Shown: piece after piece, positions 1-64,000 of the stretch
How positions within the stretch are numbered: position 1 is the stretch's first letter
How the letters are laid out: the number at the start of each line of letters is the position of its first letter
Source: Hamiltosporidium tvaerminnensis FI-OER-3-3
Taxonomy: Eukaryota > Fungi > Microsporidia
DNA length: 64,000 nt
Direction of reading: 5' to 3'
Assembly: GCA_022605425.2 (NCBI GenBank)
Contig: CM061246.1
Span: forward strand, 62,001-126,000
The notes under the pieces: model-generated
The model's database searches: none
What the model was told of the DNA's origin: nothing
The model's input: the letters and a program-made list of their open reading frames with translations, nothing else
Made by a program: the position numbers and the translations under genes

Positions 1-433
1 GGAGCGCGGATCATTAACACTCTTTATGTAAGGGCTACAACAGTAAGAGATAAGTCAATCCTAAAGGGGTGATACTTTTATTATAAACTAGCAGTGAGCA
101 TAAAAGATGATGGGGACTGACGAGTAGATAAAGGATGTTGTTTTCTTGCCTATTTAGGATTATGTATGATGATCGTTAGGGAGTTTTAGATTGATTGAAT
201 ATAGCCTGAGCCTAAAAGAAGTTAATTCCTGCAGGATAAAGTATGACAATAGGACCCCCTTGTTTGATATATAACATAGTCATCGGGTGGCCTTAAGGCT
301 AGGAGAGTAGTTCAGTTAGTTTAAGACGTGTTAATAGAGACCCTAAAACTCTATAGTAAAGGTTAGGGTTAATCATTTCTAGAACTTTCTAGAAACATAA
401 AAATATTTAAATAAAATTTCTTTTTCCTAGCCT
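1..433 (+). mobile_element. 3' end (UTR plus terminal block) of an APE-type LINE unit
   Basis: Ends in TTCTAGAACTTTCTAGAA..AAAATATTTAAATAAAATTT..TTCCTAGCCT, homologous to the blocks at ~1298-1354 and ~6632-6686. Confidence 0.6.
377..394. promoter_or_regulatory. Perfect 4-unit heat-shock-element-like motif
   Basis: TTC-TA-GAA-CT-TTC-TA-GAA fits alternating nGAAn units; 3-unit version at 6632-6644. Confidence 0.45.
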
Positions 434-439
434 AATACG

Positions 440-1354
440 GTAATAATAACCTGCAATATTATCAATTAAGGTTAAGAATGTATACTAAATTTATACGCCC
501 TCATATAGATTATTATACCAGCTGCTCGGTTGTAATAAAAAGTTTAATGAAGGCACTGATAGGATACAAAAAGGCATAATAAAATATCTATATAAAATTT
601 ATTTCAAAACGCCAACGAAGATCTTATACGCATTATTTCGCTTGGAAAATACAAAGCAAATAGCGGATAGACTCAGGAGCAATGTTGCTTATATGATCAT
701 ACACACAAGAAAAACACTTTAAGATGGATATTCAAAACGAATAAATCCAAAATATAAAAAATTTAAAGAAAAATTACAAGTATATCAAGAATATGGTTCA
801 GGGAAATGAATTTAAAGCCAAATATAATAGATGGCAAAAAGAAAATTTGCGTCTTAATTCCCATATCTTTAACTCTTTCGAGAATCTAAGGCAGTACAAA
901 TCCAAAAGGATTCCAACAACAATATTTAAAACTTTTTTAGATATTATTATTCCAGAACATAAAAGAGAAAATATAATTGAAATTTTAGTAAAATTTATTC
1001 AGCATAATATAGATCACCCTAACTTAGCGGGGTTTTTATTGGCCTTATTAATCCACAAGATACGAATTAGCAGGTACGTTAAGGCAGGATTCCCACAAGG
1101 GACGTTACTGCCATATTTAAAAATTTTTTACCAGATAATATTTTAAAGCTGATTAGGTTAAGAAGATGCCAATGAAACAAGACAATCTGGAACCTCAAGG
1201 AATTCCATATGAGGCTTCGTGAAAGTATAAGGGCAGATGAAACTGTAGTAACGGGTGTTATTAATGATACCAGGAGGAGGGGTTAATTGTGTGTAAATTC
1301 TGAAATTTTTCAGAACTTAAAAATATTTAAATAAAATTTTCTTTTCCTAACCCT
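440..1354 (+). mobile_element. 5'-truncated APE-type LINE unit (ORF2 C-terminus, 3' UTR, terminal block)
   Basis: KFIRPHIDY and FLDIIIPEHKRENIIEILVKFIQHNI..PNLAG align with 5300-6090 of the full-length copy; GAACCTCAAGG..ATGAGGCTTCGTG is shared with 6020-6055. Confidence 0.8.
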
Positions 1355-4300
1355 TAAATTCCATTTCAGACAAAAACACCAAAAACAATAAAGAAAAACA
1401 AATGACAAACCAACAACTCGAAGAATAGTACACGAAAGAACAGTGACAGAAAACAAGACAAATTATTCAACGTGCGTTGGATGCAAGACTACATTAAAAA
1501 GCACAATCATACATCCTCAGAAGACGACAAAGACCGCAGATACAGGTATAGAGGGCCATAATAGGATCAGAATCATAAATAAGGAAACGGGGGGTAATAA
1601 CAAGGAAACAACAACAGATCTATCAGGTAATAGCCAGCCTGGTAATACAAGGATACCTTCTAAGGAACATAGTGAGACATAATCTGATCAGATAACATCT
1701 ACATGTAACTCAAGTTTGACAGCAGATCAAGAAAAAAAGTCGAAAATATCAAGGTCTCCAGAAACAATAAGGCTTTCATGGATATCAAAGCTGTCACCCC
1801 ATCCTTTTTTTCAAGACATATAAATAATACTCAAGAACACATTGTCTAAGACACGGGAGAAATAAATTTAAGCTTCTGATTAAGAATGAAAGCAGTGAAG
1901 ATGATAATACAGAAAAAAAGAGTAGGGCAATAAATGACAATAATGAAGAGGAAAAGAACAAGGTAGTGGAAGGAGATAAAAACATCCTAAACACCAAATG
2001 GGATATCAAAAATAGTAAGGTGACTAAGGAATCGGATGCGGTTGATACTACAAGATTGGCAATGATTGAGGACAAGTTGAGTGTTTCTAGGATTGAAGAA
2101 ACAGATATAATAGCGATATGCAGAAGCAAGAACGATATTAAGGAGATAAATACTGAGAAAGCTGAGAAAGAAGGACCAACATACACGCCAAATCCTTTAA
2201 AGAATAGGTTTAGTGCCGAACTCGGAGGAACGGGATATTTAAGACCGAGGCCAAAGATAACGATAAGGATCAGAGAAAAACCAATAAGCCTAAGCCAACC
2301 ACGAAACACAGAAGAATTGAAGAGAATAACAAATGAAGACAGAAAAGACTATGACATATCAACAGATGGTTTAGAAGGATTAATAAGATACAGCGAGAGA
2401 TTAGAACCCAGACTTAAGAACGAGGTAATGAGCCAGAGGCCCGTACATGAGACTAATATATTCAAAAAATAATAGTATAGGGAACCGGGTACCTGAATGT
2501 TCGAAAACGAGGGAAGGAAAGAATGATGTAGTAGATGCAGTAATAACCTGGAGGATAAATGTAAGGAGCAGATGAAATACAAGACAGAAGTAGCCATCAC
2601 AAGTAAGAATAAAGAGCACAAACCAATAATGAATATAAGTTACAGACTTAACAACACGAAACTTAATAAGGAGCAGAAAATTTTAATTACACAAGGAAAT
2701 CTTCATTTACAGTAACAAGGTACATCATTTTATATTTTTGAACATTTCCTTTAAGAGAATTTCTCTATACTGGTTAGCTCTTGAGACAATGGAACCGGGT
2801 AGTAGTAAAGACGTGGTGAATATGGTGTTCCTATCAAAAACCGTTCTAGAAGTAATATGCAAGGAGGGTAAGAAAGAGGCGGTTAATCGTGTTTTCCGAA
2901 ATATAGGAGCAAGGCTTTTAAAGAATTCTCCTGAAGTGGATAGTAATGGGCTCTTTAAAATCAGTGGCTTTTTAGCAAGAATGAAAAGGATCAAATACAG
3001 GAAGAGTAATAATAATTACAAACTTAGAAGACTGGCAGTCAAAGTTCTCAAGAGTAAAGGAAAATAGTTGCACGAAGTAATTGAAAGCCTTAATATTAAA
3101 GCCAATGATATTGAGATGGACAATGTATTGAGTCTTAATACTAAAAATTTTTTTGATAAATAAAATAGGATTTATAAACGTTGGGGGATTATTTGAGATT
3201 AAAACATTTAGGATAAATAACATTTCGAAACAACATAATTTGGATGTCTTGGGTATTTCCGAGACATAGAGAGACGATATAAGACCGATTGCGAAAGGAT
3301 ATAAGATCCTTAGTCTTAAGAAATCTATAAAAGTAAAGACAGATATTCTAATAAAGAAGGGATGATGGTTTTGGGAAAGATTGGATTATGATGCGATACG
3401 ATGAAAGAATTAACTGATGTGGGGGTTTCAATAAAGTGTGATAATAAAATTTTTATATTTATTATTTGTTCTCCTAAAAATTATACTGCTGAAAGTCTAA
3501 AAACGCCACTACCGACTAAACCAAACAAATAATTTTCATTCTAGGTGACTACAACCTAGAAAAAACAAAGCATTCTAAATAGAAGTTTTGAACAATCATG
3601 CTGTGTACGGAGTCTCGGAAATAGACCGAAACTAACAAATTTGCATACAACGATAAACAATCTGACCCTGATAGGATATTTAGTAACTTTCCAGTAAGTA
3701 CTTAAATTATTAAGATTGAAGAAATAAATCATAAACTGTTATTTTTTGAACTATAACTGCCCTATCTAAAGAAAAAATATTACATGAAACTGCTAAAAAT
3801 CCAGAACTAGCAAAATTTATTAGTGAGAAAATTTATATCCTATAAGAAGGAATGAAAATTTAGTAATCAAAAAAACCTTCCTATAGATAAATTTGTACCG
3901 CTCTCCATAATATTATGTTAAAAGCCGTGCGAAGACTAGTAATACATAAGCAGAGCCGAGAAAACTTACATCCTATAATACAGAAGCAAGAAGAAACGCA
4001 AAAGCAAGAAATAATAATCAAGAACTTTTTGATCGCTTTTACAGAGATGTTAAAAGGTTAAGAAAAACCTACCAGAAGCAGACACGAGGGACCTAAAAGT
4101 AGAACATATTGGAATTGAAGCCTCTATACAAGAAGCTATAATAAATTTCATGCACCGCAATAACAAAAACTAACTTTAACAATAAAGTTTTACTTGAAAA
4201 CTTTATTCTAGATGGAAAAATAATAAGCATAACAAAAACTATTGAATGGATCAAAAACTACAAGAACAATACTTGGAATAAAACGTGATATCAGGACAAA

Positions 4301-6688
4301 CAAAATTAATTCAGTGAGTGAGGAAGAAGTATGCAATTACATCAAAACACTCAAGAAAGACAAAACAAGCGGAATCAGTTGTATTAAAATGAGTTCCTAA
4401 CGCTATACCTTGCTAACTTGTAAACGTACTAACAGAGATGTATCACCTCAAAATAACGTATATATGATATTCCCAAGGCTTGGAAGAAGCACATCATTGA
4501 ACCGATACTGAAAAGCAAAAAAACAAAACCAATACTAAAATAGAGAAACCCGAAAACTGTTGGTGAAATTAATTATAAAAAGTTTTGGCATTAAACGTTC
4601 AAGACAGCAAGCGGGGTTTAAAAGAGAACAACCAACATTAAATCACGCATTAAACCTCGAAACTCGTCTTATACATAGTAAGGAGAAAGAATATGTGATA
4701 AACTTGATATTTTTAAAACATATGACAGCATTTACCGGAAAAACACTATAAGAAACTCATGATTAATCAGAGGTTTAATAGAGAAGAGACTAGTCTGATA
4801 GTTGCGCTAATTAAAGACGATTAATACAGGATTAATACCCTCGTAGATAACAATGACTAGAAAACAGCCGCTGGGAGTACCAAAAGGCAGCATAATACCA
4901 CTAATAGAATTTAACAAATTCATAGATGACATACCCCGAAAGATATCTAAATACTTAGAACCGACATATTTACATATGCAGACGATATTCTTCTCTTTTG
5001 TTGCGACCAAAAAACATCTAGTTTATGATGAATCAATGTCAGGAGCATGTTATTAAAAAAAATATAAACTATATCCCAATAAATGCTTCTATAACGCATC
5101 GACTGAATATGAATTTTACATAGATAAGGTAAAGATAAAGAAACAGGCCCCTTTAAAATACATAATATATTTCTTTAATAAAAAATGTGCCGATACCCAA
5201 AAAAGTAAAAACAATAAGACAAAAAGCGATAAAAGTAGCCGTCATACCATATAAGATACTTAAAAATAGCGAATTTAGCAGAAAACAAAGTATGCACACT
5301 TGAGCTTTAGAGCATACAAAACTTTTATAAGACCACACATAGATTACTTTTCTCAACTCCTTGGATGCAATAAAACATCTATCGAAGGAACAGATAGAAA
5401 ACAGAAAAGCTCTACAAATACCTGTTTACGATATATTACAAGATGCCTAGTAAGATTCCATATGCCATTTTTCCAATTGAAGATTCAACACAAAGAGCAA
5501 GAAGACTCAGAGGTAATATTGCACACAAAATCATAAATTCTAGAAAAACTCTTTTAAGGCATATTTCAAACCAACAGGTATTAGAATATTAAAGATTTAA
5601 AGAAACAATATAGGTTAATTAAATTTTTGTTAACGGGCAGTGAATTCTACGCCGACTATAAAAAAACGGCATAAAGAAAATCTACGGCTCAATCTAAGAA
5701 TATTCAATGGTCTTCTTCGTTAAGATCTTACAATTTTAAAATGATAACTTCACAAAAATTTAGATAAATTTTAGACATCATCAGCCCAGAGCGTAAAAGA
5801 GAAAACAAAGTTGATATTTTAATTAAGTTTATTCAGCATAATATAGGCCTGCTAACCTAGCAGGGTTAGTATTAGCCTTATTAATCTACAAGATCGAACT
5901 ACCATATATGTAAAAGACGGGAGCTCGAGAGGGACATTACTGCCATATCTAACTATTTTAAACAGATAACACATTGGAGCAGATCAAGGTGAGGAGACAC
6001 CCATGAAACAAGACAATGTGGAACCTCAAGGAGTTTTCAGATGAGGCTTCGTGGAAGTATAAGGCCCACATGAAACTGGTAGTAACAGGTGATAATTATC
6101 ATCTAGAGGGGGGGTGTTAACTGAGAGTGAGTTCTCAGAATCTAGTCGCAACAATTAAAGGGGTGTTATTCATAATGCTACTAGGGGGTGTTAGCATAGG
6201 AGAGTGACCTAAGGGGTGTTAACTACTAAAAAGGTGGTAGTTTGACATCAGTATTAAAGGAGTGTTAACCATAGTCCAGTGGCTTAAAGGGTGTTAAGTA
6301 CGACACAGCTACTAAATGGGTGTTAGTGTACCGTCAATAGCAAAGGGATGTTAATCATGTGAACCTGTTTAAGGGGGTGTTAAGTATATGACAAGTATTA
6401 AAAGAGTGTTAGTTTAGCCTTAGTAGTAAATAAGTGTTAGCCATTGGACAGTGGTGCATAAGGGGGTTAAGTACGATGCAGCTGCTAAGGGGTGTTAGTT
6501 AAAACTTAGTAGTAAAGGGGTGTTAACTGTGTGAGCGTGACTAATTGGGTGTTAAGTATAAGACAAGTACTAAGGGGGTTTTAAGCTCCTTCAGCAGTAT
6601 TTATATGCAGAGGGGTGTTAGTTGTATGCAGTTCTAGAATTTTCTAAAAATTTTAAAATATTGAAATAAAATTTACTTTTCTATTCAA
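1355..6688 (+). mobile_element. Near full-length degenerate APE-type non-LTR retrotransposon (ORF1 relics ~1400-3100; ORF2 APE+RT ~3170-6090)
   Basis: APE motifs INVGG..DVLGISET (~3175-3265) and ILGDYN (~3538); RT motifs QQAGFKR (~4605), GVPKGS (~4874) and YADDI (~4975-4989); many stops and frameshifts. Confidence 0.85.
6108..6622 (+). repeat. ~29-bp-period minisatellite with a GGGGTGTTA core (~18 units) in the LINE 3' UTR
   Basis: Core recurs at ~6212, 6258, 6288, 6317, 6344, 6373, 6403, 6432, 6462, 6488, 6516, 6547; spacers re-match at 86 and 172-173 bp offsets. Confidence 0.9.
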
Positions 6689-7670
6689 AAATCAAAGAAG
6701 AAAATCTAAGACTGAACTATAAGTCTTTGAATGGAACAAAATTCCTAAATAATATAACTTTAAACAACAATCAACAACAAATATCAATAAATTACCTAGA
6801 ATCTTGGATTCGATAAATAAATACAAAGATCTTGTTGAAATCTTGATAAAATTCATGCAAGCAAATATGGGCCAATCTATGCGCGAAGGTTGGTTACTGG
6901 CCTGATAACCAAACAAATAACGAAACGAATCGCGATAGGGCGGGGAGCCATTTTATACAAAACCGCCGTATTTAAATAATTTTAAACAAATAACACTGGA
7001 AACAGACAAATCTAGATATTATAGAAATACTGATTTTTAAAGGGGGTAAATGATATGACAATGGAGCTCTCTAAACCTATTAAAGATAGAGAATAAAGGG
7101 TGTTAATTTACCGAGTACCTTACTCTTAAGGGTGTTAATGATAAGAGACTGCGGCCTCTACAACACTACTTTACATACATTAAGAGTGTGTTAACCCAAT
7201 GTGATATAAGCCAACCTGGAGCGTGTTAAGTAAAAGGAAATTCTAATGATTAAGACCATTTAAATGGGTAGGAATTATGTCGCTTGTAAAGGGGTCTTAG
7301 ATATATGTGTGTTGGGTTGTTATATTGCACTCAAAAAACCTGTTTCTTTAATGTGGGTATATTACTTAGAAGAAATCCAGGGGTGCGTGTAAATAAGACC
7401 CCCTTGGAGTATTGGGATAAATGGGTGTTATTTCTATGGGATTGTACTGTGTCCTAATACCCCCTTGTTTTTTTTATTTCTAATGGGGTGTTAGACAAGG
7501 GCCATTGGGGGCACGATTAATACCTTTTAATTTTAGTGGTTTTTATAGGTTTAGTTGTGGTGTCTGAAGGTGTATTTTTCTTTGTATGGTGTGTCGCTGA
7601 AATTTCTAAATTTTCTTTGGAAATTTTAGACACGTAATATTATTAAATAAATTTCTTATTCCTTCATTTA
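6689..7670 (+). mobile_element. Heavily 5'-truncated, divergent APE-LINE unit
   Basis: VEILIKFMQAN-like coding relic (~6835) matches the ORF2 C-terminus; GGGTGTTA motifs at 7098-7493; degenerate terminal block at ~7598-7667. Confidence 0.6.
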
Positions 7671-10600
7671 AATAAAGTGGATATTAGTTTGCATGAGGTT
7701 GTTAAATTCAAATTAAATTGACAAATAAAGGGGTAGTAGAAATAAAAATTTGACTTCTAAAGAATTTTCATTTTCCTTCTGGCCTTCATAGTAAGTCAAA
7801 CCCTTTAACAGATGAATAATAAAGTAATCTAATCGATGTTTTTCCAAATTTTTCAAAAAAAAATTGCCTTTCAAAATATCTGGATGTTGAATATAACTCT
7901 TTGCAGACTTGGTATATTATCACCCCTTGTATTATTGAGTAGCTGTTTTTTAACTAAGAATTAAAATAGTTTTTTTGTTTTTCAAATTTTAAACAATATT
8001 TTTGTCATCTAAAACTTGTTTTAAAGAAAAAAAATGAAGTCATGAAATCAGTATTGGACCTCTAAGCTTCTGGTTTTGTATATTATTATAAAAAAAACAT
8101 CTTATGACATATATAAAAAAGAAGAATCGAATCTTAAAAATTTTCGAAAAGGATAGTTGAGGGTGGAAAAAATAAATTAAAAACGGAAACTGTTTTTTTA
8201 TTAATCTTAATATTTTTTTCTTATGCATGCTTATATTGTTTAGGCTGTTACCTTGTTTCGTTTACAATGTTTTTTTAATTATCTTTTTCTATCTCTGAGT
8301 CAATGCGTTGAATTCACCTATTTTTTCACATTTAAGTTTTTAATCTTTGACTTTTTTTCTTAATTGGGTCTCTTATATGACATTATGGTCTAATAAATAA
8401 GTTTCTTTGCCCAAAAAATTACTTCTCTTGGATATGTCGTTTCCTAAGCTCTTATTAGGTCTTGTTTCTGGATTTTGACCCTTCTGTTGATTAATATAAA
8501 TTATTTTAATATAATTTACACTTGACTGATTCAAGATTTATTTTTATTTGTAAATAAGTTTTCTTAATCTAAAATTCATGGCATTTAGTACATACCGACT
8601 CGACTTACGGTAATATGGCTTTTTCTATTATACAAATAAATATTATTCATTATTTCGAAATTAATTTTTATTACCAGTTGGACTGTTTCAAGTTAATCTT
8701 GGGATTATAATTTCTATTTAAAAAAGGTTTGTCTGGTTTTTATTATCTTCTAAAATAATTTGAGTTATTTTTTTCATTTTCACATGATTTTTCGTTCGCT
8801 TCTATATTCTCACCAAAGATAATTTTTCTAATCTTCCTGGCGTTTTCTTCTGATTTGTTATTAGACGATTTATATTATCTAATGGCTTGCAATATATCTT
8901 TATTAGGGCTTTATTTTGCGTTTTTTGTTCCTATGTTCCTCAAATTTCTTCAAAATAACTTTGAGTATCTCAATTTTTTACCGGATTAGTCTCACTTTTT
9001 ACTTGGTTAGTTCTTTATAATATATTTTTATCTTTATTATAGCAGAAACATCAATTATGTGTCTTCTCATTTAGTCATCTTGAGGAATCACAAATAATTA
9101 CAAGCGTATTATTTAGAATTAAAAAACTTCAAGTAAAATTTTCGCTGCTATATTTCTTTATTCTATTAAATTTATTCTATCCTGCAAATTTTTTTATTTA
9201 GACTTATTCCGCTAATTATAATTAGCACTTGAGGAAATATTTTTCGTGCAAGATGTGTTATAAAATTGTTTCTCTTAAAATACTTCTGCTTTTGAATTAT
9301 AATATGTCTTGGTTTTTTATATGAAAAATTATCCTTGGATTTATATTTTCGCGCGTATCTCAAATATATTTAGACATCTTCTAATGATTTGTGAAAGTAC
9401 AAACGGCTTTGTCATTCCTGGGGTAGACACTTTTTTTATGCTAGAATCGGATTCTTTACATTATAAATTTTGAAAATAACTTTTATATACCAAAATAAGT
9501 AATCTTAAATAATTTTCGGGTTTACTTTTATTCTGCAATTCAAACCCTTTTTGGCGTAAAAATTTGTTAGACAAATCTGTTTATATGAAACATATATATA
9601 GCGTTAAAAAAAACAAATTCTCTTATTTTCTAATCTATTGTTTCGGACATATCTGAATTCATTTTTTTATGTTCGTTTTAGATTATTTTAAAGTTATTTG
9701 AAGGCGAGTTAATTTTTGTCAAAAAATTGTTTGTAATAAATCTATGGTTGTATTATTAAAATACATTTTTCGAATTATACTTCGATAGCGAAAAAAACAG
9801 AACTTTTTGGACAAATACATGAATATGTCTAAGTTAAATACAGGAAGGGAAAAGTATTTGTGGTAAAATATGATAATGTGTTGAAATCTTGAAAATTCTC
9901 ACAACTCGTTGCGACACGCTTTCTATAACCTTTCAGATATGACCATAATAAATGTCATGGCAATGGAATTCTTCTGTATCTAGTCCTCAATAAACACGAA
10001 TTTTAACTTTCAAAACGCATCAAAATTCACCTGTTCCACTATTTTTTCTAGATTTTATTTCCAAAATTGATTATATTTTGGTAAATACAAATACCGAAAT
10101 AGAAACCCAAACAATGATCGATTTATTGTTCAGAATATATTTAATAGATACCTCAAATTTTGTCGGAAATACATATCAAGTTTTTTCCAAATTTTGCAAT
10201 TTTAGAGGCATTGTGATTTTATACAAGTTTACAATGAAATGAGTCTTTTGTATAAAATTTAAAAACACTTATTATTGTTCAACGATTCTGTTTTAACACT
10301 TTTCTATATAGAGTTTATACTGAACTCAAGATAAATAGTGCAATAGAAGCATATTTAAATTTAATATCACTTGAAAAAAATGTTCTGAATCCTTTTTTTT
10401 ATAACCTAAGAAGAAATTTGGTAACAATAAAAAAATACAGATGAGCAAAAAAAATATTAAAAATATTCTGTAAAGTGTGAATATGCATTGGAAATTTGAA
10501 ACAAAAAAATTTCTAATTTTTGGAACTAAAATTCGAGATAAACTAAAAAAATGTTCAATTATCTGATAGGCTTGTGAAAATTCAAATGAAAAAAAACGAA

Positions 10601-11434
10601 TAAAAAAAAAGGGTGGAATCACTTACATAATAATACAAAATTGGCATCAGATTTATTTTATTAGATTAGGCTTTTTCACTTCTAAATTTCTAAAAAAACA
10701 TATTCAATAAAAAATGAATATGTAACTCTTTTAACTTGTTATCTTGTGTTTTTACTAAATACTTAAACAAATTTAATATATTTAGACTATTATTTTAGGC
10801 TTGTAAATCTGCATATAGTATTAGAATATAATTAAACCTGTGTCTCAAGTAACAATTTATGTGTTTTTAAATGATTTTCAAATTTTTGGAAATTTAGCAG
10901 CAAACTATTTTATTTTAAAACTTAAACATATTTAAGCATTTTTTGGTTAAAATTTGTGATTTACAACTTTTCATAACAAAAAAAAATATAGGTAATTTTC
11001 TAACATATTTTATACATTATCACTTCAATGTAGTAGTTTTCGACTTGAAAAAATCCAATGTTTAATCAACTGTTTGAATTTTGTTTCTATAAAATTTTTC
11101 TTTACTCTATAATTAATTCAAGGTTTTGGCCCAATATCCATATAAACTTCATAACCTTTAGGGTTTTAAAAATAACAAATTATTCGTAAATTCAACTTCT
11201 ATTTAGCAAAATATATTTAAAAAAAAATTAAATCAACTCTTTTCCTAGACTTATGATTCGTTTTCCCAGAAAAATTTAAATTTTAATTACCAAAAATAAA
11301 TATTTAACTTTGAAATTCTATACATTAATTTATAAAAATTATTCAAAGAAGCATTTAATTAAACCAATGACAAATTAATTTTTTATATTTTATTATTTGG
11401 TTTCGGATGTCTATTTCAATCAAAATTCTAAAAG

Positions 11435-12247
11435 CTAATATTTTTCAAGAAAGTCTTCTTTTGAAATAATTTTATTGCAGAATTCATAATTTTCATAATC
11501 AATATCAAATATATAACCATTCGCTTTATCAATAATTTGCTGCAAATATATTAAAGTATCCATATTATTATAATCCAAGATTTCAAATATAATCAATGAT
11601 TCATTTTCTATTACTTCTATCATATTTTTATACAATAATGCTTTTGTATCTTTTTCGTTTAATAATTCTTTAAGATTCCTACACATAATTATATCAGACA
11701 ATTTCAATTGTAATTTGTAATTTTTTAAATTATCACATTTTGAAATAACTGTAATATGTGGTGCTTCTAAAAGTATCATTGATATTGTTGTTAGTAAATA
11801 AGTCGAAATCAGTGCATGCTTGTCCACAAAAAATACAGAATCTACTAAATTTACTACTGTTAATCCAATACCTTGTTTCATTAAAATCCCAATAAATCTT
11901 TTTAGCGAAGAATCAGTCATAAAAAATTCAACCTGGCCTGGGCAGTCAAACAAAAAATAACTGTCCTCACATTTTTTGATTATCTCATCAAAGATTTCTT
12001 TAAATGAATTTGTAAAGTTGTTAATTATTTCTTTAACAGCTAAATTTGGTCCGGTTTTATATTTTTTCATATATTCTTTTGTGGTATCGAAATTTCTAAT
12101 ATCATAATGATATCCTACTAATATTTCGTTGCCTGGATCTAAATTCACAATGTATAGATTTCTATTTTTTAAGAATTCCTTTTTTCTTAAAATATAAGTT
12201 GTTTTACCACCACCAGGTGGTCCAATGATTACTTCTGCAAATGCCAT
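11435..12247 (-). CDS. GPN2: GPN-loop GTPase 2
   Basis: GPPGGGKTT P-loop, NLDP, GPN loop, FDCPGQVE; start set at the ATG of MAFAEV (12247), which follows a CCC motif. Confidence 0.85.
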   Translation of the reverse strand: MAFAEVIIGPPGGGKTTYILRKKEFLKNRNLYIVNLDPGNEILVGYHYDIRNFDTTKEYMKKYKTGPNLAVKEIINNFTNSFKEIFDEIIKKCEDSYFLFDCPGQVEFFMTDSSLKRFIGILMKQGIGLTVVNLVDSVFFVDKHALISTYLLTTISMILLEAPHITVISKCDNLKNYKLQLKLSDIIMCRNLKELLNEKDTKALLYKNMIEVIENESLIIFEILDYNNMDTLIYLQQIIDKANGYIFDIDYENYEFCNKIISKEDFLEKY

Positions 12248-12523
12248 GAGGGAATAAATTATTTTTTTAAAAAACACTTTTTAGAACCGCGTAAATTACC
12301 AGTAAATTTTTTTGTTTATTTCTAAAATTTTACAGATTGAAATTTAGTTTTTAGAATCCCGTAATACCAAATAAAATGCGATTTTTTGGCTTTGTTTATT
12401 CTTATAGGTGGAAAAATATTTGAAAAGAAAAATAATTTGTCAAATTAAATCACTATCTGATACGAAACTGTCACATATTGTGAAACACCAATTTAAAATA
12501 CGGTAGAATTTTCAAAAAGGGGA

Positions 12524-13168
12524 ATGTCCACATCTGTTAAGAAAACTTCGGAAAAATACGACTATCTATTCAAAATTGTTCTCATAGGAGATTCCGGTGT
12601 CGGAAAAACAAATTTACTAACAAAACTTACAAAGGATGTATTTTCTACCGATAGTAAAGCTACTATCGGTGTAGAATTTGCTACAATGTCTTTTGACTTA
12701 AAAGATGCGGTTATAAAAGCACAAATATGGGATACTGCTGGACAAGAGAGATACCGCGCAATAACATCTGCATATTATAGAGGAACTCTCGGTGCTTTAA
12801 TTGTTTACGATGTAACTAAAAAAATTACATTTAAAAGTGCAATTAACCAGTGGCTCGATCAACTACGCCAACATTCTCAAGAAAATATATCAATTATGCT
12901 TATAGGGAATAAAACTGATTTGGAAAATCAAAGAGAAGTAACAAAAGCCCAAGGAAATGATATAGCGGTACAAAATAATCTTTCTTTCATCGAAACATCA
13001 GCTTATTCAGGAGAAAATGTAGCAGAGGCATTTAAACAATTGGTAGTGAAAGTTTATGAAATTAATAAAGCAAAAGAACAAGCTAATATGCGAAAAGGTA
13101 TGGTAAAAAATCAATATAAAGGCGTACCCTTAAGAAAACCAAAAAAGAAAAATTCAGGTTGTTGTTAA
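12524..13168 (+). CDS. RAB11: Rab11/Ypt31-family GTPase
   Basis: [46 protein letters not shown]-terminal CC. Confidence 0.93.
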   Translation: MSTSVKKTSEKYDYLFKIVLIGDSGVGKTNLLTKLTKDVFSTDSKATIGVEFATMSFDLKDAVIKAQIWDTAGQERYRAITSAYYRGTLGALIVYDVTKKITFKSAINQWLDQLRQHSQENISIMLIGNKTDLENQREVTKAQGNDIAVQNNLSFIETSAYSGENVAEAFKQLVVKVYEINKAKEQANMRKGMVKNQYKGVPLRKPKKKNSGCC

Positions 13169-14315
13169 ATCAATAAAAAAATATTTTCATTCTTTATAAT
13201 AATTATTGCGTTCTAAATTATTATATTCTAGAAAGTTTTATATTTTCTTTTCCTATATTTATCTTCTTAAAAACAAAATTGATTTGTTCTGTAAAAACGC
13301 TTTATTAAAATACTTAAAACGGAGTTATTAATATTATTTTTCACCTTATTTTACTTAGTAAAATTTGTTTTAAAGAAATTCAACCTAAGTTTCCTTGAGT
13401 TTATTTTTTTTTCTATTTTTATGGTATTTATTTTAAGAAGATTATTTTTAATTCGCCCGAATAATAATTTTCGTAAAAAAATTTTACTTTTCAATTAAAA
13501 AAAAAAACGCATTTTAACGGTTTGAAAATATTAAATCGTTAATTTCAAGTAATTTTTTAAATAAATTTTTTCCGCTTAATTTTTACATTTTTTTTGAGTT
13601 TTAATTATTCTTAAATAAGACTTTAAATTATAATTAATTCAGAGAACTAAAGAATTATATGATCAAAAATTTCTAAGAATTTTTAAATGATTTATTCTTA
13701 AGGATTAACGAAAAATTAAATGGATTCTGTTTTTAAAATCTATTTTAACCTTTTTATGTTGCTTTATTGGCAAATAATGGTTTATTTGACAAAAACAATT
13801 TGATTATCCGAATTTTAAGAAATTTCTTTGACTTTAGAACATATTTCTATGAATATTTTTTTATTTCATCACAACTATGTTAATATGTTTTTAGTTTTAT
13901 AATTAATATTTTTTATCTTCATTCTAGAAATACTTCTTTAAGTATAAGTAATATACCGAAATTTTTTTTTGTGATTGAAAATATTTAAATGAGAATTTAT
14001 TAACTAAAACACATAACTACGTTTTCATGGCTATTTATACCTTTATTTTTTTACTACCAATTAAGATAGAAACTTTTTTTCTTAGCGGACATGAATTTGC
14101 TTAAAGTCATTATCATGGTTCTGGAAATTTATATTTATTTGGAATAAAATATCTTTTGGTAAATAATTTTACCAGTGAAATTCCTTACAAATATTAAATT
14201 ATTTACAAATTATTCTGATGTTCAAAAAATTTACAAATTGATTTTTTTGATAATCAGACATAAAAAATATTTAAAAAACAAAAATATTTGATAAACGATA
14301 AAAAAAATGTTTTTT

Positions 14316-14996
14316 TTAATCTTTTGTATTAATCTGTTGATTATTTGTGGTTTGATTGTTTCTTTTTGATGTTCGTAGTGGTATTTTTAGATTTGAGGAA
14401 TTAAACACTGTACTTTTCATAGCAAAAGTATCATATTTATTTTCTGGGAAAAACCATTTCTTTTTAACAACTGGTTTTAAATTTATAATCATTTTTTTTA
14501 TTGAATCTTTTATTATAACTGGTTTCCTTGTAGAGTCTTTTTCGTTATTTTCTGTATTTTTCTTATTTATTTTTTTCTTTCTTTTTCCTTTATTTGTAAT
14601 TTTCAGACGAATTTTAAACGGTTTGGAATTATCTGTTGCATTAGCATCCTCCGTGAAATAATTTGTTTGGTTACTGTATACAGTCTTTGATGGCATTTCA
14701 ACCAACGTTTCTTTAAAAATATCATTTCTTTTGTTAAAATCCGTGGAATTACTTTCTAAGTTAATCTCATTTACCGATTTGGTACTTATATTTTTATATA
14801 TAAGATCGGTTTCGTTTTCTTCAATATAACAACAGTGGAAATCTGCATATAATGCCAAAACAATTTCATTACATTTTTTACATTTTAACTTTGTTGTTTC
14901 TGGTACTATCATTTCATTTATAGGTTCTGTTTCTTTAAAATCAAGAATATCTATGAAATTTATATTTTTTTGTTTTCCATCATTATTTTCAGTCAT
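14316..14996 (-). CDS. Hypothetical basic protein with a possible Zn-binding motif (CxxC-x11-HxC)
   Basis: 226-aa ORF in very AT-rich DNA; GGG motif upstream of ATG; KCKKCNEIVLALYADFHCC; NLS-like KRKKK. Confidence 0.65.
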   Translation of the reverse strand: MTENNDGKQKNINFIDILDFKETEPINEMIVPETTKLKCKKCNEIVLALYADFHCCYIEENETDLIYKNISTKSVNEINLESNSTDFNKRNDIFKETLVEMPSKTVYSNQTNYFTEDANATDNSKPFKIRLKITNKGKRKKKINKKNTENNEKDSTRKPVIIKDSIKKMIINLKPVVKKKWFFPENKYDTFAMKSTVFNSSNLKIPLRTSKRNNQTTNNQQINTKD

Positions 14997-15799
14997 ATTA
15001 TCTTTTACCCATTTTTTTTATTTATTTTTTTAAATTTCAAATAAATTAAAGAATTATTTGAATAAAACATATTTTTAGTATTTTATTGTAAACTCTGTGA
15101 TTTATATTTATTACCTTCTTTTTTATGTAGTTTGAGTTTAGTCACTTCGATTTTAATCATGATTAGATTTTTTAACCAATTATTATTTTACAGTTATACA
15201 ACAATTCTAAATTTTTAGTTCAGAATAGGAATTATAAAATATGAATATAAAAAGCTTATTTTTTTATATGAGTCAGTTTTACGTATGCTTGTGAATTTTT
15301 TTATTTAGCATCTGATTTTACTTAAAATTTTGTGTTAGATTTCGATTTGAAGATTACCTTATTCGGTAAAATTTATTACTAATAAACCAATCTTTAACTG
15401 TGAAACCCAGTCTCGGATTTTTATTTGCATATGTAAAAAAATGATTCAATAATGTTTTGTCAAGTAAAATGTTGTTATTGTCTTGAATATAAACATATTT
15501 CAATCTCATATTTATTAAAGAATTAGTTTCGTACAAATTATATTTTCAAATTCAAATATGATATCTGATTTACTCATCATAGTAATTATTTTCAAAAATT
15601 ATGGATTACCTCTATTCTTTTAACAGAAATTTGTATGAAAAGAGAGTTTAATTCTTTAGGCAACTTTTTTCTAAAATGCTATTTTCTAGTAGTTGATCTA
15701 TGTAGGTACGAAACTTAGCCGATTTTCAGGTAATTTCCATGTAAAACCATAAAATTATAGCTTTGCTTATTTAGGTATGAAAAAATTGCTCCTAAGTCA

Positions 15800-15900
15800 T
15801 AAGAAAAACACAGTCTTACTAGGCCAGGAAGACTAGGTAACAGGGTATAATACCTGTTGTACTATGGTTATGCGTCTACATCGCCCCGTTTAAACCACAC
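15800..15900 (+). mobile_element. Relic of the ~730-nt element (middle part)
   Basis: GCCAGGAAGACTAGGTAACAGGGTATAATACCTGTTG resembles GCCAAGAAAGCTAAGTAGCAGGTTATACCTGTTG in the full copies. Confidence 0.45.
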
Positions 15901-18043
15901 ATATATTTATTGGTCGAAAGATATTCGGTTCGATAAATGTGGAACAAGAAGAAATACTCTAGCCTGTTAGGAGTTATGATTAAGTTCTCGACTTTCGATC
16001 ACATTATAAGCAACATATATTCACGAAAAAAGTCAAGTACATCGCTCAATCCATGGATAAAACACTCTTTTGATGAATACTTTGCGATTTAGATATCTAA
16101 GAGATTCTCTCGAATTTCTGAAGCAGTATAAATATAAAACCTAGACTGAGATGAAGCTCATGGGAATATTAAAAATGTTCTCCTCCAATAAAAAAAGTGT
16201 AATGTTTAATAATTAAATTGTTAGATTAAAAACCTTATTTGACTTCAAATTTTCTTATAATTTAATCCTTTGTATAATTCGCAAAATTAAGTTCCGGTTT
16301 TTTTATTTGAAAATATTCATTAAAAATAATTGGTAAAATACTTTTCTTAAATATACAAACCACTTTTCTATTTAAACCAAATCAACAACTATTCAGATAC
16401 ATTACAAGAATATTAAACAACAATTTAAAACTAATAACTTTTTCAATTTTAGAACTTGGTTGTACTATTGATTTAACAGAAAATTATAAGTGTATTTCTT
16501 ATATAGAAATTCTATTATCTAATCTATATTGAAACGGTTGAAATTTATTACAAATTCAAAAAACTTGCAAATGTCTATCTTTGATCATTAATGAATACAT
16601 TTTAAGTGAATTAATTCGTTTGGACGTTTTTGCAAATAATATGGAAATCATTAAACCTGTAATTTAGAATATATTTCAACATCTTTGTTGATTAATTTTT
16701 AATGATAAACATATAAATATGGAAATATAAACTATAATCAGTTCATATTTGTAAACATATCTTTCTATTTCATTCGAAAATGCCTTAATAAAACAAATCC
16801 TGTATATTTATTATCGTGTCTCAAAATATACCTAAAAAAATCGGAAATACTAAAACTAAAAAATATGCAACTAATTCGGGAAATAAGCAACTAAATTAAA
16901 AAAATATAAATAATTCAACCAGCTTAAAGAATTATTTTGGTTCTTGATATATCAATCAGGAAAGAGATAATTTAAACCAACTAGACAACAACCTTCTAGA
17001 GATTATAATAAAGATTTTATTCATTTTACAAGTTCAAAGAAATTTTAAATAAATATCCAAAATAAACTCTACGAAAAAGTCTTAAAAGAAGAATAAAACA
17101 TTAGATATATTAGAGTTTATGTTAAACTATAAAAAAAAGAAACTAGGATCTTAAAAAAGTTTATTCGTAAGAAAACGGTTATAGTTCATGCTTAACCTTT
17201 ATATGTTATATGAATTAAAAAATATTTTACTATTTGTTATGGCAATAAATCAAGAAATTACATAATAAAGTCTTATGATATAAAAAATCCACAAATATAT
17301 AATCTGTTCAAAAATTTCAGACATAACTTTAACTTCAAATTTAACAAAATAGTTAATATAAGTTGTAAATATTAGATTAAGCGCATATATAAATGAATTT
17401 GTAATAGAAAATAATTATTTTTATTTTCGAAACTGAGAGTTTGAAATTTTATTACTTTTGGAAAAAATAACCATGCATTCTTGATTTGGCTATAAGACAT
17501 AAGTAAGCTAGCAATGAATTATATTCGAAATTAAAAATCTAAATTTATGATTATAAGAAATATATTAAATACGATTGTTTACAAATTATATTACGGGTTT
17601 TTAGTTTTTATGAATGGAGTTGTTAATAATATTCTTTAAAAAATTATAAATTTCTAATTTTAATTATGTAAAAGCTTTCAAAGAATAATCATATTTAAGA
17701 AAAATTTTAAATAAATTTTTAAATATTAAAGAAGATATAAAAGATGTACAAAATGATTAGATGCTTATAATATTATCAAATACATATAAAAATAGTATAA
17801 AAATTTTTTTTGTTGCAAATACCAAGTAATGTACATGATTATTTGCTAAAAATAGAAGAAACAATTAAAAAATTTAGATTTTTTGTAACTGAAAATTTAC
17901 CTATTTTTTAATTTAATTAATTTAAAGATCTAAATATTTTTTTCAGCTATAAATTATTATTTATAAATTAAAGAAGAAAATTTGTTATCTAAAAATATTA
18001 TCTTCTTTAAAGTTCATTACTCTCAGAAAAAAAAAACTAATAT

Positions 18044-19708
18044 TTAATTATCTTTCTTTATATAATTATCATAAAAAGCTGTAGGTGTAACAATAAAATA
18101 TCCAGTATTTGTTTCGTTTAAAATGAAAAAGAATCTTCTTTGTGTTTGATATTTCAGTTCTAGACAAGTTAGATATTCTTCTATTGACGAACATGAAATA
18201 TTTTCCACTGAATTCTTAATTATTTCAAAAATGTTTGAATATGCAGAAAAAGATAAAGAAGTTGAAGATTCGTTGAGTTTAAGTTTAAAGTCCGAAACAA
18301 GTTGTCCGGGAACCCTTAAAAGGCATTTATCTGGGTGTTCATTTGAATAATTTAACACATCTAGAAGACCTGACACATTAACATTAAATAATAAACTTCT
18401 TGTAATTGTAATTACACATCCTCTTTTAAAAATTTCATAGATCGGTGAAAAATTTAAATCACATTTTGACGTATCAAAAACAAAAAATCTTGATCTATTT
18501 TTCTTGTGGTAAATTAAATTGGGAATTGTATTTACATATGAAATATAGTCTTTGTTTATAAATATTATTGACGTACTTTTTTCTAAACTAGATATTTGCT
18601 TACAACCTCGTCTTTTAAGAAAACTTGAAAAATACTGCATTACTTCTGAAGAGTCATTACTAAATATAGAAAATTTAAAAATTGGAGACAAATTATATTC
18701 ATACAAATTAAAAATAATTAAATCTTCAACCATAGATTCAAAAATTGCTGAATTTTTATTCCAAATCAAAAACTCATCATTTTGTATTTTTTTCATATTT
18801 TTAAACATTTTTGTTTCTATAAAATATTTTTTTTCAAAAACTAATAGATTGTAAAATCCGTGTATATCATATTTTTTAAACGCTTTTTCATGATAGAAAA
18901 ATATATATGCCACGTTTATATCGGTTTCGATATCTACAAAGGCTTTTTTATTTTTGGAAATTTCTTCGTTAAATTCTGAAAATTTTGGGTCGCTGTTATG
19001 AAGTAGCAAATTAAAATAATCATATTTTTGAAGTTTTTTATTTTGTAACGAAGAAAATAGCAAGGAATAAATATCAGCGATTTCAATATAAAAACAAATT
19101 TTCATTTTGGTTGGTGGTTTCTTAATTAAATTAGAGGAACCGTTTTTTATGTGAAAGTTTGCAATATAATTATTTTCATATGACATGATAAATGAATCCT
19201 TGGGTGCCAAGAATGGTTTAGGTGTTTCGATAATCTTTTTTTCTAGAACAATGGGTTTTTCAATTTCAAAATATCGTCTTGAATTCGAAAATTTTGGAGT
19301 AGATTGAACCTGGTTCTTTACAAAGGAACTTTTTGGTGGCTCTTTTTTCCTCATATTTAGATTTTTTGTACTGATCTGCCTTTCTAAATTTTCTTTTTTC
19401 TTAATATCAGATTTCGGTTTATCTATGAAACTCGTAATATTAAAAGAAACATTTTCTACTCTTTTCATGCTTTGTAATTCTAATAAAATTTTTCTTTCTT
19501 CTGCTTTTCTTTTTTCTTTGACTACCTCTGCTAATAATTCCCGTTGGTATTCTTTTAATTTATATATAAACAGATTTATCTCTTTTATTGCAGAAATATT
19601 ATTAGAAGGTTCCCATGTTTGAGACAGGTCGCTCCACGACACTAAAAAATAATCTGTACCACTAATTGACCTATAACCAAGAATTTTTTTTATCTCTTGT
19701 TTTACCAT
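18044..19708 (-). CDS. Chromodomain protein, possibly Chp1-like
   Basis: N-terminal chromodomain IKKILGYR..YFLVSW..TWEPSNNI; ATG at 19708 with a CCC motif upstream. Confidence 0.75.
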   Translation of the reverse strand: MVKQEIKKILGYRSISGTDYFLVSWSDLSQTWEPSNNISAIKEINLFIYKLKEYQRELLAEVVKEKRKAEERKILLELQSMKRVENVSFNITSFIDKPKSDIKKKENLERQISTKNLNMRKKEPPKSSFVKNQVQSTPKFSNSRRYFEIEKPIVLEKKIIETPKPFLAPKDSFIMSYENNYIANFHIKNGSSNLIKKPPTKMKICFYIEIADIYSLLFSSLQNKKLQKYDYFNLLLHNSDPKFSEFNEEISKNKKAFVDIETDINVAYIFFYHEKAFKKYDIHGFYNLLVFEKKYFIETKMFKNMKKIQNDEFLIWNKNSAIFESMVEDLIIFNLYEYNLSPIFKFSIFSNDSSEVMQYFSSFLKRRGCKQISSLEKSTSIIFINKDYISYVNTIPNLIYHKKNRSRFFVFDTSKCDLNFSPIYEIFKRGCVITITRSLLFNVNVSGLLDVLNYSNEHPDKCLLRVPGQLVSDFKLKLNESSTSLSFSAYSNIFEIIKNSVENISCSSIEEYLTCLELKYQTQRRFFFILNETNTGYFIVTPTAFYDNYIKKDN

Positions 19709-19984
19709 CAAAAATAAAAGGGCTAAACTGATTTCTAAAAAATCTTTTATAAAAATTTTTATTAAAATTTACTTTCTAGTTAAAATAAATTCCTGGAAAA
19801 TCTAGAAGCGTAACTGCTTATTGAATAGGCTTATAAATCATCTAATAAGAATTTTTTAAAGAATAACAGTTTTTGAAACAAATTTATTTTTTAATCTACC
19901 GTTCGAAATATTTTCAAAATAAATTACGCTTTTAAATTTCGTTACAAAAATTTTAATTCTTTATTTATTTTATTTCTAAATTTA

Positions 19985-20720
19985 AGATGTGAAAAAATGC
20001 TTGGTCATGACTATTCTAGACGACATAATGAAGTGGTACGATGTATACATTTTCTCTTGCTGAATAAATATGTTTAGTCTTCGAACGAATTGAAGCCACT
20101 CGTTCAGAAATTCTTGATAAAGAATATGCGAGATAAGAGTGGACACCGAATAAAAACTGATGTCGATTCGGTGTAACAGACCGATATATTTATTTTAGAC
20201 AGGACAGAATGGTAACCTATTGAAGTAGGAATCACATCCCAAGACTCTCTTCAATAGTTGAACGTGAAGCTTGAAGTATGACCTATTGAAATGAGTTGGT
20301 CTTATTTATAAATGCGTGGAGATAATTCCTTATGTGATGACCTGGACGTTTGTGACAAATACCATGACGTATGTGGACTGCAAAACCTGATGTAGAGGCT
20401 ATATATAATTTGTACTCGAAGACGTCAACAATTTCTTTGATCGACGAAGAGGACTTGAGTTGGTCCAATGCCGAGGAGAGCTAGAGAGCATCATTAAGTG
20501 TTATTTTAGGAGCTGAGATGCTAAACAACCAATACCCCCTTTAAAGTAAGTGGACAACGGGAAGATGATGTTAAATGAAATAACAAAAATATTACCCTTA
20601 TTTTAGGGTATAACCACGCGGAACCAACAACTATACAAATGAGGTTGGGAGGAGAAATGAGTGGTTGAATGGTGGAGATTATTTAGAAAATTTGTTAACC
20701 CAAAATTTTATTAAATAAAG
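19985..20720 (+). mobile_element. 5'-truncated R4/Dong-like LINE (RLE domain plus 3' UTR)
   Basis: Matches the reverse complement of ~34360-35185 (CEKMLGHDY.RRHNEVV onward); imperfect 14-bp TSD at 19971-19984 / 20721-20734 (12/14); ends TTAAATAAAG. Confidence 0.9.
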
Positions 20721-21525
20721 TATGTCTGAATTTATAATAAACTTTTATTTCAAAAGAAATTTGAGAAGAAGCATATCAATTTACCATATGAAGATAAGAA
20801 TATAATATAAACTTTATAAAGTCTAATACCATCGACTTTAAAATAATAGGATTATATAGGAACTCATAAATAAATTATGACTATATGTAACTTTTATAGG
20901 AAATATATTGATACTCCAAGGAAAAAAATTTATTCGTTTTTAGAGAAATACTAATTTTAGATTCTTAGCAGCTTTTTTCAAGAACCTTTAAGTTTAAAGA
21001 ACCCTAGAAAAATGGTTTTTTTGAATCGAGTTAGATATATTATTTTCTCCTTAATCCTTTTAAAATATCAATAAATATAAAATCTTTATTATCAATATTG
21101 TCTTATAGATGAAATATATCTATAGTATACGACGCAATATTAAGTAAAAATATTTACTTTTTTTTCGGTTTAAACTCAAAAGAACTTTAATATATTTTTT
21201 TAAAATTTTTTTGTAGGATTTAAAGTAATGATTTATAAATTGCTAATATTTTTCTTTATTACTAAATCTTTATGAACTTTAATGAAAATTTAATAAAAAT
21301 TTTTTAGTTATAATTTACAGAAAAATACTGATTGTGATTATTACATGTTTAGGGAAATATTATATCTTAAAAATTTAATTTGAAATTTTTAAATGAATAG
21401 GGTTTTTATTAGAAGAGACTTAAATTAATATTTTTTGATTCAAATTTCAAAATTAAAATAGGAAATGAAATTTGTTTTGTATTTAAAACATTCCTGTTAG
21501 AATAAAAATTGAATTTTCAATTTTT

Positions 21526-21882
21526 TTATTCCAAATCATTTACAGAAAATAATTCGTGCATTTCTTTTAAAGTGGATCCTTTAAAATCTGCTATTTTTCC
21601 CATCATGGCTTGTGCAATATCTTTAAGTTCGTTATAAAGATTTAACTTGGCAATAAATTCTTTAATTTCCATATTTGGATCTTTTATATTTAATCGATTT
21701 ATTATTTCGTCACATTTCTCTTTATAAAAATATTCTTCAACCTTTTCATACTCAACTGACAAATAAAAATATGAATCTTTTATTTCTGTAATAAAATTGT
21801 TTTTATTTAGAAATTCAAAATTTAAAATTTTATTTTTATGAATTATTTTTTCTTTTTCCCAATTATTTAATTCTAAATCCAT
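21526..21882 (-). CDS. SWI5: Swi5/Sae3-family recombination mediator
   Basis: IAKLNLYNELKDIAQAMMGKIA..GSTLKEMH fits the Swi5 family motif; CCC precedes ATG. Confidence 0.8.
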   Translation of the reverse strand: MDLELNNWEKEKIIHKNKILNFEFLNKNNFITEIKDSYFYLSVEYEKVEEYFYKEKCDEIINRLNIKDPNMEIKEFIAKLNLYNELKDIAQAMMGKIADFKGSTLKEMHELFSVNDLE

Positions 21883-21979
21883 CAAGGGTGATTGAATTTT
21901 TAAAAAATAGATTTGTTTTATTAGGAGTGAAATGCTATTATTTAATAAATTTCTGGGCTAAAATATTTTTTATAATTTT

Positions 21980-22142
21980 TTTAATTAATTTTCTTCTACC
22001 TTTTTTACCACTACTTTCTCTTCTTCTATATAAGTGATAGCAATAATTTTTATAATTAATTTTCTTCTACCTCTTTTAACACTACTTTCTCTTCTTCTAT
22101 ATAAGCGATAGCAACAATTTTTTTAATTAATTTACTTCTTCC
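21980..22142. repeat. Short tandem duplication, ~71-bp unit x ~2.3
   Basis: TTAATTTTCTTCTACC..ACTACTTTCTCTTCTTCTATATAAG is repeated. Confidence 0.75.
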
Positions 22143-22398
22143 CTCTCTATTGATTGTTACATTTACACTGAATGTGTCTAGAAATATTTCGTTGAAAAAA
22201 AGAGATTCATTTCATAGTATTGCTTAACTTTTTACATTTTTAGAAAGGTTTGTATTAAAAACGAGTTTTATAAAAACTGCTTTAGAAAGTTGATTGACTT
22301 CTCATTTTAACATTTTTAATCCAGAGTTTTACCTAAAAAAAAACTACGAAAAAAATTACTGAATTTTTTTACTTTTTAATCTAAATTTTCAAAAACAG

Positions 22399-23601
22399 CT
22401 AAGTTGTAAGAAATTGCCATTCTTTACAATCAAAACACATAGTTTCATCTACAATTTTTCCATAAACATTATTTACGAACAATTTTTTCATGTAACTAAT
22501 TTTATGTTTTAGAAGACTCATATTGTCAGTTATATCAAATATACATATTACATTTCCAATATGGCATTCGGTTTCTAAATCAAACCCTGCTATTCTACAC
22601 CATGGATTATTCTCTGTACACTGACCTTTAAATATAGTATCTGTACACATTCCAATGTTCAAAATATTTGAATAATCGTAATTTGGATTATAAATTCCAG
22701 AATTTATCGCACATCTTTTTTCTCCCGGTGAACTAAAAATTATTCCTTTTAAATTATGTTTTGCTGCCATCAAAGAAGCAATTCCACCACCCAAAGAATG
22801 TCCAGTAAGTATTATTTCTTTATCTTTATAATTTTCTTTTACATAATTTATTATTTGTTCAATTTCATTTAAATAACTGTATTTATTATAATTATCGTTC
22901 CAAGTATTTAAATTACAGACATTATTAGCACCACAATTAAAATTGATCCAAGGAAATAATGATTTGGTACAACAGCAGGAATATATAAGTATATCATTCA
23001 TCTTATCTCTTCTATAACTATTTCTAGAATTCAAACCATCAAAAATTAAAGAGGTTCCTTTTATAGCAAGTACATAATTCTTATAATTATCGAAAAGTAT
23101 TACTTTCATTCCATTTGTATCAAATCCAAATATTTTTTTAATTCCTGGAAATGAAGGAAGATTCTGATATGTTTGTTCACACATTAAAAGGAAATTAAAA
23201 ATTTCTTTTTTTGTATAAAGTGGATTTATTTGCATCAGAAGAGTGTCTAGATCGGTGAATGATTGGTTAAAATCATTTTTTGTTTTTATATCTGTATTGT
23301 ATATTCTGGAGAAAGACTTATTACTTGCTTTTTTCTCAGAATTCAAAGTATCTGAATTTTTTGGAATAGAAATTAGTTGGTTTGAACCTTGTTTGTCTAT
23401 TTCAAATATTCCTTCTTTCTTAGTTTCAAATTCCAATGATTTCGAATTTTCTGGAATGGACATTAGTTGGTTTAAATCTTGTTTGTCTATTTCAAATATT
23501 TCTTCTTCTATTTCAAATATTTCTTCTTCTATTTCAATATCAATTTGGTAAGAATGTGTATTTTCAAAAATAATAAAAATCGTGAAAAAAATGAGAAACA
23601 T
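22399..23601 (-). CDS. ATG15: Atg15-like class 3 lipase
   Basis: N-terminal hydrophobic segment, LAIKGTS, DKMND..SCCC, TGHSLGGG nucleophile elbow, SPG, LETECHIG. Confidence 0.8.
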   Translation of the reverse strand: MFLIFFTIFIIFENTHSYQIDIEIEEEIFEIEEEIFEIDKQDLNQLMSIPENSKSLEFETKKEGIFEIDKQGSNQLISIPKNSDTLNSEKKASNKSFSRIYNTDIKTKNDFNQSFTDLDTLLMQINPLYTKKEIFNFLLMCEQTYQNLPSFPGIKKIFGFDTNGMKVILFDNYKNYVLAIKGTSLIFDGLNSRNSYRRDKMNDILIYSCCCTKSLFPWINFNCGANNVCNLNTWNDNYNKYSYLNEIEQIINYVKENYKDKEIILTGHSLGGGIASLMAAKHNLKGIIFSSPGEKRCAINSGIYNPNYDYSNILNIGMCTDTIFKGQCTENNPWCRIAGFDLETECHIGNVICIFDITDNMSLLKHKISYMKKLFVNNVYGKIVDETMCFDCKEWQFLTT

Positions 23602-23668
23602 AAATTTTAAAAAATCGTTTTATTTATTTTTGTTTCAAAAAAATGATAAGAAAAATTAAAAGAATAAT

Positions 23669-24148
23669 TTAATGAGAAAGAATCTTAAACTTGTCAGTTT
23701 TTACTTTTTTCTTTTCAAAATCAACTATAACGAATTTTTTGGTTCGAGAAAGTGGACGTACTTCAGCGCAGGTAACGGAATCTCCAATATTTATTAGACC
23801 ATGGAAACAAGGTGACATGTGGACACTAAACTTGGTGTTTCTTCTTTCGTATCGTTTATATTTAGGAACGTAGTGTAAGTATTTCTTAACAACTGTAATT
23901 GTCTTATCCATTTTCATTCTAATTACTTCTCCTTTGAAAATTCTACCTCTGACAGTCACATTACCGGTAAATGGACATTTTTTGTCAAAATAAGTTCCAT
24001 TAATTGCAGTTTCGGGTGTTTTAAATCCTCTTATTTCCTTATAAAAGCGTTTTGGTTGACTTGGATCGTCAGCTTTTTTTAAAGGATTAATGTAGACTCC
24101 AATCTGTTGAGGAAATAATTTTTCTTTTGCAAAAGTTGGTTTGGACAT
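23669..24148 (-). CDS. RPS11: 40S ribosomal protein S11 (uS17)
   Basis: GFKTPETAINGTYFDKKCPFTGNVTVRGRI, YLHYVPKYKRYERR, RPLSRTKKF. Confidence 0.96.
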   Translation of the reverse strand: MSKPTFAKEKLFPQQIGVYINPLKKADDPSQPKRFYKEIRGFKTPETAINGTYFDKKCPFTGNVTVRGRIFKGEVIRMKMDKTITVVKKYLHYVPKYKRYERRNTKFSVHMSPCFHGLINIGDSVTCAEVRPLSRTKKFVIVDFEKKKVKTDKFKILSH

Positions 24149-27100
24149 CTCTAAGGGTTTTTAAATAAAAATTTTATTTTTATTTTTTTTTCAATTCAAA
24201 ATAAAGAAATGAAGTCTTAAAAAATAAAATGGTAAGAAATAGCAAGTTCGAAATAATTCATAATAAAACTAAGACGGAAATGTAGGGATGTTATTACTAT
24301 GTCTTTAGATATTTATTGGAAACTTATTCACAATCTTAATTCGTACAAAGCATTGGTCAATAATATTATTGAAATCTTAACGGAATATATACGCTTTAAA
24401 TACTAAATATGATCTGAAGTAAATCATGAAATTATTTTGGAAAATTTATTATTGTTTAATTTTTTTAATTAAAATATCGATTCCCAATGTAATTCGTTCT
24501 TACCTACCTATTTCTTGTTTTTAAAAAGTTGTTAAAAATGCCTAAAAAATATTATCTGATGTATTTTCTTAATTTATCTGATGGCTGTTCTTAATTTATT
24601 GGAAGTATTTTACTCATTAACGAACTATTTAAAGAAAACTATTCTTGTATTTTTTTATATTCAATTTTCATTGTTTAATCTTCAATCATCATTGGATAAT
24701 TTTAATTAAAGTCTATTATATTCAAATTTAATCCATCATATTTCTTAGGCATTATGAACGACAAATTTAACTCTTTTTTTAGTTATGTTATCTTAATATA
24801 ATAGTAGCTTGTATATATTTGAAAATTTCTTGTTTATTGATAGAAAATACGTGTGTTGGTAAATCCTGAAGATTACAGATATATTAACTTCTGTTAATTT
24901 ATTCCTTTAAATAAGTAATACAAGAAGAAATTATATTATTAAAATAATTTTTCATATAAACTTATTTTGTGATATTTTTCATTTATCAATTCATTAATGC
25001 CCCGACGAGGACGGTTCACCTCGAAATGTTTACTTGATTAAAAGACTATAGAAACCAATAAGAGTGGTCTAATTAGGATATGGATTTTTCTATTTGTTCA
25101 TAAAACTTACACAATCAATAATGGTGAGTAGAACTGAACATAAAACAATTGAAAAGTTTCTTCTTTTTCAAAAAAAATATTTGAGATAAAATTCGTAAAT
25201 TTTCTTCTAAATTATATTATTTATCAAGAATAACATAATAAAGTTCCGTTTTCAATTGTTCTAACGGTTCATCTTAAAAAAAATTACATCACTTGCTTGC
25301 GATTTCTTTTCTAAGAATTTACAGTTACATAAAAAATTTTATGATACAATTGATGCTTTTTTTGCCATTCTTCTGTGCAGTTTCTTTAAATTCTTAATAA
25401 TAATTGGATAACACAAATGTTGCTCGAATAGCTTCGTGGAACTTTATACTTGATTAAATTAACAGATTTTTAATAAAAATGATTGATCAAATTATACAAT
25501 TAATAAATTACCAGTACAGTATATCGTTACCAAGAACAGCTTTTTCAGACAGATAAAACACTTCATAAGAATAAATTTCTTGGGAAAAGAGACAGAATCA
25601 ATCAAAATGTGTGGAAAACTAGCAGCCTAAATATTAAAGCTGAGATGAAGCTCCGAAAAACCTGTAGTAAATATAAAAGAAGAAGAGAAATATGCAAGTC
25701 AAAAAAGTCAAATTTTTATTGGGAAATTACTCAAAGTGCGTAATAATTTGGAAATGAAAGACTAAAAAATATACGTGAAACAGACCAGGTGAGAATAAGA
25801 AATTTTTATTCAAAATGTTAAGAAAAGTTAGTCCAGATTTTGAAATTTACGATTATTTTCGGCATTTTTTTTATGATGAGAAGAAAGTTCGTTCCTTTGA
25901 ATTTAAACACTAGTAGATATATATTTCGCAATTTATACTTTCATTATATTTTCGCAGGGTATCTCAAAAGTCTTTACTTCTTCAGATATAGAATTATCAA
26001 TTTGGTCGTTATAATATAAATTATTTATACTTTGGAAGAAAAAAAGTTTTTTTAATTTGAAATGGTTTTATAAATGACTTTTTAGGTTGAAATATTAAAT
26101 AAGGCTTAGATTGTTTTTTTAAGACATTTTCCCTTATAAACCAACCTATTATGTTCATATTAGCTTGTTTTTTAATAAAAAAGGAGAGCGCTTGATATAA
26201 ATTTTAGTTTACGCATTTTTTCTATGGAAGTGATACAAATCTAACATAAACAGCTCTTTTTTTTGCGATCTTTCTTTAAAATTTTATATTAAATCGAAAC
26301 AGATATACATTGGCTTTTGTTCATATCGTATTGTATTTTATATTAGAATCGAACATTATATTATCTTTCAAAATATACATCAGTATTTTTTTTGCTTCTA
26401 TTTACAGGTTATCAAAAATCCAAGCTAAAATTTAATTTATAATTGAATTTACTCAGTTATATAGCGGCTTTACATCATTTGAAAAGTTTTCATATTTTTA
26501 ACGATGCTTCCCCACTGTTTTATATGGATAACTAAATTATTTTGTGGCAACATATTAGGTTTACTCAAATCCTTTTTCGCATCAACTACCTCTCTTTTCG
26601 TGATCAAAATCTTCTTCTTCTATCTTCCGAGTAGCTCAAAAAAATTACAAATACCTCTTTCTGTTTAATTTTTTATCTACATTTCTATACCAACAAAGCC
26701 TTCTTTGTTTTATTACAGTGGCCAGATTGCTTCTTAACAAGAGTAATATATTTCTTGATTCGATCTAATTATCTGATCGTTATTTTTATGTATCGATACA
26801 TCATTCTCCAAGTATATCGAAATTAATTTTGTGCTTTGTCTACTCCGACTATAATTATGCAAATCTAACAATTTTTTGGCTATTTTTACTGGTTTGATAT
26901 TTTAATACTGCTAAATGGCGTTATAGCTCTTAAAGAGCGCGGGTCTCCTTAACGATTTTTCTTCATCTTTCTCTATCTTGCGCTCTTTTTTACTGTCATA
27001 CATTGATCATTTTCAGATTATTTTCTACAGCATCTATCTAACTTTTCAGTGGTCTATCTTTTGTTCTTTTTCATGGTGTTAATACATATTTACTTCATTT

Positions 27101-27439
27101 GTCCTTCGATTAAGGGGCATTCGTATTACATGTCCTAGCCATCTTAATCTTCCTCATTTTATTTCGGTTACTATATTTGAGTCTTGATAGAGATCTTAAA
27201 TTTTTTTATTAGTTCGAATTTTTCGCTCAAAGATTATGTTTTTGATTTATAAATTTTACGGTTTATGTTTCTCTCCACCTAGTCTAAAAGCATTTCATCT
27301 CTTTTTGTAATGACCCAAGTCTCAGATCCATGGATTGAACGAGGCCTTATGATAGACCTTTATATTATTTTTTAAATTCCTTCTCATATATCTTGATTCA
27401 TTCTCCCTTTAAGTGTTGGGAAAATAATTTTCTTGGTGA

Positions 27440-27665
27440 TTCCATGCTTTTGCAAGAGGTGACTAAAAGGGACTGGTTTTCCTGGTTGTTTGTAGAGCTA
27501 ACGACCCACTTTTTTAAACCGCCTTGGTCGAATTCCCAAAAAAGTAAACAAACCCAGTGGAAAGAGACGGGTGAGCGGCATTACTGAGGGAGGCCAAGGC
27601 TCGTGCAGGGCTTCGGTGCTAAGGATGGATAATATATTTAATCAATTAAGCGATGCCTCGCAAAG
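27440..27665 (+). ncRNA. GC-rich island, candidate structured RNA of unknown family
   Basis: Sharp GC rise against AT-rich flanks; several complementary segments and a cUUCGg motif. Confidence 0.3.
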
Positions 27666-30600
27666 AAGACTTTATTTTCTGACTTAATTCGTTCCTTAAT
27701 TTCCTTCTTGTTTTTGTTAAAGTTGATATATTCTTTGGGTTTTAAATAAAAATTTACATTATCTGAAAATTAATTTATATTTTTGCTTTATTTATAGGGT
27801 AAAAATTAAAATCACAGTTTCAAAATATACTTGTAGTGCTTTAAATGCGATATAGTTGTAGGTACGCACTCCAGAATATTCTAAAATTGTTTTATAAACT
27901 TTATATAAATCTTTTTTTATAGTTTATAAACCATTTTGAATTCAAACCAGCGAAAGTTGAAATACATTTCGAAATATTTTTTTGTTATTTACGAAATGTT
28001 TCACCTTGGTTTTTCTGTTAAACTACAAAATAATAATTTAAATGCACTTTCAATTTCATTCCTAAAGATTTTTTATATTTAACTATTAAATGTAGTTTGT
28101 CTTTTGCTAAATATATATTTTTTTGTATATTTGCATTTAGTAAGAAAATATTATTTCCTTCCTGATCTTGAAACATAAATATTTTATAGAAAAAGAAGTT
28201 TTTTAAAACTGCAGAACCTCGGTATCATCAAAAAGTCATGCATTTTATATTAAATTCGTGTTTTCAACATAAAAATCTATTTTAGCTTTAAATTTTTAGA
28301 AATTCCTAGGATTTTAAAATTGCCACAGATGCATATTAAAATGAAAATGTTATTTTTCTGATGTAAAACTAAAAAATTTAATCAAGCAAGGTTATTCGTT
28401 ACAATATAATTTATAAAAAATATAAACTTTCTATTTCATTTTTAGGAAGCATAATAAAAAAAACCGATCATAGTAACAATAAAAATCTATAAACTTGATT
28501 TATATTTTTGAAAAATATGTTTTTTAGCCAAACACGCTACTAAAATCTAAAACAATAGGTTCATACATAGTGGAATCATTCCAGATTAGAATTAAATTAC
28601 AAATGATTATAAAATTATCTGTTTTAAGAATATTTAATTTCCTTTTTGCAGAAAATTATTTCTAGATGGATAAAAATAAATTCTGGAGTTTGAAATTGGT
28701 TTAAATATTCCTTATTCTAAAAATACATGAATTTTGAATCAAATAATCGGAATATCACTTCTAAAGTTGTTATGAGAAATATTTTAAACATATTGTCAAG
28801 CTTACTTATCTCATTGTATCTTTTTAGAAATAACTTGATATCATTGCACGTATTAGGGGGAAATTTTTTATTAATAGCGACTATACAAGGTTATTATGTT
28901 GTTTTCGGATAGATCGCACCGATTATTTGTAATGATTTGGCTTTAAAACACAATATACGAATATCTCTCCTCTATAATGAGTTTCTGATTAATACAATTT
29001 ACATTTTATTCTCTGGCAATTGTTTAAGAGCAAATCTAAATATTATTTTTCAAGAATGGCTTACAAATATATTTTATACCACCTTAATTTTATCTGTGGT
29101 TTATTCAACGATTCAAAACCTAATATTCTTCTTCCAAAAAGATAGAAATCTTGTATTTTCCTACACTTTTCATACTTGGATTCTATATTTTTTTAGTTGT
29201 ATCAGATTATTTATTTTATTTCATATATTTTTCTAGATTGAATACTTGGTTTTTATCTTTTTATGCATTTTACAAATTTTTCTTTCTATTCACATGTTGC
29301 ACGATCAAAGAACCATTTCAATTTCAAAGATTTCTTTTGATTTTGGATTCTTTAGGAGCTTTTAAAGTTTTTTTATTTGCAATTTTAGTTGTAGTTAGGA
29401 TATATTATAAGAATATAGTCGTGGAATGGTAAGCTATTTAGGTATTATTAGAAAGAAATTTACCTTAGCTCTAATATTTTATCTTGAAAATACCTTTGAA
29501 ATTACATTTTTTTGCTTTTAATTTTTATTTTCGTAATATAATGTATAATTTTCTTTGTTTAAAATATTTTTTCATATTATATTTTTGAATTAGCTAAATT
29601 CATTGTTAAAATAAAAGTTTCGTCGTTTCATTTATACTTTTTACAAAGCGATATGTCAAGTTCAAAATTTAATCCTTCTTTCTATTTTTGTCACGGTTTT
29701 GTAGCCGATTACATCCGCATTTTCTTTAAATGATTAATTTGTTTGAAACATCAAAAAAGTATGGAATACATACGATGAGTGCTATTTTAATTATATTGTG
29801 AAATCAAATCATTTTAATTTTCTACTACAGGTTTTTATCTAAGTTTTATAAAAGTGTGTTATGAGTCATATAAAATGCAAATCATCTTTTTTCTTTTATT
29901 GATGTGTAATGACTATTTAGGTTAGTTTTTCTGTTCTAATTTTTTCATAACAAATATTTCGAATTTAGTCGTTGGATGCATGAGCTACATCTTTAATCCT
30001 CTTTTTCTTGATTTAATCAATATTTAGTTTTATTTTTCTTTGTTTAAATAATTTTATATGTTACGGTAATTCACATGTTATAGTCATATATTACATATGT
30101 TTTTGTTTTCTTGTTAAATAAAAACCTTTTAAAACTTTATTATAATCTTCTTAATCAGGTTGTATATTTCTTCACAAAATATTTTCTATCGACTTATAAG
30201 TCAAGTTTTGGACAAATTGAAAATCTATTAAAAAATACAATTTATGTATTTTAACTTCAAAACTTACTTCCTCATAAAATTTACCATGCAAATAAAATAT
30301 AATTCGTTCCTTTATTCAAGGTATGATGAAATTCGTTTAAAATCTTCTCAAAAACTCATGAGTAACGAACACTTTAAAATATTTTTTTTAAATGTGATCA
30401 AAGTAGGTTTGGTTCCATAATAGACTTCATAACACATGATAATGAATGCGCACCTTTGGGGTTTTGTAAATATACTTTTTCAAAATGTAGCGTATTTTCT
30501 CAGCAAATTCATTTACGTTATACAAAAAAGATTAAGCTTTCTAGTATCATGAATTCCTTTAAAATTCTTTTAAGTCTGAGACAATTTTCATCTTTAAGTA

Positions 30601-32862
30601 AATTTTAAAAAAAACCTTCATACTGAATGTATTACCTGTTATATGTACCTAAAATATAACTAAAAAAACTATAATTATAATATAATACCACTGTTTCTTA
30701 TTTAATCCAAGAAATCTACAAAATTGAATGTTTGGTTCCATTTTTTGAAAGCTTAATATTGATATATCATATAAAAACTCGTTTACTATTTTCTGAATTT
30801 TAACCACTTTAAAGCTTGATCAGGCATTCATAAGTTATATTCTAATGATTCTCAGTATTTTTAAAATCAACTTTTTTTCTTTTATTTGAATATCTAGTAA
30901 TGGCGTTGTAAATTTTCTTTGCAATATAAGCACTTTTCAATGTATGCTTTCGTTTTTTCTTTGCTTCTTTTAGCATTTTACAAAATCAATATAATATCTT
31001 TTTTGATTATATCCATTAAATAAGTTCTGAGATATGGTCTAGAAGATCAGCTGGAGAAGTTTAAAATTGAAAGTTTTGTTCCGCGTTGTTTTTTTGCTTC
31101 CTTATTTTTTAATAATTATAGGTATGTGAAGAGTGTTTTTTCTTTGATTTTAAAGCAAGATTACGACTTTGGTACTATCTATACAATTAGATTCTTTCCA
31201 ATAAGAAAACATGAATACTCTTTTTGAATTATCTTGTTTAACGTTAAACATTTGTAAATTAATTTGCGAGTTTGATAATTCGCTAAAGTCATTTTTTTAA
31301 GATTTAAAATTTTCATTTCATCTTATTTCAAAGAAATAACTATCTCATTGGTGTATAAATAAGAATTTAATTTTTGCTTTTTTGGGTTCTTTAAATCGAA
31401 TTATGCTGCGACATCATTCTACATAAAAAAGACATATACTAGAGATTAAATAAGTAAGCTGTAATAATAAGAAACGAAAAACAACTAGAATAAAGAATAT
31501 TTTTTAACTTATCTTAGTCTTCAGTTCCTTTGAATAACTTAGAACGCATTTTATTCAAAACTTCTTTGAAAATATTTGCAAATAAATAAAAAAATTTCTA
31601 ATTTCGAATATAAATTTAGAATTTACTTTAAATATCTTATTTTTTTGTAAAGAATATCCAAAGTAAGTGTTTAGATTACAAAGTGTTCTATAATTTGTTA
31701 AAAAAGGTGGTCACGAATCAATGATTTTGTAATAATATTTTTTGAGTTTTAAGCTGATTTTTATATCTTCTTGCTTTTTATAACTTCTTTAGTCTTGTTA
31801 TAATTCTGAATACTACAATAAATTTAAATACCAATAAAAAAAGACTTCCTAATAAAGAAAATTTTACTTTTTTAATCAAATATTAAATCAAAAAATAAAA
31901 TATTTTATTTTGAAGTATTTTTATTATAAATATGTCTTTCAAATTATTTTAAAAAGCTAGAGTTCCGATGTCTAATAGTAGAATAGCTTTACATTTTATA
32001 AATTTTGTAATTTTAGATATATTTGGGTTTTTTAAAAGAAATTTAGAGTCAAAAACAAATTGTTTTAAACAATATAAAATTATCTAAGCAGCGAGGTATG
32101 AATATCAAGATTTGATAAAAAAAAACTAGAAATTCATAGAGAAACAAAAATGCCCCAATAAATTTACTTTTAAATCTTAATAATTGTCTTAAAGGTATTC
32201 TTAAACTTAAGTTAAAAAATTTAGTCGAAAGTTTAAATTTTACAAAATTTTGATTTAATAATAAAAAAATTTTTTGTTAATTCTGTAATCAAATTAGTTT
32301 GAAAATAATTTTGTATTTTTTTTGATTTAGAGTAAAGTTATAATTTCCTCCTATAGAAATCTCATTATTGTATTCTATAAAGAAAAAATATCTTCCATGT
32401 TGTATTTAGATAGGCAAAGTATAATTTAAATTTATATTATAATACCTTTTTAACACATTAACCAGGAATTTACTTATATAGTTCGAAATCAGCAATAGAT
32501 CTACCTAAAAGTATTATAAAGTTTTTTAAATATTTCCATAATTTTTTCGAAAGCTTTATTCATTAAATCCTTTGTATTTAATATTTTTTTATTCTAGAGA
32601 ATATTTAAGAAAAAAATATTATTTTATATTTTACATATGAATTTTTTAGAATTAATAAAAATCGTTTAGTCTTTGGATTTAATTTTTCGAAATTTTAATT
32701 ATTTATTTGATTTGTGAATTAAATATACAATTCCATTTTGAATTTCACTTTGTAAATATTTTTTTTTAAAATTAAAATTTATACAAAAAAACAACTTTGT
32801 TCAAAAAAATTTATAAAATAAAAATAAATTTGTTTTAAAAAAGATTCATTCAATTCACAATT

Positions 32863-33366
32863 TTATTCAAGAGTTTTTTGAGTGAGTCTCCTAACTTTTT
32901 TAAAATATTTATCTGGTGATTCTCTGAAATCCACAGCTGCATCCAAATTTGCTGGGCTTTCACAATTTGGAGAGGTAAGTAGAGATATTATTGAAACAAT
33001 AACACTTTCGGGATTTCTTACCGGCATCCAACGTTCACTGAGATTTTCATATCCATATTCGTCATCTCCCGGTTTGTGTAAAATGGAAATACAAACATCT
33101 CCATCTTTGTCGATATTTGGATGCCACATTTCAGAAACGAATCTAAAAGTCGGAGGTGCTTCTGGATACGCAATAGGAAAAGTCATTCGGGCCATAAAAA
33201 TTCCATTTTCATATGGTGTATCCTTCGGACCAAAAACAAGCACTTCCCAATTGTATATGTTGTCATCAACCAATCCTACACTGAAATGTTCGTTTGCTCT
33301 CTCCTGTAATCTTTTAAATTCTTTCTCTATAAAAGCTTTGGATCTCTTGCCCTCATTAGCAGCCAT
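32863..33366 (-). CDS. UBC7: Ubiquitin-conjugating enzyme E2, Ubc7/UBE2G type
   Basis: HPNIDKDGDVCISILH followed by the acidic loop PGDDEYGYE..SERW. Confidence 0.85.
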   Translation of the reverse strand: MAANEGKRSKAFIEKEFKRLQERANEHFSVGLVDDNIYNWEVLVFGPKDTPYENGIFMARMTFPIAYPEAPPTFRFVSEMWHPNIDKDGDVCISILHKPGDDEYGYENLSERWMPVRNPESVIVSIISLLTSPNCESPANLDAAVDFRESPDKYFKKVRRLTQKTLE

Positions 33367-33477
33367 AACGAATCAATTTTGTTTTATTTTTATATTCAAA
33401 TTTTAAGTAAAAATTTAACAATTAAAAATTACAAATTTTTTTTTTGATATAAAAATTATATTTTGAATATTTTTATA

Positions 33478-33590
33478 GGTGGAATGTGGGTAAAAAATTT
33501 AAAACCATCTGCTTGCTTGGTAATGAGTGTGTGAAATTTTTATTATTTTTTTTTATATTTTTGTTGGATATAAATCACACCGAATCTATG
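33478..33590 (+). mobile_element. Relic of the 5' end of the ~730-nt element
   Basis: TGCTTGGTAATGAGTGTGTGAAA..ATTTTTGTTGGATATAAATCACAC versus TGCTTGGCAATGAGTGTGTGAAA..ATTTTTGGTGGGAATAAAACCACAC. Confidence 0.65.
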
Positions 33591-33999
33591 GGCAAATCCG
33601 CTATAATCATGAGAAACAACATATTAAATTAAAAACTGTCTCAAAAATTAAAGAACAGGCAAGGAAATCAGATTATGACTTATGTTACATAAAAATAAAA
33701 GGTTTATAGAGGAAATATATGACGTCTTTAATTTTTAAATGGTTGACTTCTTAAAACCAGCTCTCAGTGAAAGAGGAATCCACAAAGGGAATGCTAATAC
33801 TTTGATAAGCTACAGAATATTTTAATATTCAATCTGTATATCACTAACATCGAAAGGTAAAAGAGAATTGGAATAATTAAGTTTTTATAAATTCTATTTA
33901 ATATATTTTTTAGAATTTTATAGAATTTTATAGAACCAAAACTGTTGATAATTATATTTCAATCTTTAATTTTCCTCAAATAAATAGAAATATGAATAA

Positions 34000-34258
34000 A
34001 AATATGAATCTCCAAACAAATCAAAAGAATTATTTACCAAAATATATTTTCTTATAATTTAAATAGAAATATGAATTCCAAACAAATCAAAAGAATTATT
34101 TACCAAAATATATTTTCTTATAATTTAAATAGAAATATGAATTCCAAACAAATCAAAAGAATTATTTACCAAAATATATTTTCTTATAATTTAAATAGAA
34201 ATATGAATTCCAAACAAATCAAAAGAATTATTTACCAAAATATATTTTCTTATAATTT
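34000..34258. repeat. 66-bp tandem repeat, ~4 near-perfect copies
   Basis: AAATAGAAATATGAATTCCAAACAAATCAAAAGAATTATTTACC.. units start at 34061, 34127, 34193, plus a partial unit before. Confidence 0.95.
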
Positions 34259-34359
34259 CTAAATTGTAGTTCATTTTTATTTTAAAGTTAAAGAGGTAGA
34301 AGAAAACATATAAAAATGATAAAAAATATTTTAACCCTGAATTATATTAAATAAATATT

Positions 34360-37300
34360 TTATTTAATAAAATTCTGGGTTAACAAATTTTTCTTTTTAA
34401 ATAATTCTTTCCACCATTTCAACCACTTCTATCTTTTCCTCCAACTCCAACTCTTCATTTGTATTAGTTGTTGGTTCCTTTGCTGTGGTTATGCCATCCA
34501 AAATAAGGGGTAAAATATTTTTTGTATTTTCCGTTTTAACATCATCTTCCTCGTTGTCTACTTGCTTTAAAGGGGGTATTGGTTGTTTATGCATCTCGGC
34601 TCCTAAGATAACACTTAATGATGCTCTCTCCCAGCTCTCCTCGGCATTTGGACCAGACTTAAGTCCTCTTCGTCGATCAAAAGAAATTGTTTCGACTGTC
34701 TTCTTGAGTACTATGGATTGTATATATGCCTCTACATTCATGGGTATTTGCAGTCTCTTAACATACGTCTTATGGTATTTTGTCACAATACCGTCCCAGG
34801 TCATCACATAAGGAATTATCTCGACATTGCATTTATAAATAAGACCTAACTCATTTGCTAATAGGTCATACTTCCTAAGCTTCTCTGTTTCAACTATTTG
34901 AAGAGAGTCTTGGGATGTTATTCCTACTTCAATGAGGGTTATCCTATTCTGTCTCTTGTCTAAAATAAATATATCTGGTCTGTTACACCGGATTTTGACA
35001 TCAGTTTTTATTCTGGTGTCCACTCTTATCTCTGCATATTCGTTATCAAGAATTTCTTGAACTGAGTGGCTTCTAATTCGTTTCGAAGACTTAAACTTAT
35101 ATTTATTCAGCAAGAGTAAATGTATACATCGTACCACTTCATTATGTCGTCTAGTATAGTCATGACCAAGCATTTTTTCACATCTCGTTGCTAAGTGATC
35201 AACAGTTTTCCTAGACTGGTTGCAGTGTTGACACATACCTTCTGCACCCCAGAAAACATTTCTATCCTGGATATAACAGAACACTGCTTCATCACGTGGT
35301 CTTACACTTCCTTTCTTTAACCATCTTGAGGAGTCATTTACACTTACCAGCTCGTTATTTCTAGCGCTATATAACTTTGAATGTAGTTTTCGGTTTTTGA
35401 TTTCGTTATATAGGTTAGCTAGTTGAGCTTCTTCAATTTCTTTTTGTGACTTCCTCTTCCAACCCGTATTTTATTTTTAAAAGTTTTTAATCAGTGAAAG
35501 GTGGGTTTTATTATTATTCTCAACCTTTAGGATTGCTGCTCTTCTGGTCGATGTATCTTTATGTTTTTCCAGACAATCCAAGAGTTGCAAAGCATATGTT
35601 CGCTTTTGAACTCGACACTATGTAAACCTCTTCCAAGTTCTTTACGTGGAAGGTATAGACGTTCTTTGCATCCTGGGCGTAGATGTATTTTGTTCTTTAC
35701 TAACACTGCACGCACCGCATCATCTAACTTAAGAAGTCAGCCGGTTCAAGTCGGAGTACACCTATATGATAGTTTAGTAAAGAAATTGCATGTTGATTAA
35801 TGGCTTGAAATAAATTTCTTGCATTTAATCTCGTGCGACAAAGTCTTTCTACTCGTGCTATAAGTTTGGTCTGTACTTCCTCAAACGACTTACTTGTTGG
35901 AATTCCTCTGCTATCTTCTATAATTCCAGGTATTTATAAACACCTATTCCTTCGAAGAGTAGAGTATCTTCCACATGGATCATTAGTGGCTGACTTCTTT
36001 TGTTAATTTCCAATCCTATATTATTCATAAACTTTTTAACCTCCTCCGTTTTCTTCCATGTTTGTCCATCTTCGGCGGAGCTTAGATCATCAATAAACGG
36101 ATGATTAGTCGCGTGGATTCTGCATTGTCTTTATTCACTTTTTGTATTTCTTTAGCTTTTGGCTCAATGGATCCATACACAACACAACAATAATGGTGAC
36201 AAACTATCTCCTTGCGAATCCTCTATCAATCTTCTTACTCATGATTTTTCGGCCCTACTGATATATCAATTTTCCATTTTGATATAATTACCTTAATAAA
36301 TTTCGGATCCAATCAGGTAATTAGGTTTTCATACATTGGTTAAATAGCATGATCTATTGAATATAGCTTTTTTGACATCAATCCATGTTGCCTTAGATTG
36401 TTTCCTACTCTTTATTAATGGCATATTCATAGGGCTTGTTCTTTCGTCCTTCCCCTCTAACCGCACCCAACTGATTATCTAGTAATCCTCGTCTTTCCAC
36501 CTCAACCTGAACCACTTTAGTGACACATTTTGTAGTCTTTTACAGGTTTGACATACAGTTATTGGTCTGTAATCGAGCCAGTCTTTGGTGTACCTTTAGG
36601 TATCGATAGTGTCCACATAATACCAATCGGCTTGAGGCGTTCCTTCTAAACATATGGCTTTCACAATATTGTAAGATATTTATGAGGCTCGTAGTTTCTT
36701 GATGTAGTTTAAATACCATCATTCCGGCTTTCCGTTGCAGCCAATTGATGATATCTATAAACTCTTCAGTAAAGGAAACGTGGTCTGTGCGTATCTGACA
36801 CGAAGGTATCAAATACTCATCATATGTAACTACTTTTCATTTTTATTCCACATTGTAGACCAAATTCTGAAATTTCTCACGATAAACACATGCTCGATTC
36901 AACGCGCTCGATAACCCTCGTAGAATCGACCTCGAATAACTCACATACGATTCTTTCAATTTTCTCCTTCTTTCTACATCGTATTTTTTCGTACACATTC
37001 AGCCTCATTCTTCTTAACCAGCCACGAGATCATTTACTTTGCTTAGTCTAAATTAACTCTCTAATTTTTCTGAACTTTCTTTCCGTGGCTTTTCCTGCTT
37101 GCGCCTTTCGAGATCTTTAAGTACTAACTTGAATTTTATTCTTGTTTTCCTTCCGCGATCTGGTTTCTCCTTACGTGTTTCCTCGTCTAACATACCTGGG
37201 CCGCCTGGATGATTCGAGCTCATCACTAACATTCTTAGGCACATGGATTCGCATATTCACCTGTGATCCGATTTATGAGTTCCAAACTTTACTATCAACC

Positions 37301-37867
37301 AATTCACTTGAGTTTTCTGTTCGACCACTACATCTCCATTTCCCTCCAGTTCCTTGATTTTGCCAAGACTTTTCTCTCGGTTCTTGGTGTGTGTCGTTAA
37401 GGAACTGGGCTCGCGAGACAGTGGCGATTCTACGTCGCTCTCTTCTTTCTTGCCTTATTCTCTTTCTGCCTCTTATGTATTAATTTTTAACACATCGATA
37501 TCACGTTCGACCAAATTTCCCATTATAGTACTAGAATTGCGACCAGCCATTTCTAGGCATTCTCTCAACTTTTTCACGTGCTAGCAGATCTGGCCATTCC
37601 TGCTCTACGGCTTGACGGTCGTATTGAATGCAATACCATGTCGTTTCTTCTATGTCATTGTTTTCCTTTGTTTGTCCCCGCCAAATCGACGGGTCGAATC
37701 GCAGCTGATTGTAGCCTGAGCGTATTGCTCTGGGGTGTGTTATTTAGTGGTCGGTTTGGTGCGTCTCATATGTTACTCATCTCTATCCACGTTTTATCTC
37801 TTTAACTATTTCCGTTGTTTACGATTTATTTCATCATTTTTATTTTCTGTCACTTTTTCTTACCCAT
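34360..37867 (-). mobile_element. Full-length R4/Dong-like RLE non-LTR retrotransposon, frameshifted in this assembly
   Basis: CQHC..DHLATRC knuckle, RHN, PD..IEVG, KLRKY; homologous to 55081-58886; TSD ATATTAAATAAATATT at 34344-34359 / 37866-37881. Confidence 0.92.
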
Positions 37868-38379
37868 ATTAAATAAATATTAAATAGAAATTAATATGAA
37901 GTTAAACATAATATATGATAAAAGAAAGTTTGTTGAAATATTATTTTTTACTCAATTTCTTCGAATAAAATTTTATAGAATATAATCCGTTAAATTATAA
38001 TAAAAGATTTAACCAAGTTTTTCGAATAAAAATAAATCGAATATAATCCGTATACTTGTAATAAAAGATTTAAACTTTCTTTTATCATGAATGTTAAATA
38101 GAAATAATAATTTTAAAAATCTCATTTGGATATCTTTTAGATTTAGGAGGTATAATATATTTAAGAATATTTTCAAAAGTAAATTTGGTTTTTTGGTAAA
38201 GAAAAAATGATTTTAATATGATTAGCTTGTGTATGTAGGAATCTAATTAAATATATTTTAATTCAAAAGAAGAATTTAAAAATAATTTAATAAAGCAATA
38301 ATGTAAATTTGGGAAATAAAAAGAAAAATTTTAAATTGTATATGAAAGTGAAAAGCTTTTTGAATATAAATTTTAACCG

Positions 38380-38472
38380 TTTTTTATTTAAAAGTATCAC
38401 ATCTTTTTTAAAATAGTGGCAAGTGTTATATTTGTTTTCATGACATTAACGCAGTTCTAGGTTTAACATAAA
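38380..38472 (-). mobile_element. 5'-truncated (~90 nt) copy of the ~730-nt element
   Basis: Near-identical to 38497-38586; flanked by ATAAATTTTAA(C/T)CGTTTT direct repeats at 38366 and 38468. Confidence 0.85.
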
Positions 38473-38492
38473 TTTTAATCGTTTTTTAATAA

Positions 38493-39247
38493 TTTTTTTA
38501 TTTAAAAATATCACATCTTTTTAAAATAGTGGCAAGTGTTATATTTGTTTTCATGACATTAACGCAGTTCTAGGTTTAACATAAATAACTGCTACCCCAA
38601 AACTCCATCAGTAACCCCTGCGATACCTACGTCCCAAAGCCTTTCATCTATTAGGTGTGTAGAACCTAATTAATAGGCGAGGCAGTTGCCCGGAGTTCGT
38701 TAATGTCCGTTGCATGGAGTGTGATCGAAGGCCGAAGCCCCCCCTGGGCTCCCCCAAGACTATGCAGCATTCCCACTTACTCTACACTTTCTGAACCCAA
38801 TAAACTTCTAGCTAAGATATATCTCAGAGATTTACATGGGGTCCACCTAGACAGTGCAATCTCATACCAACAGGTATAACCTGCTACTTAGCTCCCCTGG
38901 CTTTAAATGGTTTTAATTTTTTAATCTCCCAGGCGCTTATTCTTCTAACACAAGTATGCAAGGCTATGTTTTCGATGCTTTTACATGAAAATTACCTACA
39001 TGTTCAGCTGCGGTCTGCAATCTGGTTACATAAAAAACTACAAATAAATTTGTAGAAAAAGTTTCTCCATTTCTTAGACCTCTTCTCCTCATAACAACTC
39101 CCATGGAACAACCAAAGATGTAGTGTGGTTGTATTCCCACTAAAAATCCAAACAATGATCTTTACACCAGTTTCACACACTCATTGCCAAGCAGAAAGTT
39201 TTTTATGTGGTTATCCTCCCTCCACCTTTTTTTTTTAATTAAATAAT
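38493..39247 (-). mobile_element. ~730-nt non-autonomous retroposon (SINE-like), copy 1
   Basis: 15-bp TSD ATCGTTTTTTAATAA at 38478-38492 / 39248-39262; short A tail; highly similar to 50638-51367. Confidence 0.9.
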
Positions 39248-39295
39248 ATCGTTTTTTAATAAATATATTATATTCATATATCATGATGATAACCC

Positions 39296-40513
39296 ATGGT
39301 AGAGGTAGAATCTATAAATGAAATTATTACTGTCGAAGCATTTATTGTAAGTAGAAAAGAACTAAATGATGTAATGTTAAAATACAATAAAGTTTTACTG
39401 AATAAACCAAAAATTCCAAACATAATTGATTTGAACAAAGAATATATGACATTCTCTGTAATCGATTTACAAAAAATAGTTTCTAAGGACGAAGTAATCT
39501 GTTTGCTGAATTCGGATTTTATAGAAAATGACTTCTCAGAATGGTTTGGAGCAAAAACCCCTAATATTTTGTTAGGATCATGTAAAATCGATGTACTGGA
39601 ATCTTTAGGATATAAAAGACCAGAATTATATTTTTGGGAATTTACAGAGATTTTTGATTTAAAACTTTGTCTTAATTTTAATTATTTCAGTTATAAAGAA
39701 ATATTAAGGAAGATTTTACCATCAAATTGTAAAATACCAACTTCTTTTGAAATTATCGGTGACATTTTACATTTAAATTTAACAGAAGATTTACTGATTC
39801 ATAAAAAAATTATTGGTGAAGTTTTATATAAAAAAATAAAAAATATAAAATCTGTTGTGACTAAAATTGGAAATATTTCAAATGAATTTAGATTTTTTGA
39901 AATGGAAGTTTTGGAAGGAGACCACGATTTAAACACGAAGCAAATAGAAAATGGATTAATATATTTCTTAGATTATAGTAAGATGTATTGGAATTCTAAA
40001 TTACAATCAGAAAGAAAAATTATATTAAATTATTTTAAACCAAATGAAACTATCTGCGATCTTTTTTGTGGGGTCGGTCCTTTTGTAATTCCAGCTTTGA
40101 AAAAAGGTTGTATCGTCTACGCAAATGATTTAAATAAAGATGCTATAACCTATTTAAAGAAAAATGTTGTAGAAAATAAAGTAAATTCTTCAAAAATATT
40201 TATTTTCAATGAGAACGCATTTTCACTGATAAAAACACTCAAGACACAAAATACAGCCGTTAATCATTTTATCTTAAATTTACCTGAAAAATCTCTTTTA
40301 TTTTTTAAAGAAATTTTATCTTTAAATTTTAATTCAATGATTCATTGTTATTTCTTTTGTAAGGAATTTATACAACCTTGGGAATTTGTTTATAATGAAA
40401 TTTCAATTGAAATACCAAAATCGAATTTCGAAATGATAAGAAGCGTCTCTCCTTCAAAAAATATGTGGAAAATTACTATTAATTTACAAGAAATTGAAAA
40501 ATCTAATTTTTAA
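39296..40513 (+). CDS. TRM5: tRNA (guanine37-N1)-methyltransferase
   Basis: PTSFEIIGDILHLNL, FRFFEMEVLEG, YWNSKLQSER, DLFCGVGPF, ANDLN, HFILNLP. Confidence 0.93.
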   Translation: MVEVESINEIITVEAFIVSRKELNDVMLKYNKVLLNKPKIPNIIDLNKEYMTFSVIDLQKIVSKDEVICLLNSDFIENDFSEWFGAKTPNILLGSCKIDVLESLGYKRPELYFWEFTEIFDLKLCLNFNYFSYKEILRKILPSNCKIPTSFEIIGDILHLNLTEDLLIHKKIIGEVLYKKIKNIKSVVTKIGNISNEFRFFEMEVLEGDHDLNTKQIENGLIYFLDYSKMYWNSKLQSERKIILNYFKPNETICDLFCGVGPFVIPALKKGCIVYANDLNKDAITYLKKNVVENKVNSSKIFIFNENAFSLIKTLKTQNTAVNHFILNLPEKSLLFFKEILSLNFNSMIHCYFFCKEFIQPWEFVYNEISIEIPKSNFEMIRSVSPSKNMWKITINLQEIEKSNF

Positions 40514-41074
40514 AGTTTTTTTATAAATTTATTCAAATTTATTTGTTTTTAAACTTGAAATACACATTTATATATCTTTTGGTAATTTTATATTTTCATT
40601 TTATTTTTCTTTTAATCTTACAAATTACATTTTTTTAAATTTGAAATACACATTTATACTTCAATTCTGTAATTTTTATAGATAAAAAAAGATATAATTT
40701 GTTTTCATCAAAATACAAATTTATTTCTACATTTAGTAATTCATTTAGTAATTCTTTCAAATATAATTTCATATTTTTTTTAAATTGATCTATATTTATA
40801 CTTAAATTATTTTATTAATTTACTACAAATCATATTTCTGTGTTTGAAACTTTAAAATAAAAATAGTTTTAATCTGTATTTACTAAAAATATTTTTAAAG
40901 ATACGAATAAGTTGGTATTAATATATTTTTATCTTCAATTATAAAATAAGAATAACAATTTATTTTAAAATTGAAGCTTTGAAGTTTAATTTTTCAAAAT
41001 TATAGATACAAATTAAAAAATATTTGAAACAGAAATTAAAATCAATAAACATATATTAAAGATTCTAATTACAT

Positions 41075-41462
41075 CTTAATGATATAATTAGGTCTCTTAA
41101 ACCAAACTTAGATATATGTACTAAATATGTTGAATATAGATAATATTTATGATATAATTATTTCTATTTCTTGAATTTTTTATATCAGTAATAAACTATC
41201 AGAATATATATGATTTACTTATCATATAATTAGGTCTTTAAATAAAATATATTAAAATCTTTGATAATCTATTTAGAATATATTTAATTAGTAAATCTAA
41301 GTGATATAATTAGGGCTTCAATTAATATATTTAAATCAATGAAGAACTATCAAAATATTTGATTAGTAAATCTAAGTGATATAATTAGGTCTTTAAATAA
41401 AATATTTAAATCTTTGATAATCGATTTAGAATATATATGATTAGTAAATCTAAGTGATATAT
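41075..41462. repeat. Degenerate AT-rich tandem repeats
   Basis: TGATATAATTAGG and ATTAGTAAATCTAAGTGATATA recur at ~75-80 bp spacing. Confidence 0.7.
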
Positions 41463-41826
41463 TTATTCAATCTATTTGTACTAATATAAGTATATTAATT
41501 ATTTCTAGATCTCTAAATGGAACTACAAATATATTTTTTGAATTCATATTTATTAGTTCTAATCTTTCTTAAATTTTATTATTAATTCTTTTTTTTATAA
41601 TTGTTATCTGGGAAGTAACAAATTAAATTTGAACTTCTTTTTACAGATAGACTTGCCAAATAATTTTTTTAATGTAATCATTTTTATAAAAAATAACCAA
41701 TTATTCTTTTAAAAAATTAATTTCATTACGATAAACCAGAATCACAATTTATGATACTCCGTTCCAAATCTGACCAATAATTTATTTCTCCTTTTTTATT
41801 TAAATCCAAAAAAACTAACAACAAGG

Positions 41827-42564
41827 ATGGAAAGCCCCATACAGGATATACGAGCACAGCGTGTTAGTAGAATATTAGATAGACTATCTGCACTACAATG
41901 TATTAAATGGCTTGTGGTTGCCATATTAATATTTAAAGGATGTCAAATATTTTATAACTCTGGTGTTTTACTTTATACAAAAGATCAAAAGTGCAAAGCG
42001 CCACTTAAGTTGTTCTTGGGTGTCTATACAGCCCTGATTTGTATACAGGCAATGCTATTTTTTGTAAAGAATAGAGAATATTTTACTGTCGATAGAATAC
42101 CCGATATACAGGACAATAACGAAGTAGGTCTTTTTACAAATTTTGTGGATGCTTTTACATTATTTTGGTATTTGACTGGATTTCACTGGACACAGGAATG
42201 TAAGACATGTAAAATTACAAACCCTCTGCTTTATTATACCTCTGTAGTTTGGATTTATTATGGAATGCTTATCGTAGTTTCTCCACTTATAGCAATCGTA
42301 ATATTAATTCTACTTATAACTTACATCAAACCAAAACTTCCTGTAATTGAATACAAAGATAATGGAGAAATACGAAAACAAGATGCTAATTGTTCTATAT
42401 GTCTTAATGATTATAACACTAATGACAAAATAAAAGTATTACCCTGTAACCATCATTTTCATCAAACATGTATCGATGAATGGTTTAATGTTGATGATAT
42501 CTGTCCTTTATGTAAAAAACCTATAAATCTATTGTATGATTTGGTAGAACAACATCCTGTTTAG
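41827..42564 (+). CDS. Membrane-bound RING-H2 E3 ubiquitin ligase
   Basis: About 4 TM segments; CSICLNDY..LPCNHHFHQTCIDEWF..CPLCK. Confidence 0.9.
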   Translation: MESPIQDIRAQRVSRILDRLSALQCIKWLVVAILIFKGCQIFYNSGVLLYTKDQKCKAPLKLFLGVYTALICIQAMLFFVKNREYFTVDRIPDIQDNNEVGLFTNFVDAFTLFWYLTGFHWTQECKTCKITNPLLYYTSVVWIYYGMLIVVSPLIAIVILILLITYIKPKLPVIEYKDNGEIRKQDANCSICLNDYNTNDKIKVLPCNHHFHQTCIDEWFNVDDICPLCKKPINLLYDLVEQHPV

Positions 42565-42741
42565 TAGATTTATAGAAAAAATTAGAAAGTATTTTTTTTT
42601 AAATGAAAATAATTGTATTAGTGACTGAAAAAGTGACTGGTATTTATATATTTATAGAATGAAGTTTGAAGTGTTTAATAAACTGATTATTATATTTTTA
42701 TTGAAGATTTTATATTGTTTGTAGATCTTCATAGTATTTAT

Positions 42742-42902
42742 TTGCTGTGTTTAATCAAATTATTACAATTATATTGAGAAATTTAGTTAATTTATAAATT
42801 TTATAGATTTTGTTGTGTTTTACTCAAATTATTACAATTTTACGGAGGATTTTAATAGTTTATAAATTTTATAGATTTTGTTGTGTTTTACTCAAATTAT
42901 TA
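42742..42902. repeat. ~68-bp tandem repeat x ~2.4
   Basis: TTTATAAATTTTATAGATTTTGTTGTGTTTTACTCAAATTATTA is repeated. Confidence 0.75.
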
Positions 42903-43999
42903 TATTTTTATTAAAAGAGAGACTTGTAATTTTAGTTTATATTAGATAGAATTCGAAGTGTTTGATAAAATTTTATTATATTTGTATTGTAAAATTGTGT
43001 TTTACTTACTAAAAGATCTCTTAGACTTTAATTTTTGTAAAATATATTGAAAGTAGAATAGCTTTAAATTATTGTATTTTTTTGATAGAATATGAAGAAA
43101 TAGTAAAATACATAAAATATCAGTTGATGGAAGGAAAGTAAAAAATATATTTTTTTTAAATTAAAATATGTTAGATTGATCGTTATTACACAGTATTTGT
43201 ACTAATAATGTTATTTTATGGCATTTTTATTGTTATATTAAGATAATAAGCCGGTTTAATTATCTGTAGATCTATGGGATTAAATTTTGAGTCGAAGCAA
43301 CATGTTCTCTTGTGTATATATTTTTCCTTCTTCAAAGAGGTTATTTTGAGCTCTTGAATTAAACCCTTGTTTGTTTTATCGTTGGTTTCTCCGATGTATT
43401 GATTAGTTAATTACAACTCAAGAGTATGATATGATCGTCTTTACATTTTGCCATTATCCTTCTCTTTACTTGTCTTATCCGAGGTCTTGTTTGTTCATTA
43501 ATTATTGGTCTTTGTTTATCACACATCGATACATTCTTCCGGCTTACATGAGCCTTATTCTTAATTTGAATGCTTTCTACAGTCAAAATATATTATTTGA
43601 CTGTTTTTCGCGTCAATCTATTGTATGTTCCCCTCAAGTTCATGATTATATAAAGCCTTTACGTTGTATTCTATGGTATTCAAGCCAATACGATCCCAAG
43701 TTATAATATAAGTAAGGTACTCAAACCAAGTTAACAACTAAGACCTGGCTATTAAGTAAAAAGCTCTACTTGTTGATTTTTTTCAGTTTGAATATTTGGC
43801 AAAAGCAATTGGAAGTAATTTTTACTTCAATTAAAACCATAAAATTTTGCTCTTATTAATGTGTTTTATGTATTGCATGCTTCAAGAAGACAATAGAAAT
43901 ATGATATTAGATTTCAAATGAATCAGATTTTTGCTAAATCAAGGATAGATATGTGTTTAGAGGAGTAGAAAATATACATGTAAGCACTTAAATAAGTCT

Positions 44000-44845
44000 A
44001 ATGAAAAGGTAGAGCATTTAGCGACCCTCTTTGTGAAAATTCTCAGACAGGAGTATACCAGATAGGATAACGAAGTTTTTAGACATACATTTGTTCGTTC
44101 TAAAAATATAAAAATTTAGGTCGTTAAAACGAATTAAAGCCACTCAATTCGAGAAATTTTTAAAAATGTGTATGCAGAGATAAGAGTGGACACCAGAATA
44201 AAAACCGATGACAAGATTTTGAATAATAGAACCGATATATACATTTTAGATAAGAGAAAATAATGTGATAACATTCAATAAGGTAAGAATTATTTACCAA
44301 GATTAACTTAAAATAGTTGAAACTAAAAAATTAAAAAGTATAATTATTTTCGAATGAGTTAGTCATAATTATGAGTATAGTGCTTGGATTATCCTAAATG
44401 TGAATACTTTTGGATGGTATTGTGACAAAATAGCACAAGTTGTATCCCAAAAGACCGCAAATATCCATGAGCTAGAGGCATATATCTAGTTAATAGTTTC
44501 CAACACTGAGTCGAGACAATACCCTCTGATCGGCTAAGAATATCTGAACAGAAAATAAATGATGAAGAGATTATGGAAAGAGAGCAAATGGGCGTTACTA
44601 AAGAGGCTGGGATGTATGAGCAACTAACATTTCCTTTAAAACAGCAAGTAACCAGGAAAATAGCGTTAAACAAGTAAATATAAAAAAATAACACGCCAAT
44701 ATTTTAATAAGAAAACTCTAATCGAAGATTTGACAAAATTAAATACAAGGGGGTTGGTGTTGGAGGAGGAATGTTTGGTGGCTAAAGAGGTAGAAAGAAA
44801 TTTTTAAGAGGGTGAAAACATTTGAACAAATAAGTTTATAAAATA
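44000..44845 (+). mobile_element. Degenerate 3' fragment of an R4-like LINE
   Basis: TATGCAGAGATAAGAGTGGACACCAGAATAAAAACCGATG (YAEIRVDTRIKTD) and TGGATGGTATTGTGACAAAA. Confidence 0.8.
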
Positions 44846-44869
44846 AGGCTACAGGAATATAGAAATCTC

Positions 44870-45500
44870 ATCATATCCTTCTGGTGTCTAATATAGTCAT
44901 TTATAAGACTTTTTTTGTATCGTAATGCGAGTTTCTCATTTGATTTACGAGACTTATGGTGATGTCGACGCATATCCGCTGTTCTAAGATCACATTTCTA
45001 TCGTTGATATAGCAAAGCGATACTTCATCGCGTAGCTTAATACTTTCATTCTTTTGTCACCTTAAAGAGCTAATTAATCTCGTAATTATATGGCTTTTTC
45101 CATTTTAAACGTTAGATTTTGTTTTATTTTTTCTATTTCGTTGTATAACTTGGTAAGTTACGCCCCTGATTTTTTTTGTTTATTTCTTCTAACCTAAATT
45201 CTACACATAGGAAGCTTTTACTTGGTTAAAGACACATTTTATTTGTATTTTATCTTTCGAAGATCATAGACTTCCAGTTAAAATTTCTTTGTTTTATTTT
45301 AAAAATTTCATTAATTGCAAAAAAATGTGTTTATCACGCAATTAAAACTTATGTGTATTTCTTTAAGTTGTGTTTTGAGAAATTTTAGAGGCTCTGTTTG
45401 CATCGTGGTTTGTATTTGCAATATTATTCATCATAAATATACGCGTCGCACTATCAACCCAAGCATTCATCTGGTTTTAAGCATTATCACATACATTTTT
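44870..45500 (-). mobile_element. Degenerate internal fragment of an R4-like LINE; right boundary uncertain
   Basis: ACATTTCTATCGTTGATATAGCA..CTTCATCGCGT matches 55980-56025. Confidence 0.55.
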
Positions 45501-47438
45501 TAAACTTAAAAAAACATTTGAGCTTTTTGTTTGAATTCAGTTTCTGCGTTTATATGATTTACTTGATTATTCAATGAAATTTGGGTCTATAGATAGCCTT
45601 AGCCCCATTTTGCCCCAGATTATTTTTTTTACAATTGAGTGTCTCTCTTTTTCATTCGTCTATACTAAGGTTACTAGGAACCTTTTTTAAATCATCTAGT
45701 CATCGCTTTTGAAGAACTTGTAAATTTCCGATCTTGGGATCGAAGATATACATTCTTTTAATATACAGATGTTTGGTGTTTGTTCAAGATAGGCCAGCCA
45801 TCGGAGTCTGGTTCTTCCAACTTCGTTTTGTCCTCTTAGATTTCAACATAAAATTTAGAGCTCATATTATTCTAAATTTGCTACACCTCTCGCAGATTTC
45901 TTGTTAAAAGTGTGTTTATCGCAGGGTTTTTAGTGGTCTTATGCCTTTATAGCCTCATTATGTGTTTCCAGTATTCATGTTCCAATGCATACATCAATAT
46001 AAGTTAACATATGGTACTAGTATTATCTTTTTACTTCACCTGCTTATAAGTCGAAGGTCATAGTTATCTTGTAAGCCAAAATATTCTTTATTTCTTGCTT
46101 CATTTTTCTTTTTATTTCGGACTGTTGTCATTATTTTTCATCAGAATAACTCTTAGATATGCAAAAGAAAATATGCTTTGGAAACGATATTCCTCTACTT
46201 TAAAAAGGGGGAATATTTTCCTTTTTCTTTGAAGTGAACTTGGATTATGCTTTTATTTAAATAATTGGCTTATTCTTTTAAATTTTGACATATAATCTTG
46301 TGTTTATATTTTGCACAAAATTTTCAAGATTTTTATTCGTCTTTCCCTTTCTATAACATCATGTGCGCTTTTATAATTAATAATAATACATTCAAACACT
46401 CGATAAGTATCAACATTCGGTTTCAAATCAAACATTAAAAACCTTGGAAAGTTCAAATTGCATCGAGGCTCTCGACTCGCATAATTATTTTATTTTCGCC
46501 TAAAAATTTCTTTTAGTACCATATTTTCATTCTTTCGAGTTGTCGGAAACACGGCATAAAGTAAAAACACCACCTGAAATTAAACAAATATGGATTCAGT
46601 GATTTCATGTCGCGGTAAATTTTTCGTTTTCATTTCAACGCTTGATAAATTCATTTCAGATAGCAATTTATTTTAAAAATACATTATACTGATATATTGT
46701 GAAATTATCTTACTATTTTTTAGAAACATTCTATTAAATTGTATTTTAAAAATGTTAAATCTTCAATGTGAAAATTTTTTTTCTTGAATCCTGTTTAAAG
46801 ATTCTTCTTTTGTTTTGCTTTATATGCTTGTGTTATTGATATAAGCGACGTAAGATTTTTTGTGCCATACTATAGTTTGTATATAACATTGAAAGATTTA
46901 AAATATGAATTTTAAAATCGATAGTAGATCTATATCTTAGTATACTAAACCCTTTATATCTAATAATCATAACCTAAAATAGTACATTTATATTATATTA
47001 AATATTAGTACAGAAATAAAATTATAACAGGCTTTTATGATTATTATACTTTTCCTTGGTACATCAATTTCGTTTTAATCTTTTCTTTTCTTTAATCTAA
47101 GAAATTCTATGATGCTAATTTCTTGATAAATGACAGAATTAAGACAATAAATTTTTGCCAACTAAAAATTTTAAATTATAATTTTAAAATCTAACTTTGA
47201 TCAGTATTTCAGGGTAATTTCGAATATATTTTTAGATTTTAAAACCTTACTTTCTTATTCTATTCCTCTTTTATCTCTCGGTGTCGAAGATGAACAAATT
47301 AAAGTTTTACAGAATTTTTTTTTAATCAGAAGTAACTTGAGATTATAGAGATTTTTCTTTGGGGTAAGTCTGTTTAATGGCTACTAAAATGCCAAAAATG
47401 ATATTTAAATCATTTCACACCTTCATTTCCAATCAGAT

Positions 47439-47578
47439 AGTTTTTATTGTAGTTATTATCCCTCCACCAAGTTTTAAATCAATTAATTACAATTCATCCG
47501 TAATACATTTAGTTTTTATTGTAGTTATTATCCCTCCACCACGTTTTAAATCAATTAATTACAATTTATCCGTAATAC
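47439..47578. repeat. 71-bp tandem duplication
   Basis: AGTTTTTATTGTAGTTATTATCCCTCCACC..TCCGTAATAC occurs twice. Confidence 0.85.
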
Positions 47579-47755
47579 TTTTAAATTAAAGATTAATAAC
47601 GATATTATTAACTTTAAAAATAATTATAACTTCTTAGTTAAATAAATAAATTTCAAATGCTTCAAACGCAATCAAACTTCAACTTTCATTCAGTAATAAA
47701 AATAAATTCATCAATATAAAATATAAATTCATCCCTTTGTATTAAAAATACAAAA

Positions 47756-48262
47756 ATGACAAATGCAGATATTTTAAACGAATTAATAATAATCTATCGT
47801 AACGAAAAAAACATAAAGACACTTCTTCCATACCAAACATCAATTATAGAAACAATATATTCTTTAATACAATCACAGCAAACATATCTCAATGCATTAA
47901 AAAAAAATCAAATTATAAAAAATATTATTGAACAAGAACTTGATACAGCAAAGTATTTTTTAAAAGAATATTTAAAAATACGAATTAAAAAATTACAAAT
48001 ATATTTTCTTACATCCAAGGATTTGTTATCTTCTAAGGAAATTATTTTTCAAGAAAAAATAGTTAATCTTTATAAAGAAAAAAATATTTATGTAGAATCA
48101 GAATATAAAAATACTGAATATGTTGGATTTATTTGTTTAAAAGATATAAAACAAATATTTTTGGATAAAAATCCTGTAGAAATAAAAAATGACGATTTTT
48201 TTGTCGCCCCACTTGAAGAAGTGTATGAATATCTTTACAATAACGATATAATGATAGTATAA
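47756..48262 (+). CDS. SLD5: GINS complex subunit Sld5
   Basis: RNEK..LLPY, EQELDTAKYFLKEYLKIRIKKL, LLSSKE, C-terminal beta domain. Confidence 0.8.
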   Translation: MTNADILNELIIIYRNEKNIKTLLPYQTSIIETIYSLIQSQQTYLNALKKNQIIKNIIEQELDTAKYFLKEYLKIRIKKLQIYFLTSKDLLSSKEIIFQEKIVNLYKEKNIYVESEYKNTEYVGFICLKDIKQIFLDKNPVEIKNDDFFVAPLEEVYEYLYNNDIMIV

Positions 48263-48281
48263 ATTGTTAAACATTAAACTT

Positions 48282-49544
48282 TTATTTACCTTTTAATCTC
48301 ACATCATCAGCATCCAAATCTTCCTCGTTTGTATTTGCATAACCAGCTTCTTCTTTAAATCTTTGCCATAAAATTTCTTCGTCACTTTCATCCTCAACAA
48401 AATTCGGTGGAATTTCTACCATTTGAACAGATGGAACACTTTCAATAGTTCTTAAATTCTCTGTTATAGATTTTAAAATCGAATCCAAATATTCCTGTGT
48501 ATTATCATTTGCCATATTACATACTGGAACATCAATATTATAATCTGGTCCGTAATGTTCAATATATTCTGTAAAAGGAAGCTTTTGTGGTATTTCAACA
48601 CCTAAAATAACACTGGTATCATAAGCCCATGCTTTAGAAACGTTTTTAATTGTGTATCCACCACCTCCTAATACCAGCAGTGGAACATTAAAAGATTTGA
48701 CGAAGTTTATACATGAACTGTGCCCAAAATGAGAAAGATTAAAACATCCAAGTCTGTCTCCTGCTAAAGAATCTGCTCCACACTGCATTACAATAGCAGT
48801 TGGTCTAAAGTGTTCCATTACTTTTGAAATTACTGGTTTGAAAATACTTGAATAGCTTTCATCATTAATTCCATCTTTCAAAGGAACATTTACTGCGTAA
48901 TTTTTGCCTTTTAAAATTCCGACATCTGAAAGTGAGCCTGTTCCTGGAAAATACTCTCCGTATTTATGGAAAGAAACCGTCATTACTCTGTCTGAAGTAT
49001 AAAACGCTTCTTCGACTCCGTCACCATGATGTACATCAATATCAATATAAAGAACACGTTCGTTATATTTTAAAAGTTCTAAAATGGCAATTACGATGTC
49101 ATTCACATAACAAAAACCAGAAGCTTCATTTCTTTTTGCATGATGAAGACCGCCTGACCAATTAATTGCAATGTCATATTGACCGGTATTTAATTTATAA
49201 GCTCCACAAAGAGAACCGCCTGTTGTTATTCTACAATAATCATATAAACCATCAAATACAGGACAATCGTCTCCTACATTAAACTTTTGCAAATCACTGA
49301 ACATTTCAGTCATGTTACTCTTTGAAACACTTTGTAAAAAATTTATGTAATCTGCCGAATGAAAATTGGTCAGATTGTTGAAAGAAGCTTGAGAAGGACG
49401 AACAGTATCCATATAGTTTGTAAGTCCGTAGTTGACAAGCAAAGAATGTGTCATTCTTACTCTGTGTGGTTTCATAGGATGTCCTGGTGAATAGTTGAAG
49501 TTACCAATACTTGGATCGTAAAAATAAACGATTCGATTCTTCAT
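48282..49544 (-). CDS. RPD3: Class I histone deacetylase
   Basis: [54 protein letters not shown]. Confidence 0.96.
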
Positions 49545-50045
49545 AAGATATAGAAGGAAGGGTGAATTTATTTTTTTTTTTAAAAAGTAAAACGTAAAAG
49601 TTTGGAGGTGATACGAGGGTTATAATTTTTTATTGGTAATAAGTAGAATCTATAGTTTAGTTGGTTGTGATATCTGATGTATTTACTAAATTCAGATTTT
49701 GGTTTATCAAAATACAGACAAAATTTTATTGATTGGAATATTTTTTATGGTGCGGATTTATATTGGTATTTCTGTAACACAGCATGCATTTAATGTTACG
49801 TGATATGATACTTTTTGGATTGAATTGGTGCATTTGCTAATCCAAAGAAAAATATTTAAGAAACGCTGAAACTATAAGAAATAACGAAATGGAATTATTA
49901 TATGAATCAGAATTATCTCAAAGTATGCGGTTTAAAATTATTACCTTAGGAAATTTACAATTTAAGATGTTTTTTTTTCCTAAATTGTAAACTGTGAAGA
50001 ATATTTCTTTGAAATCAAAAAAACACACTTTTCTTATGTGAAATA

Positions 50046-50150
50046 AAGGAAGGATAATCATATTAAAAACTATCTACTAGGTGATGAATGTGCACAATTC
50101 GTGTGAAAATCATTGCTGTCGTTTTGGTAGGATATAAACCACACTAGATC
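50046..50150 (+). mobile_element. Relic of the 5' end of the ~730-nt element
   Basis: GGAAGGATAATCATATTAAAAACTATCT..TCATTG..TTTTGGTAGGATATAAACCACACT matches the element head. Confidence 0.65.
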
Positions 50151-50637
50151 TATTTATTGATTCCCCTTTAATCCTGAATTACTCGAACTTAAACGAAACA
50201 AATGGAAAATTTTCATTTGTGCATCCTCGAATTAGAAAGATAAAAAGGAAATAGAATAAGTGAGTATGTATAACTTTCAAGCTATGGAATACCTATAGAT
50301 CTATGTTTTTATAATCTAAATTAAACGGGTTAAGACTATCAGCTAATATTTTTATTATATTTTGAGTTTTGATGTTACGATGAACCATTATGTTTAACAA
50401 ATAGACTTTTGAACTACATATTTGTTTAGAAGTAAATGTAGAACGAGGGTCTGTAATACTTAAAGTTGGAAACTTTGAGACTCCTTAAGTAATTCAAATA
50501 TTGTTGTGATAGATTTTTAAGAAGCTATAGATCAAATATGGTTGATGTTTATTATCAATATCGAAATTAAGAACGACTTAAGGCGACTAAGATGCCTAAA
50601 ATTCTTATGTTTACAACATTAATCCTATTCGATTGAA

Positions 50638-51367
50638 CTTTATTTAAAAGTATCACATCTTTTTTAAAAATTGGCAAGTGTTATATTTGTTTTTATGACA
50701 TTAACGCAGTTCTAGGTTTAACATAAATGACTGGTACCCCAACACTCCATCGGTAACCCCTGCGATACCTACGTCCCAAAGCCTTTCATCTACCAGAAGT
50801 GTAGAACCTAATTAATAGGCGAGGCAGTTGCCCGGTGTTCGTTAATGTCCGTCGCATGGAGTGTGATCGAAGGCCGAAGCCCCCCCTGGGCTCTTCCAAG
50901 ACTATGCAGCATTCCCACTTACTCTACACTTTCCGAACCCAATAAACTTCTAGCTAAGATATATTTCAGAGATTTACATGGGGTCCACCTAGACAGTGCA
51001 ATGTCATACCAACAGGTATAACCTGCTACTTAGCTTTCTTGGCTTTAAATGGTTTTTTGTTTTGTATCTCCCAGGCGCTAAGTCTTCTAACCCGAGTGAG
51101 CAAGACTAGGTTTCCATGCTTTTACATGGCAATTACCTACATGTTCAGCTGGGGTCTGCAATCTGGTTACATAAAAAACTACAAATAAATTTGTAGAAAA
51201 AGTTTCTCCATTTCTTAGACCTCTCCTCTTCATAACAATTCCCATAGAACAACCGAAGATGAAGTGTGGTTTTATTCCCACCAAAAATCCAAACAATGAC
51301 CTCACACCAGTTTCACACACTCATTGCCAAGCAGAAAGTTTTTTATGTGGTTATCCTCCCTCCACAA
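50638..51367 (-). mobile_element. ~730-nt non-autonomous retroposon (SINE-like), copy 2
   Basis: Perfect 13-bp TSD CTATTCGATTGAA at 50625-50637 / 51368-51380. Confidence 0.93.
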
Positions 51368-52419
51368 CTATTCGATTGAATACACATGAAACTATAAAAT
51401 ATTTGTCTATAGTCTGAATTTTAAAAGTTTTTCGTAAAATAAAATTGATAGATCGTAGAGAATAAATTCCAATAAAAAAGCAGTGAAAATGCGAGGAGAA
51501 ATTTTTTTTGCTATTTTTTTGTTGTTAAAGACTCGCTAATTGAAAGCAAAAAAATACAGTGTCAAAATCCAAAATAACTTCGAAAATTTTCTTTTATCGA
51601 AACGATTTGTTTTGTTTTGATAACCTCAATTAATCCGTACACATTCTTCTATATTAAATTCAATGATATGGAAGTAAAATATTTATTTTAGATCATATGC
51701 TAGATGATCTGCAGAATAAAGTTTACTAATTACTTGTGGGGAAATATAACATAGCACGTTACGCTGATCTATGATTTATAAATACTTTTAAGTCAAATAA
51801 AAAAATGAAAAGAAATATAAAACATAGGACATTCTAAAGCGCAGAAAATTCGTCTATTATATCTTAATTATACAGTTTTTGAGTTAGTTTCAATTTTGGT
51901 TAATTCATGAATAAACAAACATCTTATTTTACTAATTCTTATGTTTTTTCGATCTAGAGTATTCATTAGAGGTTAGTTTAAGATACAGGTTACAATTTTT
52001 TCTGTATAAATAATTAAATTTTTTTTAAAAAAAGGTGTATAAAGTTCTGTATCTGATCAGATAGGAGGCCATGAAAGTTTCAAATATGTTAGCTTACGAA
52101 GCGATATATTGATTTGTAGTTTTCTTATTCTAAGTAAATGATGAATTTAAATTGAATAAAGCTGAAATCCCAGACTTTTATAATATCAATAAAATCTAGC
52201 TTAAATCAGATATAGTTGCTCATATCTCGGTTAATATATATTTTAAATTATTTGAAATGGAAAATCTTAAAACTTGAGGGTTTAATGGTTGTACAGAGAT
52301 GAAATTTCAAATTATAACAAACAAATAAATTAAGTGATAGAAAATATTTAGTTTTGGACCTTATTTGAAATAGATTAAGAAAAAAAATTGACCTAAAAGT
52401 TTAGATATGTTTTTTCTAT

Positions 52420-52523
52420 TTTATTCAATAAACTTCTGGGTTAAAACGATTTTCATAGTTATATATATTTTCTTCTTCCAAATCTGACTCCTCATTATGT
52501 TTATTGTCGGTTCCTTTAAAGTA
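52420..52523 (-). mobile_element. ~100-bp 3'-terminal fragment of the R4-like LINE
   Basis: TTCTGGGTTAAAA..TTCTTCCAAATCTGACTC..GTCGGTTCC matches 55081-55210. Confidence 0.7.
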
Positions 52524-52769
52524 GTTTGAATAATCGAGTAATATGATATTTATATGTTTTAATATCAACAATGTTAATAACTCTAAATATTCTCTGCTTA
52601 TTTTAAATTACACAAATGAAATGAAAGGCTTTTTTAATTTAAATTGATCTAATTTAAAGTATATTTGTTATTTTTGAAAATAAAGTGAATTTCAACGGTG
52701 AAGTATTGCACAGAAATGAATTCTGAATGCAGTAATTTTTTAAAAACAGAAATTTATTAAATTTTTTAA

Positions 52770-54944
52770 TTAAATTAATATTAGTATTAGGAATATTGTG
52801 CTAAGAAAAAGTAATGAGAAAGAAAGCTCATCACTTTTTTCTTTGGTGGATTTGAGTTTCTTTGTTACATCTTTGCAATCTGACTGTTTATTCTTTTTCA
52901 TTTCTTCGGCTTCTGATTTGATAAAATTTTGAACATTTACATCTACGTCTTCTGATTCAGTTCTAAAAAAATATTCCAATTGTGAGACATTTTTATAAAG
53001 TTCTAGTGCTTTTGATTTTTCTAAGGAAAAAATATTATTTTTTATTTTTTCGAGATATCTTTTAAGTTTAAAAATAATATCGTAATAAACATTTTTATCT
53101 ACTTTATTATCCATCAAAGTATCAAAATCAGATTCAATAAATTTAAATTTTCGTAAAAGATTGTCAAAAACATTTATTTTCTGTAGTGATTTGTTATCTA
53201 AACTACTTTGAATAAAAGTTTCGATATTTGCGGCTACTTTTTTCTCGTAATCAGCTATTGATTTGAATTGATTTTGAATAAATTCTACTTGTTTACTTGG
53301 ATCTGAATTCTTTACTCCTAGATTGGATTCTAAGAGTGCAACCAGACCATCGATCTTAAAGTTAAAATCTTCTTTACATTGTGGTATATTTTTTGTTTCA
53401 ATATCTTTTGATATTACTTGTGAGTAGATTAATGTTGGTATTCCAAAGAAGATATCCCCGATTAAGAAAATTATTAAAATTATCTTAAATATGAAAATTA
53501 AATCGTAAAACTGACATATTGTAAGTATAAATATGAGGAAAACGCATATTCCTTGAACGACCAAGTAAGATTCCATATAAAAATAAAAATCATCGACCGA
53601 ATTATTTTCTTTTTTTGAAGTCTTCTCAGAATAATCTTCCATTTTGCTTTTTATTGAACTGAGGAATGAATTGAAACCTAACAATGGATTGACATCAGGA
53701 TCATTCATAGGTAAATCTGATAGGGTTTCTTTCTTTAAGTTATATTCCACTATTTTGTTGCTCTTAGTTGACTCATCGGTACTTTGGGTTTCATTTCCTG
53801 ATTTTGGCTCAATTTCATTCTTTGTTACGATCTTCTTTTCATTTCCTAAAAATCCAAAATTTTTGTAAATTTCATTTTTCATTTCGGTCATTTCATAAAT
53901 ATAAAGATCAAGCGAAATATCTATAGAAATGAGTTCTTTTTCTATCTTTTTAGATTCTTTAGTAAAATTTTCAAATTCTTTTTCGAATAAATAAACGTCA
54001 TATTCTGTTTCGGACTTTCTTTTCTCAAGATCGGTTTTATATTTATATAGTTCTAAATCAGTATTTCGTTTAAATTCAATGTTCTTTTCTATTTTTTCAA
54101 AATATTTTGTTTTACGATCTTTAGTATCTAATGATTTGTCAAAGGAGATAATTGTATGGTTCCCATTTTTCTGATCCATATTTGATTCCGTATTATTGGT
54201 AGAATTAGTAGATTTTGAATTCGTATTTGTATCGTTTTGGTTTTTAGAATTCGAAAAAAAGTTTTTACGCAGAAGATTATGTCCTTTACTATAAAGTCCT
54301 GTTTCCTTAAACATATTCGTTATTCCTTTAACAAATTTACCGCGCAAAATACTATTTTTGGTGTTTTCCTTTACCTCTGGAATCAGTTTCGTTGGTGAGT
54401 CGTAGAATTTAGAACCATTATCGTCCAAATAATGTTCTTTTTTAAATATAGGATTTATCTGTGTGTCCATGTTCTTACCATCCATCGTTTTAGTTGTATC
54501 TTCACCATTTTTTGTTATCGAAATACCTTCTACCATTTTCTGATCATTTTCTTTATCATGTGAAAACAAAGAAACAAGATAAAACAAACTATTCTTTTTT
54601 TTAGGTTCTTCATTTGAAATACTCTCCGGGTTCTTTCCTGAAATGAGTATTTCTCTTGTATCTATCGATCTTTGAAGACAAAAAGCCGTAAAAAGTAAAA
54701 TTGCACCAACAATATATAAAAAGAAATTTCCAAAAAAATATCTTCGCCTAAAAATCCCAACAAAAAAAGCAAAAAAACATACAAGTGAACAGAATATAAT
54801 CAATAAAAAGAATCTGTTATTAGATAGAAACAGGTACTTTATAGTTGCTCTCATATCCCCATTGAACTCAAAGAACTCTGGATTTCCCAATATAAATTTT
54901 CTAAATGATTCGGCTATCGACATTGTTTTTATAATTCTATACAT
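52770..54944 (-). CDS. Hypothetical multi-pass membrane protein with coiled-coil regions
   Basis: 724-aa ORF; hydrophobic pairs near aa 45-90 and 460-510, plus a C-terminal TM segment. Confidence 0.75.
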   Translation of the reverse strand: MYRIIKTMSIAESFRKFILGNPEFFEFNGDMRATIKYLFLSNNRFFLLIIFCSLVCFFAFFVGIFRRRYFFGNFFLYIVGAILLFTAFCLQRSIDTREILISGKNPESISNEEPKKKNSLFYLVSLFSHDKENDQKMVEGISITKNGEDTTKTMDGKNMDTQINPIFKKEHYLDDNGSKFYDSPTKLIPEVKENTKNSILRGKFVKGITNMFKETGLYSKGHNLLRKNFFSNSKNQNDTNTNSKSTNSTNNTESNMDQKNGNHTIISFDKSLDTKDRKTKYFEKIEKNIEFKRNTDLELYKYKTDLEKRKSETEYDVYLFEKEFENFTKESKKIEKELISIDISLDLYIYEMTEMKNEIYKNFGFLGNEKKIVTKNEIEPKSGNETQSTDESTKSNKIVEYNLKKETLSDLPMNDPDVNPLLGFNSFLSSIKSKMEDYSEKTSKKENNSVDDFYFYMESYLVVQGICVFLIFILTICQFYDLIFIFKIILIIFLIGDIFFGIPTLIYSQVISKDIETKNIPQCKEDFNFKIDGLVALLESNLGVKNSDPSKQVEFIQNQFKSIADYEKKVAANIETFIQSSLDNKSLQKINVFDNLLRKFKFIESDFDTLMDNKVDKNVYYDIIFKLKRYLEKIKNNIFSLEKSKALELYKNVSQLEYFFRTESEDVDVNVQNFIKSEAEEMKKNKQSDCKDVTKKLKSTKEKSDELSFSLLFLSTIFLILILI

Positions 54945-55080
54945 TTTTATATGTTTTGTTTCATATTTTAGACGGTTAAAACGTTCCGTTACATATCATG
55001 TTTCAGATTAGGATTAATGTTTTGGCCTCAAATTTTTTATTTTTTCTGAAATATACAATATATGAATTATAATTAAACAT

Positions 55081-58000
55081 TATTTAATAAAATTCTGGGT
55101 TAAAATATTTTTTAACGTTTTTATATGCTTTCTTCTACCTCTTTAACCACTATTTTCTCTTCTTCCAAATCCGACTCTTCATTTATGTTATTGGTCGGTT
55201 CCTCTAAAGTGGCTCCTCCTTGTGAAATAAGGGGTGTGTTATTTTTTGGTTTTAAAATTTTAACACCATCTTCCTCTCTTTTCGCTTCTTTTAAAGGGGG
55301 TATTGGTTCCTCATGCATCTCTGATCTCATAATAACACCCATTGACGCTCTCTCCCAGCTCTCTTCGGCATTTAGTCCTGACTCAAGTCCTCTTCGTCGA
55401 TCAAAGGAAATTGTTTCGACTGTTTTCTTAAGTACTATAGACTGAATGTATGCCTCTACATTCATGGGTATTTCTAGTCTTTTAAGATGAGATTTATGGT
55501 ATTTTGTCACAATACCGTCCCAGGTCATCACATAAGGGATTATCTCAACACTACACCTATAAATAAGACCCAACTCATTGGCTAGCAGGTCATACTTCCT
55601 AAGTTTTTCAGTTTAGACTATTTGAAGTGAATCTTGGGAAGTGATTCCTACTTCAATGAGTGTTATCTTATTCTTCTTCTTATCTAAAATAAATATGTCC
55701 GGTCTGTTATTCCGAATTTTAACATCAGTTTTAATTCTGGTGTCCACTCTTATCTCTGCGTACTCATTATCAAGAATTTCTTGAACTGAGTGACTCCTTA
55801 TTCGTTTTGAAGACTTAAACTTATATCTATTTAGGAGAAGTAGGTGTAGGCATCTAACCACTTCATTATGTCGTCTAGTGTAATCATGGCCTAGCATTTT
55901 TTCACATCGAGTTGCTAGATGATCTACAGTCTTACCAGACTTCCAACAATGTTGACACACACCATCTGCTCCCCAGAATACATTTCTATCCTGGATATAG
56001 CAGAACACAGCTTCATTTCGTGGCCTAATATTTCCTCTCTTTAGCCATCTTGAAGAGTCACTAACACTCACAAGCTCATTTTTCCTTGCATTATATAATT
56101 TTAAATGGAGTTTTTGTTTTTCTATTTCGTTATATAGTTTTGCAAGTTGAGCTTCTTCTAAACTTTTCTTAGTGACTTCTTCTACCAACCTGTACTTTAC
56201 TTTTAAGAAGCCTTTTATTAGTGCAAGATGGGTTTTATTATCATTCTCAACCTTAAGTTTCTGCTCTTCTGGTCGATGTTTCTTTAGATTTTTCCAGACA
56301 ATCCAAGAGTTGCAGAAGCATATGGTCGCTTCACAACTCAACACTATGTAGGCCTCTTCCAAGTTCTTTCTAGGAAGGTATAAACGCTCTTTACATCCTG
56401 GGCGGAGATGTATCTTATTCTTTACCAACACCGCACGCACTGCATCATCTAACTTAGAGAAGTCGCCAGGTTCAAGTCGAAGTACACCTATATGATAGTT
56501 TATTAGAGATATCGCATGTTGATTATTAGCTTGAAATAAATTTCTTGCATTTAATCTCGTGCGGCACAGTCTCTCTACCCTCGCTATCAGTTTGGTTTGT
56601 ACTTCCTCAAACGACTTACGTGTTGGAATTCCTCTGCTATCTTTTATTATTCCGAGGTATTTGTAAACACCTATTCCTTCAAGAAGAGTAGCAGTATTCT
56701 CACAACACGAATCATTTGTGGCTGACTTCTCTCTGTTTATTTCTAATCCTATATTTTTCATAAACATTTTTACCTCCTCCGTCATCTTTTCAAGCGTTGT
56801 TCCATCTTTGGCAAGGAGCTTAAGATCATCAATGAACAAGAGATGATTGGTAGAGTGGGATGCATCCTCCGTTTGTATTCTCACTTTTGTGTATTTTTCA
56901 TTAAGCTTTCGGCTCAATGGTCTATACACAATACAAATAACAAAGGGCACAAACTATCCCCTTGTAGAATCCCTCTATCAATCTTCTTGCTCAGTATTTT
57001 TTCAGGCCCTACTGATATATCAATTTTCCATTTTGATATAATTACCTTAATAAATTTCAGGATCCAATCAGGTAAATTAAGGTTTTCAATGCATTGAGTT
57101 AAATAAGCATGATCTATTGAATCATAAGCTTTTTTAACATCAATCCATGTTGCCTTAAGATTGTTTCCATACTCTTTATTTAAGTCAATATTCAGTAGAG
57201 CCTGCTCTTTCGCTCCCTGCACACCTCTTACCGCCCCTAATTGGTTCTCTGCAAGCAACCCTCGCCTTTCCACTTCAATTTGAACGACTTTCGTAGCACA
57301 CTTTGTCGTTAGCTTGTAGAGGTTTGACATACAAGTGATTGGCCTGTAGTCAGAGCCTCTTTGTGGAATTCCTTTCGGTATCAAATACGTAAGCCCGCAG
57401 TAAAACCAATCAGCTTGAGTTGTTCCTTCTAAACATATAACTTTCACAATATCATAAATATATTTGTGAAGAGTTGTAAGTTTCTTAATGAAAAAATTGT
57501 AAATACCATCAATTCCAGCAGCTTTCCAATTGGGGAGCCAATTAAGGATATTTACAAATTCATCAAGTGAAGGAAACGTGGTCGGATGATTATCTGATAC
57601 AAATGGAATCAAATAATCATCATACGTGACTGTGTCATCATTTTTGTTCCACATTGTAGACCAAAAACTCACAATTTCATCACGACTCCCTAAATGCTCG
57701 GATTCTACACGCTCAGATAACCCACGATAAAATCGACCTCGGAAAAGCTCAAACATACGATTCTCTTTTCGGAATTGCTTCCTACTTTCATGCATCGTAA
57801 TTTTTTTCTCGTAAACATTCAAAGACTCATTCTTCTTAACTAAAGCCTCAGAAAGATCAGTTACGCTGCTCAAGTTTAAATTAAACTCTCGCATGATTTT
57901 CTTAAGGCTCTTCGTTTCCGAAGTGGAGAGCTTTTCCTGCTTACGAGCTTTCTCGAGGAGATCTTTGGAAAGTACTAACTTAGAAATTTTATTTTCTATG

Positions 58001-58886
58001 TTTTCCTTCCAAGCGGATCTAGGCTTCTCTTTACGTGTTGCCTCGTCATAGCATACCTGCGCAGCTTGCATGATATACGCGGCTTCCGTAATTGACTCAG
58101 GTACATGAGCTCCTGCATATTCACCGACTACTCGATTAATGAGATCCAGAACTTTACTATCAACCAATTCATTTGGATGTTTTCTAGTTCGGACCACCAC
58201 TTTTCCAATTTCGTTCTCAGAGATTTCTTTGATTTTACTCAAGAATTTATCTCTCAGGTTTATGTACTCCGTGGTGTCGGTCAAGGTGCATGTATCAGCG
58301 AGACAAGTGGCGATTCTACGTCGCTCTCCATTCTCTTCTGATTTTACTTCCTTTCCCCTCTCACTTTGTGCCAATTTTTTTAACACTTCGAGAGTTTCAG
58401 TGCAGCCGAATTTCTCATTATAGTACCTGTGAAGCTCTGTCCAGCCATTTCTTGGCATTCTTTCAAACCTTGTCTGTACTGCAAAAAAAACAATTCGAGG
58501 CCATTCCTTCGGGTCGGCTGTTACGGAATCGAATATCGTCTGCAATGCCATTAGCCTGTTACCTTCCGGAATAGCTAGAGTACAGGGGCTTGTCATGTCG
58601 TACGATGGCTCGCACGCAGAGACTTCAACCGAACAGGGAACTGGTGCATTAGGCGAAGGTAAGGTGTCAAGCCCACTATTTTGCATTTTACTGCATGTTT
58701 GGCTTGGTGGTGGAGGTGTTATTGTTGTGTAGGAGGAGGAAGGTAGGGAAATCGCCGGTGGGTGTAGCTTACATTTTTGTACCTCACTATCACTCTTTTT
58801 CACCTCATCAGCGTCGTTTGCAGCCTTTATTTTGGTATTTTTCAGTATTTCGCTGCTAACATTTTTCTTTCTACCCATTGAAAAAA
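55081..58886 (-). mobile_element. Near-intact R4/Dong-like RLE non-LTR retrotransposon (single ORF 58878 to 55121 with a few frameshifts)
   Basis: RT motifs YRPITC, QLG, WIDVKKAYDS, GILQGDSL, LFIDDL, YKYLG; CCHC knuckle; RHN; PD-(D/E)xK RLE; 12-bp TSD ATAATTAAACAT at 55069-55080 / 58887-58898. Confidence 0.95.
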
Positions 58887-60473
58887 ATAATTAAACATAA
58901 GAAGTAATTTGAATTAATTTTGATATTTAATTATTCATCACGAACTAATTAACATTAAAATTACCAACACTGAAGTAAAACGTTATAATAAAAATATAAT
59001 TTTAAAGTAAATAACTATTACGAATATGCTTCCATACAAAATTTTAATATTCATATATTCATTTTTTCAAAAAACTTGTTTAAATTTTGAAGAAATAATT
59101 CTAAACATTGAAACTTAGAGAATTAAAAACTAAGGTAAAGAAAATATGCTTCATAATAGCTGAAAAATTAAACATTACAATACAGATTAACAAAACTAGA
59201 TAGCTCTGCTTTGTGATTTAAGAATTGTAATATAATTCTTACATTGATATATTGGAAATAATGATCTTTTATTTTCAAATGATAAATTTAATATATAAAA
59301 AAAACTTATTTATAGCTTTTAACAAATAAAATTTGATACTTGTACTTATTATAAGCTTAAATAGAGAAAAAAAATATGACATTAAAAGGTCGATTTCGCT
59401 TTTATATGAAAAATCAACATCGAAAACCTATATTTGCTGTATAAATCACCTAATGTATTGATAAGCTCAATATAGCTCTAAACGGTATGAAAAAAACAAG
59501 TCAATGAAGAAAATAAGTAATTTTTTAAATTAATAAACCAGAATTTTCGTTTTAAAAAAATATGAGTAGACATATGTTCGATTCAATATATTTTTTTATA
59601 TAATTTAGTGAAGTAGTTTCAAAACTAAATTTTTATTTAGTATAATGGCTTAAAAATTAAGTTATACAGGCTTATTACGTTTAAATCTTAAATAAATAAG
59701 AAATGGTTTCTTAATAATATATCCAAAGAATCTTACCTTAATCAGAATAAAAACAGGTTTAAGATTTACAGTGAAATATTCAATTGATCGTGATAAGTAG
59801 GAACCCAAAGTATAAACCGTAACATTAAGAATTGGAGACAGAAACATATTTTATAATTTGGGATGTAAAACTCATTTGATGTTTGATAAAGCTGTAAGAG
59901 ATTAACCCAATCTATAGTTATTTTTAAACATTCAAAGGATATCTGAAATGAATTATTACGATGTATTATATGATTTATACTTAAAAATTACAAGTACTGA
60001 TAGTACTAAAGGTGTTTTATACTTATAAAGTTGTTAAATTTTTCTTTGGGTTGTAAAAAAGCATCATAATCATGAAAATGCGACAATTATATTAAAAACG
60101 AGATATAATCATACAATAAATTGTATGAGTTTTCCATTAAAATAATATTTGTTTCGACATAATATAATCTACTTGAGCTTAAAAGTTAAATAAAGCAAAT
60201 GATTCAGCGTCATTTCTTTTAAAAACTGAAGCTAAAGTTTAGATTTGAAATTTTTAAGCAACTCAAATCTACTGAAAATATTAGAAAAAAATAAAAAGTG
60301 GAAGTTTCAAAATAGAAGATTTTTCTTTATTTTAATACAATTGTATTACAAAAACATTTAAAAACCGATTTAAATTTAAATGAATTATTCCTTTTAAAAT
60401 ACAATCTCTTATAAAATCTTACTTTTATAAAAATAATTTAAAAAATTCAGAATCAAGAAAGTAACCCTTAAAA

Positions 60474-61085
60474 ATGGATCCCGAATACAAATATTTGTTT
60501 AAAGTCATACTTATAGGTGACAGTGGTGTTGGTAAAACATGTCTAATAAATAGATACACAGATAATGTTTACCATACAAATTACATCAGTACAATAGGTG
60601 TAGATTTTAAAATAAAGACACTAAAAATTGCAAACGAGGTATCTAAATTACAAATATGGGACACTGCTGGACAAGAAAGATTCAGAACAATAACCAGTAG
60701 TTATTATAGAGGTGCACATGGAATAATAATAGTTTTTGATATGACAGATCTTCAAAGTTTTAAAAATGTAAAAGATTGGCTTTTTGAAATCAGAAGACAT
60801 GCATCAGAAGATGTAGAAATTATTGTTTTGGGCAATAAAGTAGATTTAAAAGATTTTCTTAAAGTAACAAGAGAAGATGTTAATATTATGTTAAAAAATA
60901 ATAATTTAAAAGAAGAATGTTTTTGGGAAGTGAGTGCTAAAGAAAATATTGCAGTACAAAATGTCTTTGAAAAACTAACGCAAATATTAATTGAAAAAAA
61001 TAAAAAAATAGGGTACAGTAAAGATATTGATAAGGAACTTATTGATCTTACTTCGAATACAGAGAGAGGATCTAGATGTTGTTAA
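60474..61085 (+). CDS. YPT1: Rab1/Ypt1 GTPase
   Basis: [46 protein letters not shown]-terminal CC. Confidence 0.93.
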
Positions 61086-61733
61086 TAAATGTTGTGATGG
61101 ATTTTTATTTAATTATTTTGTTTAACTATTTTTTTTTTGAAACTGAAATCCTAGAGTCTATTATTTTGTTTGATTTATGTTCTCTAAAGTCAGATTTTAT
61201 AAAATTGTAAATTCTTATAATTTTTAAATTTTGAAACTTTAAAGTTTTTATTTGGTTATGTCTTGGTCTTTAGAATCATTTTTTTTCAATTGATTTTGAT
61301 CAAAAATGCTTCTGATATAAATTATTTAATTTCTTTTATTCAGACCGAATTTATTTGACTCTTTATTTTAAGTCAAATGGTCTAAAATTTTTATTATATT
61401 TGTGGATAGTAAAATTCATTTATAATTGTAAGTAATTTTTTTTGTTTAATTAATATATCAAGGGATAGAGTTGATATATTCCTAGGATTAAGAAAGATGA
61501 TTTTACTGATAAATATTAATTATTACCAAATTATAAGCTCACGGGCTTTAATTCTGGTTAAAATGTAAATTTTGTTTGTGTAAATCCATTATAGAAATAT
61601 TTGGTTTTTTTTAAATGATTTTGATTGATTTTTGAAATTAGAAATTGTTTGTTACAAATACAATTCAATTTAATTAAAGTGACAGAATTAATCTAACTAT
61701 GTACAGAAATATTTTTTTATTATTTTTTAAAAT

Positions 61734-62457
61734 CGCTGTGGAGGGGGTATAACCACATAAAAAAACTATCTGCTTGGCAATGAGTATATGAGATTGATAT
61801 ATAAAATCATTGTTTGGATTTTTGGTGGGAATAAAACCACGCTACATCTTCGGCTGCTCCAAGGAAGTTTGTATGAGGAGGAGAAGATCTATGAAATGGC
61901 TAAACTAATTCTACAAATTTATTTGTTGTTTTTTATATAACTAGATTGCAGACGACAGTTGAACATGTAGGTAATTGCCGTGTAAAAGCATGGAAACCTA
62001 GCCTTGCGCACTCGATTTAGAAGACTTAACGCTTGAGAGATATAAAAATAAAACCCTTTGAAGCAGGAAAAGCTAAGTAGCAGGTTATACCTGTTGGTAT
62101 GACATTGCACTGTCTAGGTGAAACCCATGTAAGTCTCCGAAATATATCTTATATGAAGCTTATCGGTTTCGAAAATGTAGAATAAATGGTACTGAGCATA
62201 GTCTTGGTAAACTCAAGTGAGTTTTTAACTAGGATTACACTTCATGTAACTGACATTAACGAACTCTGGACACCTGAACCGCTCATTGAGTTGGTTCCAT
62301 ACGTACAGATGAAAGGCTTCGAGATTTAGGTATCTTAGGGGTACTAATAGAGTGCTGGGGCTGCTATTAGATGTAAACCCGAAACTGCGTAATGTCATGA
62401 AAACAAAAATAACTTATGTCACTGTTTTAAAAAGATGTGATATTTTTATATAAAGTC
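61734..62457 (+). mobile_element. ~730-nt retroposon, older diverged copy 3
   Basis: Collinear with the reverse complement of copies 1 and 2; 15-bp TSD ATTATTTTTT(A/G)AAAT at 61719-61733 / 62458-62472. Confidence 0.88.
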
Positions 62458-62754
62458 ATTATTTTTTGAAATAGAAAACCTTTGTATTAAAATAATTCAA
62501 ACATGTTTAGGATTCAGTAAAGACATTAAATATGTAACTGATATACATTCTAACTTGATTTTTATATGACATGAACATTCTCTTATTTTAATGTAAGAGG
62601 ACGGTTTGGTAATATTTTAGTTCTAGTAAAACCGGTTTGAATTTAAGAATTGCCGTATATTACATATGAACATATTTTAAGAAAATGTGTTAAATCTTTT
62701 TCTTATAAATATTTACACAGTTTAAGTTAATCCAATTTTATATTTTTAAAACGA

Positions 62755-62900
62755 ATTAGGAGTCACTCTGTTCAATAAATTCTTGAAAATGAATATGTGA
62801 AATAAAAGTAAAAACCAGGTTAAAAACTGATGTCAAGATTCGGAATAATATACTAAATGAATTTATTTTAGATAAAAAATTATAATTGAAAGCACTCATC
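62755..62900 (+). mobile_element. Small R4-like LINE relic (RLE region)
   Basis: AGGAGTCACTC..ATTCTTGAAAATGAATATG..AAAACTGATGTCAAGATTCGGAATAA. Confidence 0.65.
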
Positions 62901-63548
62901 GGAATAAAAATAGTTCTTTAGTTGATATTTAAGTCAAATTTCCAAAGCTGAAAATTTGAGAGGAACACTATGGCAAATCTCTTTTGTCTTATCCTTGATT
63001 ATTTTTCTAATACTTCTTATGAGATAAGCATATATGGTAATACTACTAATAGCATAAAATGCATCTTAAGGAACTTTATTATCATACAGAATAGAGATAT
63101 ACATATAAAAGATAATATTTAAATAAATAAATAAATTCGATTATTTCAATCGAAGAAAGGAAATTTTATAATCAGCATAACCGAAGATTTTGAAGGATAA
63201 GGAAATTATTCATTTAAAATTTGTGGGATAAGAATGTTTTCTAACTAAATATTTACAGGACCAGTAAAGAATCAAAATTCCTTCAACATAGAAAGTAACT
63301 ATAGCTTATGAAACTTCTAGAAATAATATGACAAAAAACAAACCTAAAAAATATTAATTTTAAGAACTACAAGACAGAGAAATAAAGTTCGTAAAAGTGT
63401 GAAACCACGGAAAACCATTTATATACAAAACTATTATATATATAAAATAATTTGGTATTATTTAATTTCTTTTTAATTTTTGTTTAGTCTAGAACTTTTA
63501 AGTGGGTTTTAATTTGGTTTTAATCATAAAGGTTGCCACCCTTTAAAA

Positions 63549-64000
63549 ATGAAAATTTCAAAGAAAATGTTAACAAAATCCGAAAAAATAATTTTTAAAA
63601 AAATAAGAAAATTTGTTACAAATACCGGAATAAATGTTATACCGCGAGTTGCTGGTGGATGGGTTAGAGACAAACTGTTTGGTAACAATAGTAACGATAT
63701 CGATATAGCTGTGGATACAATGTCTGGTTATGAATTTGCTACAAAATTAAAGGATTATTATTCCGAAGATCTTTTTTTTCTAGAATTGGCAAAATTAAAG
63801 AAAATCCCGAACAATCTAAGCATTTAGAAACTGCGGTAATGAAAATAAATTGTATTTTTGTCGATTTTGTTTGCCTAAGATCAGAGCTATACATGGATTC
63901 AAGAATTCCTCAAATAAAAATAGGAACACCTAAAGATGATGCATTAAGAAGAGATTTGACAATAAATTCTTTATTTTATAATTTAATGACTCAGGAAATA
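63549..64000 (+). CDS. CCA1: CCA tRNA nucleotidyltransferase, 5' part; apparent frameshift at the T8 run 63772-63779; runs off the window
   Basis: RVAGGWVRDKL..DIDIA, then in the shifted frame NPEQSKHLETA..DFVCLRSE..SRIP..GTPKDDALRRDLTINSLFYN. Confidence 0.9.

What the first reader, a model, noticed from the sequence alone, without database searches (positions are those of the whole stretch)
50690..50890. Predicted pseudoknotted 3' domain of the ~730-nt element
Seen: GACATTAACG (50697-50706) is complementary to CGTTAATGTC (50840-50849), 10 bp. ACACTCCAT (50742-50750) is complementary to ATGGAGTGT (50856-50864), 9 bp. The two helices cross, forming a pseudoknot. GTTCTAGGTT (50709-50718) can pair with TAGAACCTA (50802-50810) in two alternative registers. 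A GGC-UUCG-GCC tetraloop hairpin lies on the minus (sense) strand at 50872-50881. Helix 1 is retained in copy 1 and mostly in copy 3. Inference: an RT-recruiting module, a ribozyme or a stability element. I could not fit it to hammerhead or HDV consensus.
Basis: partly seen in the sequence, partly recalled or inferred. Interest (0 to 1): 0.78.

Follow-up and report, generated by a model that had tools for sequence, protein, structure and literature searches.

The report
Folded tail of a microsporidian SINE
This is the GC-rich end of a 727-base non-coding repeat of the water-flea parasite Hamiltosporidium, estimated at about a thousand copies and likely spread by reverse transcription; two crossing base-paired stretches are there and may form an RNA knot that would help recruit the copying enzyme, but copy-to-copy variation does not confirm the knot.

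Summary
The cited complementarities are all in the sequence. A crossing 10-bp plus 9-bp pair arises in 14 of 5000 shuffles of the element. The window is Hamiltosporidium (microsporidian). The host element (50639-51365) has three copies here, sharp ends, 13-15 bp target-site duplications in two copies (15 bp with one mismatch in the third), no terminal inverted repeats, no tRNA and no Pol III boxes. Run depth and window density point to roughly a thousand copies. It is most likely a non-autonomous retroposon (SINE-like) moved by the Dong/R4-type LINEs in the same window, which have similar duplications. The knot is sterically and energetically plausible and has HDV-like topology without the catalytic core. 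It is not supported by variation: 16 of 38 variant rows break model pairs, no fewer than chance; helix 2 is broken in both other copies. Only helix 1 looks conserved, weakly. The element's ends and depth do not coincide with the domain, which argues against self-cleavage. Best reading: a predicted RT-recruiting 3' module, like the R2 3' UTR (0.4). Main rival: no functional knot (0.3). I found no description of this family in the papers searched.

The parts
50639..51365 (-). Copy 2 of the ~727-nt non-autonomous retroposon (SINE-like); sense strand inferred
   Evidence: sharp ends at 50636-50639 and 51365 in contigs of 4 of 4 runs laid
38497..39225 (-). Copy 1, 93% identical, close to the majority version; its 3' ~90 nt are tandemly duplicated at 38383-38473
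61738..62456 (+). Copy 3, 80% identical, decayed
50626..50638 (.). Target-site duplication of copy 2 (13 bp); its twin is at 51368-51380
   Evidence: 6 of 3964 random AT-rich flank pairs share 13 bases or more
50869..50900 (-). Two predicted hairpins in a row; the second is the C(UUCG)G hairpin (6 bp, two G-U pairs)
   Evidence: pair probability about 0.8 on minus, 0.04 on plus, majority version; lost in copy 3
50856..50864 (-).
   Evidence: variants at 50858, 50859, 50860
50840..50849 (-).
   Evidence: 1 of 10 positions variable at 2% or more
50755..50839 (-). Predicted arm 1, stacked on helix A (where HDV has P3/L3)
   Evidence: prediction only, variants break it at the background rate
50742..50750 (-). 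Helix B, 3' strand in sense
   Evidence: 50743 C>A in 14.6% of depth breaks the second pair
50712..50741 (-). Predicted arm 2 (where HDV has P4); overlaps the segment with two alternative registers
   Evidence: prediction only
50697..50706 (-). Helix A, 3' strand in sense, 58 nt from the element's 3' end
   Evidence: no variant row shown, but near the edge of the stretch laid
51257..51365 (-). 5' head (~110 nt) shared with three older repeats in the window (50047-50151, 47372-47467, 33514-33587); candidate promoter or signature
   Evidence: z 14-16; the other 7 segments z 2.1 or less
55063..58880 (-). RT-CCHC-RLE LINE (likely Dong/R4), candidate partner; 12-bp TSD, starts at the ATG, ends in AAATAA; relatives at 34338-37870 (-), 43916-44850 (+), 19985-20723 (+)

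Best explanation
[quoted passage not shown] Shown: multi-copy element, sharp ends, duplications, the complementarities. Inferred: (1) minus-strand transcription by Pol II or read-through, since there are no A/B boxes and there are internal T runs; (2) helix A closes a three-way junction and helix B crosses it; (3) the LINE protein binds this module, nicks AT-rich DNA and primes at the AAATAA end about 60 nt downstream; (4) mostly full-length copies result.
For: TSDs of 13 bp (copy 2) and 15 bp (copy 1), and 10 bp exact (15 with one mismatch) in copy 3. In the null, 6, 1 and 110 of 3964 flank pairs reach these exact lengths. Two RLE LINE copies have 12- and 16-bp TSDs in AT-rich DNA and the same AAATAA terminus. 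Summed contig depth is 1.9-3.6 million over the element against about 970 in the flank in run X1 (the tool warns this is no copy number). Three copies per 64 kb in a 21.6-Mb genome (size from PMC10542269) give about 1000. Crossing helices occur in 14 of 5000 shuffles. Helix A has pair probability about 0.95 in the majority version. Freeing both B strands costs 3.2 kcal/mol while the B duplex is -12.4. Eight of 64 model pairs are G-U on minus and would be mismatches on plus. The three most variable sites (33-43%) are unpaired in the model. Precedent: a pseudoknot-hinge-hairpin in the avian R2 3' UTR binds R2 protein (PMC13486585, passages). One H. magnivora ORF call joins element sequence to this LINE's RT in the same sense (P0139).
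Against: Variants do not avoid the model's pairs: 16 of 38 rows break (null as low or lower 17263 of 20000 by count, 7481 of 20000 by weight). Helix B varies at 5 of 18 positions, with a 14.6% and a 6.4% pair-breaking variant. Helix A's conservation (1 of 20 against 29 of 111, p 0.043) falls to p 0.24 on G/C positions, and half of it lies near the edge of the stretch laid. Folding z-scores are near zero. A 3' tail shared with the LINE is not established: a ~50-nt match to the decayed copy at 44663-44712 beats almost all shuffles (0 and 2 of 3000), but 3 of 1056 unrelated window tiles score higher and a profile of four LINE ends gives E 0.45. No sign of the domain in the LINE. An APE-type LINE is also present and could be the partner.
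Confidence: 0.4

Rival explanations
1. The element is a real retroposon but the knot has no role. The crossing complementarity is chance or inherited from the source sequence; at most helix A and local hairpins form, and the RT recognises the terminal AT-rich tail.
For: No depletion of pair-breaking variants. Helix B is broken in 2 of 2 other copies. MFE z is about 0 to -0.9. Without pseudoknot modelling helix B has probability 0.03-0.05.
Against: The pattern is rare at this base composition. The variant test is weak because dead copies decay without selection. A canonical C(UUCG)G loop and G-U asymmetry point to one strand.
Confidence: 0.3
2. The domain is a stability module that protects the transcript from 3' decay or from Dicer, so that full-length RNA accumulates.
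For: It lies 58 nt from the 3' end. Depth is flat along the element, so copies are mostly full length. The species has Dicer and Argonaute (PMC7313128, supplement rows).
Against: No match to any Rfam family, which includes described stability elements. The variation evidence is as unsupportive as for the best explanation.
Confidence: 0.13
3. The domain is a self-cleaving ribozyme of an undescribed type, or a heavily expanded HDV-like one, that trims the element's RNA.
For: The order of strands matches HDV P1/P2, with a stem stacked on the second helix and a hairpin before its 3' strand (HDV layout recalled). Non-LTR elements and SINEs often carry ribozymes (PMC6765202 passages; PMC8501958 and PMC4035085 abstracts).
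Against: My HDV descriptor found 0 hits with P2 of 6 bp or more in 6 of 6 sequences (three copies, both strands), and no hammerhead or twister core (motifs recalled, no positive control run). Rfam has no hit at E up to 10. No G1, no short L3 and no C-N-A-A junction in the model. Known retroelement ribozymes sit at the 5' end next to the TSD; this domain is internal. X1 mean depth is 2.6 million over the domain against 3.0 million upstream, so no excess of short copies, and no top-listed loose end at the domain edge.
Confidence: 0.08
4. The domain binds ribosomes or mimics a host RNA, so that the RNA meets newly made LINE protein, as Alu does through SRP9/14 (recalled).
For: The LINEs here start at the ATG with no visible 5' UTR, so capture at the ribosome is conceivable. 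The domain is GC-rich (0.51-0.57 over 50760-50939) in a 26% GC genome.
Against: No similarity to SRP, tRNA, 5S, rRNA or IRES families. No direct evidence.
Confidence: 0.09

Closest known systems
EhSINE1/EhSINE2 of Entamoeba histolytica with their REL-endonuclease partner EhLINE
   Same: 0.5-0.7 kb non-coding, dispersed in AT-rich intergenic DNA, TSDs up to 16-22 bp, RLE-type partner LINE (PMC3716655 and PMC1635306, passages).
   Different: A 3' end shared with the partner LINE (a feature of EhSINE1 as I recall it) is not established here. No sequence comparison with EhSINE was possible. This element has a GC-rich candidate knot and a 5' head shared with older repeats.
R2 3' UTR pseudoknot-hinge-hairpin module
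   Same: A knotted structure near the 3' end of a template for an RLE-type RT (PMC13486585, passages).
   Different: The R2 module is compact and proven to bind R2 protein. This one spans ~170-200 nt, has no Rfam match, is absent from the LINE copies in the window and is untested.
HDV-like ribozymes of R2, RTE and L1Tc/NARTc (Pr77)
   Same: Same order of two crossing helices with two inserted stems. Pr77 is also a 5' signature shared among element families (PMC4035085, abstract), like the 110-nt head here.
   Different: Catalytic core missing; the domain is near the 3' end, not at the 5' end; the element's ends do not coincide with it.
MITEs reported as 56-59% of H. tvaerminnensis TE content (PMC7313128 supplement)
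   Same: Short, non-coding, high copy.
   Different: No terminal inverted repeats, long variable TSDs, asymmetric ends. Whether that study's MITE class absorbed this family cannot be told from the tables seen.

Membership tests
Non-autonomous non-LTR retroposon (SINE-like) | Short, non-coding, dispersed, high copy | tested here: met
   no long ORF; no credible protein parent
Non-autonomous non-LTR retroposon (SINE-like) | Variable target-site duplications | tested here: met
   13 and 15 bp exact in 2 of 3 copies; 10 exact (15 with one mismatch) in the third
Non-autonomous non-LTR retroposon (SINE-like) | 3' tail shared with a partner LINE | tested here: inconclusive
   Common AAATAA terminus; ~50-nt match to one decayed LINE copy not above the genomic background
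Non-autonomous non-LTR retroposon (SINE-like) | RNA intermediate exists | tested here: inconclusive
   No RNA holder listed; the two RNA-type runs laid gave no test
Classical Pol III SINE (tRNA, 5S or 7SL head) | tRNA/5S/7SL-derived head with A and B boxes, no internal T runs | tested here: not met
   ARAGORN 0; Rfam 0; no A/B box and 5 to 7 T4+ runs on the sense strand of each copy
HDV-like ribozyme | Crossing P1 and P2 | tested here: met
   Helices B and A have that order on the minus strand
HDV-like ribozyme | P3 with short L3, P1.1, catalytic C in J4/2, G1 | tested here: not met
   Descriptor 0 of 6 sequences (no positive control); Rfam none
HDV-like ribozyme | Self-cleavage | not testable with these tools
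   Needs an in vitro assay
Hammerhead-bearing retrozyme or Penelope-like pLTR | CUGANGA/GAAA core; Penelope partner | tested here: not met
   No core in 6 of 6 sequences; Penelope-like 0% in both H. tvaerminnensis rows of PMC7313128 supplement
Twister ribozyme | L4 consensus and T1/T2 pairings | tested here: not met
   No L4 motif in 6 of 6 sequences; Rfam none
MITE | Terminal inverted repeats, short fixed TSD | tested here: not met
   The ends are not complementary; TSD 13-15 bp
Solo LTR | TG...CA ends, 4-6 bp TSD | tested here: not met
   3' end is AAATAA; TSD 13-15 bp
R2-type RT-binding 3' module | Covarying pseudoknot | tested here: inconclusive
   One possible compensatory pair (50748 C>T 3.7% with 50858 G>A 3.9%), phase unknown; no depletion of breaks
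R2-type RT-binding 3' module | Specific binding by the LINE protein | not testable with these tools
   Needs binding and TPRT assays

The most novel reading that the evidence does not exclude
The most abundant-looking short repeat of this microsporidian carries an RNA domain built on the HDV double-helix scaffold with a different core: a new ribozyme class or a new RT-recruiting fold, in a SINE family of a phylum for which I found no SINE described.
Probability: 0.1. Interest if true: 0.85.

Novelty: new member of a known kind. Interest (0 to 1): 0.42.

Why it matters
About a quarter of the published H. tvaerminnensis genome is unclassified repeat (25.45% 'other', PMC10542269, passage). A family of about a thousand 727-nt copies would be roughly 3% of it and a direct contributor to genome expansion in a lineage known for reduction. 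If the knot is real, it would show how a non-Pol III SINE captures an RLE-type RT without sharing the LINE's tail. With so many copies in a near-complete assembly, the test is a single alignment. If the knot is not real, what remains is an ordinary but apparently undescribed SINE-like family.

Tried and rejected
No whole genome was held, so copies outside the window could not be aligned; variation was read from run tables without phase. No RNA holder listed. Runs X20 and X24 had nothing laid and give no test of expression or strand. Exact-pattern scans: metagenome contigs 0 and 0, prokaryote genomes 0, viral contigs 1 hit with no similarity beyond the pattern, taken as chance. blastn against plasmids and phages: no match. 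Rfam: none at gathering score in the window, four weak unrelated hits at E 2.5-9.2, none for copy 1's domain. Origin from a LINE coding region: a likeness to RT motif B' scored -3.5 bits, within the shuffled range; blastx against 135 proteins, best E 0.37: rejected. Protein parent of the head: none among longer proteins. Of 3 hits among cluster representatives, 2 are repeat-protein artefacts and 1 is an H. magnivora chimera. Plus-strand ORF at 50845-51018: no homologue. Telomerase RNA: the only template-like 7-mer (CTAACCC at about 51087) is not kept in copies 1 and 3; telomere TTAGGG from PMC10542269: rejected. Group I intron, RNase P/MRP, IRES: only short recalled resemblances, no Rfam support. 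In one search my fifth helix was mis-registered by one column and should be ignored; the 3 'both sides changed' pairs there come from copy 3 in poorly aligned parts and are not counted as covariation. Sigma-70 scan is irrelevant to a eukaryote and at background. Earlier findings of this scan: none in 3 look-ups.

Full report
Observation. Helix A (10 bp, 50697-50706 with 50840-50849) and helix B (9 bp, 50742-50750 with 50856-50864) cross. In dinucleotide shuffles a crossing 10+9 pair arises in 1 of 3000 for the 201-nt stretch and 14 of 5000 for the whole element. That is beyond chance for this element. It is less so for a 64-kb read, where 19 of 1276 tiles, all AT-rich, show the same pattern. 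Folding energy is unremarkable (z 0.10 and -0.90; majority version -0.86 and -0.93).

Organism. Six window proteins were looked up. All six are in the collection, and the named members of the four clusters that have any are Hamiltosporidium tvaerminnensis or H. magnivora. The published H. tvaerminnensis genome is 21.64 Mb, 39.56% interspersed repeats, 25.45% unclassified (PMC10542269, passages).

The element. Three copies lie in the window, at 93% and 80% identity to this one. In contigs of 4 of 4 runs laid, depth rises sharply at 50636-50639 and falls at 51365, with heterogeneous AT-rich flanks. In run X1 the summed depth is 1.9-3.6 million inside against about 970 outside. The tool warns that this is no copy number; window density gives about 1000, so I say order of a thousand. 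Target-site duplications are 13 bp (copy 2), 15 bp (copy 1) and 10 bp exact, 15 with one mismatch (copy 3); 6, 1 and 110 of 3964 random AT-rich flank pairs reach these exact lengths. There are no terminal inverted repeats, no tRNA, no Rfam match, no A/B boxes and several T runs. No protein parent was found. The minus strand is the likely sense strand: it ends in AAATAA with an A run in copy 1, it carries C(UUCG)G (pair probability 0.8 against 0.04 on plus), and 8 of 64 model pairs are G-U only on it. No RNA data confirm this.

Partner. The window holds four clear copies of a LINE family with RT (Pfam) and, read directly from the translation, a CCHC finger and a PD..D..E.K endonuclease motif. 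Its best relatives are H. tvaerminnensis RTs. I call it Dong/R4-type by these domains and because Dong-R4 is the main LINE class listed for the species (13-24% of TE content, RTE-BovB 7-9%, Penelope 0; PMC7313128 supplement rows); I built no tree. Two copies have 12- and 16-bp TSDs; a third showed only 9 bp, within chance. They end in AAATAA like the element. A longer shared tail is not established: a ~50-nt match to the decayed copy at 44663-44712 beats shuffles (0 and 2 of 3000 for copy 1; 10 and 4 for copy 2; 28 and 49 for copy 3), but 3 of 1056 unrelated tiles score higher and a four-copy profile gives E 0.45. It was the best of 66 comparisons. One H. magnivora ORF call joins about 28 codons of element sequence to this LINE's RT (P0139), which shows the family in that species. 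A decayed APE-type LINE at 1300-6700 is a second candidate.

Structure model. On the majority version, helix A forms with probability about 0.95 on either strand. With A fixed and both B strands kept free, the best fold is -61.3 against -64.5 kcal/mol, and the B duplex is -12.4, so adding B is plausible; no pseudoknot loop penalty was computed. The model is a three-way junction closed by A, with a long arm stacked on it, the 3' strand of B in the junction, and a second hairpin. This is the strand order of HDV P1/P2/P3/P4 (recalled), but there is no G1, no short L3 and no C-N-A-A junction. My descriptor found nothing in 6 of 6 sequences (no positive control).

Test by variation. Run X1 shows 46 changes at 2% or more in 50688-50900, of which 40 rows were listed. 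A against the rest gives p 0.043, but 0.24 on G/C positions only, and the 50697-50706 arm is near the edge of the stretch. I dropped 2 rows whose minor share is under 2% (50798, 50853). Of the other 38, 11 fall in loops, 11 keep a pair and 16 break one; random placement breaks as few or fewer in 17263 of 20000. A 14.6% variant breaks B's second pair and a 6.4% variant its middle. For the model: the three commonest variants are unpaired, and partners 50748 (C>T, 3.7%) and 50858 (G>A, 3.9%) have matching shares in X1 and in X15 (0.4%, 0.3%). But C>T and G>A are 31 of the 46 changes, and phase is unknown. Most low-share variants are probably decay in dead copies, so this test can neither confirm nor exclude the knot. 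Among the three window copies, A never varies apart from one gap, and B has 3 broken cells, one G-U and no compensation.

Mechanism. I rank RT recruitment first (0.4): position near the priming end, an RLE-type partner, and the R2 3' UTR precedent (PMC13486585, passages). No functional knot comes second (0.3), then stability (0.13), ribosome capture (0.09) and ribozyme (0.08). Against a ribozyme: such elements carry it at the 5' end next to the TSD (PMC6765202 passages; PMC8501958 and PMC4035085 abstracts). Here the domain is internal, and depth over it (mean 2.6 million) is not above that upstream (3.0 million).

Literature. A search for Hamiltosporidium + transposable elements + SINE found 0 papers. 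The word SINE does not occur in the main text of PMC7313128 (part 1 of 4 read, passages, 9 supplement files searched), PMC10542269, PMC4202319 or PMC12449221 (passages). Searches for microsporidia + SINE + short interspersed (15 of 38 listed), microsporidia + ribozyme + retrotransposon (8 of 8) and Dong-R4 / microsporidia / non-autonomous (12 of 70) showed, by title and abstract start, nothing on such a family. Repeat libraries of the genome papers, their supplements other than those of PMC7313128, bioRxiv supplements and subscription journals were not seen; the family may sit there unnamed. The closest described system is EhSINE/EhLINE of Entamoeba (PMC3716655, PMC1635306, passages).

Verdict. 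Observation confirmed. The element is an apparently undescribed, abundant SINE-like retroposon, a new member of a known kind. Its pseudoknot is plausible, unproven and easy to test with the genome in hand. Interest 0.42.

Noticed in passing
window 51257-51365, 50047-50151, 47372-47467, 33514-33587: A ~110-nt 5' head is shared by the element and three older repeats whose bodies differ. Against the copy at 50047, 9 of 15 differences fall on third codon positions of a 19-codon frame that ends in a stop in both (857 of 20000 permutations do as well). No protein parent found.
   Followed up: partly
window 6100-6620 (also 7080-7200): An array of a short G-rich motif (about AGGGGTGTTA) with variable 15-30 nt spacers at the 3' end of a decayed APE-type LINE. 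Seen as families D7 and D13 and missed by Tandem Repeats Finder. Unexplained.
   Followed up: no
window 1-7200: Tandem pieces of a decayed APE-type LINE with repeated 3' ends at about 430, 1350 and 6690, and telomere-like GGTTAGGGTTA at 361-371.
   Followed up: no
window 51169-51180 with 51337-51348: A 12-bp long-range helix, mostly A-U, in the element's 5' part; kept in copy 1.
   Followed up: partly
window 51000-51008: A second partner for the 3' strand of helix A (8-9 bp), which would compete with it.
   Followed up: no
window 50709-50718 and 50802-50810: The two segments with alternative registers are both windows on one 7-base unit repeated in tandem, which explains the two registers; 1 of 19 positions is variable.
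   Followed up: partly
window 50047-50638 and 51381-51445: Copy 2 may have inserted into an older relative of opposite orientation; only that relative's first ~110 nt align significantly.
   Followed up: partly
window 58878 and 37867: Both near-full-length RLE LINE copies begin at the ORF's ATG, with no 5' UTR after the TSD.
   Followed up: no
runs X1, X3, X5 (table 5c): A few head-to-tail joints of the element with 4-30 AT-rich bases between, at about single-copy depth.
   Followed up: no
window 39225-39296: Copy 1's 5' end lies 70 nt upstream of the TRM5 start codon, facing away from the gene.
   Followed up: no
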